Positions 1 to 64,000 of a DNA stretch of 64,000 nt are shown here, piece by piece (the first letter of the stretch is position 1; the number at the start of each line of letters is the position of its first letter). The stretch spans positions 45,552 through 109,551 of the forward strand of contig CADCBB010000002.1 of NCBI GenBank assembly GCA_902799555.1. The letters are read 5' to 3'. This DNA is from an uncultured Bacteroidales bacterium. Its GTDB lineage: Bacteria > Bacteroidota > Bacteroidia > Bacteroidales > Paludibacteraceae. The notes under the pieces were generated by a model. The model saw only the letters and a program-made list of their open reading frames with translations, searched no databases and had not been told where the DNA came from. A program made the position numbers and the translations under genes.

Positions 1-335
1 TCGAGGAGCAGTACGAAGTGGTGCAGCAGACGATTGCGGATATCTGCAAGGAAGACAAACCGACTATTGTCATCTTTAACAAGATCGATAACTTCACCTA
101 TATTCCCAAAGAGGAAGACGACCTTACGCCGATCCAGCGGGAGAACCTCTCGTTGGCGGATCTCCAAAAGACCTGGATGGCTCGTTTAGGAGAGGACTGC
201 ATCTTTATCTCTGCGAAAAATAAGGATAATATAGACGCTTTGCGTGCGCTGCTATACGACCGTATCAAAGCGATACACATAAAACGTTATCCATATAACG
301 ATTTCCTGTTTCAAAACTACGATACAGAGAACTAA
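1..335 (+). CDS. hflX: GTPase HflX, C-terminal fragment (5' end outside window)
   Basis: Frame open to the window start. NKID (G4) and ISAK (G5) GTPase motifs plus an HflX-like C-terminal tail. Confidence 0.7.
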   Translation, partial: EEQYEVVQQTIADICKEDKPTIVIFNKIDNFTYIPKEEDDLTPIQRENLSLADLQKTWMARLGEDCIFISAKNKDNIDALRALLYDRIKAIHIKRYPYNDFLFQNYDTEN

Positions 336-348
336 AACCATTCTTTGT

Positions 349-2730
349 ATGAAGACCAAGTCACAACTGACAGATCATGAATCGGCTCGCGAATTACGCA
401 ACCGTGCTCTCTCTTATGAGATAGCTACGGAGGGCGTTGTTTTGCTTGAGAATAATGGTGTGTTACCCTTAAGTCCTTGTCCTATAGCTCTTTATGGAGC
501 AGGGGCTCAATATACCATTAAAGGAGGAAGCGGAAGCGGCGAAGTGAACGCAAGACATAACGTGTCTGTCTTGGAAGGTTTGCGGGATGCCGGTTTTGAT
601 ATTCTTACTAATGAGTGGTTAAAACGTTATGATGAGCAATGGAAATCCGGTAGGAAATCGTTTCTTAGCTCGATGCGACGCAAACTGCTGATACCTACTG
701 CCCGGCGTATAGATGCACTTCTAGGAATAGAATATATCTATCCTACAGGTGGCTTGTTGGTGGCTGAGCAATTGGCCTCTACCGATACATGTATTTATGT
801 TGTTGCGCGACAATCAGGCGAAGGTAAGGATCGTGAAGATATTCCAGGCAACTTCCGTCTGACCGATGATGAGATAGCCAATATTCGTCTTTGTGCAGCG
901 TATTATCCGCGTTTTGTACTACTGATCAACTCCGGCGCCCCTATTGACCTCACGCCTCTTGACGATATACCGGGAATAGGCGCAATCGTATATATGGGCC
1001 AATTGGGCATGGAGGGCGGACATGCCGTTGCTCATATCCTCACCGGAAAAGTGAATCCATCAGGAAAATTAGCTGTTACGTGGCCTAAATCCTATGAAGA
1101 TGTTCCTTTTGGAAATGAGTTCGGGAAAGATCCTGAGCATGCTCTATATAAGGAAGGAATATACGTAGGGTATAGATATTTCGATAGTTTTGATGTGTCG
1201 CCTCGCTATCCTTTCGGATATGGGTTAACCTATACTTCGTTTGTTCATTCTGCTCAGCAAATTCGCTTGTCGGATGATAAATTGATTTGGTCCGTAGAAG
1301 TGATGAATAATGGTCCGCGTGCAGGAAAAAATATAGTTCAGGCATATGTCCGTTGTCCGGGCGAAGATTGTGAATATCAACGTCTTGTGGCTTTTGCAAA
1401 GACCAAAGTTCTTCAGCCCAAAGAAACAGAAATCATAAATCTATGCGTTGATATAGCATCCTTGGCTCAGTACGACGAGTCGGATGCTCAGACTATTGTA
1501 CGTGAAGGTGATTATATTGTCCTACTAGGAGACGACTCGCGTTCAACAATCCCTGTAGCAGTTGTGACGGTTCCGAACACGCTTATTCTTGAGCACCATA
1601 AACACCTCTGTCAGCCTCAGACAAACATAGCCGAGTTGCATCATACAAATCGTTTTGAGGTTCCTCGAGATCTGCCTCATATATCGATTAATAGCATAAC
1701 TCGCGCAGAACATAGTAGAGTCGTAGCTCCGTTAACCGGCGAGACCTCGCAATTTGATGTTCGCTTACTTGCCGGAACAGGTATGAACGCAGACAAGAAT
1801 GGTTTCTCTGTTCCAGGAGCTGTAGGGCATACGACTGCTGCCTTTGTAAATGAAGGCATACATAATATTGAGTTTTGTGATGGCCCTGCAGGTTTGCGAC
1901 TTGAGAAAAAATCGGTTCTTTATCCTAATGGAGAAATAAAACCCCTGGAATTCTCGCTGTCTATCTATGAGTACCTACCTCGTTGGATGCGGTATTTTTT
2001 GATAGGTAAAGAGAACAAAGGTCATGTTCTTTATCAGTATGTGACTGCTTTCCCCGTTGAGGCTATGGTGGCTCAGACTTGGAATGTCGAACTCGCACAA
2101 AAAATGGGCGAGGCAATCAGTGAAGAGATGTCGGAGTATGGCGTGTCGTTCTGGTTAGGTCCCGCAATGAATATTGTTCGTAATCCGCTTTGTGGACGAA
2201 ACTATGAGTACTATTCGGAGGATCCCCTATTGACGGGCCGGATGGCTTCCGCTACGGCGAAAGGTGTTGAGTCAAGGAGTGGTAATTATTGTACACTTAA
2301 GCATTTCAGCGCTAATAATCAGGAAGCGTATCGTCGAACAGTCTCTTCCGACGTAGATGAGCGTGCTTTGCGGGAAATTTACTGGCGAGGTTTCGAAATT
2401 GCGATTCGTGAGGCTCATCCCTCATCCGTCATGGTGGCCTATAACAAATTGAATGGTACTTATTGCGCTACGAATCATGAGTTGTGTTCTGATCTGCTAC
2501 GTGACGAATGGGGTTTCGATGGGGTGATAATGACCGACTGGTATTCAACAGGCCCTGATCTGGCAGATGAAGCAGAGTGTATCAGTGCCGGCGTTGATCT
2601 TATTATGCCGGGAGGAGAAGAGACCATTCAAGCGCTCACTAAAGCGCATAAAGAAGGCAAATTGTCTGATGCAGACATTAACCGAGCAACGAATCGAGTA
2701 CTGCGTGCTATTCGTAACACAAGAAGATAA
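349..2730 (+). CDS. Glycoside hydrolase family 3 beta-glucosidase-like enzyme with reversed domain order
   Basis: 793-aa ORF. Domain order is sandwich domain (KGGSGSGEV; NPSGKLAVTWP), then Fn3-like (YPFGYGLTYTSF), then barrel domain ending in nucleophile motif GFDGVIMTDW. No signal peptide visible. Confidence 0.85.
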   Translation: MKTKSQLTDHESARELRNRALSYEIATEGVVLLENNGVLPLSPCPIALYGAGAQYTIKGGSGSGEVNARHNVSVLEGLRDAGFDILTNEWLKRYDEQWKSGRKSFLSSMRRKLLIPTARRIDALLGIEYIYPTGGLLVAEQLASTDTCIYVVARQSGEGKDREDIPGNFRLTDDEIANIRLCAAYYPRFVLLINSGAPIDLTPLDDIPGIGAIVYMGQLGMEGGHAVAHILTGKVNPSGKLAVTWPKSYEDVPFGNEFGKDPEHALYKEGIYVGYRYFDSFDVSPRYPFGYGLTYTSFVHSAQQIRLSDDKLIWSVEVMNNGPRAGKNIVQAYVRCPGEDCEYQRLVAFAKTKVLQPKETEIINLCVDIASLAQYDESDAQTIVREGDYIVLLGDDSRSTIPVAVVTVPNTLILEHHKHLCQPQTNIAELHHTNRFEVPRDLPHISINSITRAEHSRVVAPLTGETSQFDVRLLAGTGMNADKNGFSVPGAVGHTTAAFVNEGIHNIEFCDGPAGLRLEKKSVLYPNGEIKPLEFSLSIYEYLPRWMRYFLIGKENKGHVLYQYVTAFPVEAMVAQTWNVELAQKMGEAISEEMSEYGVSFWLGPAMNIVRNPLCGRNYEYYSEDPLLTGRMASATAKGVESRSGNYCTLKHFSANNQEAYRRTVSSDVDERALREIYWRGFEIAIREAHPSSVMVAYNKLNGTYCATNHELCSDLLRDEWGFDGVIMTDWYSTGPDLADEAECISAGVDLIMPGGEETIQALTKAHKEGKLSDADINRATNRVLRAIRNTRR

Positions 2731-2774
2731 AATCTTAAAATAAATGCAAAAAAGTGCAAAAAATGTATAAATAT

Positions 2775-2805
2775 TTGTCTGTATCAAAAATTTTTTGTAT
2801 TTTTG
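2775..2805 (+). promoter_or_regulatory. Promoter (-33 TTG, 20-nt spacer, -7 TAnnTTTG) for hpt
   Basis: TTGTCTGTATCAAAAATTTTTTGTATTTTTG. Confidence 0.6.
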
Positions 2806-2833
2806 CAGCATCAATCCAAATAAAACACTATTC

Positions 2834-3376
2834 ATGAGAACGATTGACGAACAAGGATATCATTTTGAAGAATGGTTAACTCCGGAAGAGATTGCGAAGG
2901 ACGTTAAGCAGGTAGCAGCCACGATTAGCAAGGATTATCAGGGCCAAGAACCGCTGTTTGTGGTTGTGCTCAATGGTGCTTTTGTCTTTGCATCGGACCT
3001 GCTCCGTGCTCTTCATGACGTGCGTTGCGAAGTGACGTTCATCCGTGTCAGCTCCTATTGGGGCATGTCTTCCACCGGCCAATTAGAGTTTATCGTGCCG
3101 TTGCAGCAAGTAGTGGAGAACCGCGATGTCATCATCGTGGAGGATATCGTAGACACCGGTTTGACGATCCACCAACTCAAAGCGCATATGCGCGGACTTG
3201 GAGTGAACAGTATTCGCGTAGCTACCATGCTCTTTAAACCGGAGAAACTGGAGTATGACGATGCGAAGCCTGACTATGTAGGCCATGAGATCTCCGAGGA
3301 GTTTGTGATCGGATACGGTCTTGACTTCGATGGATTTGTTCGAAACTTAGATGCCATTTACAAAGTAAAGGAATAA
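2834..3376 (+). CDS. hpt: Hypoxanthine phosphoribosyltransferase
   Basis: PRPP loop DVIIVEDIVDTGLT and HPRT-like length. ATG 2834 chosen because TTG 2795 lies inside the -7 promoter box. Confidence 0.85.
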   Translation: MRTIDEQGYHFEEWLTPEEIAKDVKQVAATISKDYQGQEPLFVVVLNGAFVFASDLLRALHDVRCEVTFIRVSSYWGMSSTGQLEFIVPLQQVVENRDVIIVEDIVDTGLTIHQLKAHMRGLGVNSIRVATMLFKPEKLEYDDAKPDYVGHEISEEFVIGYGLDFDGFVRNLDAIYKVKE

Positions 3377-3412
3377 ATCACAATATTAAATTAACTCTTA
3401 AATTTTACCATT

Positions 3413-5194
3413 ATGGATGAAGAATTAAAAAAAGTAATGGAAGTCGCTGAGGTTTGGACTCGCGAGCCATTTGATGCACAGACACGTGCAGAGGTGAAAG
3501 CCCTGATGGACGCAGAGGACAAGACAGAACTCATCGACGCTTTCTATCGTACCCTCGAGTTTGGTACCGGTGGTCTGCGTGGTATCATGGGTGTCGGCAC
3601 GAACCGTATGAACAAGTACATCGTGGCTCAAGCTACCCAGGGTTATGCCAACTACATGCTGAAAGTGCAGAAAGAAGGCGGTTTTGAGAACGTTCAGAAC
3701 GGTCGCGTAGCTGTGGTTGTAGGTCACGACTGCCGTAACAACGGTCGTCTGTTCGCTGAGACGGTGGCAAACATCTTCTCCGCCAACGGCATCAAGGTGT
3801 ATCTGTTTGAGTCGCTTCGCCCGACGCCGGAGGTTTCTTTCGCTATCCGTCACCTCAAATGTCAAGGTGGTGTGAACGTTACCGCTTCCCACAACCCGAA
3901 GGAGTATAACGGTTATAAAGCATACTGGGAGGATGGTAGCCAGGTGCTCCAACCGCATGACCAGGGTATCATCGACGAAGTGAACAAAGTGCGCATGGAG
4001 GATGTCAAATGGGAGGCTAACCCGGATCTCATTGAGATCATCGGCGGCGAGATGGACTACGACTACATGATGGCGGTTAAGAGCGTTATGATCGACCAAG
4101 ACTCTATCCTTCGTCAGAAAGACCTTAATATTGTCTATACGCCGATGCACGGTGCCGGTCGTCAGATCGTTCCGATGTGCTTGCGCAGTTGGGGCTTCCA
4201 GAATATCCACGTCGTTCCTGAGCAAATGGTCATCGATGGTAATTTCCCGACCGTTGTCAGCCCGAACCCCGAGAACGCAGAGGCTATGACGCTGGGCATG
4301 AAACTCGGTACAAAATTAGGTGCTGACCTTGTGATTGCTTCCGATCCGGACGCTGACCGTATCGCTATTGTTTGCCGTAACGACAAGGGTGAGTGGGTGA
4401 TCATCAACGGAAACCAGACCAATATCATGTACCACTACTACATCATCAATAATATGAAGCGTCTGGGTAAGATGCGCGACGATATGTACATCGTCAAGAC
4501 CATCGTTACCTCCGAGCTCATTCGTAAGATTGCTGATGCACAGGGTGTAACGCTGACCGACGAATATACAGGCTTCAAGTGGATTGCGAACCGTATCCGA
4601 ATGTGGGAAGGCAAACGCAAATATATCGGTGGCGGTGAGGAGAGTTTCGGTTTCCTGCCGTACGACGCTGTGCGCGATAAATGTTCGCCGTCGTCTATCT
4701 GCCTCATCTGCGAGATCGCTGCGTTCGCGAAGGACAATGGTATGACGCTGTATGATTACCTGCTTAAGATCTATGAGGACTACGGCTTCCAACGCGAAAC
4801 GACCATCAACGTCGTTCGTCCGGGTAAGAGCGGTGCCGAAGAGATCCAAGCAATGATGGTTAACTACCGCAACAACCCGCCGAAGGAGATCGCAGGCGAG
4901 AAGGTAGTTAAGATTAAAGACTTCAAGCTGCTCAAGCAACAAGACCTGAAAGACGGTAAATGGGTTGAGTCCGACATCGAGATGCCGTTGAACGCTACCT
5001 CGAACGTACTGCAGTACTTCACCGAGGGCGGCCTGAAAGTATCCGTTCGTCCTTCCGGTACGGAGCCGAAGATCAAGTTCTACTTCGAGATTCCGGTGAA
5101 GAGCGGCAAACCGTTCACAGGCGCAGACTATGTACGCTGCACCGAGGAAGCGGAAGCACGCGTTCCGGCTATCAAAGCAAGTCTCGGTCTCTAA
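3413..5194 (+). CDS. Phosphoglucomutase/phosphomannomutase family phospho-sugar mutase
   Basis: Active-site loop TASHNPKEYNGYK and metal loop ASDPDADR; 593 aa. Confidence 0.9.
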   Translation: MDEELKKVMEVAEVWTREPFDAQTRAEVKALMDAEDKTELIDAFYRTLEFGTGGLRGIMGVGTNRMNKYIVAQATQGYANYMLKVQKEGGFENVQNGRVAVVVGHDCRNNGRLFAETVANIFSANGIKVYLFESLRPTPEVSFAIRHLKCQGGVNVTASHNPKEYNGYKAYWEDGSQVLQPHDQGIIDEVNKVRMEDVKWEANPDLIEIIGGEMDYDYMMAVKSVMIDQDSILRQKDLNIVYTPMHGAGRQIVPMCLRSWGFQNIHVVPEQMVIDGNFPTVVSPNPENAEAMTLGMKLGTKLGADLVIASDPDADRIAIVCRNDKGEWVIINGNQTNIMYHYYIINNMKRLGKMRDDMYIVKTIVTSELIRKIADAQGVTLTDEYTGFKWIANRIRMWEGKRKYIGGGEESFGFLPYDAVRDKCSPSSICLICEIAAFAKDNGMTLYDYLLKIYEDYGFQRETTINVVRPGKSGAEEIQAMMVNYRNNPPKEIAGEKVVKIKDFKLLKQQDLKDGKWVESDIEMPLNATSNVLQYFTEGGLKVSVRPSGTEPKIKFYFEIPVKSGKPFTGADYVRCTEEAEARVPAIKASLGL

Positions 5195-5214
5195 GCAGAT
5201 CTCCTATTATAAAA

Positions 5215-5249
5215 ATACGCGCATGCTCACACATGCGCGTATCTTTTTT
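5215..5249. terminator. Bidirectional hairpin terminator between phosphohexomutase (+) and epimerase-like gene (-)
   Basis: ATACGCGCATG-ctcaca-CATGCGCGTAT, flanked by an A-run and a T-run. Confidence 0.75.
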
Positions 5250-5260
5250 GTCTCTATTCC

Positions 5261-6793
5261 TTACTCCCAACCTTCAAAGACCTCCGGACCATAGACATTA
5301 TCTTCATCTGCCTCATGGAGCGGCGCCCATAACTGCGCGAAGAACGGATTCTGCTTCGCTACCCGATCCCAATGCCAAGGTACTTGCTTCTCTTTGGGTT
5401 CATGCGCATACGGATAAGGCATGTCGAACGGCGACCAATGACCGCCTAACAATATCAGACGACGACCGGCTTTGAACGTGTTCCCGTTCGCATCTTCCCA
5501 CATATCGTTGCCTAAATACTTACCGCCACGGAAGGCTGCCGCTTTGTTCAACTCCGCATCCGTCAGTTTATCGACATCCTTACTCTCGTCATAGCCGTGG
5601 TCGAGCAGCACCGGTGTCTCGCTGTTATGACTAAGGTCCATATGCTTCCAATTCGGTATCGCTTGATAGGCCTCCAACGATCCGTAATACGCGTGGATAC
5701 GCGGGGTGACGTGGTTCTTGATCCACCATTGTGTACCGTGCTCTTTACTATTGGCCATGAACCACATCGCCGCTTTCACGCAATGCGGGAACAACTTCGC
5801 GATACGGGTTTTAGCGGCGAACTTGATACCGACAGGTAGGGACGGAGCTTTTGCCATTTGGGCGAAATACTCTTTGACGGGTACGTTCGCACGGAAATGG
5901 AGATAGTTCTCTAACTTATCGCCGTCGATATACCACATACCGTGGAAATTGCGGGTCGTGAACCAATTGGCATTGAAAATCAGCTCGGGTTTCGGACAGC
6001 CGATAGCATCCAATAGCAAGCACTCGAACTCGTAGTTGCTGAGGCGATATTCCTTACCGGAACCGATATTATAATAATTATTCCAAAACTCAGCCGGCAC
6101 CTCCGGACGGCATACGCGCTCCAACAGACGTCCGCTATCTTCCACCGTCGCCCACTCCAGCACGCCACGGATCGGCACATGGAACATGATCGGATCGTAG
6201 TTCTTGAGGATCGCCGGATAGAGGATACCTGACTGACGCAGACTGACCCAGGTCTTGATACCCGAATCGGTGATGATACGTTCGGCCTGTGCTTTGGTCA
6301 GACCATAATGGTCGTACGCCGAGACACAGATAGGATCGCCGGCTCTACCCCAATGCAGCGGTTCGCGACGGTCTCCCATCTGGGCTACCGAACCGATGTA
6401 CACCACTTTGGGTTGTTTCTCTTCGGGTTGCGCCAAAACGGCCTTTGTGATAAACTCTGCCGCCGTGATATTGGTGCGTAAGGTCGCTTTCGGACGATAG
6501 TCCGCTTGCGGCGACACCATACCGCCTACATGCAGCACGATGTCCGCACCCGTCACACCTTTTAAGATATCTTCGTAGTTCGTCAGGTCGCCCCAGATAA
6601 CGTTTAATGTTGAATGTTGAAGGGTTAAAGGAGCCAACAACTCCTTGTTCTTCTTGCTCGGACGAGCTAAGATACGTAACTCATACTGATCCGGGTATTT
6701 CAGGATCTCGGTCATACCTGCGTATCCCATCGTACCGGTAGCGCCGGTTAGAAAAACTACAGTTTTTTTATTTACCATTTTATCATTTACCAT
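5261..6793 (-). CDS. NAD(P)-binding epimerase/dehydratase-like protein with an unrecognised C-terminal extension
   Basis: Rossmann motif VFLTGATGTMG near the N-terminus. About 180 further C-terminal residues match no motif I recognise. Alternative in-frame ATG at 6778. Confidence 0.5.
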   Translation of the reverse strand: MVNDKMVNKKTVVFLTGATGTMGYAGMTEILKYPDQYELRILARPSKKNKELLAPLTLQHSTLNVIWGDLTNYEDILKGVTGADIVLHVGGMVSPQADYRPKATLRTNITAAEFITKAVLAQPEEKQPKVVYIGSVAQMGDRREPLHWGRAGDPICVSAYDHYGLTKAQAERIITDSGIKTWVSLRQSGILYPAILKNYDPIMFHVPIRGVLEWATVEDSGRLLERVCRPEVPAEFWNNYYNIGSGKEYRLSNYEFECLLLDAIGCPKPELIFNANWFTTRNFHGMWYIDGDKLENYLHFRANVPVKEYFAQMAKAPSLPVGIKFAAKTRIAKLFPHCVKAAMWFMANSKEHGTQWWIKNHVTPRIHAYYGSLEAYQAIPNWKHMDLSHNSETPVLLDHGYDESKDVDKLTDAELNKAAAFRGGKYLGNDMWEDANGNTFKAGRRLILLGGHWSPFDMPYPYAHEPKEKQVPWHWDRVAKQNPFFAQLWAPLHEADEDNVYGPEVFEGWE

Positions 6794-6811
6794 TTACCAT
6801 TTACCATTTAT
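6776..6811 (-). repeat. Heptamer micro-array TAAATGG x3 plus 2 variants
   Basis: Minus strand A-TAAATGG-TAAATGG-TAAATGG-TAAATGA-TAAAATG. Contains the nhaP2 stop and five ATGs, including the start of the next gene. Confidence 0.9.
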
Positions 6812-8421
6812 TTTTTCTTTTTCATCCAGGCGAACATACGGTCAAAGCGTTCGCGCATGCGGAGCCGGAACGCTTCGCGCCATAAAGCCTCTTCCTCGGC
6901 ATCGTCAATCATATGCTGATAGGTTGCTTGCGCATCCTTATCGCTAATGACAAGTAACTGATCGCCTATCTGCAACTCACTCGACCCCGTAGGTACGAAG
7001 AAATCTTCGCCGCGCCGCACCATGATGACTAAAGTGCGGGGAGGGATAGAGAGTTCCTTTAATGTATTTCCTTTGGCCAGCAACTTATCCGTCACCTCCA
7101 CCTCGCGGGCCGAAGACTGAATCTCATCCGGCAGGTCCAGGTCAAAATGCTCCAATGAATGCACCTCTTTCTGCGGTGTATCCAGGTTCAGTTTCTTGGC
7201 CACCAAGGTCAGTGTCGTACCCTGCGTAAGCAAGGAGACGATCGTACAGAGGAAGACCACATTGAAGATCATATCGGCAAACGGCACTCCCTCCGATTTA
7301 CACATGATGGCGAAGATGATAGGTACTGCGCCTTTGAGTCCCACCCAACTAAGCATCACTTTGTCGCGCGAGTGATACTGCCGGAAAGGCAACATACATA
7401 TCCAAACGGACAACGGACGGGAGATGAAGACCATCACGATACTGATGATCAGGCAGGGCAACCATACTTTAAATTGGAGCAGTTCGGGCAGTTCTACCAT
7501 CAGACCTAACATCAAGAACATCACCAGTTGGCTCAACCAAGTTAAACCATTAAAGAACGATTTCGTCTGCCGCTTGCGGGTGAATTTATTGTTACCGATG
7601 ATCAAACCGCCTACGTACACTGCCAGATAGGTATTACCTTGTAGGTAATGGGTGATGGCAAAAATAAAGATACAGGCCGTCAGAATCATGATCGGGTAGA
7701 GCGCTTCATTGCCTAACTTTACGCGGCGCATCAGTTGTACCAGACCTTGTCCCAAAGCCAGACCCAACACCGTTCCCATCACGAGCTGAATAGCGATATT
7801 CTGAATAATCGGCAGTATCGTCACTTCTTCAGTCAAACCAACAATAGAATGCAAGTTGACTACTACGCCGATCAGAGTCGTCGTCAACACATACGCCATC
7901 GGGTCGTTTGCGCCGGACTCCAATTCCAATAGCGGACGTAAGTTGTGCTTCAGTCCGATCCCGTTGGTACGCAGGACGGAAAAGACACTCGCGCTGTCCG
8001 TACTCGACATCGTCGCCGCCATTAGCAAGGCCAGCCATATAGACACCGTGGCGACGGCGTTGATCCAACCGAAAATATAGTAGATGAGTACACCCGTAAT
8101 AACGCAGGTCAGCAACACCCCTAAGGTCGCTAACGTGACACCCGGCGCCAAGACCGATTTGATATCGCTCAACTTGGTCTCCATACCGCCGGTGAATAGG
8201 ATGATGCACATCGCTAAGGTACTGATCGCCTCCGCAAACTCGATATTGATCTTCACGCCGCTCATACCGAAGAGAGAGGTCATACCGTGCGAACCGAAGA
8301 ACATACCCACCGCCAAGAAAAGCAGCAAGGCAGGCACACCGTATTTATAACCGATCTTGTCCGCGAAGATGCTGACGAAGAACAGCAGCGATAATATCAG
8401 AAGAAGAAACTCTACGTGCAT
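6808..8421 (-). CDS. nhaP2: K+/H+ antiporter of the NhaP2/CvrA type
   Basis: Multi-TM cation/proton exchanger body plus C-terminal TrkA-C-like domain (VIMVRRGEDFFVPTGSSELQIGDQLLV). Confidence 0.75.
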   Translation of the reverse strand: MHVEFLLLILSLLFFVSIFADKIGYKYGVPALLLFLAVGMFFGSHGMTSLFGMSGVKINIEFAEAISTLAMCIILFTGGMETKLSDIKSVLAPGVTLATLGVLLTCVITGVLIYYIFGWINAVATVSIWLALLMAATMSSTDSASVFSVLRTNGIGLKHNLRPLLELESGANDPMAYVLTTTLIGVVVNLHSIVGLTEEVTILPIIQNIAIQLVMGTVLGLALGQGLVQLMRRVKLGNEALYPIMILTACIFIFAITHYLQGNTYLAVYVGGLIIGNNKFTRKRQTKSFFNGLTWLSQLVMFLMLGLMVELPELLQFKVWLPCLIISIVMVFISRPLSVWICMLPFRQYHSRDKVMLSWVGLKGAVPIIFAIMCKSEGVPFADMIFNVVFLCTIVSLLTQGTTLTLVAKKLNLDTPQKEVHSLEHFDLDLPDEIQSSAREVEVTDKLLAKGNTLKELSIPPRTLVIMVRRGEDFFVPTGSSELQIGDQLLVISDKDAQATYQHMIDDAEEEALWREAFRLRMRERFDRMFAWMKKKK

Positions 8422-8837
8422 TATTTTTTCAATAGAAATTCATCAATAATCTTCACAATCTCCTCTTTGGGGTATAAACCTTTGAGTAACATCGGTTTAC
8501 CTTCCATCGGGATATAGAGTACCTGCGGGATCGAACTGATCTGGAATACATACGCCAACTCGCGTTCACGCTCTGTATCCGCTTTGTAGAACTTCACCTG
8601 ATCGCAGTAGGTCTGACTCAACTCGTCCATGATCGGCGCCAGACGTTTACAAGGTCCGCACCAAGTGGTGTAGAAATCAATGATACAGGGTTTGTCGCCC
8701 TTGTATTTCCATTCCTTATTGGTCTTATAATCGAAGATCCTGTCCCGGAATTGTTCGGTTGTGATATACACCACATCGTCCGCCCAAACTCCGATCGCCC
8801 AAAGGCTCAAGAAAAGTATCGATACATATTTACGCAT
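8421..8837 (-). CDS. Secreted thioredoxin-family protein
   Basis: WCGPCK redox motif and a signal peptide. ATG 8837 chosen because TTG 8864 overlaps the -7 box of its own promoter. Confidence 0.8.
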   Translation of the reverse strand: MRKYVSILFLSLWAIGVWADDVVYITTEQFRDRIFDYKTNKEWKYKGDKPCIIDFYTTWCGPCKRLAPIMDELSQTYCDQVKFYKADTERERELAYVFQISSIPQVLYIPMEGKPMLLKGLYPKEEIVKIIDEFLLKK

Positions 8838-8861
8838 AAATCTCCAAATTAAAATCGGCTG

Positions 8862-8892
8862 CAAAATTAGTAAAAAATTTGCATATATGCAA
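8862..8892 (-). promoter_or_regulatory. Promoter for the thioredoxin / nhaP2 / epimerase-like gene string
   Basis: TTGCATATATGCAAATTTTTTACTAATTTTG on the minus strand. Shares the palindrome TTGCATATATGCAA with the divergent promoter. Confidence 0.65.
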
Positions 8893-8909
8893 GAAATTTA
8901 GTAATTTTG
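8879..8909 (+). promoter_or_regulatory. Promoter for the OmpA-like / hypothetical / aroB string
   Basis: TTGCATATATGCAAGAAATTTAGTAATTTTG. Confidence 0.65.
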
Positions 8910-8917
8910 CGCTCGAA

Positions 8918-10552
8918 ATGAAACGAATTATCTTATTTGCATTGGTATTCGCGTTCTCTGGCAGTGTTTTGGCGCAAGTCCAACTGCCTCAGGTACGCCT
9001 GTTAGAGAACCAAGGATGGAGCATTCAGCATTCCGTCATGAGTTGGGACTCGTTGTCCGTCTATTTTTCTGCCAAGGAGCCGCAAGCGCCATCGTACGAC
9101 CTCTATGTCGTACGGGCTAACGGGTGGCGGTGGGGTGAACCCGAAAAACTCCGTTCAATCAGTACCGACGAAGATGAGTTATGGCCTTCCATCAGCAGTG
9201 ATGAGAGCATGCTCTTCTATGTGCATCGCACGCCGGCTACAAGAGAGAAGCATAGCTTCGAAAAGACCCAGATTTGGCGGGCCTGGTATCGCGACAATAC
9301 CTGGACGGAAGCCGCACCGATTATCATCAGCGGGGACGAAGACTCGCAACCTCAACTGTTGGAAGATAATTGCACCCTGCTTTTCATCCGTCGGGAGGAA
9401 AGTAAGAAGCACGACGGCGCTTGGCAGAACTGGACCAGCACCATGCTGGATGACCATAACTGGACCATTCCGGGCCTGTATAACATCGTTCCGCAGCCTC
9501 AGCCTCTCATGGCGGCTAACGGCACCTTGGTCATGGTCAAAGGTGGTCGACCGATCGCACAAGGATACGTGCTCGTCTATGATGCCACGAACGAGAAACT
9601 GCTACAGAAAGCAGCCGTACATACCCAGACCGGTCGATGGAAAGTGGCGCTGCAACAGAACCGCCGTTACCGACTGGCCCTTACTGCATCAGGCTACTCG
9701 CACCATTATATCGACATCGACACCCATACGCTCAACCGCCGCGAAGAGCGTTCGTTCGGTTCGATCGCTTTGGATGATCAATTGGCGTTGACGCTCCAGA
9801 CCTACGATAGCGAGACGCAAACTATCCTGCGGTCTAAAAAAGAGATCTTACCTCTAGGTAAGTTGCACACGCTCCGCTTGCAACACGAGGGCTACGAAGA
9901 CACAACGCTCACGGTCAATACCCAACGGCCTACCATCTTCACGGAGACCGAACTGGACATCGCCATGCGACCCAAGAAGAGCCTGCATCATTTCCGGGTG
10001 ATCAACCCGTTTACCGGAGACCGGATCGAAGAAGCACAACTGCGGATGAACGGTCAACCTACCCCTGCCGATACGGCCTTGCGACTGAATATGGAACGCA
10101 CCCTGCAAGTGTCTGCCAAGGGTTATATGTTCTACGACACGCTCTTCCATACCGGAAACGACACCCGCGAACGAACGGTCGTGGTGGCGCTACTGCCGAT
10201 TCAGAAAGATATGGTGCTCCAACTAAGGAACATCCAATTCGAGCATGACTCCTACGAACTAACCGAGAGTTCGAACGATGAGTTGGAGTCCCTGGCCCAA
10301 TTGCTAATCACGAACCCCACCCTGCGTATCGAGTTATCGTCCCATACCGATGATCAAGGTTCCGACAAATACAACGACCGGCTGTCCACTTTACGCGGTC
10401 AAGCGGTAGAAAAATGGCTCGTACAACGAGGCATACCTGCCGATCGTATGGTCATCGTAGGCTACGGCAAACGCAAACCGCTCGTACCCAACGACAGCGA
10501 TGAACAACGCGCCATCAACCGCCGCGTGGAGATAAAAGTGCTTGATTTCTAA
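8918..10552 (+). CDS. OmpA-family outer-membrane/periplasmic protein with PD40-like N-terminal region
   Basis: Signal peptide MKRIILFALVFAFSGSVLA/Q. PD40-like motif ELWPSISSDESMLFYV. C-terminal OmpA domain (NIQFEHDSYEL, DRLSTLRGQAV, NRRVEIKV). Confidence 0.75.
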   Translation: MKRIILFALVFAFSGSVLAQVQLPQVRLLENQGWSIQHSVMSWDSLSVYFSAKEPQAPSYDLYVVRANGWRWGEPEKLRSISTDEDELWPSISSDESMLFYVHRTPATREKHSFEKTQIWRAWYRDNTWTEAAPIIISGDEDSQPQLLEDNCTLLFIRREESKKHDGAWQNWTSTMLDDHNWTIPGLYNIVPQPQPLMAANGTLVMVKGGRPIAQGYVLVYDATNEKLLQKAAVHTQTGRWKVALQQNRRYRLALTASGYSHHYIDIDTHTLNRREERSFGSIALDDQLALTLQTYDSETQTILRSKKEILPLGKLHTLRLQHEGYEDTTLTVNTQRPTIFTETELDIAMRPKKSLHHFRVINPFTGDRIEEAQLRMNGQPTPADTALRLNMERTLQVSAKGYMFYDTLFHTGNDTRERTVVVALLPIQKDMVLQLRNIQFEHDSYELTESSNDELESLAQLLITNPTLRIELSSHTDDQGSDKYNDRLSTLRGQAVEKWLVQRGIPADRMVIVGYGKRKPLVPNDSDEQRAINRRVEIKVLDF

Positions 10553-10564
10553 ATTCAAACGACC

Positions 10565-11989
10565 ATGACTCATATCAAATATATCATCTTTTGCCTTTTG
10601 TCTTTGAGCCTAGCGGTCTTTTCTCCCGTTCAGGCACAAGAGAAATACAGCGTTGTCTTGGCGCAGTCCAAGCAACTCAGTCCGTACGAAGCTATCTATC
10701 TTCTCATGGACTATCAGCAGTGGAAACCCGAACTGCCGGGTGTCTATTACGAGTTGGGAAACCTCACCTACGACCTGCTGCCGACGCGGGATCCGCTGCA
10801 TCATTATTCCGAACTCAGTACACTCCTCTACCGTTCGCGGCTCTTCTACGGAAACTGCCTGCATTTTGCCAGGGACCAAAAACTGCCCGGTTGGCAATAC
10901 GCCGAGATCGCGAACGGTCAGAAAAAGATCGAATACGAGCACTTGGAGCAGTATATCCGTCCGCGTCTGGAAGAGGTACAACGCCAGCAGATCGCCTGCG
11001 ACTCCATCCATCATTCGTTCGTGCGAATGACCGAACGGTACAACCGTTGTCGCAACCTTTTTGCGGACTTCCTCAGTCGTTATACCCGTGAGAAAACCGC
11101 TCATCTGCGTTTGCAACCCGAGGAGCAACAGTCCCTTTTGGCGCTGCAACAGGCTGCAGACAGTCTCGATACCGATATCGCGCAGTACCAAAGCGCCTTA
11201 ACCCTGCAAGCCATCCCGGGCTATGCTCCTTCGTTCCGCAAAGAGGCAATCGTGCTCTACCGTCTGGATGGACTGACCTACACGGATTTTCTGCAGAACG
11301 ACATCGTCATCTGGGATTATAGCCGATGGGTGACCGCTTTCCTGAACGAGCAACATGCGGTCTATGATGCGCTCTATACCGATATCCGTCGCGAACTCAA
11401 GAACTTGCGCACGCAAGTGGCGCAGTACGAAGCGGGCAAGCCCATCCAGGGCCGTATCGATGCGTCTCTTATCGGCCGTTGTGACCGTTTGGAGTTGGCG
11501 AACGAACAGGTGGACTCCATCCGTACGATGCAGCAGACCGTCCTCAACGGTTTGGCTGAACAGACGATCGCGCAGAGTGCTGCACCTAAGACACTCCGTG
11601 AGATGCTCCCCATCCTACAAGTAGCGGCGGAACGGAGTCAGGCTACACCCGACAGCGCCATCTTACGGATGAACGAACAACTCATTGCGTTCGCCCAACC
11701 TTTACGCATCCAACAACAACCCACCTATACCAACCCTGTCTCCGGCGATATCATCCGCTATGAGACGATGCCGGGTGAAGAGGTCTTCTGCCTGCTGCCG
11801 GACGAGAGAGGTTATCGTTGTGTGCTGGTCGATGAAGAAGGAGCCACCTGCGTACTTCTACTCAACCGCGAACTCAGCGTGCAGAAAAGACCCCTCCGCA
11901 AGATCGACGAGAAACCGCTGCTCTTCTCCAAGATTCCGGGTAACAATTGGGTGTTGATCACCGATAAAAACGTCTATTACCTGCCATGA
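10565..11989 (+). CDS. Secreted hypothetical protein
   Basis: 474-aa ORF with signal peptide ending SPVQA/QEK. Its stop overlaps the aroB start (ATGA). No family recognised. Confidence 0.6.
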   Translation: MTHIKYIIFCLLSLSLAVFSPVQAQEKYSVVLAQSKQLSPYEAIYLLMDYQQWKPELPGVYYELGNLTYDLLPTRDPLHHYSELSTLLYRSRLFYGNCLHFARDQKLPGWQYAEIANGQKKIEYEHLEQYIRPRLEEVQRQQIACDSIHHSFVRMTERYNRCRNLFADFLSRYTREKTAHLRLQPEEQQSLLALQQAADSLDTDIAQYQSALTLQAIPGYAPSFRKEAIVLYRLDGLTYTDFLQNDIVIWDYSRWVTAFLNEQHAVYDALYTDIRRELKNLRTQVAQYEAGKPIQGRIDASLIGRCDRLELANEQVDSIRTMQQTVLNGLAEQTIAQSAAPKTLREMLPILQVAAERSQATPDSAILRMNEQLIAFAQPLRIQQQPTYTNPVSGDIIRYETMPGEEVFCLLPDERGYRCVLVDEEGATCVLLLNRELSVQKRPLRKIDEKPLLFSKIPGNNWVLITDKNVYYLP

Positions 11990-13008
11990 TTTGTAACGAT
12001 CTCTCTATCGCCCTTGCGCCCATCCTTGCCCGTTACGACAAGAACCAGATCGTTGTGGTGTATGACCAAAATATCACACTTCCCACAGACGTAGCCGGTC
12101 TCGCTTCTCATAGTGTATACGGTCTCTCCGTCTCCGAGACTGCTAAGTCTCTCGAGACAGTCTCCCTTGTCTGGGATTTTCTCTTTGAGAAAGGCATCAC
12201 GCGTCGCGGCCTGCTTATTGCCGTCGGCGGAGGCATCTTGACCGACCTCTGCGGCTTTGCCGCTTCAACATACAAGCGCGGTATCGACTACGTCAATATA
12301 CCTTCCACCCTGCTTGCCATGATCGATGCTTCATCGGGTGGCAAGACGGGGTTCAACTACCATGGGCTAAAGAACAGTATCGGTCTTTTTGCGCCACCGG
12401 TCGCCACCCTCATCTGGCCTCAATGGCTCCGCACCTTACCTCCGCAACAATTCCTCTGCGGCTTCGCCGAGATGCTCAAGACCGGGTTAATAGCCGACCA
12501 ATGCCTCTGGTCCCGCCTCTTGCAATACGACCTCGACACAATGGATATAGACGCCCTCACGCCGCTCATCCGGGACTGCGTAGCCGTCAAAGAGCAGATT
12601 GTAGCGGCGGACCCGCGCGAGGAAGGCATACGCAAGACTCTCAATTTCGGCCACACCTTCGGCCATGCTTTGGAAGAACTCAGTCATACACAAGCAACGC
12701 CGCTCGACCACGGGTATGCAGTGCTCTACGGCATGATCGCCGAACTGTATCTGAGTGTCGTCAAACTCGCCTGTCCCAAAGAACCGCTGCAACAACTCAC
12801 GCAACTCATGCTGCATGCTTACGGCAAACCGCAATGCAAGTGTTCCGACCGCGATCCGCTCATCGCACTCATGCAGCAGGATAAGAAGAACGAACACGCG
12901 GAGGAAATCAATTGCACCTTGCTGCAAGCTGTCGGACAGCCGCTTATCAACCAACTTATCACGCCGCAAGAGGCCGCTGAAGCCATCGACTATCTTTTTA
13001 GTATATAA
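11986..13008 (+). CDS. aroB: 3-dehydroquinate synthase
   Basis: Motifs GGGILTDLCGFAAS and LNFGHTFGHALE. Confidence 0.85.
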   Translation: MICNDLSIALAPILARYDKNQIVVVYDQNITLPTDVAGLASHSVYGLSVSETAKSLETVSLVWDFLFEKGITRRGLLIAVGGGILTDLCGFAASTYKRGIDYVNIPSTLLAMIDASSGGKTGFNYHGLKNSIGLFAPPVATLIWPQWLRTLPPQQFLCGFAEMLKTGLIADQCLWSRLLQYDLDTMDIDALTPLIRDCVAVKEQIVAADPREEGIRKTLNFGHTFGHALEELSHTQATPLDHGYAVLYGMIAELYLSVVKLACPKEPLQQLTQLMLHAYGKPQCKCSDRDPLIALMQQDKKNEHAEEINCTLLQAVGQPLINQLITPQEAAEAIDYLFSI

Positions 13009-13023
13009 AAAAGACCGTTCCTC

Positions 13024-13054
13024 TTGCATATTTGCAAAAAAAGCAGTACCTTTG
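13024..13054 (+). promoter_or_regulatory. Promoter for polyprenyl synthase
   Basis: TTGCATATTTGCAAAAAAAGCAGTACCTTTG. Confidence 0.65.
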
Positions 13055-13071
13055 TACCCGATTTGACAATC

Positions 13072-14064
13072 ATGGCCACGATAGCAGACATACGACGACC
13101 GATCGAATCCGAATGGAGGCAGTACGAACGCCTTATGGAGTCATCCCTGCGCGCAGATAACAAACTGCAGCAGGAGGTGCTATCCTATGTCGGTTCGCGT
13201 CGTGGCAAACAGTTGCGACCCTTGCTCACAATCCTGGCGGCGCAGATATGCAACCCCGTGACGGATAAGACTTTGCGCTCAGCGGTTGCCCTCGAGTTGC
13301 TCCATACCGCCAGCCTCGTGCACGACGATGTGGTCGATAGTTCGGACATGCGCCGAGGCGTCGCTTCCGTCCATGCCAAATGGACCAATAAAGTGGCGGT
13401 ACTGATCGGCGACTATATGTTAGCCAAAGTGATCGGACTCGTGGCGGAGGTGCGAAACATCCGCATCCTCGAGATCGTTTCCAACCTCGGTAAGAGCCTC
13501 TCCAGCGGCGAGATGGTGCAGCTCCATGTCGGGCAATCGATGTGGATCGACGAAGAGCGCTATTTCAAAGTGATCGAACAGAAGACCGCCCAACTCTTCC
13601 AGGCCTGTGCCGAAGCGGGTGCCGAAAGTGCAGGATGTACCCAACGTCAGCGGGCTTCCCTGCGCGAATACGGACGGATGTTAGGTCTCTGCTTCCAAAT
13701 CAAGGATGATATCTTCGATTATAGCGATCTCGAAGAGATCGGTAAACCGACGATGAGTGACCTTCGTGATGGCAAAGTGACGCTGCCGCTTATCGAAGCC
13801 CTGCGGCGTGCACCGCAAGATGAAGCAGAGCATATACGCGAGTTGGGCGAACTCTTAGCCGCACATAGTGAGACGATCGAGACGGACAAAGCGCTCCAGG
13901 AAATCAAGGCTTTCGTCCTGCGTTTCCACGGCGATGACTATGCAGTACAACAGATGCTGGATTTCAAAAAGAAAGCCACGGAAGCCCTAAGCGTGTTCCG
14001 TGACTGCGAGGAAAAAAGAAGTCTGCTGGCCTTACTCGACTACGCCATCAATCGCGTCCAGTAA
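13072..14064 (+). CDS. Polyprenyl diphosphate synthase (long-chain, IspB-like)
   Basis: Both Asp-rich motifs are present (LVHDDVVD, FQIKDDIFD). ATG 13072 follows the promoter block at 13024-13054. Confidence 0.85.
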   Translation: MATIADIRRPIESEWRQYERLMESSLRADNKLQQEVLSYVGSRRGKQLRPLLTILAAQICNPVTDKTLRSAVALELLHTASLVHDDVVDSSDMRRGVASVHAKWTNKVAVLIGDYMLAKVIGLVAEVRNIRILEIVSNLGKSLSSGEMVQLHVGQSMWIDEERYFKVIEQKTAQLFQACAEAGAESAGCTQRQRASLREYGRMLGLCFQIKDDIFDYSDLEEIGKPTMSDLRDGKVTLPLIEALRRAPQDEAEHIRELGELLAAHSETIETDKALQEIKAFVLRFHGDDYAVQQMLDFKKKATEALSVFRDCEEKRSLLALLDYAINRVQ

Positions 14065-14643
14065 TTGCTCACGAAGGGCTTCGTCAGAGATAGTATTAAG
14101 GACATCTTTCATAAACGCGTTAACGAGCAGTTGACGCGCTTTTTCTTTATCGATACCGCGTTGCTGCATATAGAAGAGTGCCGACTCGTCCAACTGACCC
14201 GTACTCGCGCCATGCGTTGCTTTCACATCATCCGCGTAAATCTCCAACTGCGGCTGGGTGCGCATTTCTGCCTTCTCACTCAGCACCAGGTTTCGGTTCG
14301 TCTGATGCGCTTCCGTCTGCTGGGCATCCGGCGCGATCTTCAGATCACCGATAAAACGGCCGCGGGCGTTGTCCTCCAGTACAAACTTGATGAGTTGGTT
14401 GGATGTACCGCCGCCTACGCTATGCGTCACATGGGTCTCGGCCGTCACGTCGTCTTCTCCGCGCAGGTGTTCCAGGCCATATATCTCCGTGGTGCAACCC
14501 TCGCCGATCTGGTTCACCGTGATCGAGAAAGGCGCATTGATGACATGGATCTTGACATGCGAATCAGCCTCCTGCTCAATGTTCAGCCGGACCTCTTCGT
14601 TCACGAAGACGCGCTCATATGTCTCGCCCTTACAGACCTTCAT
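14032..14643 (-). CDS. Short SufB/SufD-family Fe-S assembly protein (SufD-like, 203 aa)
   Basis: Beta-helix signature [24 protein letters not shown]. The ATG overlaps the sufC stop by 14 nt. The N-terminal half of a canonical SufD is absent. Confidence 0.65.
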
Positions 14644-15373
14644 AACCTTTCTCTTCCAGTTCGAGCGCCAAACTCTTATCGCCGGTCTTCACGATTCTTC
14701 CGTCCGCCAACACATGCACAAAATCCGGTACGATATAATCCAGCAGACGCTGGTAGTGGGTGATCACAATGGATGCGTTATGCGGGGTCTTGAGTTTATT
14801 TACCCCTTCGGCTACAATACGCAACGCATCGATATCCAGACCCGAATCGGTCTCATCCAGTATCGACAGACAGGGCTCCAACATCGCCATCTGGAAGATC
14901 TCGTTTTTCTTCTTCTCGCCGCCGGAGAATCCTTCGTTCACCGAGCGGTTATTGAGTTTATCCGGCAACTCCAGCATCTTTTTCTTCTCACGCATCAACG
15001 CCAGAAACTCTTTCGCACTCAGCGGTTCTTTGCCTTCATACGCACGCTTGGCATTGATCGCCGTACGCATGAAATTGGTCATACTCACGCCGGGTATCTC
15101 TACCGGATATTGAAAACTAAGGAATACGCCCGCGCGTGCGCGCACCTCGGGTGCCATCTCCAAGAGGTTCTCGCCTTTTAGGTACACCTCACCGCTCGTC
15201 ACTTCATAGGCCGGATTGCCGGTCAGCACCGCACTCAGCGTACTCTTGCCCGCTCCGTTCGGACCCATGATAGCATGCACCTCGCCTTCGTTGATGACGA
15301 GGTTAACCCCTTTGAGTATCTCTTTGCCGCCTATCGAGGCATGCAGATCTTTTATTTCAAGTAAAGCTTTCAC
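14630..15373 (-). CDS. sufC: Fe-S cluster assembly ATPase SufC
   Basis: Walker [10 protein letters not shown], signature SGGEKK, Walker [14 protein letters not shown] start. Confidence 0.9.
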
Positions 15374-15402
15374 TCTTTAATTCTTTCACTCTTTCATTCT
15401 TT
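15366..15402 (-). repeat. Octamer micro-array AAAGARTK x4.5
   Basis: Minus strand AAAGAATG-AAAGAGTG-AAAGAATT-AAAGAGTG-AAAGC. Spans the QC stop to the sufC GTG start. Confidence 0.85.
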
Positions 15403-16372
15403 ACAATTGAGCCATCACCACTTCGCCTACAGCCTGCAGGGTCTGTTTGCTGATATTACTCATGTCGTCCTGACGCGTGTGCCACCAGGCCGGAAAACCG
15501 GTCGCATTGCGGATGTCGTAATGGATCACATCCACGCACGGGATGCCGGCGATATAGTTGATATAATAATGGTCGTCGGTGATGGGGTACGAACGTTGGT
15601 TCGAGAACATCGCGCCATAACCCAACTGCTCAGCCGACCGCCAAATCTTCTGCTGATAGTTCTGCGCATACTGACTCGAGTACATCTCTAGCGGGAATAC
15701 CGCATCCGGCGCACCTACCATGTCCAAGATCAGACCGTACTGGTAAGCAGGACTGCGTTTATGCATATAGTTGGCGGCCCATAACTGCGAACCCAAACAC
15801 CAGGTATCTTCGCGTTCTTCACCCGTATAGACACGCGGCGTACCCATATCTTCGACATCAAAGAAGATGATATCCACCGGCGTCAGGATGGTATTCCGCA
15901 TGCCTAACTGACGCGCTACTTCCAGCAACACACCTACGCCACTCGCGCCGTCATTGGCGCCCGGCACATTGTAAAAACGGTCTTCGTAATTAGGCTCCTC
16001 ATCGCACCACGGACGGCAGTCATAATGTGCTCCCAACAGGATACGAGCCCTGGACGCTTGTTCCGGCGCACCGAAATGACCGATGATATTGAAGATCTGC
16101 TGGTTGTTACCGCGATAGTCCGGCATGAAACCTTTCTGCAACTCTACCTCGGCGCCAAACGCCCGCAGTTGTTCGATCAACCAAACGGCACATTGTGTAT
16201 GCGATGCACTGTTCGGGACACGCGGACCGAAAGCCATCTGCTTCTCGATATACACATACGCGCTATCTGCACAGAAAGACGGTCGTGCTGTGACCGCCTG
16301 CTGCTTATTACAAGACACCAGAATCCCTAAGAAGCCTAGGATTCCTAGGATTATTAACCTTTCAACTTTCAC
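15401..16372 (-). CDS. Glutaminyl-peptide cyclotransferase (M28-fold, animal-type QC) lipoprotein
   Basis: Lipobox LGILVSC. M28-like metal-site context (GANDGASGVGVLLE, FFDVEDMG, LDMVG, TDDH). By recollection it resembles the Porphyromonas/Tannerella glutaminyl cyclases. GTG start. Confidence 0.7.
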   Translation of the reverse strand: MKVERLIILGILGFLGILVSCNKQQAVTARPSFCADSAYVYIEKQMAFGPRVPNSASHTQCAVWLIEQLRAFGAEVELQKGFMPDYRGNNQQIFNIIGHFGAPEQASRARILLGAHYDCRPWCDEEPNYEDRFYNVPGANDGASGVGVLLEVARQLGMRNTILTPVDIIFFDVEDMGTPRVYTGEEREDTWCLGSQLWAANYMHKRSPAYQYGLILDMVGAPDAVFPLEMYSSQYAQNYQQKIWRSAEQLGYGAMFSNQRSYPITDDHYYINYIAGIPCVDVIHYDIRNATGFPAWWHTRQDDMSNISKQTLQAVGEVVMAQL

Positions 16373-16390
16373 CTTTAACCTTTCAACTTT
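16356..16390 (-). repeat. Heptamer micro-array AAAGNTN x5
   Basis: Plus strand AACCTTT-CAACTTT-CACCTTT-AACCTTT-CAACTTT. Spans from just after the prs stop to beyond the QC GTG start. Confidence 0.85.
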
Positions 16391-16391
16391 A

Positions 16392-17351
16392 TTATCGTTC
16401 GTTCGTCTCGCTGACGGAAGTATGGTTTTGAATGGCAGAGATCGTTCGGGCGATCGATAACGCTAAGGTCTCCAGATGCAATTTGGAGCAGCATGCAGGA
16501 TCGATCGGCAGCGAGTCGGTGCATATCAGTTGTTCCAAAGCCGACTCCTCGATACGCTGACATGCGTTACCGCTCAGCACACCGTGCGTCACTACAGCAC
16601 GCACGCTCTTCGCGCCACCGGCCATCATCACCTCAGCTGCCTTGCAGAGCGTACCGGCGGTGTCGGCGATGTCATCGAAGATGACCACATCCTTGCCGTA
16701 CACATCGCCCAGCACACGAATCTCGGACACTTTGTTGAAGTCAGGACGGTTCTTATAGCAGATCACCATCGGCACCTCATGATTGGTCAGCACATGCAGT
16801 TTCTTCGCAAAATTAGACGCACGCTTCGAACCGCCCACGTCCGGAGATGCCACAATCAGTTTCTTCAGGTTGAGACTCGCGATATACGGCGCCAATACGT
16901 TCGAGCCGTAGATATGGTCCACCGGAATATCGAAGAATCCCTGGATCTGATCGGCATGCAGATCGACCGTGATCACACGGTCTGCACCGGCTGTCTGCAG
17001 CATGTTCGCTACCAGCTTGGCACCGATCGACACACGCGGTTTGTCCTTGCGGTCCTGACGCGCCCATCCGAAATACGGAATGACTGCCACTACCTTGTAC
17101 GCACTCGCACGTTTCGCCGCATCGATCATCAATAGCAACTCCATCAGGTTATCGCTTGTCGGACAGGTCGGTTGAACCAGATAAACCGACTGACCACGAA
17201 CCGACTCCTCAAAATAAGCGCAGAACTCGCCGTCCGAAAAACGGTCCACACGCACGGACCCTAACGGGCAACCCAATTCATCACAGATACGTTGTGCCAA
17301 AGCCTGTCCCTTAGAACCGGCAAAAACCTTAAACTGCTTGCTCTCTTCCAT
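16392..17351 (-). CDS. prs: Ribose-phosphate pyrophosphokinase
   Basis: DLHADQIQGFFDIPVD and PRPP loop VIFDDIADTAGT. ATG 17351 preferred over TTG 17366. Confidence 0.9.
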   Translation of the reverse strand: MEESKQFKVFAGSKGQALAQRICDELGCPLGSVRVDRFSDGEFCAYFEESVRGQSVYLVQPTCPTSDNLMELLLMIDAAKRASAYKVVAVIPYFGWARQDRKDKPRVSIGAKLVANMLQTAGADRVITVDLHADQIQGFFDIPVDHIYGSNVLAPYIASLNLKKLIVASPDVGGSKRASNFAKKLHVLTNHEVPMVICYKNRPDFNKVSEIRVLGDVYGKDVVIFDDIADTAGTLCKAAEVMMAGGAKSVRAVVTHGVLSGNACQRIEESALEQLICTDSLPIDPACCSKLHLETLALSIARTISAIQNHTSVSETNER

Positions 17352-17369
17352 ATAGCTAATCGCCAAATA

Positions 17370-17675
17370 TTACTTTTTCTTCTTTTTATTGTCGGCCGGA
17401 ACCTCGCCCATCAAGGCCTTGAAAGCCTTCGAATCGCAGGTTAACTTACCGTCCGACAGACGGATGATATCCTCGCGTACACGGTTGATACCGGACTCTT
17501 GATCTCTGTTCCATACCATGTTTCGCTGACGCATACATTGCGCGATATACACCTCCAAGGTCTCTCGCTCCTGACCCTTCGGTAACGCAGAGGCATACGC
17601 GATCATATCTTGCACAATTCGGCCGTAGTTACGCATCCGAATAGGTGCCGAGTTTCTTTTCAATTGCAGTGTCAT
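17370..17675 (-). CDS. Small conserved protein, DUF4290-like
   Basis: The YGRIVQDMI... pattern I associate with DUF4290; family call is from memory only. ATG 17675. Confidence 0.5.
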   Translation of the reverse strand: MTLQLKRNSAPIRMRNYGRIVQDMIAYASALPKGQERETLEVYIAQCMRQRNMVWNRDQESGINRVREDIIRLSDGKLTCDSKAFKALMGEVPADNKKKKK

Positions 17676-17677
17676 AT

Positions 17678-17698
17678 CTTCAATCTTCAATTTTCAAT
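17678..17698 (-). repeat. Heptamer micro-array ATTGAAG x3
   Basis: Plus strand CTTCAAT-CTTCAAT-TTTCAAT, between the EEP gene stop and the DUF4290 ATG. Confidence 0.75.
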
Positions 17699-17699
17699 C

Positions 17700-18791
17700 T
17701 TATTTCTTTCTAATTAAGTAAATCATTGTCGGATAGTGGTCTCCGTAGCCGTTCTGCCATACGCCGCCTTTGGTCGTACGGAACGGCGTACCCTTATCCT
17801 TACCTTCCTGAACGGTCAGGAACGGCTTGTTGAAGATCTGCGCTTTCCAGTACGTCCATTTGCCGGACTCCAGAGTCTCGTTCATCAGCGGTTCACTGAT
17901 AATGATCTGGTCGAATAAGTTCCAACTGCCGTTGTATGCCAATGAACCGATTCCGCGATCCAGCATCTGCCACATCGTATTGAAATAGCCTTGCGGCTCT
18001 ACTTCCTCACGATGCTTGCGGGCTTTCAGCACATCTTTACAGCTGTGGTTGTACGGGTCGTCGTTCAAGTCACCCATGATCACAATCTTCGCTTTCGGCT
18101 CTTTGAGGTAGATCGAGTCACATATACTCTTCACGAGCATCGCGGCTGTGTCACGACCCGGACGGCTCGATAACTCACCGCCGTAACGACTCGGCCAGTG
18201 GTTCACGATCACATGAATCTTCTCCGGTCTGCCGTCACCCATCAGGTATCCCGACACGCATAACTGCAGACGAGTCTTGATCACACCGCCGTCCGCATAG
18301 TGCGCCTTGAGTTCAAATCCGTTCACCTTGCTCGGCTTGAACATCACCGAGTCATACAAAAATCCTACATCTACACCACGACGATCCGGACCTTCCAGCA
18401 AGATCGGTTTCAAACGACGACCGTATTTACTGTTCGCCTCCGCGCACAGGTCATTCAGACAGCCGATATTCTCCACCTCCGCTACACCGATACAGGCAGC
18501 GCCGCGCGGGTCATAATCCGTACCTAACTGCGAAACGGCATAGGCCATATTCTTCACCTTGTTCTCGTATTTCAGGCTCGTCCATTTCATACCGCCGTCC
18601 GGCAAGTACTCATAGTCGTTCTTCCCCTCATCGTGAATGGTGTCGAAAAGGTTTTCGAGGTTATAGAACGCAATACAACGAACAAATTGACCCTCGTTCG
18701 CATTCTCGTTCTCCTGTGCGCTCACCGCACTCGTCATGGCCAGCATCATCGCCGCCACCCAAATCATCGTGTGTTTCATAATATAGTTCAT
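17700..18791 (-). CDS. Secreted endonuclease/exonuclease/phosphatase (EEP) family protein
   Basis: Signal peptide ending MTSAVSA/QEN. EEP motifs NLENLFD, GDLNDDP, GDHYP. Candidate ATG starts at 18779, 18791 and 18824. Confidence 0.7.
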   Translation of the reverse strand: MNYIMKHTMIWVAAMMLAMTSAVSAQENENANEGQFVRCIAFYNLENLFDTIHDEGKNDYEYLPDGGMKWTSLKYENKVKNMAYAVSQLGTDYDPRGAACIGVAEVENIGCLNDLCAEANSKYGRRLKPILLEGPDRRGVDVGFLYDSVMFKPSKVNGFELKAHYADGGVIKTRLQLCVSGYLMGDGRPEKIHVIVNHWPSRYGGELSSRPGRDTAAMLVKSICDSIYLKEPKAKIVIMGDLNDDPYNHSCKDVLKARKHREEVEPQGYFNTMWQMLDRGIGSLAYNGSWNLFDQIIISEPLMNETLESGKWTYWKAQIFNKPFLTVQEGKDKGTPFRTTKGGVWQNGYGDHYPTMIYLIRKK

Positions 18792-18804
18792 TCTATTATC
18801 TTTC

Positions 18805-18860
18805 TCATCCTCTAACTCTCTCATCCTCTCATCCTCTAACCCCCTAATCCATTAACCCTT
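18805..18860 (-). repeat. Octamer micro-array GAGGATGA-like x7
   Basis: Plus strand TCATCCTC-TAACTCTC-TCATCCTC-TCATCCTC-TAACCCCC-TAATCCAT-TAACCCTT. Lies in the 5' leader of the EEP gene. Confidence 0.85.
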
Positions 18861-18871
18861 CAAATCCGCTG

Positions 18872-18902
18872 CAAAATTACAACTTTTTTTTGATATACGC
18901 AA
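18872..18902 (-). promoter_or_regulatory. Promoter for the EEP nuclease / DUF4290 / prs / QC / sufCD string
   Basis: TTGCGTATATCAAAAAAAAGTTGTAATTTTG on the minus strand. Confidence 0.6.
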
Positions 18903-18993
18903 GCCCGCGCGCAATTTTTATGAAATATTGTTCTTTGGAGCGCGACTTTGCGTAAAAAATCGCTCAACTTTACGTAAATTTATCCCAAAATAA

Positions 18994-19024
18994 TTGTGTA
19001 TATCGCGGAATTTTTGTATCTTTG
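18994..19024 (+). promoter_or_regulatory. Promoter for the membrane AraC regulator
   Basis: TTGTGTATATCGCGGAATTTTTGTATCTTTG. Confidence 0.55.
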
Positions 19025-19058
19025 CGGTCGTTTTTGAAAAAAGGGAGGATAAAAAACT

Positions 19059-20219
19059 ATGAATGTTCATGAATTATGCAAGAACTACAAATCGGAATTT
19101 ATCTTCGGTTTGGTGTTGTTAGCAGGTGTCGTTTTGAGTTTTTTTCTGGCGCAGTACATTCCGATGAAGTTGTACGGCCATCTCAGCATGATCATGAACG
19201 GCTGTATAGCCACCGTGAGCCTTGCCGGTGCATGGATTGTGTCACGGCATACCAAAGGTATGCGGGTCCGCAAAGTTTGGGTCTTCACCTTGCTGGCATA
19301 CGCACTTTTTGCTATGCTCCTCCTTATGCGCGTCACCTCTTTTGTCGATACACCGAAAGAAGGGCTCGTCAGCCTGCAGGGCTGGGAGATCGTCGTCGGC
19401 AATTTCCTCCTCTGGCTCCTCTTGCTCTATCCGATGCTCGTCTTGCGTCCCGGATGGATGACCGTTCCAAAAGCCATACTGCAAGGATTGCCTGTCGGGC
19501 TTGCTTTCCTGTTGGATCAGATGTTTGACATCGACCTGCGCATTCTGCTGGCTATCTATCCGATCTTGCTACTCGGATTCCTCATCTCTTATATCCGCAA
19601 ATACCGCCAATATTGCGAAGAGAACTACTCCTCCATGGATAATATCGATGTGCAGTGGATTGTGCGCTATATAATAATGTATCTGCTGGACAGCGCTCTG
19701 TTCTTCATTCTCTGTTTCCATGCTACTGTACCCGTCGCCTTCACCCAACAATGGCTCATCTTGGTGATAATCGCTTATAGCACCGAGCAAATTCTCTACC
19801 GCAATGACCCCTGGGCCACGGTGCGTTCCCGTAAATCGAACGCCCAAGAATCCGAAGAACCCGAGGAAGAGGAGAATACTCCGTCTATTGACTTTGCTGA
19901 GTACCGCGAGACATTGGAACAATGGATGAAGACCGAAAAACCCTACCTTAATCCCGAGTTCAGACTCTTGGATCTAAGACAAGTTCTGCCTCTCAACCGC
20001 ACCTATCTCAGCCAACTCATCAATACCGAGTACGGCTGCAATTTTTACCAGTTCGTCACCAACTATCGCATCGAGGAGGCCAAACAACTCATGAAAGCCC
20101 ATCCCGACATGCTCATGCAGGACATCGCCGAACAATGCGGTTTCTCCTCGCCTACTGTCTTTGCCCGTATCTTCTCCCGCGAAGTCGGCATGACCCCTTC
20201 CGAGTGGAATAAGCAGTAA
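19059..20219 (+). CDS. Membrane-embedded AraC-family transcriptional regulator (paralog of 63291-64000)
   Basis: About 250 aa of hydrophobic helices, an acidic linker (EESEEPEEEEN), then an AraC HTH (NRTYLSQLI, YRIEEAKQLM, GFSSPTVFARIFSREVGMTPSEW). Confidence 0.75.
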   Translation: MNVHELCKNYKSEFIFGLVLLAGVVLSFFLAQYIPMKLYGHLSMIMNGCIATVSLAGAWIVSRHTKGMRVRKVWVFTLLAYALFAMLLLMRVTSFVDTPKEGLVSLQGWEIVVGNFLLWLLLLYPMLVLRPGWMTVPKAILQGLPVGLAFLLDQMFDIDLRILLAIYPILLLGFLISYIRKYRQYCEENYSSMDNIDVQWIVRYIIMYLLDSALFFILCFHATVPVAFTQQWLILVIIAYSTEQILYRNDPWATVRSRKSNAQESEEPEEEENTPSIDFAEYRETLEQWMKTEKPYLNPEFRLLDLRQVLPLNRTYLSQLINTEYGCNFYQFVTNYRIEEAKQLMKAHPDMLMQDIAEQCGFSSPTVFARIFSREVGMTPSEWNKQ

Positions 20220-20263
20220 ATAAGCAATCATTTTCGAGGCATTTACTTATCAATTACCTATCC

Positions 20264-20307
20264 TTCCCATAGGATTCCCATACCATTCCCATAGGATTCC
20301 CATAGGA
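20264..20307. repeat. 11-nt tandem repeat TTCCCATAGGA x4
   Basis: TTCCCATAGGA-TTCCCATACCA-TTCCCATAGGA-TTCCCATAGGA, in the intergenic region after the AraC gene. Confidence 0.9.
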
Positions 20308-20389
20308 TAGAAGCATGAAAATGCAAAAAATCTAACATATACTATATATATACTACGTATATATATACTTTTTGTTTATTCTTTTTAAT

Positions 20390-20420
20390 TTGCATATATG
20401 CATTTTTTTTTGTACCTTTG
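20390..20420 (+). promoter_or_regulatory. Promoter for the C1 peptidase
   Basis: TTGCATATATGCATTTTTTTTTGTACCTTTG. Confidence 0.65.
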
Positions 20421-20441
20421 CAGCCAAAATACGATAGTACA

Positions 20442-21650
20442 ATGAAAAAAATGCTTACATTTGCCATCATGGTGGCAATAACGATGTCAGCCCTGGCACA
20501 GACCGATTCAACGGCGGTACAGAAAGATAGTACCGAAGGTTTTCAATTTACCACGATCGACAGCGTAGCCATCACGCCGGTCAAGGACCAGAACCGCAGT
20601 TCAACCTGCTGGGCTTTCTCAACACTCGGTTTTCTCGAGTCCGAAGTGCTGCGCACCAAGGGTATCTTATTGGATCTCAGTCCGATGTATGTAGTGAGCA
20701 AGACAATGATCGATCGCGCCACCTATTGTGTGCGGCTGTATAATGAACCGCATTTTGCGCCCGGCGGTAGCGCCTATGACGTGATCTACTGTATGTCTCA
20801 TTACGGTCTTGTACCGCGCGACGCCATGCCAGGTATCCGCTACGGCTGGACCGCGAATGACACCCTGCCCGTACACGCAGAATTAGATAAGGTGGCAGGA
20901 GGCTATCTCAAAGGCCTTACGGGTTTAAAAAAGATCAGCCCGGTATGGCGCGAAGGACTGCAGGCAATCTATGACACCTATCTCGGAAAATGTCCGGAAA
21001 CCTTCGATTTCAACGGAAAAAATTACACTCCGAAGTCCTTCGTAGAATACCTCGGTTTGAAAGAAGATGACTATGTATCTATCACCAGTTATACCCATCA
21101 TCCTTTCTATGAAAAATTTGCCCTCGAAGTGCCGGATAACTGGCGCATGGACCAGATGTACAACGTACCGATGGAAGATATGATGCGCATCATTGACAAT
21201 GCCCTCGCGAACGGCTATACCTTAGCATGGGGCGCTGACGTGAGTGAGATCGGTTTTACCCGTAAAGGTATCGGTGTTGTACCGGACGATGACCACGGAG
21301 CGGATATTACCGGTAGCGACATGGCCAAATGGGTAGGCATGAGCAATGACAAGAAGAAAGAAGAGCTCACCAAAAAACCGCTACCGGAGAAAACCATTAC
21401 GCAGCAGATGCGGCAGGATGCGTTCGACAACTGGGAGAATACCGATGATCATGGCATGCAGATCTTCGGCACTGCCCATGACCAGAACGGCAAACGTTAT
21501 TACATGGTCAAGAACTCCTGGGGTACCATGCGTTCGGACTACAAAGGTATCTGGTATGTGAGCGAGGCGTACATGCAATACAAAACCAATGACATCCTCG
21601 TGCATAAAAATGCCATACCGAAAGACCTTCGCAAGAAGCTCAAACTGTAA
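20442..21650 (+). CDS. C1-family cysteine peptidase, aminopeptidase C / bleomycin hydrolase-like, secreted
   Basis: Signal peptide ending MSALA/QTD. Catalytic contexts QNRSSTCWAFS and YYMVKNSWG. Confidence 0.8.
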   Translation: MKKMLTFAIMVAITMSALAQTDSTAVQKDSTEGFQFTTIDSVAITPVKDQNRSSTCWAFSTLGFLESEVLRTKGILLDLSPMYVVSKTMIDRATYCVRLYNEPHFAPGGSAYDVIYCMSHYGLVPRDAMPGIRYGWTANDTLPVHAELDKVAGGYLKGLTGLKKISPVWREGLQAIYDTYLGKCPETFDFNGKNYTPKSFVEYLGLKEDDYVSITSYTHHPFYEKFALEVPDNWRMDQMYNVPMEDMMRIIDNALANGYTLAWGADVSEIGFTRKGIGVVPDDDHGADITGSDMAKWVGMSNDKKKEELTKKPLPEKTITQQMRQDAFDNWENTDDHGMQIFGTAHDQNGKRYYMVKNSWGTMRSDYKGIWYVSEAYMQYKTNDILVHKNAIPKDLRKKLKL

Positions 21651-21706
21651 TTTTGCCATGCACAAATAACAAAAATCACGTTTTTCGTAAATTTATCATA
21701 ATAAAT

Positions 21707-21737
21707 TTGCCCAATTCAAAAAAAAGCAGTACCTTTG
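21707..21737 (+). promoter_or_regulatory. Promoter for pckA
   Basis: TTGCCCAATTCAAAAAAAAGCAGTACCTTTG; 28 of 31 nt identical to the tRNA-Pro promoter. Confidence 0.65.
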
Positions 21738-21786
21738 TAGCCGCTAAAAAATCAGACGAAATAAACAATTAAATATTTTACGTAAA

Positions 21787-23391
21787 ATGAAAGAATTAGA
21801 TCTTACCAAGTATGGTATTAAGGGTGCGACCGTTATCGCACACAATCCGTCTTACGAGTATCTGTTCGCGGAGGAGACCAAGCCGGAGTTGACCGGTTAT
21901 GCAAAAGGTCAGAACACCGAGCTGAACGCAGTGAACGTTATGACCGGTATCTACACCGGCCGTTCGCCGAAAGACAAATACATCGTGATGGACGCTAACT
22001 CGAAGGACACCGTTTGGTGGACCACCGAGGGTTACAAGAACGACAACCACCCGATGTCTGAGGACGTTTGGGCAAAGGTAAAAGAGCTGGCTATCAAGGA
22101 GCTGAGCGGTAAGAACCTGTACGTTGTGGACGCTTTCTGCGGTGCTAACAAAGACACCCGCATGGCTGTTCGTTTCATCGTGGAGGTAGCATGGCAGGCT
22201 CACTTCGTAAAGAACATGTTCATCCAGCCGAGTGAAGAGGAGTTGGCTAACTTCGAGCCGGACTTCGTGATCTACAATGCTTCGTTGGCAAAGGTGGAGA
22301 ACTACAAAGAGCTTGGTCTGAATAGCGAGACTTGTGTAGCCTTCAACACCACGAGCCGTGAGCAGGTAATCTTGAACACCTGGTATGGCGGTGAGATGAA
22401 GAAAGGTATGTTCTCCATGATGAACTACTACCTGCCACTCCGTGGCATCGCTTCGATGCACTGCTCCGCTAACACCGACATGGAGGGCAAGAACACCGCT
22501 ATCTTCTTCGGTCTCTCCGGTACCGGTAAGACCACCCTTTCCACCGACCCGAAACGTCTGCTTATCGGTGACGACGAGCACGGATGGGATGATCAGGGCG
22601 TATTTAACTTCGAGGGCGGTTGCTATGCAAAGGTGATCAACCTCGACAAAGAATCCGAGCCGGACATCTATGCGGCTATCCGTCGTAACGCCCTCCTCGA
22701 GAACGTTACCGTAGACGAGAACGGCAAGATCGATTTCGCCGACAAGAGCGTAACCGAGAACACCCGCGTTTCGTATCCGATCAACCATATCGAGAAGATC
22801 GTTCGCCCGATCTCTGCAGGTCCGGCAGCTAAGAACGTGATCTTCCTCAGTGCTGACGCCTTCGGCGTACTGCCTCCTGTATCCATCCTGACTCCGGAGC
22901 AGACGAAGTACTACTTCCTGAGCGGTTTCACGGCTAAGTTGGCAGGTACCGAGCGTGGTATCACAGAGCCGACTCCGACTTTCTCCGCTTGCTTCGGTCA
23001 AGCATTCTTGGAGTTGCATCCGACCAAATATGCGGAGGAGCTCGTTAAGAAAATGGAGAAGAGCGGTGCGAAAGCATACCTCGTTAACACCGGTTGGAAC
23101 GGTACCGGCAAGCGTATCTCGATCCGCGACACCCGTGGTATCATTGACGCTATCCTCGGTGGTGACATCCTCACCGCTCCGACGAAGAAGATTCCGTTCT
23201 TCAACTTCGAGGTTCCGACTGCTCTGCCGGGCGTAGATCCTGCAATCCTCGATCCGCGTGACACCTACGCTGACGCTGCTCAGTGGGAAGAGAAAGCAAA
23301 AGACCTCGCTGCTCGCTTCATCAAGAACTTCGACAAATATACGTCGAACGAAGCAGGTAAGGCACTCGTTGCTGCAGGTCCTCAACTCTAA
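21787..23391 (+). CDS. pckA: Phosphoenolpyruvate carboxykinase (ATP)
   Basis: Kinase loop [11 protein letters not shown]; 534 aa, with PEPCK-ATP-like sequence along its whole length. Confidence 0.95.
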
Positions 23392-23407
23392 TCGGTTAGC
23401 GATTAGC

Positions 23408-23446
23408 AAAAAAATCAGGCATCCAAACGGGTGCCTGATTTTTTTT
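23408..23446. terminator. Bidirectional hairpin terminator after pckA (+) and the membrane protein gene (-)
   Basis: AAAAAAATCAGGCATCC-aaac-GGGTGCCTGATTTTTTTT. Confidence 0.8.
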
Positions 23447-23460
23447 GTTTATCAAAGGAT

Positions 23461-23997
23461 TTATTTAAAATCGTAATTCTCAAGGGCGCGGTCGGTTCGA
23501 TCGATTCCGTCATTGATGACGTTCTTCCCGGTCAAGACCATCATCGCGCAGACGATACCGGGAAAGATGACCATAAAATTGGGATACAAGGTAGCGTAAT
23601 GCCAGTCCGATAACTTAATGGCATAATAGACTAACGCCACATAATACAAACCCGATATTACCGCCACGATATACGTGATCGTCAGACGCAGCGGATTGCT
23701 GAAGAAGCATAGGAAACAGATGATACTGCCCCATAACATCGCTTTGTTACAATAATAGAGATACTTCACCGATGAAACCGCCGTGATCTCCTGTGCTCCG
23801 GTCTTGATCTCCGTCTGCGTGACGTAGAACATCTTCTGATCCATTGAGAAACTGCGGACGTAAATAATACCCTTGTCCTCCTGAAAATTAAACACAGGAC
23901 GCGTGAACATAAACGCCGCAGCGGCTATCGCAATCAGCATGTACGCCCAACGACGATACATGGCGCTCAAAGTAGCATGATCAATTAATTCACTCAT
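23461..23997 (-). CDS. Hypothetical integral membrane protein
   Basis: 178-aa ORF with several hydrophobic segments and its own promoter block. No family recognised. Confidence 0.55.
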   Translation of the reverse strand: MSELIDHATLSAMYRRWAYMLIAIAAAAFMFTRPVFNFQEDKGIIYVRSFSMDQKMFYVTQTEIKTGAQEITAVSSVKYLYYCNKAMLWGSIICFLCFFSNPLRLTITYIVAVISGLYYVALVYYAIKLSDWHYATLYPNFMVIFPGIVCAMMVLTGKNVINDGIDRTDRALENYDFK

Positions 23998-24018
23998 AAT
24001 ATTCTCCTAAATCGGCTG

Positions 24019-24049
24019 CAAAATTACTGCTTTTTTTACAAATACACAA
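24019..24049 (-). promoter_or_regulatory. Promoter for the 178-aa membrane protein
   Basis: TTGTGTATTTGTAAAAAAAGCAGTAATTTTG on the minus strand. Confidence 0.6.
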
Positions 24050-24066
24050 GTTTTTTGACTTTTTTC

Positions 24067-24097
24067 TTGCGTATATCAAATATTTTTTGTAATTTTG
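24067..24097 (+). promoter_or_regulatory. Promoter for secDF-clpX
   Basis: TTGCGTATATCAAATATTTTTTGTAATTTTG, followed by an ~85-nt leader. Confidence 0.6.
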
Positions 24098-24184
24098 CGC
24101 ACTTTTTGTGTGTCGTGCGCGAATATGCGCTTGCGTACATACGAAAAACAATGCATATATTATAAATAATAAATACAAAAAATT

Positions 24185-27100
24185 ATGCAAAACAAAGGAC
24201 TTGTTAGAATTATGGCTGTCTGCCTTGCACTTGTGTGCGCTTTCTATCTGTCGTTCTCGTTGGTAACGAGTCATTATGACAAGAAAGCTAAGGAGTATGC
24301 AGCCGGAGATGATGCAAAAGAGTACATCTATCTGGACTCGATTGCAGCGAAGAAAGTATGGTTTGGCTACACGCTCAAAGAGTGCCGTGAGAAAGAGATC
24401 AACCTTGGTCTGGACCTCAAGGGCGGTATGAACGTAACAATGGAGGTATCCGTTCCGGACATCCTCGATGCATTGAGCGGTCATAACGAGACGCCGAACT
24501 ACAAAGCAGCTTTGGCGCTTGCCAAGCAAAAACAAAAAGCCAGCGGTGCAGACTTCGTGACGCTCTTCATCGAGTCGTACAACGAAGTAGATCCGAACGG
24601 TCAGTTGGCTTCTATCTTCTCGACTTTTGAGTTGAAGGACAAAGTGACCCTCACCTCGACCAACGCTGAGGTAGAGAAAGTGATCCGCGAAGAGGTGGAC
24701 GGTGCTATCCAGAACTCGTTCAACGTGCTCCGTACCCGTATCGACCGTTTCGGTGTTGTTCAGCCGAACATCCAGAAACTCGCTCAACCGGGTCGTATCC
24801 TGATCGAGCTTCCGGGTATCAAAGAGCCGGAGCGTGTTCGTAAACTGCTCCAAGGATCTGCTAACTTGGAGTTTTGGGAGACCTACGAGGCTTCCGAGTT
24901 GCTGCCGATGCTCGCACAAATCAACCGCGAGTTCGCGGCTACCGCTCCGGAAGTAGAAGAAGCTCCGAAGGCTGAGGAAGTAAAAGCAGAAGAAGCGCCG
25001 AAAGCAGAGGGCGATGAACTCGCTGAATTGCTGGGTGACAGCGCTGCCGTAGAGGCAGATCAGGCTGCTCAGATCGCTGAGTACAAGAAGACCAACCCGC
25101 TCTTCGCTATCCTCAACCCGTCTATTAACCAAGCAGGTCAGGCTTACCGCGGACCGGTAGTAGGTACTGTTCATTATACGGATACCGCTAAGGTCAACGC
25201 CATGCTCAACTCGCAGATCGCAAAGGCCGTTCTGCCGCGTGACGCACGTTTCTACTGGACCGTTAAGGCTATCGATGAGGCAAATGCTTATTATAACCTC
25301 GTAGCCCTTAAGGCACAGCGCGACGGTCGTGCATCCCTCGAGGGTGACGTGATCACCGACGCACGTGCTGACTTCAGCCAGATCAGTGCTTATGCGAACG
25401 TATCGATGTCAATGAACGCTGAGGGTGCTAAAGCATGGCAGCGTATCACCAAAGATAACATCGGTAAGTCCGTTGCTATCGTACTCGACGGATATGTTTA
25501 TTCGTTCCCGACGGTACAGAATGAGATCGCCGGCGGTAACAGCCAGATCACCGGTAACTTCACCGTAGAAGAGGCAAAAGACTTAGCTAACACCCTGAAG
25601 TCCGGTAAGATGCCGGCTCCGGCTCGTATCATCGAGGAGAGTGTGGTAGGTCCGTCGCTGGGTCGTGAGGCTATTCAATCCGGTCTCTGGTCCTTCGCCC
25701 TGGGCTTCGTGCTCATCCTGCTGTACATGATCTTCTACTACGGCTGGATCCCGGGTCTCATCGCTGATGCTGCATTGGTTTGCAACGTCTTCCTGTTGGT
25801 AGGTATTCTCTCTTCGTTCAGCGCTGTACTGACCCTTCCGGGTATCGCCGGTATCGTGCTCACGATGGGTATGGCTGTCGATGCCAACGTGCTGATATAT
25901 GAGCGTATCCGTGAGGAGCTCAAGGCCGGCAAGGGTATGCGTAAGGCTATTGAGGACGGTTTCAAGGGTGCCATCAGCGCCATCGTCGATGCGAACGTAA
26001 CATCGTTCTTGACGGGTGCTATCTTGGCTATCTTCGGTACCGGTCCGATCAAAGGCTTTGCCGTTACGTATATGATCGGTATCATCTCTTCCTTCTTGAC
26101 GGCTGTGTTCATCACACGTCTGTTGCTCGAGGACTATGCTAAGAAAGAGGATGCAAAAGAGTTGAGCTTCACCACCGCTTTGATGAAGAACTTCCTGCAG
26201 AATATCCACTTCGATTTCGTAGCTGCACGTAAATGGGCTTACTGCCTGTCGGGTGCATTGGTGATCTTCGCTATCTTGGGTCTGGAGCCGCACTTGTTCG
26301 GTCGTCTGAACCTCGGTATCGACTTCTCCGGTGGACGTAACTATGTTGTTCGTTTTGACAACAACATCAATACGCAGGATGTACGCGAGAACTTGGAGGA
26401 TGTCTTCAAGGCCACGCTCGAAGAGGGCGAGACCTTCGGTATCAACGTCATCACCTATGGTAACGACGCTAACCAGGTTCGTATCTCTACCAACTATCGT
26501 ATCCACGAAGAGACCGCAGAGGCTGACGAGCAGATCGAGGCTCTGTTGTACGAAGGATGCAAACCGTTCTTGGGTGAGAACATCAGCTTCGACGACTTCC
26601 GTTCGACCGACTCCAATGCCAACGTAGGTATCATGTCGAGCCAGAAGGTGGGACCGGCTATCGCAGACGATATCAAGACGAGTGCCGTTTGGGCTATCTT
26701 TGCTGCCCTGATCGTCATCTTCCTCTATATCCTCTTGCGTTTCCGCAACTTCGCATACTCCGTAGGTGCATTGACCGCATTGGCACACGATACAGTCATC
26801 ATCCTCGGTCTGTATGCTATCCTGTGGAAGATCATGCCTTTCTCTATGGAGATCGACCAGGCCTTCATCGCAGCGATCCTGACCGTTATCGGTTATTCGA
26901 TCAACGATACCGTGGTCATCTTCGACCGTGTACGTGAGTACAACACCCTCTATCCGAAACGCGAGAAGAACATCAATATCAACGACGCATTGAACAACAC
27001 GCTCAGCCGTACGTTCTCGACTTCTATGTCTACGTTCGTTGTATTGCTCGCTATCTTCGCATTCGGTGGTGAGACCATCCGTGGTTTCGTGTTCGCACTC

Positions 27101-27217
27101 CTCATGGGTGTCATCGTTGGTACCTATTCGTCTCTGTTCATCGCTTCGCCGATCGCTTACGACATCCAGTTGGCACAGGCTAAGCGCGCAGAGAAGAAAG
27201 CTGCTGATAAAAAATAA
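24185..27217 (+). CDS. secDF: Protein translocase subunit SecDF (fused)
   Basis: 1010 aa with a large periplasmic domain and two 6-TM blocks typical of fused SecD-SecF. Confidence 0.95.
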
Positions 27218-28464
27218 TGGCAGACAAAGGCGGACATAAACCCAATACCTGTTGGTTCTGCGGGCAGAGTAAGCCGCATATGTTCTCCGGTATCGGAGAT
27301 GCACTGATTTGTTCGGATTGCGTCGAGGCGGGGCATCGCCTCATCCTCGAGCATCCGCGCACCAGGACGTCGGACGGAGAACTCGATATCGACACCCTGC
27401 CTACACCCCAAGAGATTAAAGAGTTTCTGGACTTATATGTCATCGGCCAGGAGGAAGCAAAACGCTTCCTCTCGGTCGCTGTCTATAATCACTACAAGCG
27501 TACCCTACAGGAGATCAGCAATGACGACGTGGAGATCGAGAAGAGTAACATCCTCCTGGTCGGTTCGACCGGTACCGGCAAGACCCTTCTCGCCCGTACA
27601 ATAGCCAAGCTGCTCAAAGTGCCGTTTGCTATCACCGACGCAACTTCCCTCACCCAGGCCGGTTATGTAGGCGAAGACGTGGAGACCATCCTCGTCCGTC
27701 TACTGCAGGATGCCGAATACGACGTCACCAAGGCTGAGAGAGGTATCGTCTTCATCGATGAGATCGATAAGATATCCCGCAAGAGCGAGAATATGTCCAT
27801 CACGCGTGACGTGAGCGGAGAAGGAGTGCAGCAGTGTCTGCTGAAGATGCTCGAAGGATCGGTTGTGAACGTACCGCCGCAAGGAGGACGTAAGCATCCG
27901 GATCAGGAGTTTATTCATATCAACACCCGTAATATCCTCTTCATCTGTGGCGGCGCTTTTGAAGGTATCGAACGTACGATCGCGCAACGTCTGCATACGC
28001 AGGTCATCGGCTTCACGGCACAGCAGGAGACCGAGCATCTGGATAAGAACAACTTACTCCAGTATATCGCGCCGCAGGACCTTAAGTCCTATGGTCTGAT
28101 CCCTGAGATCATTGGTCGTCTGCCGGTATTGACCTATCTCAATCCGCTTGACCATGCTGCGCTGCGCAATATTCTTACGCAACCCAAGAACGCCCTGACC
28201 AAGCAATATCAGAAACTACTGTCCATGGACGGCGTACAACTGACGTTCGAAGACGAGGCATTGGATTATATCGTGGATAAGGCATTGGAATATAAACTCG
28301 GTGCACGCGGCCTGCGCGGCCTGATGGAGGCAGTCATGACCGATCTGATGTACGAGATCCCGACGAAGAAAAAAGAAGGGCCTCAAGCCATCACCATCAC
28401 CAAGACATATGCCCAAGAGAAACTCGAACGGGCGGACTTATACAGATTAAAAAACGCGGTCTAA
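27217..28464 (+). CDS. clpX: ATP-dependent Clp protease ATP-binding subunit ClpX
   Basis: Zn finger CWFCG...CSDC, Walker A GSTGTGKT, Walker [10 protein letters not shown]. The ATG overlaps the secDF stop (TAATG). No clpP in the window. Confidence 0.95.
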
Positions 28465-28477
28465 TGCCGCGTTTTTT
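28449..28477 (+). terminator. Hairpin terminator of clpX (stop codon in the loop)
   Basis: AAAAAACGCGG-tctaatg-CCGCGTTTTTT. Confidence 0.7.
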
Positions 28478-28482
28478 AATAT

Positions 28483-28517
28483 CCTTTCACCTTTCACTTT
28501 TCACTTTTCATTTTTCT
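28483..28517. repeat. Heptamer micro-array CCTTTCA / CTTTTCA x5
   Basis: CCTTTCA-CCTTTCA-CTTTTCA-CTTTTCA-TTTTTCT, between the convergent clpX and DUF4270 genes. Confidence 0.85.
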
Positions 28518-29931
28518 AGAATCCGCTATAAACGATCTCCAGTTTCATTCCGTTCTTGGCCGAACGGATCTTTGTGGCGGACATCGTCTGCTGCTGACGA
28601 ACTGAGGTAACAGCGGTCGATGACGAAGTAGTGGAGTATTCTACAGTCACCGGCACAAGCATCATGTTTAATACCGTATCATTCGATGTCTGACGTAACT
28701 GATTCGTCAAGAAATCCGAAAGGTCATAACTGTAATAATAGATCTGATCTCCTATCGAATCCACTCCTTCCGTTAGAGACCCTAACAAGGCACATGTATC
28801 CGTAGGCAACTCCCTATTCTTAAAGAAACGCTCCATACTGCTCTCCTTAATCAGCAGCATATACTGCGAGGGTTGCAACCATCCGTTACGTCCTGTCTCG
28901 GTCTCCATATTCTCCACAGCCACCCATACTTCCGCTTTATTAACGTACGGACGCTTCTCCATATCCCCTGTGGCATGATTCTTCATCTGCCGCATGATAG
29001 AGTCCGAGATCTGCGCCATCGGTATGCCCATGCGCGTGTATACGCCCGCGGGCGCGATAATATAATTATAGGTGTCGGAGTCTTGCTGTAAGCGTTCTAC
29101 CCACTCCTGCTTGTCGCGATAACTGAGCGCATTCACTGTCCGTACCTCCGAATTGGCGTAGAACGCTTTCATATCATGCACCACCGTATCACGTCCGGCT
29201 TTCTTATAACCGAAGCGGTAATAGATACCCAAAGCGATATCCGATATATTGAGCATCGTGGACGAACCGAAAGAAGTCTCAATCAATATGCCGTTGAAAA
29301 GTTGGTTGAATGCCTCCTGACTCTCAAAAGACTGTATCGAAGCAAAATCACGCATGAATTCGTCGTTAACACGCATACGGATCATCGGCATATAGACACC
29401 GCTCTGATCCTGAATAGAATCCAATTTCTCCGATGCCACCACAATACGGTGATTCGTCAAGATACTCTTCTGATGCGAACAATAATCGTCTATATTCAGA
29501 TCCGAAGCATACGTACCATTATAGCGGAACGTACCCTTATCCATCTTATAGGCATTGACCGCTATCGGCGAATTGGCATCCCCAACCCAACTGGAGTAAT
29601 ACATGAATAGGCATATCGAATCTACCGAATCCACCGAGAAACCTTCCGGATAACTGAAACCTTCCGGACAAGCCAACTGCGTCAAGATAGACGCCCGTAA
29701 CAACCCATAGTCCGTCTCTATCTCGCCCAGCAAGAACGAATCCGCCTGCGCAGCAATCGCCTTACAACTGTCTATAGACGAACGGATACCAAACGTATCG
29801 GTCAACACAATAATCGCATCGTCTGCATCCAATACCGATTGACCTGTCGTGGTCACATCATCCTTACAGCCGGTCCATACACACAGTACGGCGGCAAGCG
29901 TACACCCTATCCACGCAAAGCGTTTACTCAT
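28516..29931 (-). CDS. DUF4270-like lipoprotein
   Basis: Lipobox CVWTGC. Its position after the short glycogen synthase and beside panC matches the usual Bacteroidota neighbourhood. Family call is from memory. Confidence 0.55.
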   Translation of the reverse strand: MSKRFAWIGCTLAAVLCVWTGCKDDVTTTGQSVLDADDAIIVLTDTFGIRSSIDSCKAIAAQADSFLLGEIETDYGLLRASILTQLACPEGFSYPEGFSVDSVDSICLFMYYSSWVGDANSPIAVNAYKMDKGTFRYNGTYASDLNIDDYCSHQKSILTNHRIVVASEKLDSIQDQSGVYMPMIRMRVNDEFMRDFASIQSFESQEAFNQLFNGILIETSFGSSTMLNISDIALGIYYRFGYKKAGRDTVVHDMKAFYANSEVRTVNALSYRDKQEWVERLQQDSDTYNYIIAPAGVYTRMGIPMAQISDSIMRQMKNHATGDMEKRPYVNKAEVWVAVENMETETGRNGWLQPSQYMLLIKESSMERFFKNRELPTDTCALLGSLTEGVDSIGDQIYYYSYDLSDFLTNQLRQTSNDTVLNMMLVPVTVEYSTTSSSTAVTSVRQQQTMSATKIRSAKNGMKLEIVYSGF

Positions 29932-30769
29932 TCCCTTGTTGCAATAATGTCTGATAGAAATCATATTGGCGTTTGCATGCCACTACCACATCTTCCGTCT
30001 CTTCGTACGCCAGAATAGGCTTGCCTTTCGTCTCCGCATAATTGGCCACACGCTGATTCACCTTCGGAGTCCCATATACGATGGCATCGGAATAATCCAC
30101 CGCCAAGCGCATCAACTCCTCGTATCCTACCGGGAAATCAATGATGGAGCGTACATCCGTATTCGTGATGCCGTCAATACGCAGTTTCTCCGAGAACTTC
30201 GAATGGAAAGGCTTCTCGTATTCGTTATCATCCAGCATCAGCACGATCTTCGATTTGGCAAAGAACGGCTCATCGTTGAATGCTTTCTTCAGATATAACG
30301 GCGCTAACGCACTCATCCATCCCGAACACAAGATAACATCCGGCGTCCAGCGAAGTTTCTTCACCGTCTCTATTACGCCACGCGCATAGAAAATAACACG
30401 GTCATCATTATCAGCATATTCCACTCCATGCTCATCCTTCACGCCTTTACGACGATGGAATAAGTCATCATTGTCAATGAAATAAATCTGAATACGTGCG
30501 GTCTGAATAGACGCCACTTTGATTAACAAGGGATGATCCGAATCTTCGATGATCAGATTCATTCCCGATAGACGAATCACCTCGTGTAATTGATTGCGAC
30601 GCTCATTGATATCACCGAACTTAGGCATGAACGTACGCGTTTCAAAACCATGTCCCTGGAAGTACTCCGGAAGCTGACGATTGAGCTGACGGATAGGGGT
30701 CTCCTCCGCCAAATAAGGGTTTATCTCTTGCGAGATAAATAGGATACGTTTCGGCTCTTTCATAGGCAT
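29924..30769 (-). CDS. Short glycogen/starch synthase-like glycosyltransferase
   Basis: N-terminus KRILFISQEINPY is typical of the short Bacteroidota form. ATG 30769 lies downstream of a -7 box at 30788-30795. Confidence 0.7.
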   Translation of the reverse strand: MPMKEPKRILFISQEINPYLAEETPIRQLNRQLPEYFQGHGFETRTFMPKFGDINERRNQLHEVIRLSGMNLIIEDSDHPLLIKVASIQTARIQIYFIDNDDLFHRRKGVKDEHGVEYADNDDRVIFYARGVIETVKKLRWTPDVILCSGWMSALAPLYLKKAFNDEPFFAKSKIVLMLDDNEYEKPFHSKFSEKLRIDGITNTDVRSIIDFPVGYEELMRLAVDYSDAIVYGTPKVNQRVANYAETKGKPILAYEETEDVVVACKRQYDFYQTLLQQGNE

Positions 30770-30908
30770 GCGCACTTTTTCGCATTGCAAAGGTACAAAA
30801 AATTTTTGACATAACGAAAAAAAAAACATAAAAAGTGATGAAAAATTTTATTTTTCAATAAATTTTGCGTATCTTTGCATGATTTTTTGAAAAATAAGGA
30901 GAAAACAG

Positions 30909-31769
30909 ATGCAAATTATCACCACAAAACAGGAATTGCAAGCTACGATTCAGGCCTGCAAAAATGTCGGAAAAACGATCGGTTTGGTACCGACTATGGG
31001 CGCACTGCATGAGGGACATGCAAGCCTCGTCAGAAGAGCCGTTTCCGAGAACGATGTATGTGTCGTCTCGGTCTTTGTCAACCCTACCCAGTTTAATAAC
31101 AAGGAGGACTTGGCGAAATATCCGAGGAATATCGAGCGCGATGCAGAGCTGCTCAGTACGATCGGCGCGCATTATGTATTTGCGCCCACACCCGAAGAGA
31201 TGTATACGGCCGATGAGATGAATACCACTTTTGCCTTTGATTTTGCCGGTTTGGACCAAGTGATGGAAGGCAAGATGCGTCCCGGCCATTTCAACGGCGT
31301 CGTGCAAGTAGTAAGCCGCCTTTTCTACCTCGTTCAACCCGATAAAGCCTATTTCGGAGAAAAAGATTTCCAGCAACTCGCTATCATCCATCATATGGTA
31401 GAGCGCAGTTCAATGGCAGGTACGTTCGGTAATCTGAAGATCATCGACTGTCCTATCGTGCGCGAAGCGTCCGGTTTGGCACTCTCCAGCCGTAACGAAC
31501 GTCTTACTGCAACAGAGAAGCAGACCGCTTTATCGATCTCCAAGACCCTTTTTGAGTCCTTGGAATGGGCGAAAGAAACCGGTGCTACCGTAGCCGCCGT
31601 GCAGCAACGTGTCATCGACACCATCAATGCTGTGGAAGGTCTGGAAGTGGAATATTATGAGATCGTGGACCAAACAACGCTGCTTCCTACCGACACTTTC
31701 AACCACGCTATCGGTTGTGTTACCGTCTATTGCGGACCCGTACGTCTGATTGATAATATCAAATATTGA
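30909..31769 (+). CDS. panC: Pantoate--beta-alanine ligase
   Basis: PTMGALHEGH motif and a later SSRN motif; 286 aa. Confidence 0.9.
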   Translation: MQIITTKQELQATIQACKNVGKTIGLVPTMGALHEGHASLVRRAVSENDVCVVSVFVNPTQFNNKEDLAKYPRNIERDAELLSTIGAHYVFAPTPEEMYTADEMNTTFAFDFAGLDQVMEGKMRPGHFNGVVQVVSRLFYLVQPDKAYFGEKDFQQLAIIHHMVERSSMAGTFGNLKIIDCPIVREASGLALSSRNERLTATEKQTALSISKTLFESLEWAKETGATVAAVQQRVIDTINAVEGLEVEYYEIVDQTTLLPTDTFNHAIGCVTVYCGPVRLIDNIKY

Positions 31770-32722
31770 TGCGCATCGTCTGTGACGCACATATTCCGTT
31801 CTTACTTGAGGCTGTGCAAAAGGCATGGCCCCAAGTGGAAATTATCCCGTTGAAACCGGAAGAAATCGATGCTTCGGCTGTCAAAGACGCCGATGTTCTA
31901 GTCGTGCGTACACGGACCAAGGTGAATGAGACCTTATTGGCGGATTCTAACGTACAGTTAGTATGTACTGCCACCATCGGTTATGACCATATCGATACCG
32001 CCTATTGCGAGTCACAGGGCATCCGTTGGATGTCCTGTCCCGGTTGCAACGCCCAAGCCGTTTGCGATTATATCGAAGAAGCACTGCAAGAGACCCAGGC
32101 ACAAGGAACAATAGGCATTGTCGGAGTCGGTCACGTTGGTTCGTTGGTAGCGAAGATGGCTGAGCGTCGCGGCATGAAAGTACTACTCAATGACCCGCCT
32201 AAAGGAATCGGTGTTTCTCTCGATTTCATCGCACAAAATAGCGATATCATCACCTTCCATGTCCCTCTTGATAAGACCACTTATCACCTATGCGATGATA
32301 CATTTCTCAACAAATGCAAACCCGACGCGTTTATCATCAATGCAGCGCGTGGCGGTGTGGTCGATGAACAAGCACTCTTACGCAGCGGACATCCATTTAT
32401 TCTCGATACTTGGGAGAACGAACCGAATATCCATCCGGAAATATTAGCAAAGGCCCTATTGGCCTCCATGCATATCGCCGGCTATTCGGTAGCGGGCAAA
32501 CGCAATGCCAGCCAGATGTGTCTAAATGCGATAGCAGAGCTGTTTAATCTACAAAAAATCGACATCTCGAAATCTCGAGGTCTCGACATCTCCAAACAAA
32601 AAGGAGACACAGCCCCAGGCTGGATCTCCCGTATTTCCGATCAACTCAAAGCCGATCCTACTGCTTTTGAAGCGCTGCGCAAAGCGTATCCACTGCGCGG
32701 AGAGTTAATCGACAGAGCGTAG
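31769..32722 (+). CDS. D-2-hydroxyacid dehydrogenase, PdxB-like (4-phosphoerythronate dehydrogenase candidate)
   Basis: NAD loop GIVGVGHVGS and ARGGVVDE. PdxB-like N-terminus MRIVCDAHIP. Overlaps the panC stop. Confidence 0.65.
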   Translation: MRIVCDAHIPFLLEAVQKAWPQVEIIPLKPEEIDASAVKDADVLVVRTRTKVNETLLADSNVQLVCTATIGYDHIDTAYCESQGIRWMSCPGCNAQAVCDYIEEALQETQAQGTIGIVGVGHVGSLVAKMAERRGMKVLLNDPPKGIGVSLDFIAQNSDIITFHVPLDKTTYHLCDDTFLNKCKPDAFIINAARGGVVDEQALLRSGHPFILDTWENEPNIHPEILAKALLASMHIAGYSVAGKRNASQMCLNAIAELFNLQKIDISKSRGLDISKQKGDTAPGWISRISDQLKADPTAFEALRKAYPLRGELIDRA

Positions 32723-34645
32723 GCGGCGGAGAATAGGTTCGATAGACGGCGCTTCACCTACTGCCTCAATCATCCACTGTTTCGGCGTCAGACGACCTAA
32801 TTTATAGATTCGCGCGTATTCATCTGCAAAAGCTGCTTGGTTCTTACACTGCGCCAAATGTTCCTCTAATTGGTATTGTACGATATGACCCAACGGATAA
32901 TTGGGCAGGTACATCGGGGCATTCACCATATGGCTATAGACCGCCAATAAGATACAGTCGTGCTCCCCTAATACCGGCTCATAATACGCATTCCATACTT
33001 CCTTAGCGATCGCCATCGTGGCTTCACACAATTCTTTGGCCGTGGCCTTCGGATGATCATAAATCCACCGCCACATCGCCATATCTACCAAACTTACACC
33101 CATGATCTCGTACATCGACCAGAACTGATCCAGCACTTCATTCGGATCATTGATTCCGTTCCCCATCTTAGCGCCGGGAAGCAGTTGTAAATCACGGTGC
33201 TGCCATAAGAAAGCAGAGGCCTCGGTATACGCTGTATTAGGTACGCCGGAGAGCATGTAGTGGTCAATAAAATACATATCCAATACCTGCTCTACGCAAT
33301 GTCCGAACTCATGCACGGCGATGTTATATCCTTTATAATCCATGCCATTGGCTGGTATACGCGTACGCAGACGTGCCTCTTCTTTACGACCCAGACACGG
33401 CCAGGCATGCCCCGAACCTCGTGCCGGTTCAACGACTATATGATGCGCGATACGACGGGCATCTTCACTGTAAAAACCCATCTGTTGCAACAAACGCGGC
33501 ATATCGGCAGCAAAGGCATTGGCATCCGGATAAAGTTGGCGAGTCCGCTTACTCAGTTCGTCCTCATTCAAGGTCGCACGGGCTTTGAAGCCGTCATACC
33601 ATATATCGAACGGACGCAAGTCTCGTCCCAAACGCTCACGGATGATAGATGCTACTTGCTTTACTTGCTCCGAACCGACCAGCGCCCTAAACAAACTATC
33701 CAACTCAGCGGCCGGTATCTCTACCCCTTCCTCAAAATTACGCTGAATACCCGTAGGGGCAGACGGACAATAGGCATCGGAAGCAAAATACGCATGCGCG
33801 ACATCCAAGATCTTCTGATAACGCGTATAGGGTTCAGCCTCGGAACCATCCGAATAGGGTTTCCATACGAAATCTGCTCCGTTGATAGCTTGTTGCGGGA
33901 TGGTCTGACTGACAATACGCTGCATCACCTGATAGATCATCTCCTGCTTCTCTTGACCGTTCTCAGCGCCATACAAAGCCTTTAGTTCATCCCGTAAGTT
34001 CCAATGACTCAACAATACTTTGTCCATGTCCCACAACTGTCGGTCGTCTTCCGTACGCAGGTTACCCATGTAGATATTATAGTCGGCGATATAGTTCTCC
34101 GCATCCGCTAAAGCTTGCGCCATACGGGTATTCACTTCTGCCGGTATACGGGTCGTGAAGATATCGCCCATACGGGCATAAGCCCATTCAAGACGCGTCC
34201 AGTTTTTGCCCAACGCATTTTTCTCTTCCAGCGTATAGTGCGGAAAATTGATGATGGTGATGAATGCCAGTTTATTGGCAAACATATCATCGGAAAAATG
34301 GGCCAAGGGACTGTATCCGGACATGATCCAATCCGGCATTTGCGGTTCGGAAGCGTTCGTCAGTTGAGTCGGACGCAATAATTCTACCGTCAGCATGTCA
34401 GCCGACTGATAGACATTCTCAAAGATACGACTTAGCGATTCAAACAACGCTTGTTTAGCACTGTCCGTCTCGCAGTAATAATCTGCCACTAACTGATCAA
34501 ACTCCGCCGGAGAACCGTCCTGCGCCGTCCATAACGCAGCGGCTTGCTGTACACCGCGAGGAGCGGATTCAAACGATTTCATCGGACTTTTCGGACTACA
34601 TGAGGCTAACATAAGGCAGCCAAGAAGAAGGTGTTTAACATTCAT
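32705..34645 (-). CDS. Zinc metallopeptidase lipoprotein (HEXXH, M3-like)
   Basis: Lipobox LMLASCS. HEFGH plus a downstream Glu context, YTEASAF. Family assignment is tentative. Confidence 0.55.
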   Translation of the reverse strand: MNVKHLLLGCLMLASCSPKSPMKSFESAPRGVQQAAALWTAQDGSPAEFDQLVADYYCETDSAKQALFESLSRIFENVYQSADMLTVELLRPTQLTNASEPQMPDWIMSGYSPLAHFSDDMFANKLAFITIINFPHYTLEEKNALGKNWTRLEWAYARMGDIFTTRIPAEVNTRMAQALADAENYIADYNIYMGNLRTEDDRQLWDMDKVLLSHWNLRDELKALYGAENGQEKQEMIYQVMQRIVSQTIPQQAINGADFVWKPYSDGSEAEPYTRYQKILDVAHAYFASDAYCPSAPTGIQRNFEEGVEIPAAELDSLFRALVGSEQVKQVASIIRERLGRDLRPFDIWYDGFKARATLNEDELSKRTRQLYPDANAFAADMPRLLQQMGFYSEDARRIAHHIVVEPARGSGHAWPCLGRKEEARLRTRIPANGMDYKGYNIAVHEFGHCVEQVLDMYFIDHYMLSGVPNTAYTEASAFLWQHRDLQLLPGAKMGNGINDPNEVLDQFWSMYEIMGVSLVDMAMWRWIYDHPKATAKELCEATMAIAKEVWNAYYEPVLGEHDCILLAVYSHMVNAPMYLPNYPLGHIVQYQLEEHLAQCKNQAAFADEYARIYKLGRLTPKQWMIEAVGEAPSIEPILRRLRSVD

Positions 34646-34665
34646 AAAGCGATCTATTTGCGGTG

Positions 34666-34696
34666 CAAAAGTACAAAAAAAATCTTATTTATGCAA
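34666..34696 (-). promoter_or_regulatory. Promoter for the M3-like peptidase
   Basis: TTGCATAAATAAGATTTTTTTTGTACTTTTG on the minus strand. Confidence 0.6.
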
Positions 34697-34713
34697 ATAA
34701 TAAGCCGAAAATC

Positions 34714-34744
34714 TTGCATATGTCATAAAAAAGCAGTACTTTTG
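34714..34744 (+). promoter_or_regulatory. Promoter for mrp-MATE
   Basis: TTGCATATGTCATAAAAAAGCAGTACTTTTG. Confidence 0.65.
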
Positions 34745-34755
34745 CAGTCGCAAAA

Positions 34756-34776
34756 GTCAAATGGTAAATCGTAAAT
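34756..34776 (+). repeat. Heptamer micro-array NGTAAAT x3
   Basis: GTCAAAT-GGTAAAT-CGTAAAT in the mrp leader, 8 nt before the ATG. Confidence 0.7.
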
Positions 34777-34783
34777 ATAGCTG

Positions 34784-35824
34784 ATGTATCCGCAACAGAT
34801 AATTGATGCCTTGCGCCATGTGCGCTATCCGGGAACAGGTAAAGACCTGATTGAGAGCGGGATGCTGGAAGATGATATCCGCATCTCCGGTTTTGAAGTA
34901 TCGTTCTCATTGATTTTCCCCAAAGACAATGACCCCTTTATCAAATCGGTCATGAAGGCTTCTGAAGTAGCCCTTCAGACCTATATCGATGCGAATGTGG
35001 TGGCAAATATCCATCCGAAATTTAGAATCGAGAACCACAAGCCGTCTGTCGAAAGTTCGAAGATCAACGCCAAACATATTATCGCTATTCATAGCGGCAA
35101 AGGTGGCGTAGGCAAGAGTACGGTGACGGCGAACTTAGCGGTAGCTTTGGCGCAGCAGGGATATAAGGTAGGTTTGCTGGATGCGGATATTCATGGGCCT
35201 TCCATGCCTAAGATGTTTCATACCGAGGACTGCCGACCCTATTCGGTCGAAGAGAACGGACGTACGCTGATTGAACCGATTGAGCAGTACGGTGTGAAGA
35301 TGCTCTCTATCGGTTTCTTTGTCGATCCTGAACAGGCCGTCATCTGGCGCGGAGGCATGGCATCCAATGCTATCAAACAACTCATCGAAGATGCGCATTG
35401 GGGTGAACTCGATTATTTCCTGATCGACCTGCCTCCGGGAACAAGTGATATTCACCTCACCCTCATTTCCGAACTGCAACTCACCGGTGTCATCGTCGTC
35501 ACAACGCCGCAACCGGTTGCCCTCGTGGATGCCCGCAAAGGGGTGGAGATGTTCCGCAATGAGAAAGTGAATGTACCCATCCTCGGTCTCATCGAGAATA
35601 TGGCCTGGTTTACTCCGGCAGAACTGCCGAACAACAAATACTATATCTTCGGCAAAGACGGGGGAAAAGCTTTGGCGGAAGAATTGCAAATTCCTTTATT
35701 GGGTCAGATTCCTCTTGTGCAGTCCATCCGGGAAGGTGGCGATGACGGCACCCCTATCGCGCTCCAAATCGGTCATCCTGCTGCAGAAGCGTTTAATATC
35801 ATATGTCGCGCACTACAGAACTAG
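34784..35824 (+). CDS. Mrp/NBP35/ApbC-family Fe-S cluster carrier ATPase
   Basis: Deviant Walker A SGKGGVGKST and a DUF59-like N-domain. Confidence 0.9.
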   Translation: MYPQQIIDALRHVRYPGTGKDLIESGMLEDDIRISGFEVSFSLIFPKDNDPFIKSVMKASEVALQTYIDANVVANIHPKFRIENHKPSVESSKINAKHIIAIHSGKGGVGKSTVTANLAVALAQQGYKVGLLDADIHGPSMPKMFHTEDCRPYSVEENGRTLIEPIEQYGVKMLSIGFFVDPEQAVIWRGGMASNAIKQLIEDAHWGELDYFLIDLPPGTSDIHLTLISELQLTGVIVVTTPQPVALVDARKGVEMFRNEKVNVPILGLIENMAWFTPAELPNNKYYIFGKDGGKALAEELQIPLLGQIPLVQSIREGGDDGTPIALQIGHPAAEAFNIICRALQN

Positions 35825-37143
35825 GCACAGCGCCTGTACATAAACTCCTTTGGAAATATGCCCTTCCTGCCATCATTGCGATGACAGCTACTTCGCTGTA
35901 TAACATCGTCGATACGATCTATATCGGGCATGGTTGCGGTGCGTTAGCCTTGGGTGCACTCACCGTCGCCAAACCTTTCATGGATATCTGCGCAGCCTTT
36001 GGTAGTTTGGTAGGCGTAGGCGCTTCCTCGTTGCTGGCGATCTATCTGGGTGAGAAAGACTATGAACGTGCCAATAGGGTATTAGGTAATGTGATCGTGA
36101 TGAATATCATCCTGTCGGCTATCGTGATGGCGGTTGGACTGATATGGCTCGATCCGATTCTCATGGCGTTTGGTGCAAGTGAAGCTACCTTACTATACGC
36201 GCATGAATATATGGAGATCATCCTGTATGGTAATGTACTCACCCATATCTATTTCGGTCTCAATGCAATGCTGCGTTCGGCGGGGCATCCGCGCTTCTCT
36301 ATGACGGCAACAATCGTAGCAGTCATCATCAATATCATCCTCGACCCGATCTTCATCTTCGGTCTCGATATGGGCGTACGAGGTGCCGCTTTGGCAACCG
36401 TCATCAGTCAGGCAGTAGCAGTCGTTTGGCAATTGACCAAGTTCATGGATAAGAATGAACTGGTTCGCTTCCATCGAGGTATCTGGCGACTCAATCGGTA
36501 TATTACACTCCGTGCTTTAGCCATCGGTATGTCGCCGTTCCTGTATAATATCGCCCATTGTTTTGTAGTCATTATCATCAATAACCAATTGAAGAATTTC
36601 GGAGGCGATATGGCGATTGCTTCATACGGTGTAATCAATCGTCTGACTTTCGTCTTTGCAATGATGGTGATGGGTCTTAACCAAGGAATGCAACCGATAG
36701 CAGGCTATAACTACGGCGCTAAGCAGTTTGACCGGGTTCTCAAATCATTCTATCTTACCTGCGCCTATGCTACCGGGGTGATGGGTATAGTCTTTGTGTT
36801 AGGAGAGTTTTTCCCGGAACTGATGACGCGGATGTTCACCCATGATGTAGAACTGATTGCACAAACAGTTCGCCCGATGCGTATCGTCTGCTCCACGATG
36901 CTCATCATCGGTTTTCAGATGGTAACAGGAAACCTCTTCACGTCTGTAGGAAAAGCGGGCAAGGCTATCTTCTTAAGCCTCACCCGCCAAGTGCTCTATC
37001 TCATCCCGCTCGTCCTCTGGCTTCCGACGATTTTTACCACTCCGATCGATGGTGTTTGGTGGTCTATTCCTATCAGCGACACCATTTCGGCCGTCACCGC
37101 CATCATCGTTCTTCTCGCCTCTCGTCGAAAATTACATATGTAG
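35803..37143 (+). CDS. MATE-family efflux transporter
   Basis: 446 aa, about 12 TM segments, MATE-like N-terminus LLWKYALPAII. Overlaps the mrp 3' end by 22 nt. Confidence 0.85.
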   Translation: MSRTTELGTAPVHKLLWKYALPAIIAMTATSLYNIVDTIYIGHGCGALALGALTVAKPFMDICAAFGSLVGVGASSLLAIYLGEKDYERANRVLGNVIVMNIILSAIVMAVGLIWLDPILMAFGASEATLLYAHEYMEIILYGNVLTHIYFGLNAMLRSAGHPRFSMTATIVAVIINIILDPIFIFGLDMGVRGAALATVISQAVAVVWQLTKFMDKNELVRFHRGIWRLNRYITLRALAIGMSPFLYNIAHCFVVIIINNQLKNFGGDMAIASYGVINRLTFVFAMMVMGLNQGMQPIAGYNYGAKQFDRVLKSFYLTCAYATGVMGIVFVLGEFFPELMTRMFTHDVELIAQTVRPMRIVCSTMLIIGFQMVTGNLFTSVGKAGKAIFLSLTRQVLYLIPLVLWLPTIFTTPIDGVWWSIPISDTISAVTAIIVLLASRRKLHM

Positions 37144-37238
37144 TGTATTAATAATTTCTAAACCAATTATATACACTATTTTTCAGTCTATAGTAAAAGA
37201 TATAACTGAATATATATCCAGAGCTATAGCAAGAGTTA

Positions 37239-37820
37239 TCAAAGTTGCCCGGCTTCAACCAGATTAATGACGCGTTCGGTGATGCGATCCTTATCAGAAG
37301 CATCATATCCTTCTTTGAGGTCATTCTGGAATAATTTAGCGACGAATTGCCAGAAATTGGCGGTCCCTTTACCCTTGTATTGCTCAATCAGCTGATAGCT
37401 GGTTCTGTCCGTTTCGCGGTCCATCAACTTCATGAGCATCATACCTTGCGATGCGTACATCCCCCTGAAATCCTTCTCGTATTTCTTAAATAGTTCGCGT
37501 TCATAGTTACGCCACCATTTCTTGCGACTTTTAGCATCCGGCAGCTTGGCCAGTTCAGCATCGGCAAAAGCCATATCGGCTGTGATTGCTTTCGCGTACG
37601 GAAGACATTTCTTTACATCCCGTACGGTACGCCAGTAGAACTTCTCTTGCTTCTTATTCTTGAATTTCATCGGCGGATAGACCCATACCTCATGCAGATA
37701 TGCCAAATACATCGTATCGCCGTCCTGCACATGTAGCATACAGGAGTCCATATATGGTTTGGCAGCGAACATATTCATGCCCACTGCCAAAAGAACCCAT
37801 ATGTGCAGTAGTCGTTTCAT
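37239..37820 (-). CDS. Secreted basic protein, DUF4294-like
   Basis: Signal peptide, about 190 aa. Family call is from memory only. Confidence 0.45.
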   Translation of the reverse strand: MKRLLHIWVLLAVGMNMFAAKPYMDSCMLHVQDGDTMYLAYLHEVWVYPPMKFKNKKQEKFYWRTVRDVKKCLPYAKAITADMAFADAELAKLPDAKSRKKWWRNYERELFKKYEKDFRGMYASQGMMLMKLMDRETDRTSYQLIEQYKGKGTANFWQFVAKLFQNDLKEGYDASDKDRITERVINLVEAGQL

Positions 37821-37851
37821 CCTATCAGGCTACTGACAATTTTCGTGCCAA

Positions 37852-39342
37852 TTAATAGTTGAGTGCGAAGATCACGCGTCCGGCGGACGGTTTGCCGGTG
37901 AGGATGCACTTACCCGGTTCGTTGTGATGTCCCGGCAGGTCAGCCAAAGGAATACAACGGATCGTGGCCTTGGTCTCATCCTTGATGCGTTGCTCGGTCT
38001 CAGCCGTTCCATCCCAATGCGCGAGCAGGAAACCGCCTTTCTTCAGTTCCTCTTTGAACTCGTCGTACGTGTTCACCTCGCGGGTGTTGGCAATACGGAA
38101 ATCGAGCGCTTTCTTGAGCAGATTCTTCTGAATCTCCTCCAGCAAAGCATGGATCTTCTCCACGATGCCGTCCAGCGAAATGGTCTCTTTGGTTTGCGTG
38201 TCACGACGTGCGATCTCAATCGTATTGTTCTCCAGATCACGACCGCCCATTGCCAAACGAACAGGCACACCCTTCAGTTCATAGTCAGCGAACTTATAAC
38301 CCGGTGTGTATTTCTCATCGCTATCCACTTTGACGCGGATACCGAGTGCCTTGAGTTGATCGGCTATCGGGTTCAGCTTCTCCATGAGTGCAGCCAGTTG
38401 TTCCGGAGCCTTGAAGATAGGCACGATAACCACCTGAATCGGCGCCAAGTGCGGAGGCAATACCAGACCGCTGTCATCCGAGTGGGTCATGATGAGCGCA
38501 CCCATCAGACGGGTCGAAACACCCCAAGAGGTAGCCCAAACATACTCGTATTTATTCTCTTTGCTGAGGAACTGCACGTCAAAAGACTTCGCAAAGTTCT
38601 GTCCCAAGAAGTGACTCGTACCGGCCTGCAGTGCCTTACCATCCTGCATCATCGCCTCAATACAATAGGTATTCAATGCGCCTGCAAAGCGCTCGTTCGG
38701 ACTCTTGACACCTTTCACTACCGGGATAGCCATCACGTTCTCTGCGAAATCGGCATAAACATCCAGCATGTCGCGTGCATAATCTTCAGCCTCCTCCTTG
38801 GTAGCATGGGCCGTGTGACCTTCTTGCCAAAGGAACTCCGCCGTACGGAGGAAAAGACGCGTACGCATCTCCCAACGCATCACGTTACACCATTGGTTGC
38901 AAAGAATAGGTAGGTCACGATAGGACGAGATCCAATTCTTATAGGTGCTCCAGATGATCGTCTCCGAAGTCGGACGAATGATGAGTTCTTCTTCCAGTCT
39001 CGCTTGTGGATCAACCACCACGCCTTTTCCGTTCGGATCGTTCATCAGACGGTGGTGCGTCACAACGGCGCACTCTTTGGCAAAACCCTCAACGTGCTCT
39101 GCCTCACGGCTCAGGAACGATTTCGGGATCAACAAGGGGAAATAGGCGTTCTTCACCCCTTTCTCTTTGAAGCGACGGTCGAGTTCTGCCTGGATGGTCT
39201 CCCAGATGGCATAACCATAGGGCTTGATTACCATACATCCGCGAACGGCACTCTGTTCAGCCAGATCGGCTTTCACTACGAGTTCATTGTACCACTTGGA
39301 ATAATCCTCACTACGAGGAGTCAGTTTTTGAAAATTAGCCAT
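37852..39342 (-). CDS. proS: Proline--tRNA ligase (archaeal/eukaryote-like type)
   Basis: 496 aa. Class II motif context [16 protein letters not shown]. No bacterial-type insertion domain. Confidence 0.95.
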
Positions 39343-39371
39343 ATATTGCTATGTTTAAACGTCCTTTTTTC

Positions 39372-39401
39372 AAAAAAGACAGCCGTTTGACTGTCTTTTT
39401 T
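39372..39401 (-). terminator. Hairpin between tRNA-Pro and proS
   Basis: AAAAAAGACAG-ccgtttga-CTGTCTTTTTT (symmetric). Lies 2 nt after the tRNA 3' end and 30 nt before the proS ATG. Confidence 0.65.
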
Positions 39402-39402
39402 G

Positions 39403-39475
39403 TCGAGAAGAGGTGACTCGAACACCCGACCCCTACGTCCCGAACGTAGTGCGCTACCAACTGCGCTACTTCTCG
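39403..39475 (-). tRNA. tRNA-Pro (anticodon CGG)
   Basis: Cloverleaf by hand: acceptor CGAGAAG/CTTCTCG, D stem GCGC/GCGC, anticodon stem CTACG/CGTAG with loop TTCGGGA (G37), T arm GGGTG-TTCGAGT-CACCT, discriminator A. CCA is not encoded. Confidence 0.9.
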
Positions 39476-39575
39476 CTCACTTTCAGTTCGCTTCGATTAT
39501 TTTGTCAAGACAAAATTTTCTCGATTACTCGATTATTTGCTGGCGCAAATTTTCTCGTTCTTACGAAAGCGGGTG

Positions 39576-39606
39576 CAAAAGTACTGCTTTTTTTTGAATT
39601 GACCAA
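39576..39606 (-). promoter_or_regulatory. Promoter for tRNA-Pro (and probably proS)
   Basis: TTGGTCAATTCAAAAAAAAGCAGTACTTTTG on the minus strand, followed by GCACCCGCTTT as at the tRNA-Met promoter. Confidence 0.65.
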
Positions 39607-39628
39607 ATAATTCTGCATTTTTTTGCAA

Positions 39629-41944
39629 TTATTTTGCACTTTTTCGCTTAAAAGTGCGTTTTCCGGGCTTAATCGGCTCGGATTTGGCCATTATTTCGCG
39701 TACTTGCTCTTCGGTCAAGGTCTGCGGATCCGTATGCTTTGGAATCTGATAATTGCCTTCTGCCGTATGGATGTAAGCGCCGTACTTGCCATTCAGTACC
39801 TGTACCTCACCCCATTGGTGAATCGGCGTGGCACTCTGCTGCTTTTCCGTAATCAGTGCTATCGCTTCGTCCATCTTCACCGTCAAGGGGTCTTTGCCCT
39901 TCGGAATAGAGATGAATAGTTTGTCATAGTGGATATACGGTCCGTATTTACCTTCTCCGATAATAACCGGCTTACCTTCATACTCACCCAACGTGATCGG
40001 CAGTGCATTCTTGAACAAATCCAAGGCCTCCGACAAGGTGATGGTATAGATAGACTGATTCTTCTTCAGGCTGGCAAAACGCGGTTTGGCATCAGCGGAA
40101 TCCCCCATCTGTACACAGGGACCGATCTTACTGATCTTAGCGATAATAGGCTGTCCCGTCTCCGGATCATTTCCTATCAAACGTCCTTCTACCTTACCTG
40201 ACGGAACGGCCGTCAGAAGCGGTTGGAATCGTTTATAGAACGCATCTACCGTCGTGATCCAATCCACCTTTCCGGCAGCGATACGGTCGAATTGCTCCTC
40301 TTCATGCGCCGTGAAGTCATAACTGAGGATAGCGGGGAAATGCGCTACCAGAAAATCATTCGTGATCCGTCCCAAATCGGTCGGCAAGAAGCGTTGGGTA
40401 TCTGCACCGTACAACTCGCTCTTTAGTTTCTCCGTCACCATGCCGTTTTTGAGAGTCAGGATAGCGATATCGCGTTTCACACCGGCTACCGAACCCTTCT
40501 CCACATATTTGACATGCTGAATGGTATCGATGATAGTCGCATAGGTGGACGGACGACCGATACCTAACTCTTCCATTTTCTTCACCAGTGTCGCGTCGTT
40601 ATAACGCAAAGGCGGTTTAGCGTAAGTTTGGATAGCCTCAGCGTTTTGCAATTTCAGTCGCTCACGCGGAGACATAGCCGGTAACAGGCGACTCTCTTCT
40701 TCCGCCTCATCCGTCGATTGTACGTACACGCGGGTAAAACCGTCAAAAGTGATCACCTCACCGGTAGCCATAAACGCATATTTACTGCCATGAATAGACA
40801 CCTCGATGGTTGTCTTCTCGCTCTGCGCTTCTGCCATCTGGCTGGCTATCGTACGTTTCCAAATCAGTTCGTACAAACGTTGCTCATCACGCGTCTCACC
40901 GGCGGTCAGTTTATTCATGTATGCCGGACGGATTGCCTCGTGTGCCTCTTGCGCGCCCTTTGATTTGGTGCGGAACTGACGGGTATGTACGTACTCTTTT
41001 CCGTATTGCTCCGCGATCACCTCTTTGCTGGTAGCCAAAGCCAGGGAAGAGAGGTTGACCGAGTCGGTACGCATATAGGTGATAGCACCGCTCTCATATA
41101 ACGACTGCGCCAGACGCATCGTCTTCGAGACCGTAAATTTCAACTTACGCGCCGCTTCCTGCTGCAAAGTCGAGGTGGTAAAAGGCGGGGCCGGCATATG
41201 CGTTACGGGTTTGCGTTGCACGTCACGTACAATGAACTGCGCCGTATTCAGACTCTCCAAGAACTCAATCGCATCTTTCTTATGCGAGAATCGATGGTTC
41301 AGTTCGCATTTAAGAATGGATGCATCGCCGGGGTTAGCACCGATAAAATCAGCAAAAATACGGTAAGCAGACGAAGCGCGGAAAGCCTCTATCTCGCGCT
41401 CTTTCTCTACGATCAAACGAACCGCTACCGACTGCACACGACCTGCCGAAAGACCGGTTGTCACTTTCTTCCAGAGGATCGGCGACAACTCAAATCCCAC
41501 GATACGATCCAGCACACGACGTGCCTGCTGTGCATTCACCAGATTATAGTCGATATCACGCGGGTTGGCGATTCCGTCCAATACATCACTCTTCGTGATC
41601 GACGAGAAAACGATACGGTGCGTTTCCTTGTTCTCCAAACCTAATACATGGTATAGGTGCCAAGCAATAGCTTCTCCTTCACGGTCTTCATCGGAAGCCA
41701 ACCATACCACATCCGATTTGGCTACCTCTTTACGTAACTCCTCCACCAGACGCTCTTTATTCGCGTCAATGACATAGTTCGGTTCGTATCCATGCTCCAG
41801 ATCGATACCCAGCGAGTTTTTACCTTTCGGTTCGATATCGCGGATATGACCCTGACTGCTCATCACTTTGAAATCGTCTCCCAAAAACGACTTGATCGTT
41901 TTCACCTTTCCCGGAGACTCCACTATTACCAAATTTTTGCTCAT
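39629..41944 (-). CDS. topA: DNA topoisomerase I
   Basis: Toprim N-terminus LVIVESPGKVKTI and catalytic Tyr context ITYMRTDS. ATG 41944 preferred over TTG 41950. Confidence 0.95.
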   Translation of the reverse strand: MSKNLVIVESPGKVKTIKSFLGDDFKVMSSQGHIRDIEPKGKNSLGIDLEHGYEPNYVIDANKERLVEELRKEVAKSDVVWLASDEDREGEAIAWHLYHVLGLENKETHRIVFSSITKSDVLDGIANPRDIDYNLVNAQQARRVLDRIVGFELSPILWKKVTTGLSAGRVQSVAVRLIVEKEREIEAFRASSAYRIFADFIGANPGDASILKCELNHRFSHKKDAIEFLESLNTAQFIVRDVQRKPVTHMPAPPFTTSTLQQEAARKLKFTVSKTMRLAQSLYESGAITYMRTDSVNLSSLALATSKEVIAEQYGKEYVHTRQFRTKSKGAQEAHEAIRPAYMNKLTAGETRDEQRLYELIWKRTIASQMAEAQSEKTTIEVSIHGSKYAFMATGEVITFDGFTRVYVQSTDEAEEESRLLPAMSPRERLKLQNAEAIQTYAKPPLRYNDATLVKKMEELGIGRPSTYATIIDTIQHVKYVEKGSVAGVKRDIAILTLKNGMVTEKLKSELYGADTQRFLPTDLGRITNDFLVAHFPAILSYDFTAHEEEQFDRIAAGKVDWITTVDAFYKRFQPLLTAVPSGKVEGRLIGNDPETGQPIIAKISKIGPCVQMGDSADAKPRFASLKKNQSIYTITLSEALDLFKNALPITLGEYEGKPVIIGEGKYGPYIHYDKLFISIPKGKDPLTVKMDEAIALITEKQQSATPIHQWGEVQVLNGKYGAYIHTAEGNYQIPKHTDPQTLTEEQVREIMAKSEPIKPGKRTFKRKSAK

Positions 41945-41985
41945 ATGCAACTATAAATAAGGTGTACCCTCAAAAAAATCGGCTG

Positions 41986-42016
41986 CAAAAGTAGTATAAT
42001 TAATTTATTTATGCAA
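41986..42016 (-). promoter_or_regulatory. Promoter for topA
   Basis: TTGCATAAATAAATTAATTATACTACTTTTG on the minus strand. Confidence 0.6.
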
Positions 42017-42031
42017 AAAATTTTTTTTCGC

Positions 42032-42062
42032 TTGCATATATCAAAGATATTTAGTATCTTTG
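42032..42062 (+). promoter_or_regulatory. Promoter for the nfeD / floA / amidase / recJ / tdk / priA string
   Basis: TTGCATATATCAAAGATATTTAGTATCTTTG. Confidence 0.65.
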
Positions 42063-42111
42063 CAGCCGATTTGAAAAAAAATAGTTGTAATTTTTTTAAC
42101 AAAACACTTGC

Positions 42112-42438
42112 ATGAACGTATTTTTAGTCGTATTATTAGTGCTCGCGGGCGTCGCGTTATTATTAATGGAGATGTTCCTTCTGCCGGGTTTCGGCATTGC
42201 GGGCATCGGCGGTTTCGGTTGCCTGATTGCAGCCGTGGTGTTGGCATGGATATGGATCGGAAAGATGGCGGGCTATATCACGCTTGGAGCATGTCTCCTC
42301 TTGTCCGCGCTTGCCGTATGGGGATTCCTGCGCAGTCATGCATTGGATAAGATGGCGTTGGACTCCAAGATCGACAGCCATGTCGAGTTAGCGAAGAATA
42401 AACTTAATAAAGATAATAAAGATAAAAAGGAGGACTAA
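42112..42438 (+). CDS. NfeD-like small membrane protein
   Basis: 108 aa with three hydrophobic segments, immediately upstream of floA as NfeD partners usually are. Confidence 0.6.
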
Positions 42439-42440
42439 TT

Positions 42441-43421
42441 ATGGATGTACTCACCCTCATTATCGTGACCTTGGTTGCGATTGCGTTAATCATTTTCTTT
42501 TACTACGTACCTTTCATGCTGTGGATCAACGCAGTAGTGAGCGGTGTACGTATCAGTCTGGTACAGCTCTTCTTGATGCGAATCCGTAAGGTGCCGCCTA
42601 CAAAGATCGTTAACTGTATGATCGAGGCGCATAAAGCAGGTCTGATGGAGGTGAAGCGTGACGGTCTCGAAGCGCATTACCTGGCCGGTGGTCATATCGA
42701 GCGTGTGGTACATGCCCTTGTCTCAGCCTCCAAAGCCGGTATCGACCTCTCCTTCCAGATGGCTACAGCCATTGACTTGGCAGGACGTGATGTATTCGAA
42801 GCCGTTCAGATGTCTGTCAATCCGCGCGTCATTGATACCCCGCCGGTAGCGGCCGTTGCCAAAGATGGTATTCAGTTGATTGCCAAAGCCCGTGTCACCG
42901 TTCGTGCGAACATCCGCCAACTCGTCGGAGGTGCCGGTGAAGATACGATCCTGGCCCGTGTAGGTGAAGGAATCGTCAGCTCTATCGGTAGTGCTGAGAG
43001 CCATAAGCAAGTGCTCGAAAACCCCGATTCCATCAGTAAACTCGTGCTTTCCAAAGGTCTCGATGACGGTACGGCTTTCGAGATCCTCTCTATTGATATC
43101 GCTGACATTGATGTAGGTAAGAATATCGGTGCGCAACTGCAGATGGATCAGGCCGAAGCGGATAAGAATATCGCCCAAGCCAAAGCGGAAGAGCGTCGCG
43201 CCATGGCTATCGCCCAGGAGCAGGAGATGAAAGCGAAAGCACAGGAAGCACGTGCCAAGGTGATCGAAGCCGAAGCACTCGTGCCGCAGGCGATGGCAGA
43301 AGCCTTCCGTAACGGAAACCTCGGCATTATGGATTATTACCGCATGCAGAATATGCAAGCCGACACCGCTATGCGCGAGAACATCGCCGGTACCGGTTCG
43401 GAGAAGAAAGGCAAAAAATAA
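42441..43421 (+). CDS. floA: Flotillin-like protein FloA (UPF0365/SPFH family)
   Basis: N-terminal membrane hairpin and the pattern [27 protein letters not shown], followed by an SPFH-like body. Confidence 0.85.
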
Positions 43422-43455
43422 TTGTACATTGTAAATTGTTAATTGTACATTGAAG
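43421..43455 (+). repeat. Heptamer micro-array ATTGTAM x5
   Basis: ATTGTAC-ATTGTAA-ATTGTTA-ATTGTAC-ATTGAAG. Begins at the last base of the floA stop; the last unit carries the TTG start of the amidase gene. Confidence 0.9.
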
Positions 43456-44244
43456 ATCGCTCTTCTCCAATATCCTGTCGTCTGGGCAGATCCGCAAGCG
43501 AATGTGGGTCTGCTGGATGAACGCTTGCAGGCTATTGCCGGTCAAGTGGATATGGCCGTGGTGCCAGAGATGTTCAGTACGGGTTTTTGTACCGATCGTC
43601 CCGGTCTGGCGGAACCCTGGGGAAGCGGACCTACCTGCCAAGCCTTGCAGCACATGGCAGATACGTATAATATGGCTATCGTCGGTTCGATGATGGCTAC
43701 CGACCAAGGCAAACTGTATAACCGCGGATTCCTCTTCTCTCCTCAAAGTGCGCCGCAGTACTACGACAAGCATCATCTGTATGCCAGCGGAGGCGAAGCG
43801 GAGTTCTTCACACCGGGTAACGAACGGAAGATCTTCGAGTTCCGTGGCGTCAAGATTCGTCTGGCGGTATGTTATGACTTGCGGTTCCCGGTATGGTTGA
43901 GGCAGGATAAGAACAACCTATACGACATCCTGATTGTGGTCGCTTGCTGGCCTACGATACGTATCCAGTATTGGGATACCTTACTGCCTGCCAGAGCGGC
44001 GGAGAACCACTGCTACGGCATCGGTGTGAATATGGTTGGAACGGATGGCATCCAACTCGATTATAACGGACATTCGGCCGCATACGACACCTGGCTCAAG
44101 GATATAGCGGGCTTTGAAGATTATGAGCATGCCACGCGGATTGTGGACTTGTCCATAGAGAAACTACGCCATTTCCGGGAAGTACTCCCTCAATGGCAAG
44201 AAGCAGATGAATACGAACTGGAAAATAAAAGAGTTAACGCCTGA
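43450..44244 (+). CDS. Carbon-nitrogen hydrolase (omega-amidase YafV-like)
   Basis: Triad contexts VVPEMF, YDKHHLY, LAVCYDLRFP. The TTG start sits inside the last unit of a heptamer array. Confidence 0.8.
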   Translation: MKIALLQYPVVWADPQANVGLLDERLQAIAGQVDMAVVPEMFSTGFCTDRPGLAEPWGSGPTCQALQHMADTYNMAIVGSMMATDQGKLYNRGFLFSPQSAPQYYDKHHLYASGGEAEFFTPGNERKIFEFRGVKIRLAVCYDLRFPVWLRQDKNNLYDILIVVACWPTIRIQYWDTLLPARAAENHCYGIGVNMVGTDGIQLDYNGHSAAYDTWLKDIAGFEDYEHATRIVDLSIEKLRHFREVLPQWQEADEYELENKRVNA

Positions 44245-45919
44245 GGAGCAAACGGCTGCAGAGCGTCTGAGTGCCGAACTGGATATCAGTCCGGTGGCGG
44301 GACGTATCTTGGCCGGAAGAGGCATCCGAACGGCTGCGGAAGCGCGGGCATACATACGTCCGTCGCTGGATAGCCTGCATGATCCCTTCCTGATGCAAGA
44401 TATGGGTGCCGCTGTGGATCGACTCTGCCGCGCTATTGATAATCATGAACGCATCATGGTCTATGGCGATTATGACGTGGATGGCACAACGGCTGTCGCA
44501 CTCATGTACTCGTTCTTGCGCACGCAGACGGATAATCTCATCTATTATATCCCGGACCGTTACACGGAAGGATATGGTATCTCCACGAATGGTATCGACA
44601 CGGCAAAAGAGAAAGGGTGTACGCTCGTTATCGCACTCGACTGCGGAATCAAGTCCGTGGAGAAGATGCAGTATGCCAAGTCCCTGAATGTCGATTTTAT
44701 CATCTGTGACCACCATACGCCGGGCGACATCCTCCCCGAAGCGGTAGCAGTGCTGAATATGAAACGGGCGGACTGCCATTATCCGTTTAAGGAACTGAGC
44801 GGTTGCGGTGTGGGATTCAAGTTAGCACAAGCCTATGCCTTGCGTAGAGGTATCGATATGACGGAGGTCTATCGTCTGTTACCGTTATTGGCTATGTCTA
44901 TCGCCTCCGATGTAGTGCCCGTCACGGGTGAGAACCGCATTCTCGCTTTCTATGGTCTGCGGGCTCTCAATGCCGCACCGTCCGTAGGCGTGCAGGCGAT
45001 CATGCGCATAGCCGGTATAGAAGGAAAGACGGTGAATATGAACGATTTGGTCTTTAAATTCGGACCCCGTATCAATGCTGCCGGACGCATCAAGAGCGGT
45101 GCCGAAGCCGTTCGTCTGTTGATCACCGATGATGCGGAAGCGGCTTTCCGTTTTGCGCAGGATATCGATTCCTACAACCAGGACCGTCGGGATTTTGATA
45201 CCAAGACCACCGATGAAGCACTCGAACAACTGCAGAAAGATCCGATGAATACGGCCAAACATACGACGGTCGTCTTCTCGCCTAACTGGCATAAAGGGGT
45301 AGTCGGTATAGCAGCCAGCCGTCTGACGGAGACCTATTATCGGCCTACCATCGTCCTCACTACCGGTGACGATGATATCATCAGCGGTAGTGCCCGTTCG
45401 GTGAGTGATTTTGATATCTACACGGCCATTGACTCTTGCCGGGATCTGCTCACCAATTTCGGCGGCCATAAGTTCGCGGCCGGATTGAGTATGCATCTGA
45501 AAGATCTGCCGGAGTTCCAACGGCGTTTTGAGGAATATGTAGCCGCGCATATCACACCGGAACAGCAAGTACCTACCCTGGATATCGAAGCGGAGGTTGA
45601 ACTGAGCGATATGAATTGGAAGATGTATAAGATCCTCCAGTGCCTCGAACCCTTCGGACCGGGGAATGAACGACCGCTCTTCCTCTGTCGTCATCTGATC
45701 AATAACCGCAGTACACGCGCCGTGAGTGACGGACGCCATCTGCATCTTGATCTCACCGATCGCGTAGTAGCTATGGATGGTATCGCCTTTGGCGAAGGAG
45801 ATAAAGCCGAACATCTGCAGAACGGACGAAGCATCGATATATGCTTCTACCTCGAAGAGAACACCTATCGCGGTCGTTCCACCCTCCAGATGAATGCACA
45901 GGATATCAAGTTGAATTAA
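44207..45919 (+). CDS. recJ: Single-stranded-DNA-specific exonuclease RecJ
   Basis: DHH motifs VYGDYDVDGTT, ALDCG, ICDHH and DHHA1 motif NFGGHKFAAG. Confidence 0.9.
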   Translation: MNTNWKIKELTPEEQTAAERLSAELDISPVAGRILAGRGIRTAAEARAYIRPSLDSLHDPFLMQDMGAAVDRLCRAIDNHERIMVYGDYDVDGTTAVALMYSFLRTQTDNLIYYIPDRYTEGYGISTNGIDTAKEKGCTLVIALDCGIKSVEKMQYAKSLNVDFIICDHHTPGDILPEAVAVLNMKRADCHYPFKELSGCGVGFKLAQAYALRRGIDMTEVYRLLPLLAMSIASDVVPVTGENRILAFYGLRALNAAPSVGVQAIMRIAGIEGKTVNMNDLVFKFGPRINAAGRIKSGAEAVRLLITDDAEAAFRFAQDIDSYNQDRRDFDTKTTDEALEQLQKDPMNTAKHTTVVFSPNWHKGVVGIAASRLTETYYRPTIVLTTGDDDIISGSARSVSDFDIYTAIDSCRDLLTNFGGHKFAAGLSMHLKDLPEFQRRFEEYVAAHITPEQQVPTLDIEAEVELSDMNWKMYKILQCLEPFGPGNERPLFLCRHLINNRSTRAVSDGRHLHLDLTDRVVAMDGIAFGEGDKAEHLQNGRSIDICFYLEENTYRGRSTLQMNAQDIKLN

Positions 45920-45926
45920 AATTCAA

Positions 45927-45961
45927 CATTTGACATTTGAAATTTGAAATTGTAAATTACT
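45927..45961 (+). repeat. Heptamer micro-array CATTTGA-like x5
   Basis: CATTTGA-CATTTGA-AATTTGA-AATTGTA-AATTACT, between the recJ stop and the tdk ATG. Confidence 0.85.
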
Positions 45962-45963
45962 AT

Positions 45964-46569
45964 ATGTTTTCCGAAAGAGACACCAAAGGCCCGAGCCTCC
46001 GAAAAGGATCTATTGAAGTAGTATGCGGATCGATGTTCTCAGGTAAGACCGAAGAACTGATTCGCCGTATGAAACGTGCTAAGTTTGCCAAACTGCGTGT
46101 AGAGATCTACAAACCCGCTATCGATGTGCGTTACAGCGAAGAAGATGTAGTATCCCATGATCGCAATGTCATCCAATCGACGCCGGTGGATAGCAGTCAG
46201 AATATCCTGCTTATGGTCGATGATATCGACGTAGTTGGTATCGATGAGGCGCAGTTCTTCGATATGGGTATTGTCGATGTATGCAAGCAGTTAGCCGACC
46301 GCGGTATCCGCGTCATCTGTGCCGGACTGGATATGGACTTCAAGGGCGTACCTTTCGGACCCATGCCGGCTCTCATGGCGATTGCCGATGATGTGTATAA
46401 GACCCATGCTATCTGCGTGCATTGCGGCGACTTGGCATATGTCAGCCATCGTCTCGTAGCTTCCGAGAAACGCGTCCTCTTGGGCGAAACAGACAGTTAC
46501 GAACCCCTTTGCCGCGAATGCTATAATAGAGCGTTGGCTTTAGAGGAAAATCAAAAATCTCAAATCTAA
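45964..46569 (+). CDS. tdk: Thymidine kinase
   Basis: P-loop [11 protein letters not shown] and C-terminal Cys pairs (CVHCG, CRECY). ATG 45964 chosen over TTG 45937. Confidence 0.9.
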
Positions 46570-46584
46570 AATCACAAATTATCA
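46557..46584 (+). repeat. Heptamer micro-array ATCNNAA x4
   Basis: ATCTCAA-ATCTAAA-ATCACAA-ATTATCA. Contains the tdk stop and runs into the priA N-terminus. Confidence 0.85.
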
Positions 46585-48605
46585 ACTACGTTGATATCAT
46601 ATTACCTTTAGCTATCCGAGATACTTATACCTATAGCATCCCGGATAGTTTGTCTCTACCCGCACCGGGTACGCGGGTGGTCGTGCCACTGATGAAAAAA
46701 GAGGTACGAGGTGTCGTATTGCGCGAACATACGGAACCGATAGACGAAGCGCTGGCTTCCAAGATACGCCCGATAACGGCTGTTTTGGAGGATGCGCCGG
46801 TTGTACCGTCTTATCAACTGGCTCTCTGGCAATGGATGAGCAGTTATTACATGTGTTCCTTAGGCGAAGTGATGGCAGCGGCCTTACCCGGTGGACTCGA
46901 TAAACGGCTTACTGATCCGCCTAAGCGCAGTCGAAAAAAAGACCTGACCTATACCGGTCCAATTGAACCCATCCATGATCTGTCTCCCGCACAAGCGAAA
47001 AGTGTCGATGAAATCGAGCGTTTTTGGCATTCAGGTAAGGACATTGTGCTCCTGCATGGCGTAACCTCCAGCGGAAAAACGGATATCTATATTCATCTTA
47101 TTCAGGCGCAATTGGCGCAAGGGAAGAACGTGCTTTATCTTGTTCCGGAGATTGCGTTGACTACCCAACTCACCTCCCGCCTGCAGAAGATCTTCGGCGA
47201 TCAACTGATTGTCTATCATAGCCGTTTCACCGATGCCGAACGCGAGCAGCGATACAAACAAATATCCAATGTCCAATCTCCAATCTCCAATAACTTCGTG
47301 GTCTTGGGAGCACGAAGTTCTATCTTCCTACCTATCCCGAATATAGGCTTAGTTATTGTGGATGAGGAGCATGAACCCAGTTACAAGCAAGCCGAACCCA
47401 ATCCGCGTTACCATGCCCGCGCGGCAGCGATTGTCTTGGCCAAAGAACATGGCGCAAAGGTGCTGTTAGGTACGGCTACGCCTGCCATCGAGTCCTATTA
47501 TCTGGCGCAGAAAGGCGTTTATGGGTTAGTTTCATTAACCGAACGGTTTGGCGGTGCGGAACTGCCGGATATCCAACTGATTGACCTCAAGCGGCAGTAC
47601 GAACGCAAGGAGATGTACGATCATTTCTCGGATCCGCTGGTAGATCGGATTCGGCAATGTCTGGCGGATAATAAACAGGTGATTCTCTTTCAGAACCGCC
47701 GTGGCTATGCGCCGCAGATACAATGCGTGCAATGCGGTCAACCGCCCCGTTGCATCCAATGCGATGTGCCGATGACGCTTCACTTGCGGCCACGCGAACT
47801 GCAATGTCATTATTGCGGTTACCACATGCCTGTTCCGGCGGTATGTCCGCACTGCGGAGGCGAACTCAAAGCCGTCGGCTTCGGTACCGAACGGATTGAA
47901 GATGAGATACAAACCCTCTTCCCGGAGGCACGCGTGCTGCGCATGGATTTGGATACCACCCGTAATAAATCGGCGTATCAGGATATCATTAATGCGTTTG
48001 CCAACCATGAGTGCGATATTCTTGTTGGTACGCAGATGATCACCAAAGGCCTGCATTTCGATGATGTGCGGTTAGTGGCGGTGCTTAATGCCGATCCGCT
48101 CTTTAACCAACCCGATTTCCGGGCGTACGAACGGGCTTTCCAGATGTTGGAGCAAGTGGCAGGACGCGCAGGGCGCAAAGGCGCCAAAGGGGAAGTATGG
48201 ATTCAGACTTTTGATCCGGAGAACAAGATGTTGCAACTGGTTAAGACGCATGACTACGTGGCTTTGTATAACCAACAACTGACCGAACGGGAGATGTTCC
48301 ATTATCCCCCATTTCATCGGATCATTCGGTTGCAGTTACGTCATGCCAAGCAGGCGCAAGTGCATACGACGGCTACCCAACTGCAAGCCTATCTGACGCG
48401 TATCTTCGGTCGTCGCGTATCGGCGGTCATCATCCCGTCCGTGGAACGCGTGCAAGCCTATTATATCCGCGAACTGACACTGCGTATCGAAGCAGGGGCA
48501 AATATAGCCGAAGCCAAACGGCGTCTCAACGAAGCGATTGAGTATATTTTCTCGATGAAATCGAATAAAAACGTAAAAATAATCTTAGATATAGACCCGA
48601 TATGA
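46578..48605 (+). CDS. priA: Primosomal protein N' (PriA helicase), start provisional (ATT 46578)
   Basis: The conserved PriA N-terminus YVDIILPLAIRDTYTYSIP is in frame but upstream of the first ATG/GTG/TTG (46650). Helicase motifs GVTSSGKT and VDEEH. Four Cys pairs form the Zn region. Confidence 0.8.
   Translation: MINYVDIILPLAIRDTYTYSIPDSLSLPAPGTRVVVPLMKKEVRGVVLREHTEPIDEALASKIRPITAVLEDAPVVPSYQLALWQWMSSYYMCSLGEVMAAALPGGLDKRLTDPPKRSRKKDLTYTGPIEPIHDLSPAQAKSVDEIERFWHSGKDIVLLHGVTSSGKTDIYIHLIQAQLAQGKNVLYLVPEIALTTQLTSRLQKIFGDQLIVYHSRFTDAEREQRYKQISNVQSPISNNFVVLGARSSIFLPIPNIGLVIVDEEHEPSYKQAEPNPRYHARAAAIVLAKEHGAKVLLGTATPAIESYYLAQKGVYGLVSLTERFGGAELPDIQLIDLKRQYERKEMYDHFSDPLVDRIRQCLADNKQVILFQNRRGYAPQIQCVQCGQPPRCIQCDVPMTLHLRPRELQCHYCGYHMPVPAVCPHCGGELKAVGFGTERIEDEIQTLFPEARVLRMDLDTTRNKSAYQDIINAFANHECDILVGTQMITKGLHFDDVRLVAVLNADPLFNQPDFRAYERAFQMLEQVAGRAGRKGAKGEVWIQTFDPENKMLQLVKTHDYVALYNQQLTEREMFHYPPFHRIIRLQLRHAKQAQVHTTATQLQAYLTRIFGRRVSAVIIPSVERVQAYYIRELTLRIEAGANIAEAKRRLNEAIEYIFSMKSNKNVKIILDIDPI
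47264..47291 (+). repeat. Heptamer micro-array NTCCAAT x4 inside the priA coding sequence
   Basis: ATCCAAT-GTCCAAT-CTCCAAT-CTCCAAT, encoding ISNVQSPISN. Confidence 0.85.
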
Positions 48606-49549
48606 TAAACAGAGAGAAACGCCGAGTGGCGTATATCAATGAAATGATTGAGTCCGGCCATGCGGCAGAACTCGTAGCGATGGGAGAGAAGTACCACCAA
48701 CATCAACTCGCGCGTATCGCGCGGAATATATGTTCGCGTGCGAACGTGCGCGTAGTGCTGATTGCCGGTCCGTCTTCCAGCGGTAAGACCAGTACCAGTC
48801 ATAAACTGTGTCTCGAACTGCTGGCACAAGGCAAACAGCCGGTCGCTTTGTCCCTTGATAACTGGTATCTGAATAGCGAACTGATTCCGCGGGATGAGAA
48901 CGGTAAGCGGGATGATGAATCGATCTATGCCTTGGATATCCGTCAACTGGAAGCCGATCTGAAAGCACTTTTGGACGGCAAAGAGATTGCGCTGCCCACC
49001 TTCAATTTTGAGGCAGAGAAACGGGAATATCGGGGCGACACACTCAAACTCGAAGCGGATACCATCCTGGTTATCGAAGGCATCCATGCGCTCAATCCGC
49101 TTTTGACCGAACATATCGATGCGTCTTGCAAGTATAAGATTTACGCTTCGCCGATGAGTCCCGTATCCTTGGACGGACATAAATGGATTCCGACGCACAT
49201 ACATCGTCTGCTGCGCCGCATGAGTCGCGATTATCGTACGCGCGGTAAGAGTCCACAACAGACCATCACCAACTGGCCGTCGGTGCGCGCAGGAGAGAAG
49301 AAATGGATTGAACCCTTTAAGAAAGAGGCGGATGCACGTTTCGATACATCCATGATGTACGAACTGCCGGCTATCCGGTATGCCGTTGAGACGGCCTTGC
49401 AGACCGTACCCGCCGTTTCCAAGGAATATACCATCGCCAAACAGTTGCTTTATTATCTCAGTTTCTTCGAAGGACTGGAGGCGTCGTATGTTCCACGAAC
49501 CTCTATTCTGCGTGAATTTATCGGCGGAAGTCAGTTCAATGTGGCATGA
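48602..49549 (+). CDS. Uridine kinase / nucleoside kinase-like P-loop protein
   Basis: P-loop IAGPSSSGKTST. The start overlaps the priA stop (ATGA). Confidence 0.6.
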   Translation: MINREKRRVAYINEMIESGHAAELVAMGEKYHQHQLARIARNICSRANVRVVLIAGPSSSGKTSTSHKLCLELLAQGKQPVALSLDNWYLNSELIPRDENGKRDDESIYALDIRQLEADLKALLDGKEIALPTFNFEAEKREYRGDTLKLEADTILVIEGIHALNPLLTEHIDASCKYKIYASPMSPVSLDGHKWIPTHIHRLLRRMSRDYRTRGKSPQQTITNWPSVRAGEKKWIEPFKKEADARFDTSMMYELPAIRYAVETALQTVPAVSKEYTIAKQLLYYLSFFEGLEASYVPRTSILREFIGGSQFNVA

Positions 49550-49594
49550 TTTTGCACTTTTTTCACTTAAAAATGCAAAAAAATAGCAAAAAAT

Positions 49595-49625
49595 TTGCAC
49601 ATGTCAGAAAAAAGCAGTACTTTTG
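49595..49625 (+). promoter_or_regulatory. Promoter for tRNA-Met
   Basis: TTGCACATGTCAGAAAAAAGCAGTACTTTTG. The tRNA starts 22 nt after the -7 box. Confidence 0.7.
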
Positions 49626-49646
49626 CACCCGCTTTTGAAAAAATGA

Positions 49647-49720
49647 GGCGGGATAGCTCAGCTGGTTAGAGCGCATGATTCATAATCATGAGGTCCCCAG
49701 TTCAATCCTGGGTCCCGCTA
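49647..49720 (+). tRNA. tRNA-Met (anticodon CAU; lysidine-modified tRNA-Ile2 not excluded)
   Basis: Acceptor GGCGGGA/TCCCGCT (G1-U72), D arm GCTC-AGCTGGTTA-GAGC, anticodon stem CATGA/TCATG with loop TTCATAA, T arm CCCAG-TTCAATC-CTGGG, discriminator A. Confidence 0.85.
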
Positions 49721-49723
49721 CAG

Positions 49724-49749
49724 AAAACGTCCGTTCAGGGCGTTTTTTT
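49724..49749 (+). terminator. Terminator after tRNA-Met
   Basis: AAAACGTCC-gttca-GGGCGTTTTTTT. Confidence 0.75.
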
Positions 49750-49760
49750 GTGCCTACCTC

Positions 49761-49791
49761 TTGCATATATCGCAAAAAAGCAGTAATTTTG
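49761..49791 (+). promoter_or_regulatory. Promoter for the small lipoprotein
   Basis: TTGCATATATCGCAAAAAAGCAGTAATTTTG. Confidence 0.65.
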
Positions 49792-49817
49792 CAGCAAATT
49801 TTAAATTGTATAACGTT

Positions 49818-50339
49818 ATGAAAAAGATTCTTTGTCTCTCCGTAGCGGTCATGATGATGGCCGGCTGTGGATTTATGAAAAACAGTACTTCAAGTAATGC
49901 ACCGCAAACGACGAACACGGCTGCGACGAATGTGGCAAGCAATGCCCTCAGCGCCGGACAAGGTGCAGGTAACGCCCTCATGCAGTTGTACAACCAGTAC
50001 AAAGCTGATGGCAACAAGTACGATTACAAGAACATGCAGAACGCGCTTAACACCGTTACGCTGCTGGCTAACTGCGAGGGTCTGAAGACCAATTACAAAG
50101 ACAAGACCTACCTCAAAGAGTTCGGCAAAGGCTTGATCGCTTCGTCCCTGGGTCTGGTGACGCAGAATAATGTGGAGACCGTTACTAGCAGTCTGGTAGA
50201 TATGGTGAAGAACAACGAGACTGTTCAGAACGCTACCACCCAAGCGCAGAACACCGCTTCCACCGCTGCCGGCTATGCCAACACCGCTGCCCAGTACGCC
50301 GGTGCTATCAGTTCTCTGCTCTCCGCTTTCGGCAAATAA
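49818..50339 (+). CDS. Small Ala/Asn/Thr-rich lipoprotein, hypothetical
   Basis: Lipobox MMMAGC, own promoter block and terminator. No family recognised. Confidence 0.6.
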   Translation: MKKILCLSVAVMMMAGCGFMKNSTSSNAPQTTNTAATNVASNALSAGQGAGNALMQLYNQYKADGNKYDYKNMQNALNTVTLLANCEGLKTNYKDKTYLKEFGKGLIASSLGLVTQNNVETVTSSLVDMVKNNETVQNATTQAQNTASTAAGYANTAAQYAGAISSLLSAFGK

Positions 50340-50402
50340 TGCAGCCGATAGTATAACTTACTGCTAAAATATTAGCATTTAGCATCAAAAATACGCTATA
50401 AC

Positions 50403-50427
50403 TGCTAATATTTTAGCATTTTTTTTT
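50403..50427 (+). terminator. Terminator of the lipoprotein gene (second of twin hairpins)
   Basis: TGCTAA-tatt-TTAGCA followed by a T9 run. The exact reverse complement of this 16-mer lies at 50362-50377. Confidence 0.6.
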
Positions 50428-51460
50428 AGAAGTATTCTCTTACCGCAAATTCGTACTGATCAATGAAGATCTTTTTGAAGGCGTGCAGATTATTCTGTTC
50501 ATAGAAAATCAACATCGCTTTCTTATAATCAATCGAATCAACCGTGCGGAACGATAACGGGCAATAGCCGTTAGCAATCAGCAACGCGTTGCTTGTGATG
50601 CGCGCCGTGCGTTTATTCCCGTCCATAAAAGGCTGGATGTAACTGAGTAGCAAAAGTGCCAACAATGCTTTCTCAAACACGTTCGAGCGACTATTGATTA
50701 AGTTACATGTATCCCGCATGGCCTCGCGGATCTGAAACTCATTGTCCAGCGGTCGATATTGCGTGCCGGTTATACCGACTCGGCGATGACGTAGGCCTGT
50801 GTCTACCGATAGTTCTTTAGTAAGCAATTGATGAATATCTTCTATATGACTAATGGTCAACTCCTGCAAATAATCGGGATTATCCAATACAAAACGTAAT
50901 GCGTCTTTGTGATTTAGCAGCATCACCGCTTCCTCTTTCGTCTTACCGTCGGCAGTCTTACTCTCTCGCAGTAACCTTTCTGTCTCCAGTAGCGAATAAG
51001 TGTTACCTTCTATCTGCGAAGATTTCCAACTCAAATCAATACCCAACCGCTCCATCTCTTTGCGGTACTCGTTCTCACTCATATCCGCTAAATGCGCACG
51101 AAACTCTGCCTGCAATTCATTGAGTTGTTTCAACTCGTCTTCCGTAAATAAAGCTACATGAGGCATCTGCACGTTGATAAGCGCAAAGTTAAAACTTGTT
51201 TGCACCTGTCGGTCATCCACATCTTGTGCAAAATAGGTATCTAAATCAAGCGGCATTAACAAATGCGCACGATTAGATAAGGAATAACGCGTTGCACGTG
51301 CCTTCCCTTCCACGATAATATCACCATTTTCTACTCCTGCCGCGATAAGCCGTTTGAGCGTAGCATCGCTTTCTTGAAAACCGATACCTGCGCGAATATC
51401 CTCACGAGAAGACATAGGATGATAGTGCAAAAATTGCAGTATTTCACGAGCCGTTTCCAT
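50426..51460 (-). CDS. Fic/Fido-domain protein with degenerate catalytic motif
   Basis: Inhibitory-helix-like SSQIEGN. The core motif reads QPFMDGNKRTAR instead of HPFxxGNGRxxR. Confidence 0.8.
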   Translation of the reverse strand: METAREILQFLHYHPMSSREDIRAGIGFQESDATLKRLIAAGVENGDIIVEGKARATRYSLSNRAHLLMPLDLDTYFAQDVDDRQVQTSFNFALINVQMPHVALFTEDELKQLNELQAEFRAHLADMSENEYRKEMERLGIDLSWKSSQIEGNTYSLLETERLLRESKTADGKTKEEAVMLLNHKDALRFVLDNPDYLQELTISHIEDIHQLLTKELSVDTGLRHRRVGITGTQYRPLDNEFQIREAMRDTCNLINSRSNVFEKALLALLLLSYIQPFMDGNKRTARITSNALLIANGYCPLSFRTVDSIDYKKAMLIFYEQNNLHAFKKIFIDQYEFAVREYF

Positions 51461-51613
51461 AGGCCAATTTTTAAAATCGGTGCAAAATTACAAAAAATAT
51501 TTGAATAATCGGCTCAATTTGAGCAAAAAAATGCAAAAAATCTTGCTTTTTTGAGCCGATTGGGCATTTTCCGCAATTTTTATGCCCTTTTTGATTTTTT
51601 TTTGTCCTCTCTC

Positions 51614-51644
51614 TTGCATATCTCACAAAAAAGCAGTACCTTTG
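51614..51644 (+). promoter_or_regulatory. Promoter ahead of the acid phosphatase (250-nt leader)
   Basis: TTGCATATCTCACAAAAAAGCAGTACCTTTG. Confidence 0.6.
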
Positions 51645-51893
51645 CAGCCGATATAATACAACCTTATTATCACCATATGAAAAAAATTCTATTAAACTAC
51701 ATTATGGGATGACTTGATGGCTATCTATATGCAGTATGGGTTCCAACGCGAATATACACTCAAATGGAAAATCAGCGCAGAGAACCAACGGCCGTGGAAA
51801 GAGAACAAGGAACAAATCATGCAACTTTTCCGCAATGCTCTCCATTCGATTCACGGCACAACAATTACTGAAAGACAATAAATACCAAGTATT

Positions 51894-52598
51894 ATGAAAA
51901 GAATCCTTATTATTCCGTTTTTATTGCTGTCCGTCTGCTTGATTGCAGGGGAACCACATCCGTATTACACCTCCCCGGAAATGCCGAATGCGTTGCATTA
52001 TCTGCCGGCACCTCCGCAGAGCAATGAGATGCGCTTCGCGTATGACACGGCGCAATATAACTGGGGCAAACGCATGCGTCCGACACCGCGCGGTGAGAAA
52101 GCACGCCTGGATGCAGAGTACAGTATTGATCGTATGGCGGCTATCTTCTCGCCGGTCATGGGCATAACCATTTCCGAGAAAAACACACCGCAGATATGGA
52201 AACTGCTGGTGGATGCTACCAAGACTGCGGATTTCGCATGCGATAGCGCCAAAATAACCTATATGCGCAAACGTCCTTATATGGTCTTCCATGAGCCGAC
52301 CCTGATGCCCGAAGATGAAGAGCCGCTGAGCCATAACGGTTCGTATCCTTCCGGCCATACGACACTCGGCTGGACGACGGCGCTCATCTTATGCGAGATC
52401 AATCCTGCCGCGCAAGACGCTTTGCTCAAAGAAGGCTTTGAATATGGTCAGAGTCGTGTCATTGCCGGTTTCCACTGGCAGAGTGATGTCGATGCCGCAC
52501 GCGTAGTCGCAAGTGCCGCTTTTGCACGTTTGCATACCAGCAAAGCATACCTCAAGCAATTGAAGAAAGCACAGCGAGAGTTCAAAAGGAAAAAATGA
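51894..52598 (+). CDS. Class A (PAP2) acid phosphatase, secreted
   Basis: Signature KITYMRKRP, PSGHT, SRVIAGFHWQSD. Signal peptide present. Confidence 0.85.
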   Translation: MKRILIIPFLLLSVCLIAGEPHPYYTSPEMPNALHYLPAPPQSNEMRFAYDTAQYNWGKRMRPTPRGEKARLDAEYSIDRMAAIFSPVMGITISEKNTPQIWKLLVDATKTADFACDSAKITYMRKRPYMVFHEPTLMPEDEEPLSHNGSYPSGHTTLGWTTALILCEINPAAQDALLKEGFEYGQSRVIAGFHWQSDVDAARVVASAAFARLHTSKAYLKQLKKAQREFKRKK

Positions 52599-53076
52599 GT
52601 GCGGTTTTTTTTCGATAGCGAAAAGCGAGGTAGCCGGCGGAGAGGAGCAAGAGGAAGAGCCAGGGTGTGTCGCCGATAGGCATCGGATCTTCTTCTTCTA
52701 CTTCTACTTCACCCATACCAGGACCGTCCGGATCAAAAGGATCGCCCATAAGTACGACCTCTCCACCCATAAGCGGCGTGTACTGCATATCGAATTTATC
52801 GGCATAAGCGGAGGTGGACCGGAAGCGCAAGACAGGAAAATCGGAGCGTCCTGCCAGCGGGTTCTTCGTAGTGCGAGAAGTAGTAGTGCCGTAAGTGCCC
52901 GGCGCAGTCATCGCGTGATAATTAGAGCCGTTCATCGTAGAGAGCGGTTGATAGCCCCATCCTTGCGAAGACGTGTTCCTGTCATAGGCGGACGCGATGG
53001 ACTGTGTGTAGCTTGCGCCACACAACAGCCATAGCATCAAAACATATCTTATTAAAACAAACTTATTTTTCATCAT
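52582..53076 (-). CDS. Hypothetical secreted protein with acidic stretch and C-terminal TM plus basic tail
   Basis: 164 aa. N-terminal signal peptide. C-terminus EVEVEEEDPMPIGDTPWLFLLLLSAGYLAFRYRKK. Lies 19 nt downstream of the giant ORF on the same strand. Confidence 0.55.
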   Translation of the reverse strand: MMKNKFVLIRYVLMLWLLCGASYTQSIASAYDRNTSSQGWGYQPLSTMNGSNYHAMTAPGTYGTTTSRTTKNPLAGRSDFPVLRFRSTSAYADKFDMQYTPLMGGEVVLMGDPFDPDGPGMGEVEVEEEDPMPIGDTPWLFLLLLSAGYLAFRYRKKTALIFSF

Positions 53077-53095
53077 TCTTTTTCTTTCCCTTTCA

Positions 53096-56000
53096 TCATC
53101 TTATTTGTTGCCCGTAGATAGAGTACACATGTCCGTCCCTGAGGATGAAGACCTGTCCATTACGTATAAATTTCACAGCTGCAGCATCGTCCTCCCGGAG
53201 CGGAGTAAAGCCGGTAGTAACCGGATTCTCATCGTCCTGAGTTGGCACATATCCCGGACGGCGGATATAATAGCGCATCATATGGCTGGTCTCCGGTGTC
53301 TCGATCTCGAGGCATATACCATCAAGGATGGGTCGCTCGATATCCAAGAGCGCATCGTAGAGTACGAGGTCACCGTCTATATTATTGACGCCTGTGAACC
53401 AGAGATAGGAGTTCGGTTCAAACGGCAGTTCGCTATTATAGAAGGAGATCGGTACATTGACAATCTCGTCGCGCAGGTCAATGGACAATCCGCTATTTCC
53501 CTCCAAAGCGTAGATATTAAACGGCGTAGCCGGCGCATTGGTCATAGAGAAGTTATCAATATTGACCGTAGTCAGTACTGCATCCTCACCACTAAGCACT
53601 GCTTCGTTAAAGCCCTGACCGAGCAAGAGACGCGAGGTACAACGCGGCGAAGCGGGGTTCACCGCCGTGACGGTCATGATGCCTTTGGCAATTGGTCGTT
53701 GATCATTGGTCATTGCTAATCTGCGCGGTGCGGGTGCCGGATCTGGTACTGCTTCTCTTTGGCTGGCGTCCGTTACGATGCGATTCGTATTGAGGGTCAC
53801 CATCAGCGACGTCGTAGCTTTTTCGCTGTCTTTCAGTTTCAACTCTATCGCGTGCATCGGAGGCAAGTAACGCGAGAGAGAAGTGATCACGTCCTCTTCG
53901 ACAACGGCAGGTTTCGTTTTGGGTTGCCAGATACCATCTGCATCGATATATCGGAACTCGCCCTTCACTTTCTCACTATTATCCGCCAAGAAGCCCAGAA
54001 TATCGATATATCCCATGGTGGGGTTACCGAAGATGAAGGAGGTTGAAGCGGTCTCGTTCGTCAGGGTGTAGTCTTCGCTCGTAGCCGCTTTGCCCGGGTA
54101 GAACGCCATCTTGCCTACCTTGTCCGCACTACCGGCGCTCTTTGCACGTTCCGCACGCAAGCCGGACTCATAGCGAGACCAAACGACATTACCGGAGGTG
54201 GTGAAGTAATAATACACATCGTCGTTCTTCGGCAGGCGCACATCCGCCGGGTTGCCGGATTTGGTGCGCGAATAAACCGCCCATCCTTGTGCGGGTTTCA
54301 AAGGAAGCTTCATAGCGTTGGTAACCTTGGACCAATCGGCGGCGGAGGTAAAGGTAGAGTCTTTTTCCCTTGTATAACCTATTTTCTTCACCTCACGGCT
54401 GTAAAGCGAGAGCCAGAAGGTTGCGTTACCCGTATTGTAGTTACGTCCCGAAGCATCGAACGAACCTACTTCCCATAGCGGTGTCTCATTTCTCAGATCG
54501 GCGTTCGCCATGTAGAGATCGCCCGAAAGCAGTCCTTCTATCGGCGCAGTACGCAGAGCCCATTTCTGGTTCGGTGCGCTGAGATCGGCAATCACACTAT
54601 CGTATTCGAGGCGTTGCTGCTGACTAAGCGCCGCACCCGCGAGGAAGCGGATGGATTTGCATTTGTTGTACTGGAATCCAACCATTTGGATGGAATCCTC
54701 AAACGGAATTATCTCCGGTATAACCGGATAGGGTTTGCCATCCGTCATGGGCGGGATGAGCACGTGGGTGGTGGATAGCGGTGCAAAGTTCGCCGTCTCA
54801 TGAATCAACGTGTTATCCGGATTAATACCAATCCAGTTATCGGGATTGTTCCATCGGTTATCGTTCTCGTCATGCGGCTCCCAACGCAGGTAATCGGGTA
54901 CAACGCTGACGGTAAACGGCACAACACCTACCGGACATCCGTCTTCTCCGGCCCATCCAGACGCTCCGGACGAGGTCATCATCTCGATACCAAAAGTATA
55001 GCTATATCCTGGGCGCATGCGATAGTTGGTAGAAGGCGATGGTTCCACTATCAGCGTATCATTGCCGTTGGTGTAATAACTCGGGTTCTCCCCCGTTGTA
55101 CTCCAGGTTCTATCTGTTACGAGACCCAAGGTATGGATACCCTCCAGATATTCCGGATCATTAGTAGAGAGGAAGTCTATCTGCTTCAATGCCACTTTTC
55201 GGTTACCATACTCGTCGAGCATCAGCGAGTCAATCGGAATAGCCAACTCAGAATTGGCATGAGTCTCGTCCGCCAGCACGGTAATCGGTGTCCCTAACTC
55301 CGACTCCGGACGTTTCAAACCTCCGATAATCAGCGGAAGACCGCCACCTATACTCGACCCAAGAGAAATCTGGATAGGCGTCGGACAAACCTCTATATTC
55401 ATATCCTTCATCACCTCCGAGCCGGTACCCGGTATCGGGAAAATGGTATATTTAACCGTTGAATCCACCGGCGTTATAATCGATAGCGAGGATTTATAGA
55501 GGGTTAGATATCCTTTATTCACCAGATGCGAGAGGATCGTATAAGGGTGCACATCGCCTGTTATAGTAACATTTCTATCCAGCTGCACTTTTTTCATCTC
55601 TGTCCGGCTCACATCTGCAAAACTCTGCGCAAACTGGTTTGCATTGGTACCATACTCATTATCCACCCGAAGAATATCTCGAATGACTTTAACGATATCC
55701 TCATAGGCATAACCGTAGGTAGTTGCGCTGGTAGCCTTTGTGGTATCGCCATAGAGGAGCCAGTCGTTATAACACGTACCGGTGACCTCAATCGGTGCTA
55801 CACTATCGAGGAGCAGCGTACCTTTGACATGCAGCGAGACATCATAGGTCGTGTTATTACACATTTCCGTCACTTCTTTGTCAGGCTTCTCCTCACCGTT
55901 GAGGGTCAAGATAATACGGTTTCTCACCTTGAGCGAACGGGTCATGGCACACTTACTGGACATCAGCGTGTACTTAGAATTCGACATGTGAACCGTGTAC

Positions 56001-59000
56001 GTATGATCGCCCGACATCTTTGCGGAGTGGATAATATACAATACGGGTCGGATCGAGTCGTCAAGGTGCTCGTAGATATATCCCTCACGGAAGACAACTA
56101 CACTCGGATCCTCTACATGCGCATCTAAAGTCCTCTCAAATTTATTCACCAACTCCTGCAAGTTCGGGAAGATTGAATCGGCATGAAGCGGATGATAGTA
56201 TCTATCGGGCAAAGGAATCTTACCATAAAGCGTATCTTTGGTATGCGGGGGTACGGCTTTGATCGTATCCTCGTTGTAATACTGATCCTCTAATTTCAAG
56301 AAGGTCGTATCATTGGTTTTCGACACATCCATGATGGTATAGAACTCATTCGATATTTTTCCTTCAATATAAGCATCCTCGGTAAATCCCTGGTAGTCCA
56401 GACGGAGCACCACGTGGGTGAGCGAGTCAGCTTCGTTATCGGCTTTGCAAGTCGTGTTCGCCTGATAAACCATCAACGGCGGTTTGGTAGCAAAGATACG
56501 CATATCATCGATGATAAAGTCATTACCATCGTTATTGGATGCCATGTTAAATACGCGTACGCGATAATTGGTATAGTCTTTATCCATCTCTATCGGGAAA
56601 TAGATCTGGTACCATTTATTCGAAGGCTCCAAGTCACCGGTCATATAGGAAGTGACATCCGTCCATTTGCTACCATCCTTTGAACCTTGTACGGAGAAAA
56701 GGAAGTTCGGTCGTGCTTTATTGGAAGCAGTCTGGTTAGAGCAATTCCCCACATAGCCGGAGAAGTAGAGTTTCTGACCCTCGCATAGGTGAGACTCCAA
56801 GGAGAGGGCTGCTACCTGACCGGCAGAAGCCATACCGTCGCAGTAAATCATATAGCCATTCTCGGCACCGCCGTGCTGCTCCATTTTATGCCAATATTCC
56901 GAATACGGGATACGATTTACCAAGCCATACTCACCCATGTTCGGGAAATCCTCCTGAGCGTGTAAACGATTGTGTATAATGTTCAGGTTCAGAGGATAAG
57001 TAAATCCATACGAAGCGTCTGACCATTGCAACGGATGCGGATAGAGTTGATACTCTTTTCCGGGTTTGTTATAATCGAAGTTCAGTCGCTCCAACACATC
57101 GAAGTGCTCATCGATCTCTTCATTCGTAATAATCGCCTTACCGTTGGTCTCTATCTGCGGACCGAACTTCTCCTTGCGGTGATAGATAATGGTGTAGCGG
57201 CAGATATTATATACCGAGTCGCCTACGACAGGCTTATCTTCATCACCAGGTTCTCCACTTTGCGCTGTATAAACACTTTTAGCACGCAAACAGTAAATCA
57301 CGGTATCAACTCCCGAAGCAGAAGTGATATTCGTCTTTGCGTTCACGATGAGGAAGTCGTCGTCCTTGGTCGGTTTCGAGTCAATTCTGGTATAAGTATC
57401 CTCCTTTTTATTATAGATGTACCAGATACAATCGGCATCCCATCCGCCGCACCAGATCATGGAGTCCTTACGCGCATCATCCCAACCACCGGTGTACCAG
57501 TTGTCATCCTTCATGTAGTAGCCCAAAAGAGACTCCGAGTGTTGCTGGTCTCGAAGGTTATCATAGTTATAGCGTTGCTCAGTCTTTAGCAACAGACGAT
57601 TTCCTATCGGAGCACGTACCACATGATCCTCCATGTATTTCTGACCTGCATACTCCGCATCCTTATGGTATTTATAATGCTGCATCGTATCTGCCATCTC
57701 CGTCCAAGGGTGCAACTCGAAGACCTCGCGCAGCGAAAGTGTCGGCTCGGTAATCGTCCCCAGCGTATCAAGGACTGCCGTATCGACGTTATTGATATTT
57801 TTCATGGACAAGGGCAGGTTGTCGTAATAGTTACTGATATCTACTGCGTATGTCACCACTTTTTTATCAATAGGCGGATAGACCGAGGGGTTCTTAGCCG
57901 GCGGATCATTACGGGCACCATAATCAATCGATTTATTATGGAAGACCGTATAACGTCCTTGAGTGACATAAATAGAATCGGGTTGTCCGTCCTCGCCTTT
58001 TCGGGGATTAAGCACTTTACCTCCGATGGTATGGAAGGCGTAGTTCCATTTACCGGTATTGGTAGGACTAAATCCGGTCACCCACAACGAGTCGGGAAGG
58101 TCCATATCCGATACATCATTTTCTTTCTCATCTTTGCCCTCTCTATACCAACGCCACCAGCCGTAGAAGTTACGCTCACGAACTGGCAGTTCGACACGCT
58201 GATCCTCGGATTGTTCTCCGCCCGAAGCGTTATAGTAATAGAGGATGCGTTTATTCTCATGTACTTGCTGCACTCCATTTTTTAAGGTGTCGCCCGACGC
58301 TCCACCGGTATGGGTCAGTGTCTGGTTGCCGTCATAACTATATCGGCTTCTTTGCGACACACGAAGTTGGAAATTGACAAATCGCATTTTGCCATCGACG
58401 TTCAAGGTATATGCGATATAGATGTTGGCTGCACGAGGAGCACGTACACCATTCTCTTTGCATTGCACGGTGATTGTGTTCTTGCCTTTCCGTATGATCT
58501 CACACCAACCCGGCGTATTACCATACTCATCTATCAGACGAATCTCCGATAAATTAGGATTAGTGAAGTCCATATCTTTGGTATGATTATCTCCCGTACC
58601 GGTATAAGAAACCACGTGGTTTTCAACATCCAAGGTATTCGTACCCTTTCTGTGATAAGTATGCAGCACAAACTCAATCGTATCATTCTCGTCCTCGATA
58701 ATCACAGGCGGGAAAGTATAGTTATAGGCATCATCATCAACATAACATAGGAGCGAGTCGTACGGCGCCGTATGGTATGTTTTTCGGATAAGCGGAATCT
58801 TGAGATGCGCATCCTCGATGGACTTAAAACTGCTCCAATCGCCTTTGAAGCGGTACTCCGGAGCTTTGTCTTTGAGGGATATCTGCACATCGAGTGTATC
58901 AACGATATTGGTAGTATAAGCGCCCAGCGGACTGGAACCAGCCGGTGTTACCGTGGTAGTGAGTTCACTATCGGTCGTTCGGCTCAATCCGCTCGCTCCG

Positions 59001-62000
59001 GCACTGAAACGGCTGTCAGGGATAATCGTGATCGTCGTATCCGTCTTCCAATCACCGGTAAGCAGGTCCGCAAGATCATTCTCATCCTCACGACCGCAGT
59101 AGGTGAGCTTATTATTGATTAACATCGAGTAGATGCGGAAAGCCTTGTATCTCGTCTGGATGGAAGCACTCGTATTACTGTTATAGCCAAACTCCAGATA
59201 GGGCTTATTCGGATAAGCGCCATTGTTCGTAAGATTATACTCGTGGAGCAGATAGGTCCAAGAGAAGACCGTAGCATCGTCTTTTGTTGCAGTCACGGTC
59301 AGTTTCGGCTTTCCGGCTACCTCCGTGAGTTTCAGCCATGTATTAGTACCATACTTGAGTTTAACCTGCTCCTCGAAGTTCGAGTTCTCGTTCGTATAGA
59401 CATTCACATAATCATACGTCCATGCGGTCGGATCACTATCATCGAGGCGCGGTACATCTGCTGCTACAACGAGGTATTTGCCGATACCGTATTCGGTTTT
59501 CAGCGTTAATTGTTGAAGGGCTAGATTCACGTATTCATATTTCCACGGCGTGATATACTTGGTATCACTATTTCTTGCATCCGCCGAACCTTTCTCCAGT
59601 TGGGTCGCACCATCCTCTTTCTTGTAGAGCGTACCGCCTTTTTCCTCAAATTGGCGGAAGATGATTCCGGTATCACACGCCATAATGAAATAGCGTTTGT
59701 CGTTTAGGATACCAGACCATACCAACTCTGATTCCGCTAAGTCAATCTGCATCAAAGGTACTCTTCCTTCTATCGGATATACTACTTCGTCAATCGTAAC
59801 TTCACCATTGATGACGAGGGTATCGTGATTTAAGCCGGATGTATTATCCGCTGTCGTCTTGATGGTCACATAATCGTCACGCGTCTCTCCCTTCACCACG
59901 CTGAAATAAGCGGACGGACTACCGCTTGTGAACGAACAACCTCCCTCCGTTAACTGCAACGAAGAGGTGTAATCATTGAAACTTAATATCTCCTCTGCCA
60001 TCACTTTGCCATTCTCGTCCAATAGTTGGCGTGAACGCACTTTAGCGAGAGTAAAGTTCACCGTTTTTTTCGCATCAGCCAACGGGCTGAAGGTATAGGT
60101 TGGATAAACGGGGGTGAGCACCCATTTCTCCTGAATTGCACCGTGGTGAAAGGTATGGGTAAGGATAAGAATATCGCGATAGCGCGAGCCATCCGGGTTC
60201 ACATGCAGCCCCGGCGCACCTTCCTTCCAACGGCCGTAATACTCCTTGATATGACTATTCGCCATGGGGCGAAGCGTGATACGAAGTGTATCTACGATAT
60301 CAATGTAATTGCCTTGATATAATACATCTATCGGACTATTGACGCCCGAGGTGATCAAACGACCAAACTCGTCACCCACCTCGCTCATGTGAGGTTTATC
60401 CTCCTCGGCTACTATATCTAAGGACTCCACGCGCGAGTCGCGGATATAACTAAAGGTTTGCGCGATACGATAATCCTGGGAGAGCCACAGATCCGTCGCC
60501 GTCGTTTTCGTCTTCGCCTCATTCGGGTGGAAATAAACGATCTTATCGCCTATAGTCATCTGCAACATGAGTTGTTTACCTATCAGCTTAGACCATACCT
60601 CCTGTTCACTCTGCTCGCCGTGGTGATAATCGAAAACAATCTCATCAATCCACGGATTTTCTTTATCCGCGGTATCCGGCAGAATGACATAATGGGCATC
60701 TTTCACGCCCACACCGGAGAGCATAAAATCCGTTCCTTTGGCTTCCAAAGCCACACCATTAAAGGAGCGGTCGGAGGTGTTATACTGGATATAGGGTTCA
60801 TCGTGATTAGAGCGTTCTGCCTTTTCTATCGAAGCTACGTCACCGTCAAATCCTCTCAGATAGTGGGTCGAATAGAGCTTGGTACTATCTATACAGGGAT
60901 GCATCGGTTCAGGCCATCCTTCGGAGGATTTGAACAAACCCGCCCAAGTTGTATTTGCCAATATGGTATTCGGAGTTTGATAATACAAACCCGGATATTC
61001 CTCATTTTCCGGAGAGAAGTGCTCGTAGAAGATGACCGAATCGATAGCGCCTTTCACCGTCTCACGACGAGGATCAAAGACATAATCGTTCTCCACACAT
61101 TGCGTACACCCTTCGCCCAGACCTATCAATCGATAGGTAGTCAGATAGTGGGGGTCCACATTCTCTGCGTTCGCCATACCTTGCCAAGTGTTCGTCCAAT
61201 CCTCGATATAGCGGGCACGGGCAAAACGCGGAGCTGCCGTACCCGGGTGGGTCAAGAAATAGCGTTTTCCATCCGTGGGGTGAAGGAAAGAGATAGCGAT
61301 TTCGATACCGCCTTTGTACTCCGCGATGGCATATAGAGTTTGATTATGTACGGTGTTGAGGTTGATTGAGTCGCCGGGGTGATAAGTCGTGCCCTTACCA
61401 TCCGCCGCTGTATTCCACTCCTTAAAATCATATCCCTGAAGCAGACGAGGCGCTTGTACTTCCACTTTCGTTTTTCCATGAAAGGGATAACCGGTAGCGA
61501 TGGTATCGCCGAAGTGACCATTATTGTCATACTTAACCGAACGGGTTTGATCTGCCGGCACGAACTCCAGACCGCCGTTAGGAGTGCTCTTATTGGTATA
61601 AACGCGCGCCCAACCGTAACAGCCTACGATAGATGCTCGTCCGTCCGTCACGTGAATACTCGTACCCGGCACCATCTCACTCCATCCCTTAATATCAAAG
61701 CCCTCGTCGGTCGGACTATATTCCGAACCCGAATAGAGCGTCGCCTTGATGGAGAGGGCTACGTGCTCTGCCGTGATTAGCCACATCTCGTTACAGATCC
61801 AGGAGGTATCTCCCGACTCCGGGTGCATCTCAACGTTTCGTCCCGTATTGGTTCGCAGGAACACTCCCGCCGGACGGAAATAGACATCGAGGTTATCTTT
61901 GCTCGTCTGGGTTGTATCAATGATCATGCGACCATAAGCACCCCGCGGAGCAGAAAGACCGTCCATGTATTGAAGCGGCAGTTCCCCTAACTTCGTAAAC

Positions 62001-63172
62001 ATCGAATTGAAGTCATCCCCAGCCGATATGCTGCAATATTTATCTTTGTAGCCCACATAGTAATACACGCTATCGAGATCCGGTACATTCATCCAATCGG
62101 TCTGATAGTATTTCGTGTCGCCCTGACGCGACATGCAAATCTGATGATCGATGGTGTAGATCTTCTTCTTTGTTGCCGTACTATCACTGGCGTACTGTGG
62201 CCAGTTCTGTGTGGTTCGGTATTTCTTATAATCCTGCTCGTTAAAAGCGAAGTAGTACGAGTCCGGACAGGAGGACTCGTACGGATCATCGAGCATATAG
62301 AGACGGAAGAGCGTACGCTGCGTCGGTTTGTGCTTGGGATCTGCAAAAGCATATAAGGCCTGACCGGAACTGGCGGTTTCTTTCTTATCGCCGTCAACAG
62401 CATAATTTACAGACTTTGTAGTCGTATTGAATCCCACCAATGAGGCATTGGTATAGGAATAGGGCGGGTTGCTTTTAGGAATATCCAGCCAATAGACCTC
62501 ACGATAGGGCAAGCCCAAGAAGCCATGCCCTTTTGCGCCGTTAATACGACCATCATCATCTTGATCCGGTTTTATTCCTGCTGCTTTTAAGGTCTTATTC
62601 GGGTCAAAAGACGTAACCGACGCATCCTTGGTCGGAAAAACAAAAACCACATCTGCTATACTACCATCATCTCTCAAACTGTTCGGACCGCGCTTCACTA
62701 ACGCTCCTAGCGTCTTAAAAGTACTAGATATCTGGATAGTCGAAGGGTCTTGACCTTGGATGCCGGAAGGACTCCACATGGTATAAGCAATACCACCTAA
62801 CTGTCTCGTCAAAGTACGAGTCGTGGCAGTATCAATTGTCCAGATAGATGCTGCTGACGGCTCCGTCGCGCCGGCATCTTGCGGAATCAACCTAAGATAA
62901 TTTGAGTTTTTATACTTAAAACGACCACCACTATAACCCTTGTAGTGACAGACGAAATACTCCACGTCGGGCGTGGCAGGATTGTTGTCATCATCAATCA
63001 TCGTGGACAGCAAAATACGGTCACTCTGTTTGAGGTTGACCACGAGACCACCATCGGTAGGCGTAAAACCGACACCGTACGTTCCTATAGAGACAAATAG
63101 TATAGAAATCAACAGCAGAATTCGTACCCTACAAAGACAAACATTCTTTAAATTTAAACAGACAATATTCAT
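53096..63172 (-). CDS. Giant secreted protein, 3358 aa, function unknown
   Basis: A single uninterrupted 10,077-nt ORF with an N-terminal hydrophobic signal (RILLLISILFVSIGTYG) and its own promoter block at 63205-63235. Only a few short module-like stretches are recognisable. Confidence 0.85.
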   Translation of the reverse strand: MNIVCLNLKNVCLCRVRILLLISILFVSIGTYGVGFTPTDGGLVVNLKQSDRILLSTMIDDDNNPATPDVEYFVCHYKGYSGGRFKYKNSNYLRLIPQDAGATEPSAASIWTIDTATTRTLTRQLGGIAYTMWSPSGIQGQDPSTIQISSTFKTLGALVKRGPNSLRDDGSIADVVFVFPTKDASVTSFDPNKTLKAAGIKPDQDDDGRINGAKGHGFLGLPYREVYWLDIPKSNPPYSYTNASLVGFNTTTKSVNYAVDGDKKETASSGQALYAFADPKHKPTQRTLFRLYMLDDPYESSCPDSYYFAFNEQDYKKYRTTQNWPQYASDSTATKKKIYTIDHQICMSRQGDTKYYQTDWMNVPDLDSVYYYVGYKDKYCSISAGDDFNSMFTKLGELPLQYMDGLSAPRGAYGRMIIDTTQTSKDNLDVYFRPAGVFLRTNTGRNVEMHPESGDTSWICNEMWLITAEHVALSIKATLYSGSEYSPTDEGFDIKGWSEMVPGTSIHVTDGRASIVGCYGWARVYTNKSTPNGGLEFVPADQTRSVKYDNNGHFGDTIATGYPFHGKTKVEVQAPRLLQGYDFKEWNTAADGKGTTYHPGDSINLNTVHNQTLYAIAEYKGGIEIAISFLHPTDGKRYFLTHPGTAAPRFARARYIEDWTNTWQGMANAENVDPHYLTTYRLIGLGEGCTQCVENDYVFDPRRETVKGAIDSVIFYEHFSPENEEYPGLYYQTPNTILANTTWAGLFKSSEGWPEPMHPCIDSTKLYSTHYLRGFDGDVASIEKAERSNHDEPYIQYNTSDRSFNGVALEAKGTDFMLSGVGVKDAHYVILPDTADKENPWIDEIVFDYHHGEQSEQEVWSKLIGKQLMLQMTIGDKIVYFHPNEAKTKTTATDLWLSQDYRIAQTFSYIRDSRVESLDIVAEEDKPHMSEVGDEFGRLITSGVNSPIDVLYQGNYIDIVDTLRITLRPMANSHIKEYYGRWKEGAPGLHVNPDGSRYRDILILTHTFHHGAIQEKWVLTPVYPTYTFSPLADAKKTVNFTLAKVRSRQLLDENGKVMAEEILSFNDYTSSLQLTEGGCSFTSGSPSAYFSVVKGETRDDYVTIKTTADNTSGLNHDTLVINGEVTIDEVVYPIEGRVPLMQIDLAESELVWSGILNDKRYFIMACDTGIIFRQFEEKGGTLYKKEDGATQLEKGSADARNSDTKYITPWKYEYVNLALQQLTLKTEYGIGKYLVVAADVPRLDDSDPTAWTYDYVNVYTNENSNFEEQVKLKYGTNTWLKLTEVAGKPKLTVTATKDDATVFSWTYLLHEYNLTNNGAYPNKPYLEFGYNSNTSASIQTRYKAFRIYSMLINNKLTYCGREDENDLADLLTGDWKTDTTITIIPDSRFSAGASGLSRTTDSELTTTVTPAGSSPLGAYTTNIVDTLDVQISLKDKAPEYRFKGDWSSFKSIEDAHLKIPLIRKTYHTAPYDSLLCYVDDDAYNYTFPPVIIEDENDTIEFVLHTYHRKGTNTLDVENHVVSYTGTGDNHTKDMDFTNPNLSEIRLIDEYGNTPGWCEIIRKGKNTITVQCKENGVRAPRAANIYIAYTLNVDGKMRFVNFQLRVSQRSRYSYDGNQTLTHTGGASGDTLKNGVQQVHENKRILYYYNASGGEQSEDQRVELPVRERNFYGWWRWYREGKDEKENDVSDMDLPDSLWVTGFSPTNTGKWNYAFHTIGGKVLNPRKGEDGQPDSIYVTQGRYTVFHNKSIDYGARNDPPAKNPSVYPPIDKKVVTYAVDISNYYDNLPLSMKNINNVDTAVLDTLGTITEPTLSLREVFELHPWTEMADTMQHYKYHKDAEYAGQKYMEDHVVRAPIGNRLLLKTEQRYNYDNLRDQQHSESLLGYYMKDDNWYTGGWDDARKDSMIWCGGWDADCIWYIYNKKEDTYTRIDSKPTKDDDFLIVNAKTNITSASGVDTVIYCLRAKSVYTAQSGEPGDEDKPVVGDSVYNICRYTIIYHRKEKFGPQIETNGKAIITNEEIDEHFDVLERLNFDYNKPGKEYQLYPHPLQWSDASYGFTYPLNLNIIHNRLHAQEDFPNMGEYGLVNRIPYSEYWHKMEQHGGAENGYMIYCDGMASAGQVAALSLESHLCEGQKLYFSGYVGNCSNQTASNKARPNFLFSVQGSKDGSKWTDVTSYMTGDLEPSNKWYQIYFPIEMDKDYTNYRVRVFNMASNNDGNDFIIDDMRIFATKPPLMVYQANTTCKADNEADSLTHVVLRLDYQGFTEDAYIEGKISNEFYTIMDVSKTNDTTFLKLEDQYYNEDTIKAVPPHTKDTLYGKIPLPDRYYHPLHADSIFPNLQELVNKFERTLDAHVEDPSVVVFREGYIYEHLDDSIRPVLYIIHSAKMSGDHTYTVHMSNSKYTLMSSKCAMTRSLKVRNRIILTLNGEEKPDKEVTEMCNNTTYDVSLHVKGTLLLDSVAPIEVTGTCYNDWLLYGDTTKATSATTYGYAYEDIVKVIRDILRVDNEYGTNANQFAQSFADVSRTEMKKVQLDRNVTITGDVHPYTILSHLVNKGYLTLYKSSLSIITPVDSTVKYTIFPIPGTGSEVMKDMNIEVCPTPIQISLGSSIGGGLPLIIGGLKRPESELGTPITVLADETHANSELAIPIDSLMLDEYGNRKVALKQIDFLSTNDPEYLEGIHTLGLVTDRTWSTTGENPSYYTNGNDTLIVEPSPSTNYRMRPGYSYTFGIEMMTSSGASGWAGEDGCPVGVVPFTVSVVPDYLRWEPHDENDNRWNNPDNWIGINPDNTLIHETANFAPLSTTHVLIPPMTDGKPYPVIPEIIPFEDSIQMVGFQYNKCKSIRFLAGAALSQQQRLEYDSVIADLSAPNQKWALRTAPIEGLLSGDLYMANADLRNETPLWEVGSFDASGRNYNTGNATFWLSLYSREVKKIGYTREKDSTFTSAADWSKVTNAMKLPLKPAQGWAVYSRTKSGNPADVRLPKNDDVYYYFTTSGNVVWSRYESGLRAERAKSAGSADKVGKMAFYPGKAATSEDYTLTNETASTSFIFGNPTMGYIDILGFLADNSEKVKGEFRYIDADGIWQPKTKPAVVEEDVITSLSRYLPPMHAIELKLKDSEKATTSLMVTLNTNRIVTDASQREAVPDPAPAPRRLAMTNDQRPIAKGIMTVTAVNPASPRCTSRLLLGQGFNEAVLSGEDAVLTTVNIDNFSMTNAPATPFNIYALEGNSGLSIDLRDEIVNVPISFYNSELPFEPNSYLWFTGVNNIDGDLVLYDALLDIERPILDGICLEIETPETSHMMRYYIRRPGYVPTQDDENPVTTGFTPLREDDAAAVKFIRNGQVFILRDGHVYSIYGQQIR
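56483..57040 (-). other. Jelly-roll / carbohydrate-binding-like module inside giant ORF (aa ~2045-2230)
   Basis: HGGAENGYMIYCDG...KLYFSGYVGN...NFLFSVQG...WYQIYF...YRVRVFNMASNNDGNDFIIDDMRIF. The terminal GNDFxIDD strand is typical of beta-sandwich binding modules in large Bacteroidota surface proteins (recollection). Confidence 0.45.
58373..58570 (-). other. BACON-like module inside giant ORF (aa ~1535-1600)
   Basis: PGWCEIIRKGKNTITVQCKENGVRAPRAANIYIAY resembles the W...tv.v..N....R.a.i pattern of BACON domains. Weak call made by eye. Confidence 0.35.
61316..61537 (-). other. Listeria-Bacteroides repeat-like module inside giant ORF (aa 546-619)
   Basis: VKYDNNGHFGD...GYDFKEWNTAADGKGTTYHPGDSINLNTVHNQTLYAIAEY fits the GYxFxGW...tLYAxW pattern. 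Confidence 0.55.
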
Positions 63173-63204
63173 ATCATTTTGATTGTTTATGCGTTAAAAG
63201 TGTG

Positions 63205-63235
63205 CAAAGGTACACAAAAATGCCCACTCACGCAA
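63205..63235 (-). promoter_or_regulatory. Promoter for the giant ORF
   Basis: TTGCGTGAGTGGGCATTTTTGTGTACCTTTG on the minus strand. Overlaps the terminator hairpin of the upstream AraC gene. Confidence 0.55.
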
Positions 63236-63243
63236 GTGCGGGC
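63216..63243 (-). terminator. Imperfect hairpin terminator of the AraC-family gene
   Basis: Minus strand GCCCGCACT-tgcgtg-AGTGGGC (2-nt bulge) followed by ATTTTTG. Confidence 0.45.
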
Positions 63244-63290
63244 GGGCGTTTTTGTACTAAAGTTAAGAAAAATGGGTAATTTTTTACGAA

Positions 63291-64000
63291 TCATCTATTA
63301 TTCGCACACCATTCACTCGGCGTCTCGCCGGTTTCGCGGGCGAAGATACGGGAGAAGACGACCGGGGAAGAGAAGCCGCATTGCTCAGCGATATCCTGCA
63401 TCTTGAGATCCGGCTTTTCTTTCATCAATCGCTTCGCTTCTTCGATGCGGTAATTGGTAACATATTGATAAAAAGTGCAGTCGTATTCAGCATGGATGAG
63501 TTGACTCAAGTAGGTTCGGTTCAGCGGCAGAATCTGACGCAGATCATTCAAACGGAACTCCGGATTAAGATACGGCTTCTCCGTCTTCATCCACTGCTCT
63601 AACTTCTCGCGGTACTCCGAATTGGGCTCTATTTCCGTCACTTCTTCTTCTTCTTCTTCTTCTGCATTTTCTATCCATGGTTTGGCATGGAAGATGATCT
63701 GGTCATTGGTATAGATGATGACGAAGAACATCAACCATTGTTGGGTGAAAAGACGCGTGGGTTCGTCCGAGAAACAAAGATAGGTGTACGATATGCCTAA
63801 TACCAGCGTCATCTGCAGATAGCGAATCACCCATTTCTCATCCGTTTGCTCCACCGAGCCGTAGTTCTCCTCGGCGTGCCGACGGTAGTAATGCAGGTGC
63901 CTGAACAACAGCGCCACCCATACCACCGGAACAAGCGCCAAGAGCCACCTTAGGTCCCAAGGAACAAACCAGTCTATCAATCCGATAATCACTACCGGCA
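63291..64000 (-). CDS. Membrane-embedded AraC-family regulator, partial (N-terminus beyond window end)
   Basis: Frame open to the window end. The C-terminal half is highly similar to the 19059-20219 product (EQWMKTEKPYLNPEFRL, NRTYLSQLI, YRIEEAK, DIAEQCGFSSP). Glu7 linker. Confidence 0.75.
   Translation of the reverse strand, partial: PVVIIGLIDWFVPWDLRWLLALVPVVWVALLFRHLHYYRRHAEENYGSVEQTDEKWVIRYLQMTLVLGISYTYLCFSDEPTRLFTQQWLMFFVIIYTNDQIIFHAKPWIENAEEEEEEEVTEIEPNSEYREKLEQWMKTEKPYLNPEFRLNDLRQILPLNRTYLSQLIHAEYDCTFYQYVTNYRIEEAKRLMKEKPDLKMQDIAEQCGFSSPVVFSRIFARETGETPSEWCANNR
63642..63662 (-). repeat. (GAA)7 trinucleotide repeat encoding Glu7 in the AraC-family linker
   Basis: Seven consecutive TTC on the plus strand. 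Confidence 0.9.

Follow-up and report, generated by a model that had tools for sequence, protein, structure and literature searches.

Several described systems resemble parts of the locus reported here. In Flavobacterium johnsoniae, the very large surface protein SprB has a type B C-terminal domain (CTD), and next to its gene lies that of a PorP/SprF-like partner, SprF. [quoted passage not shown] In the CTD of P. gingivalis cargo, the beta3-beta4 loop and the C-terminal motif are reported to be relevant for secretion (PMC11285876), and T9SS-secreted, multi-modular CAZymes that degrade fibre have been described in another uncultured rumen Bacteroidetes lineage (PMC5831590). Our literature search found nothing specific on cargo-specific T9SS accessory proteins or on the T9SS cargo of rumen Paludibacteraceae.

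The window analysed here, the whole 64-kb stretch of DNA from an uncultured member of the Paludibacteraceae, contains on its minus strand an ORF of 3358 codons (53096..63172) that begins with ATG and has no internal stops. We call its product the giant. The original prediction had described this uninterrupted ORF together with a 164-aa neighbor, and both are present and intact as described. The ten largest other ORFs of the window are housekeeping genes.

Orthologues of the giant occur at 75 genome loci, all in ruminant Paludibacteraceae MAGs, and comprise 58 intact full-length copies. Full-length orthologues are tightly conserved in length (3284-3454 aa) and are 54%-97% identical, the upper value being that of locus L001 compared with the window locus. 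Identity per 50-aa window along the family ranges from 37% to 81% and is even over the length. Two dN/dS estimates for the gene, 0.28 and 0.20, indicate uniform purifying selection along the whole length; when the gene is divided into sixths, dN/dS is <0.4 in each sixth with enough synonymous differences for an estimate. The giant is a conserved, presumably secreted protein of rumen Paludibacteraceae. That it is instead a decaying or mis-assembled gene, a polymorphic toxin, or a contact-dependent effector seems to us highly improbable. Eight of the 75 loci do have a split ORF, and dS along the gene forms a mosaic, which indicates recombination; however, the split copies come from draft MAGs, in which faulty assembly can produce frameshifts, and the end of the protein is neither toxin- nor immunity-like and is the most conserved part rather than a variable one. 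Conservation, the large majority of intact copies, and the low dN/dS largely refute this reading.

The orthologues fall into two paralogous clades, A and B, often both found in one genome; at least 12 MAGs have one copy of each. It might be supposed that the two giants co-assemble into a lattice, an S-layer-like coat on the outer membrane comparable to that of TfsA and TfsB, with the small neighbor acting in assembly or anchoring. The paired copies would fit such a coat, as would the tight length and uniform purifying selection, which are unusual for adhesins under diversifying pressure, and the S-layer protein SbsB is found among the Foldseek matches of the C-terminal third of the giant (rank 3, probability 0.69). 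However, the TM-score of the SbsB match is only 0.08-0.12, amid generic Ig-array matches; the clade A and clade B genes are not co-located; and the wider family described below varies greatly in length and architecture, one member (P0402) having duplicated head and CBM units. On our analysis, a coat of this kind is unlikely.

The N terminus of the giant, MNIVCLNLKNVCLCRVRILLLISILFVSIGTYG, has a signal-like hydrophobic core with family-wide conservation. Read directly from the sequence, the signal peptide comprises a basic n-region and the core VRILLLISILFVSIG, which appears in the family consensus as VRILLLISVLF, so the hydrophobic N-terminal signal noted earlier holds for the family as well. 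Sequence inspection finds no lipobox Cys after this core. No SusC/SusD genes lie in the flanks of four other loci (L001 and L003-L005) or among the conserved neighbors of 72 loci; domain searches and flank inspection likewise bear out the earlier statement that SusC/SusD neighbors, YD/RHS repeats, and a toxin-like end are absent. We rejected a PUL surface glycan-binding lipoprotein on the missing lipobox and the SusC/SusD-free flanks. Coordinates of all features are given in Table 1.

Table 1. Features of the giant protein and of the adjoining genes; nucleotide positions refer to the window
Feature	Residues (aa)	Nucleotides (strand)	Basis
Sec-type signal peptide	1-33	63074..63172 (-)	hydrophobic core read from sequence
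Lineage-specific N-terminal extension	34-1580	58433..63073 (-)	coverage map, 149 relatives on family HMM
InlB B-repeat (Listeria-Bacteroides repeat, PF09479, Flg_new)	546-615	61328-61537	Pfam match
Ancient duplication	~838-1080 vs ~1370-1580	59933-60661 vs 58433-59065	profile-window self-search
BACON-like Ig unit, sub-threshold	1552-1588	58409..58519 (-)	Pfam PF13004
Beta-rich head	~1616-2040	57053..58327 (-)	P0168 alignment and AF2 secondary structure
Predicted CBM-like beta-jelly roll ending GNDFIIDDMRIF	~2045-2230	56483..57040 (-)	AF2 model m803ccdb544d3 and Foldseek
Chain of Ig/FN3-like beta-sandwich domains with two helical inserts	~2231-3150	53723..56482 (-)	AF2, Foldseek
WNNPDNW...IPP stretch, inside Ig-like chain	2774-2807		invariant columns
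GNPTMGYIDI motif, inside Ig-like chain	~3049-3058		invariant columns
Pre-CTD beta domain ending RYYIRR (~165 aa)	~3160-3305	53258..53695 (-)	window identity, relatives' alignment
Short C-terminal tail KFIRNGQVFILRDGHVYSIYGQQIR	3333-3358	53099..53176 (-)	alignment with canonical-CTD relatives
164-aa partner, start codon 19 nt downstream of the giant's stop		52582..53076 (-)	
Regulator-giant spacer, 118 nt: GC-rich imperfect hairpin and T-run, then TACCTTTG		63173..63290 (-)	read from sequence
AraC/XylS-type membrane regulator, C-terminal 233 aa (start beyond window end)		63291..64000 (-)	HTH_18, HTH_AraC

By using the aa 2228-3358 profile to search representative clusters (50%-identity representatives), we found 1451 clusters at E ≤ 1e-3 and 624 at E ≤ 1e-30, which match through their C-terminal ~1200 aa. 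Giant residues ~1600-3300 form a core common to at least 1451 protein clusters, mostly of 1500-2700 aa. One relative of 1598 aa, P0168, aligns to giant aa 1616-3060, its alignment starting at the giant's head and right behind its own signal peptide. Most of the ~140 relatives listed have canonical ends of the ...KVIVK type, and TIGR04183 scores above its cut-off in four of five relatives tested (P0293, P0316, P0348, and P0345); proteins with a canonical CTD also occur on contigs of related MAGs (L041 and L023), an indirect hint that T9SS machinery (Sov/SprA, PorK/L/M/N, PorU/V) may be encoded in such genomes. In this wider family, Pfam and NCBIfam models recognize the C-terminal sorting domain only. 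Judged by these alignments, the giant belongs, as a long and lineage-specific form, to a very large family of T9SS type A cargo that has so far gone unannotated. The original prediction could match it to no described system; this view is not supported for the C-terminal ~1750 aa. The giant's ancestral core (~1750 aa) runs from a beta-rich head through a CBM-like jelly roll and an Ig-like chain to a pre-CTD domain.

The N-terminal extension, by contrast with this core, is essentially missing from the wider family: across the 149 mapped relatives, coverage begins only at position ~1400-1600 of the giant-family HMM. The InlB B-repeat predicted within it at aa 546-619 is recovered by PF09479 over nearly the same residues (E = 2.2e-6; 28.1 bits, against a Pfam gathering score of 27) and is found in 14 of 14 family members tested. 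A BACON-like unit had also been proposed. Its match in the window giant is weak (E = 0.07; 13.5 bits against a gathering score of 25); the unit nevertheless reappears at this position in 11 of the 14 members, with a best E-value of 8.7e-5. Self-BLAST of the giant gives no internal match at E ≤ 1 and TRF finds no tandem repeats inside the ORF, which agrees with the earlier observation that long internal repeats are lacking and led us to reject a tandem-repeat giant adhesin (Ig/cadherin/BapA-like), there being no near-identical repeats. Only profiles reveal an ancient internal duplication, of aa ~838-1076 with ~1371-1523 (E = 1e-13). The ~1500 N-terminal residues, with the InlB B-repeat, the BACON-like unit, and the duplicated module, were gained in this lineage.

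Across the whole giant, Pfam and NCBIfam models match nothing besides Flg_new and the weak BACON unit, and a PDB sequence search with a profile of 40 full-length giants gives a best E-value of 0.06, which is spurious. An AF2 model of the head and jelly-roll region (aa 1600-2240) is all-beta, with moderate confidence (mean pLDDT 64), and its Foldseek matches are dominated by CBMs. The jelly roll, whose confidently modeled part is aa ~2108-2230, matches CBM22, CBM4-2, other beta-sandwich CBMs, domain III of Cry toxins, and MAM domains with a Foldseek probability of 1.00 (126-167 aligned columns; TM relative to the target ~0.45-0.54). No CAZy-type CBM or CBM Pfam sequence model matches the giant or 14 family members; related Pfam matches are confined to F5_F8_type_C (E = 0.07) and Reelin subrepeat-B, each in one of the 14. 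In the model, the giant thus has a jelly-roll beta-sandwich fold resembling CBM4/6/22, and the jelly-roll-like module read from the sequence at the outset can be specified as a CBM-type one.

The head, with the motifs FYGWWRW, EPTLSLRE, and HSESLLGYYM, is strongly conserved: invariant His, Asp, Glu, and Arg positions are common to the giant and P0168, although the two are only 26% identical. This conservation and the position of the head directly N-terminal of the CBM-like module, the usual order of catalytic domain and CBM, are what would be expected if the head, or part of the N-terminal extension, were a new catalytic domain (e.g., a glycanase or lyase) of an extracellular enzyme, and multi-modular T9SS CAZymes are reported from the rumen (PMC5831590). 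Against this, Pfam, NCBIfam, and PDB sequence searches with the window giant, the 14 members, and the family profile reveal no catalytic family; the Foldseek matches of the all-beta model for aa 1600-2240 include no enzyme fold beyond CBM-like parts of enzymes; and we identified no catalytic motif in the giant. We regard an enzymatic role as decidedly improbable.

C-terminal to the jelly roll, the AF2 model of the last 1131 aa (m1b209c2d8b3e; mean pLDDT 73.7) matches generic Ig/FN3 arrays only (TM < 0.15), which is too unspecific for a family name. Within the chain, the WNNPDNW stretch, earlier likened to motifs of large Bacteroidota surface proteins, is invariant among the giants and present in distant relatives; Pfam gives no match for the last 609 aa, which cover it. 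The most conserved part of the giant is the pre-CTD domain, with 50-aa windows at 80%-81% identity, and it aligns to relatives immediately before their CTD. The pre-CTD HMM also matches a partner-linked protein of 709 aa (E = 8.6e-5) and partner-linked proteins of 880/1070 aa (E = 6.4e-4); hhalign of the C-terminal giant profile against the 709-aa protein gives a probability of 6%. Many Cys residues are invariant in the giant family. Since the fold is CBM-like, an Ig-like chain follows, and the relatives are T9SS cargo, the giant is a Sec-exported, largely beta-rich, and non-repetitive protein that is plausibly surface-located and glycan-binding, much as the original prediction supposed.

The C-terminal tail differs from that of most relatives. 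A scan for T9SS CTDs had been proposed, and TIGR04183, TIGR04131 (NCBIfam), and PF18962 (Pfam) give no match to the window giant at E ≤ 1; the last ~26 aa nonetheless align to strands 1-2 of the relatives' type A CTD. Comparison of HMM end coordinates with those of TIGR04183 places the remaining ~38 aa of the CTD as missing. The alignments indicate that in this lineage the canonical CTD has been cut to its first two strands. Six tail residues are invariant among the giants (K3334, G3339, R3345, G3347, Y3350, and G3354), and the short tail also occurs on unrelated proteins of these MAGs, such as a CotH-domain protein, which makes an active sorting signal more likely than a relic. As the CTD models fail and the beta3-beta4 loop and C-terminal motif are missing, the giant is no more than a putative substrate of T9SS export.

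The 164-aa gene that had been described as tightly linked and tail-anchored is a conserved partner, adjoining the giant in 70 of 72 loci. Its product has a signal peptide, a Ser/Thr/Gly-rich disordered region (with WGYQP and RFRSTS), an acidic patch, PIGDTPW, a hydrophobic helix of ~15 residues, and the tail RYRKK. Partners in general are ~100-250 aa long and disordered, with a signal peptide, xFRSTS in the disordered region, P(V/I)G(D/E), a single C-terminal TM helix, and a basic tail. Their start codons lie between -34 and +23 nt from the giant's stop codon, overlapping it by 4 nt in 24 of 58 cases. A homologous partner adjoins six of seven distant relatives, the seventh being without an adjacent one, and relatives that retain a full CTD are accompanied by the same type of partner, so the partner is no substitute for secretion. 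In the loci examined, the P(V/I)G(D/E) motif is found only on proteins encoded beside cargo genes with a pre-CTD domain. PEP-CTERM, GlyGly-CTERM, and other CTERM models give no match to five partners beyond noise at E ~ 0.1, and those matches (GlyGly- and JDVT-CTERM) concern a single partner protein.

These observations bear on whether the giant leaves the periplasm. If the truncated CTD did not support T9SS export, the partner might tether the giant at the inner membrane, for example, as part of an envelope-spanning scaffold. The failure of the CTD models and the loss of two thirds of the domain would agree with this, as would the partner's signal peptide, C-terminal TM helix, and basic tail, which predict an inner-membrane anchor with a periplasmic body; the invariant Cys residues fit an oxidizing compartment. 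On the other hand, the short tail is strongly conserved at the six invariant positions and is shared with unrelated proteins, which suggests active sorting; modules of the CBM, InlB-repeat, and BACON types typically belong to surface proteins; and a partner of the same kind also goes with relatives whose CTD is complete. A periplasmic giant is accordingly distinctly unlikely in our judgment.

Upstream on the same strand, the membrane AraC-type regulator noted at the outset, encoded by an ORF at 63291..63992 that the window end truncates, is recognized by HTH_18 (E = 5.5e-20; 71.9 bits, cut-off 33.6) and HTH_AraC (E = 6e-12; 45.8 bits, cut-off 26.6). The full-length copy in L001 (392 aa) has a hydrophobic N-terminal domain and also matches both models. 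A poly-Glu linker in the regulator is encoded by (CTT)7.7 at 63641-63663. The regulator directly precedes the giant at 24 of 53 loci (clade A, 19 of 27; clade B, five of 26) and is absent beside the distant relatives examined. Of the three-gene unit proposed originally, the partner linkage therefore stands, but the regulator is not a general member. A promoter block of the gene's own had also been claimed. The Bacteroides -7 consensus is TAnnTTTG, and TACCTTTG in the spacer fits this motif and is a putative promoter. The hairpin and T-run can be read as well, but a generic sigma-70/terminator scanner flagged neither hairpin nor TACCTTTG; this scanner is uninformative for a Bacteroidota promoter.

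Taken together, we propose that the giant is a Sec-exported, elongated cell-surface protein of the T9SS type A family that binds glycans or fibre and has a dedicated accessory partner, a proposal to which we give about an even chance of being correct. The giant would sit on the cell surface or be shed from it, and its CBM-like module and extended Ig-like stalk may there bind plant or host glycans or particles. Such a role is supported by the CBM fold, the Ig-like chain, the InlB B-repeat, and the location of one distant relative next to a GH5 cellulase and an SGBP-B-like gene. The partner would be made in step with the giant and serve as a dedicated membrane-anchored accessory, either export escort or anchor; its positive C-terminal tail predicts an inner-membrane location, which speaks more for an escort than for a surface anchor. 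It probably acts through the pre-CTD domain, since this is the only element common to all partner-linked proteins. In clade A, transcription may be controlled by the membrane-embedded AraC-type regulator.

A broader reading is more tentative, and we consider it possible though rather doubtful: giant and partner would form an unrecognized, widespread two-gene module of Bacteroidota, in which large envelope proteins marked by the ~165-aa pre-CTD domain are paired with a small partner that carries a new C-terminal sorting-type signal (P(V/I)G(D/E), TM helix, basic tail) and is needed for export, processing, or anchoring of the cargo. The ~26-residue mini-CTD would be a distinct sorting tag, common to unrelated proteins, that replaces the CTD in rumen Paludibacteraceae and some other lineages. 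If true, either the T9SS would recognize such cargo in a variant way, or the cargo would cross the outer membrane by another path.

A single giant gene occupies 10 kb, and in many rumen Paludibacteraceae there are two per genome. Since the carriers count among the uncultured, fibre-associated bacteria of the ruminant microbiome, the giant is a strong candidate for mediating adhesion to plant particles or host glycans. With the core family defined, many large T9SS cargo proteins now listed as "hypothetical" could be annotated (>1000 50%-identity clusters). The near-obligate partner and the truncated CTD raise questions on the recognition, escort, and anchoring of type IX cargo that, to our knowledge, work on P. 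gingivalis or Flavobacterium has not raised.

Among known systems, the SGBPs and CBM proteins of Bacteroidota PULs share with the giant a CBM-like jelly roll and BACON-like and Ig-like modules; however, the giant is roughly five to ten times larger than an SGBP and no lipoprotein, and no SusC/SusD pair lies near any Paludibacteraceae locus. The partner recalls PEP-CTERM/exosortase, GlyGly-CTERM/rhombosortase, and LPXTG/sortase substrates in its Pro/Gly/acidic motif followed by a hydrophobic helix and a basic cluster, in the Ser/Thr-rich low-complexity region before the motif, and in its N-terminal signal peptide; unlike them, its motif is P(V/I)G(D/E)(P/T), and the loci examined contain no broad substrate set; we identified no sortase-type enzyme. 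Like TfsA and TfsB, the giants are two paralogous large envelope proteins of a T9SS family per genome, with Ig-like beta-sandwich domains (by description), although they are ~3 times longer and encoded at separate loci. The locus resembles the SprB/SprF system in that a dedicated accessory gene lies behind the gene for a very large surface protein and reappears beside every paralogous cargo gene. However, SprF-like partners are outer-membrane beta-barrels, whereas the giant's partner is disordered with one TM helix, and SprB is built of repeats, whereas the giant is non-repetitive. We rejected cargo with a type B CTD because the giant has no TIGR04131 match and its neighbor is a single-TM disordered protein and not PorP/SprF-like. 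The closest likeness is to T9SS type A cargo such as P. gingivalis RgpB. The giant departs from it in keeping only ~26 of ~70 CTD residues and in failing both CTD models, and we know of no conserved adjacent small membrane partner described for such cargo. It shares with this cargo the Sec signal peptide, the multi-domain beta-rich body, and a conserved Ig-like domain directly before the C-terminal signal; hundreds of relatives of its body end in canonical type A CTDs, to whose strands 1-2 its own tail aligns.

[quoted passage not shown] When the C-terminal third of a protein from clade B, one of the two paralogous groups of Paludibacteraceae giants, was used as query, it found the relative P0168 (1598 aa, pig-gut metagenomes). 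This protein is 22% identical to aa 1616-3060 of the giant, in an alignment that begins directly past its signal peptide, and its C terminus is a classical T9SS C-terminal sorting domain (CTD; ...VYVVEVRTENGVSNNKVIVK). When a profile of aa 2228-3358 was run exhaustively against 1.84 billion representatives, 1451 clusters reached E<=1e-3, of which 1100 passed E<=1e-10 and 624 passed E<=1e-30. Most have a length of 1500-2700 aa and match through their C-terminal ~1200 residues. Among 149 relatives mapped on the full-length family HMM, the common region extends from position ~1400-1600 to ~3300, and the giant's N-terminal ~1400-1600 residues are, in essence, restricted to Paludibacteraceae giants. 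The type A CTD model TIGR04183 is passed by four of the five relatives scanned, the fifth lying just under the cut-off, and no other Pfam or NCBIfam domain was recognised in these five; most of the ~140 relatives listed have the look of a canonical type A CTD at their C terminus. Given the common region and the CTDs of the relatives, the giant is best read as a lengthened form within a large family of T9SS type A cargo that is so far unannotated, and this replaces the original prediction that it could not be matched to a described system.

The giant gene is conserved and under selection, and its product is a predicted secreted protein. With one genome scanned per species, 75 giant loci were found, all from ruminant MAGs (cattle, sheep, goat, yak, buffalo, and deer) assigned to Paludibacteraceae or "uncultured Bacteroidales." Most contain an intact ORF of 3284-3454 aa. 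The ORF is split in eight, of which one contains any N (8 bases), and in draft MAGs such splits are indistinguishable from assembly error. The giants form two clades, A (55-85% identical to the window protein, itself a member) and B (48-52%), and a second homologue search found clade B equally large; in at least 12 MAGs both clades are present, with a single copy each, on different contigs. The first homologue search gave 359 clusters, the best 120 of which are all 3061-3414 aa long, with 54-97% identity at >=90% query coverage, and are either unnamed or called "hypothetical protein [Paludibacteraceae bacterium]." Identity is even over the full length (37-81% per 50-aa window), and indels are few. 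The dN/dS ratio is 0.28 against the 97% orthologue and 0.20 against the 85% orthologue, and is <0.4 in each sixth of the gene with enough synonymous differences for an estimate. Synonymous divergence from locus L001 is 0 over the last third of the gene (~1100 codons) and 0.06-0.11 over the first four sixths; from locus L006, dS is 1.4 in the last sixth and 0.26-0.56 elsewhere. This sharp mosaic suggests recombination between strains.

At the N terminus, a basic stretch precedes a hydrophobic core (VRILLLISILFVSIG), and since no Cys follows this core the predicted signal reads as signal-peptidase-I type rather than lipoprotein. Among the modules named in the original prediction, the Listeria-Bacteroides repeat (aa 546-615) scores above the Pfam cut-off and occurs in 14 out of 14 family members. 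The BACON-like unit (aa 1552-1588) is recurrent in 11 of the 14 but stays sub-threshold in the window protein. The protein is non-repetitive, as had been stated: self-BLAST gives no match at E<=1 and TRF none inside the ORF, and one old duplication (aa ~838-1076 versus ~1371-1523) becomes visible only by profile-level search. A PDB sequence-profile search was negative. In structural models, the giant has CBM-like and Ig-like modules. The AlphaFold2 model of aa 1600-2240 (pLDDT 64, pTM 0.70) is beta-rich, and for its C-terminal part Foldseek gives matches of probability 1.00 to CBM22, CBM4-2, and further beta-sandwich CBMs, as well as to Cry-toxin domain III and MAM domains (126-167 columns, target TM-score ~0.5), so that the suspected jelly roll ending GNDFIIDDMRIF is confirmed as CBM-like. 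No fold was identified by this model and Foldseek for the head region, aa ~1616-2040, where a rival explanation places a new enzyme. The model of aa 2228-3358 (38 sequences, mean pLDDT 73.7) shows beta-sandwich domains strung in a chain, plus two helical inserts, and is matched by Foldseek to generic Ig/FN3 arrays only (cytokine receptors, cadherins, and the S-layer protein SbsB), all with low TM-scores. In another rival account, the two paralogues together would build an S-layer-like coat.

The C-terminal regions align on a conserved beta domain, the pre-CTD domain (aa ~3160-3305, ending RYYIRR), that is common to all. After a variable linker, the last ~26 residues of the giant (KFIRNGQVFILRDGHVYSIYGQQIR) correspond to strands one and two of the CTD in the relatives, among them the "vYD..G..v" strand, and the giant ends where a canonical CTD runs on for ~38 residues. 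No CTD model matches this C terminus; by alignment, the CTD of the giant is truncated. A minority of distant relatives have the same ending (P0289, P0302, P0318, P0332, P0333, P0385, P0398, and P0415). A ~25-aa tag, K.I.NG.L.I.R.G..Y...G..V, whose alignment to the type A CTD likewise covers only its first two strands, ends several unrelated Paludibacteraceae MAG proteins, one with a CotH domain. Canonical-CTD proteins are encoded on contigs of the same MAGs as the giants, for example, a 2339-aa family member in locus L041. A P. gingivalis study (PMC11285876) reports the beta3-beta4 loop and the C-terminal motif of the CTD as relevant for T9SS function. The short tail has neither, and may act as a variant T9SS signal or as a tag of some other kind. 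A further rival holds that T9SS is no longer used and that the giant is periplasmic or tethered to the inner membrane.

The small downstream gene, which we call the partner, is the sole universally conserved neighbour of the giant, present in 70 of the 72 loci whose flanking ORFs were clustered. It starts between -34 and +23 nt from the giant stop in all 58 scored cases, and overlaps the giant gene by 4 nt in 24 of them, which suggests translational coupling. The 58 distinct partner sequences have in common a signal peptide, a Ser/Thr/Gly/Pro-rich region bearing the motifs W(G)Y.P and (Y/N)(Q)FRSTS, in many cases GPRR as well, and a patch of acidic residues (DDDPIG). At their C terminus, a strikingly conserved P(V/I)G(D/E)(P/T) precedes a hydrophobic helix of ~15 residues and a basic tail. 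This layout resembles a PEP-CTERM- or LPXTG-type sorting signal; none of the CTERM models matches the five partners tested.

The partner is near-obligate for giants, and a homologue also adjoins six of the seven distant relatives looked up, downstream of P0168, P0361, P0293, and P0295 and upstream of P0345 and P0304. None lies beside the seventh, P0443 (2733 aa), whose gene directly follows those of an SGBP-B-like protein and a BACON-GH5 cellulase, a glycan-utilisation context. In L041 (MAG RUG14367), the 2339-aa member has its own 144-aa partner and lies directly upstream of the AraC regulator and a clade B giant, which makes this locus a cluster of three cargo/partner-type genes. Two loci encode much smaller InlB-repeat proteins (709 aa and 880/1070 aa), each followed by a partner-type small gene. 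A pre-CTD HMM built from 133 relatives matches both weakly at the expected position (E = 8.6e-5 and 6.4e-4, respectively), and this domain is the only part that they share with the giant. On these profile matches, the pre-CTD domain is the single element common to all partner-linked proteins.

Coordinates of features in the window and in compared genome loci
Feature	Sequence	Position	Strand	Remark
Giant ORF	window	53096..63172	-	ATG start, 3358 codons, uninterrupted
Partner gene	window	52582..53076	-	164-aa ORF, start 19 nt past giant stop
~25-aa C-terminal tag	window	53099-53176		giant
~25-aa C-terminal tag	L004	20222-22075 (entry coordinates)		
~25-aa C-terminal tag	L005	28621-29307 (entry coordinates)		
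~25-aa C-terminal tag	L023	2553-4310 (entry coordinates)		
~25-aa C-terminal tag	L038	84-2576 (entry coordinates)		
~25-aa C-terminal tag	L062	2087-4648 (entry coordinates)		
Third family member	L041	81-7100		2339 aa, canonical T9SS CTD
Partner of third member	L041	7097-7531		144 aa, 4-nt overlap
InlB-repeat protein	L023	16657-19154		709 aa
InlB-repeat protein	L005	24227-27846	-	880/1070 aa
P0443 locus	L085	1-2632		
Fic-domain gene	window	50426-51460	-	
PAP2 phosphatase gene	window	51894-52598	+	
(CTT)7.7 array	window	63641-63663		perfect
Small-gene run	L001	2527-6829		
Small-gene run	L003	4368-8331		
DUF4270 protein	window	28516-29964		entry coordinates
OmpA-family protein	window	8879-10552		557 aa, entry coordinates

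The original prediction had joined regulator, giant, and small gene in a three-gene unit without SusC/SusD neighbours. The flanking ORFs of the 72 loci bear out the latter point, with no SusC/SusD genes, no secretion genes, and no further conserved neighbours. As the small gene alone is constant, the stable unit is one of two genes, to which the AraC regulator is a frequent, lineage-restricted addition. The AraC-type ORF lies 118 nt upstream of the giant on the same strand, carries HTH_18 and HTH_AraC domains, and runs off the end of the window; the full regulator, seen in locus L001 (97% identical), is 392 aa long and comprises a hydrophobic N-terminal domain, a poly-Glu linker, and a C-terminal HTH. 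Linkage of this membrane regulator to the giants is partial: Among loci with enough upstream sequence, it is directly upstream in 19 of 27 for clade A and five of 26 for clade B. The linker between membrane domain and HTH is encoded by an in-frame CTT array that could vary in length.

In both the window and L001, a Fic-domain gene and a PAP2 phosphatase gene separate the partner from a conserved PRK-PriA-TK-RecJ block. Locus L003, which is 62% identical, lacks both at the corresponding place, and the pair thus has the look of a local insertion. Upstream of the AraC gene, past the window end, L001 and L003 have a syntenic, divergently oriented run of small genes (~70-210 aa, no Pfam match, plus one DUF3791 gene). 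This run is not among the neighbours conserved over all loci and may reflect mere genome relatedness. Elsewhere in the window the content is that of an ordinary chromosome (GH3, phosphoglucomutase, Na/H exchanger, SecDF, PEP carboxykinase, and topoisomerase), with a DUF4270 protein and an OmpA-family protein; none of the ten largest ORFs was recognised as a T9SS gene.

From sequence, models, and gene context, we infer that the giant may be displayed at the cell surface, where it would bind glycans or particles, and that the partner could act on the pre-CTD domain as an escort or anchor; sequence and gene context suggest that the AraC regulator would control expression. Surface display and binding would fit the rumen habitat and the T9SS-secreted fibre-degrading enzymes reported from another uncultured rumen Bacteroidetes lineage (PMC5831590). 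Readings of the giant as a toxin, PUL-SGBP, tandem-repeat adhesin, or pseudogene were rejected, their defining features being missing.

No prior description of the ~1750-aa unannotated core family, the small P(V/I)G(D/E)-TM partner, or the ~26-residue truncated CTD tag is known or came up in literature searches. These three elements would be what is new here, set against the large surface proteins of the T9SS family that are already known.
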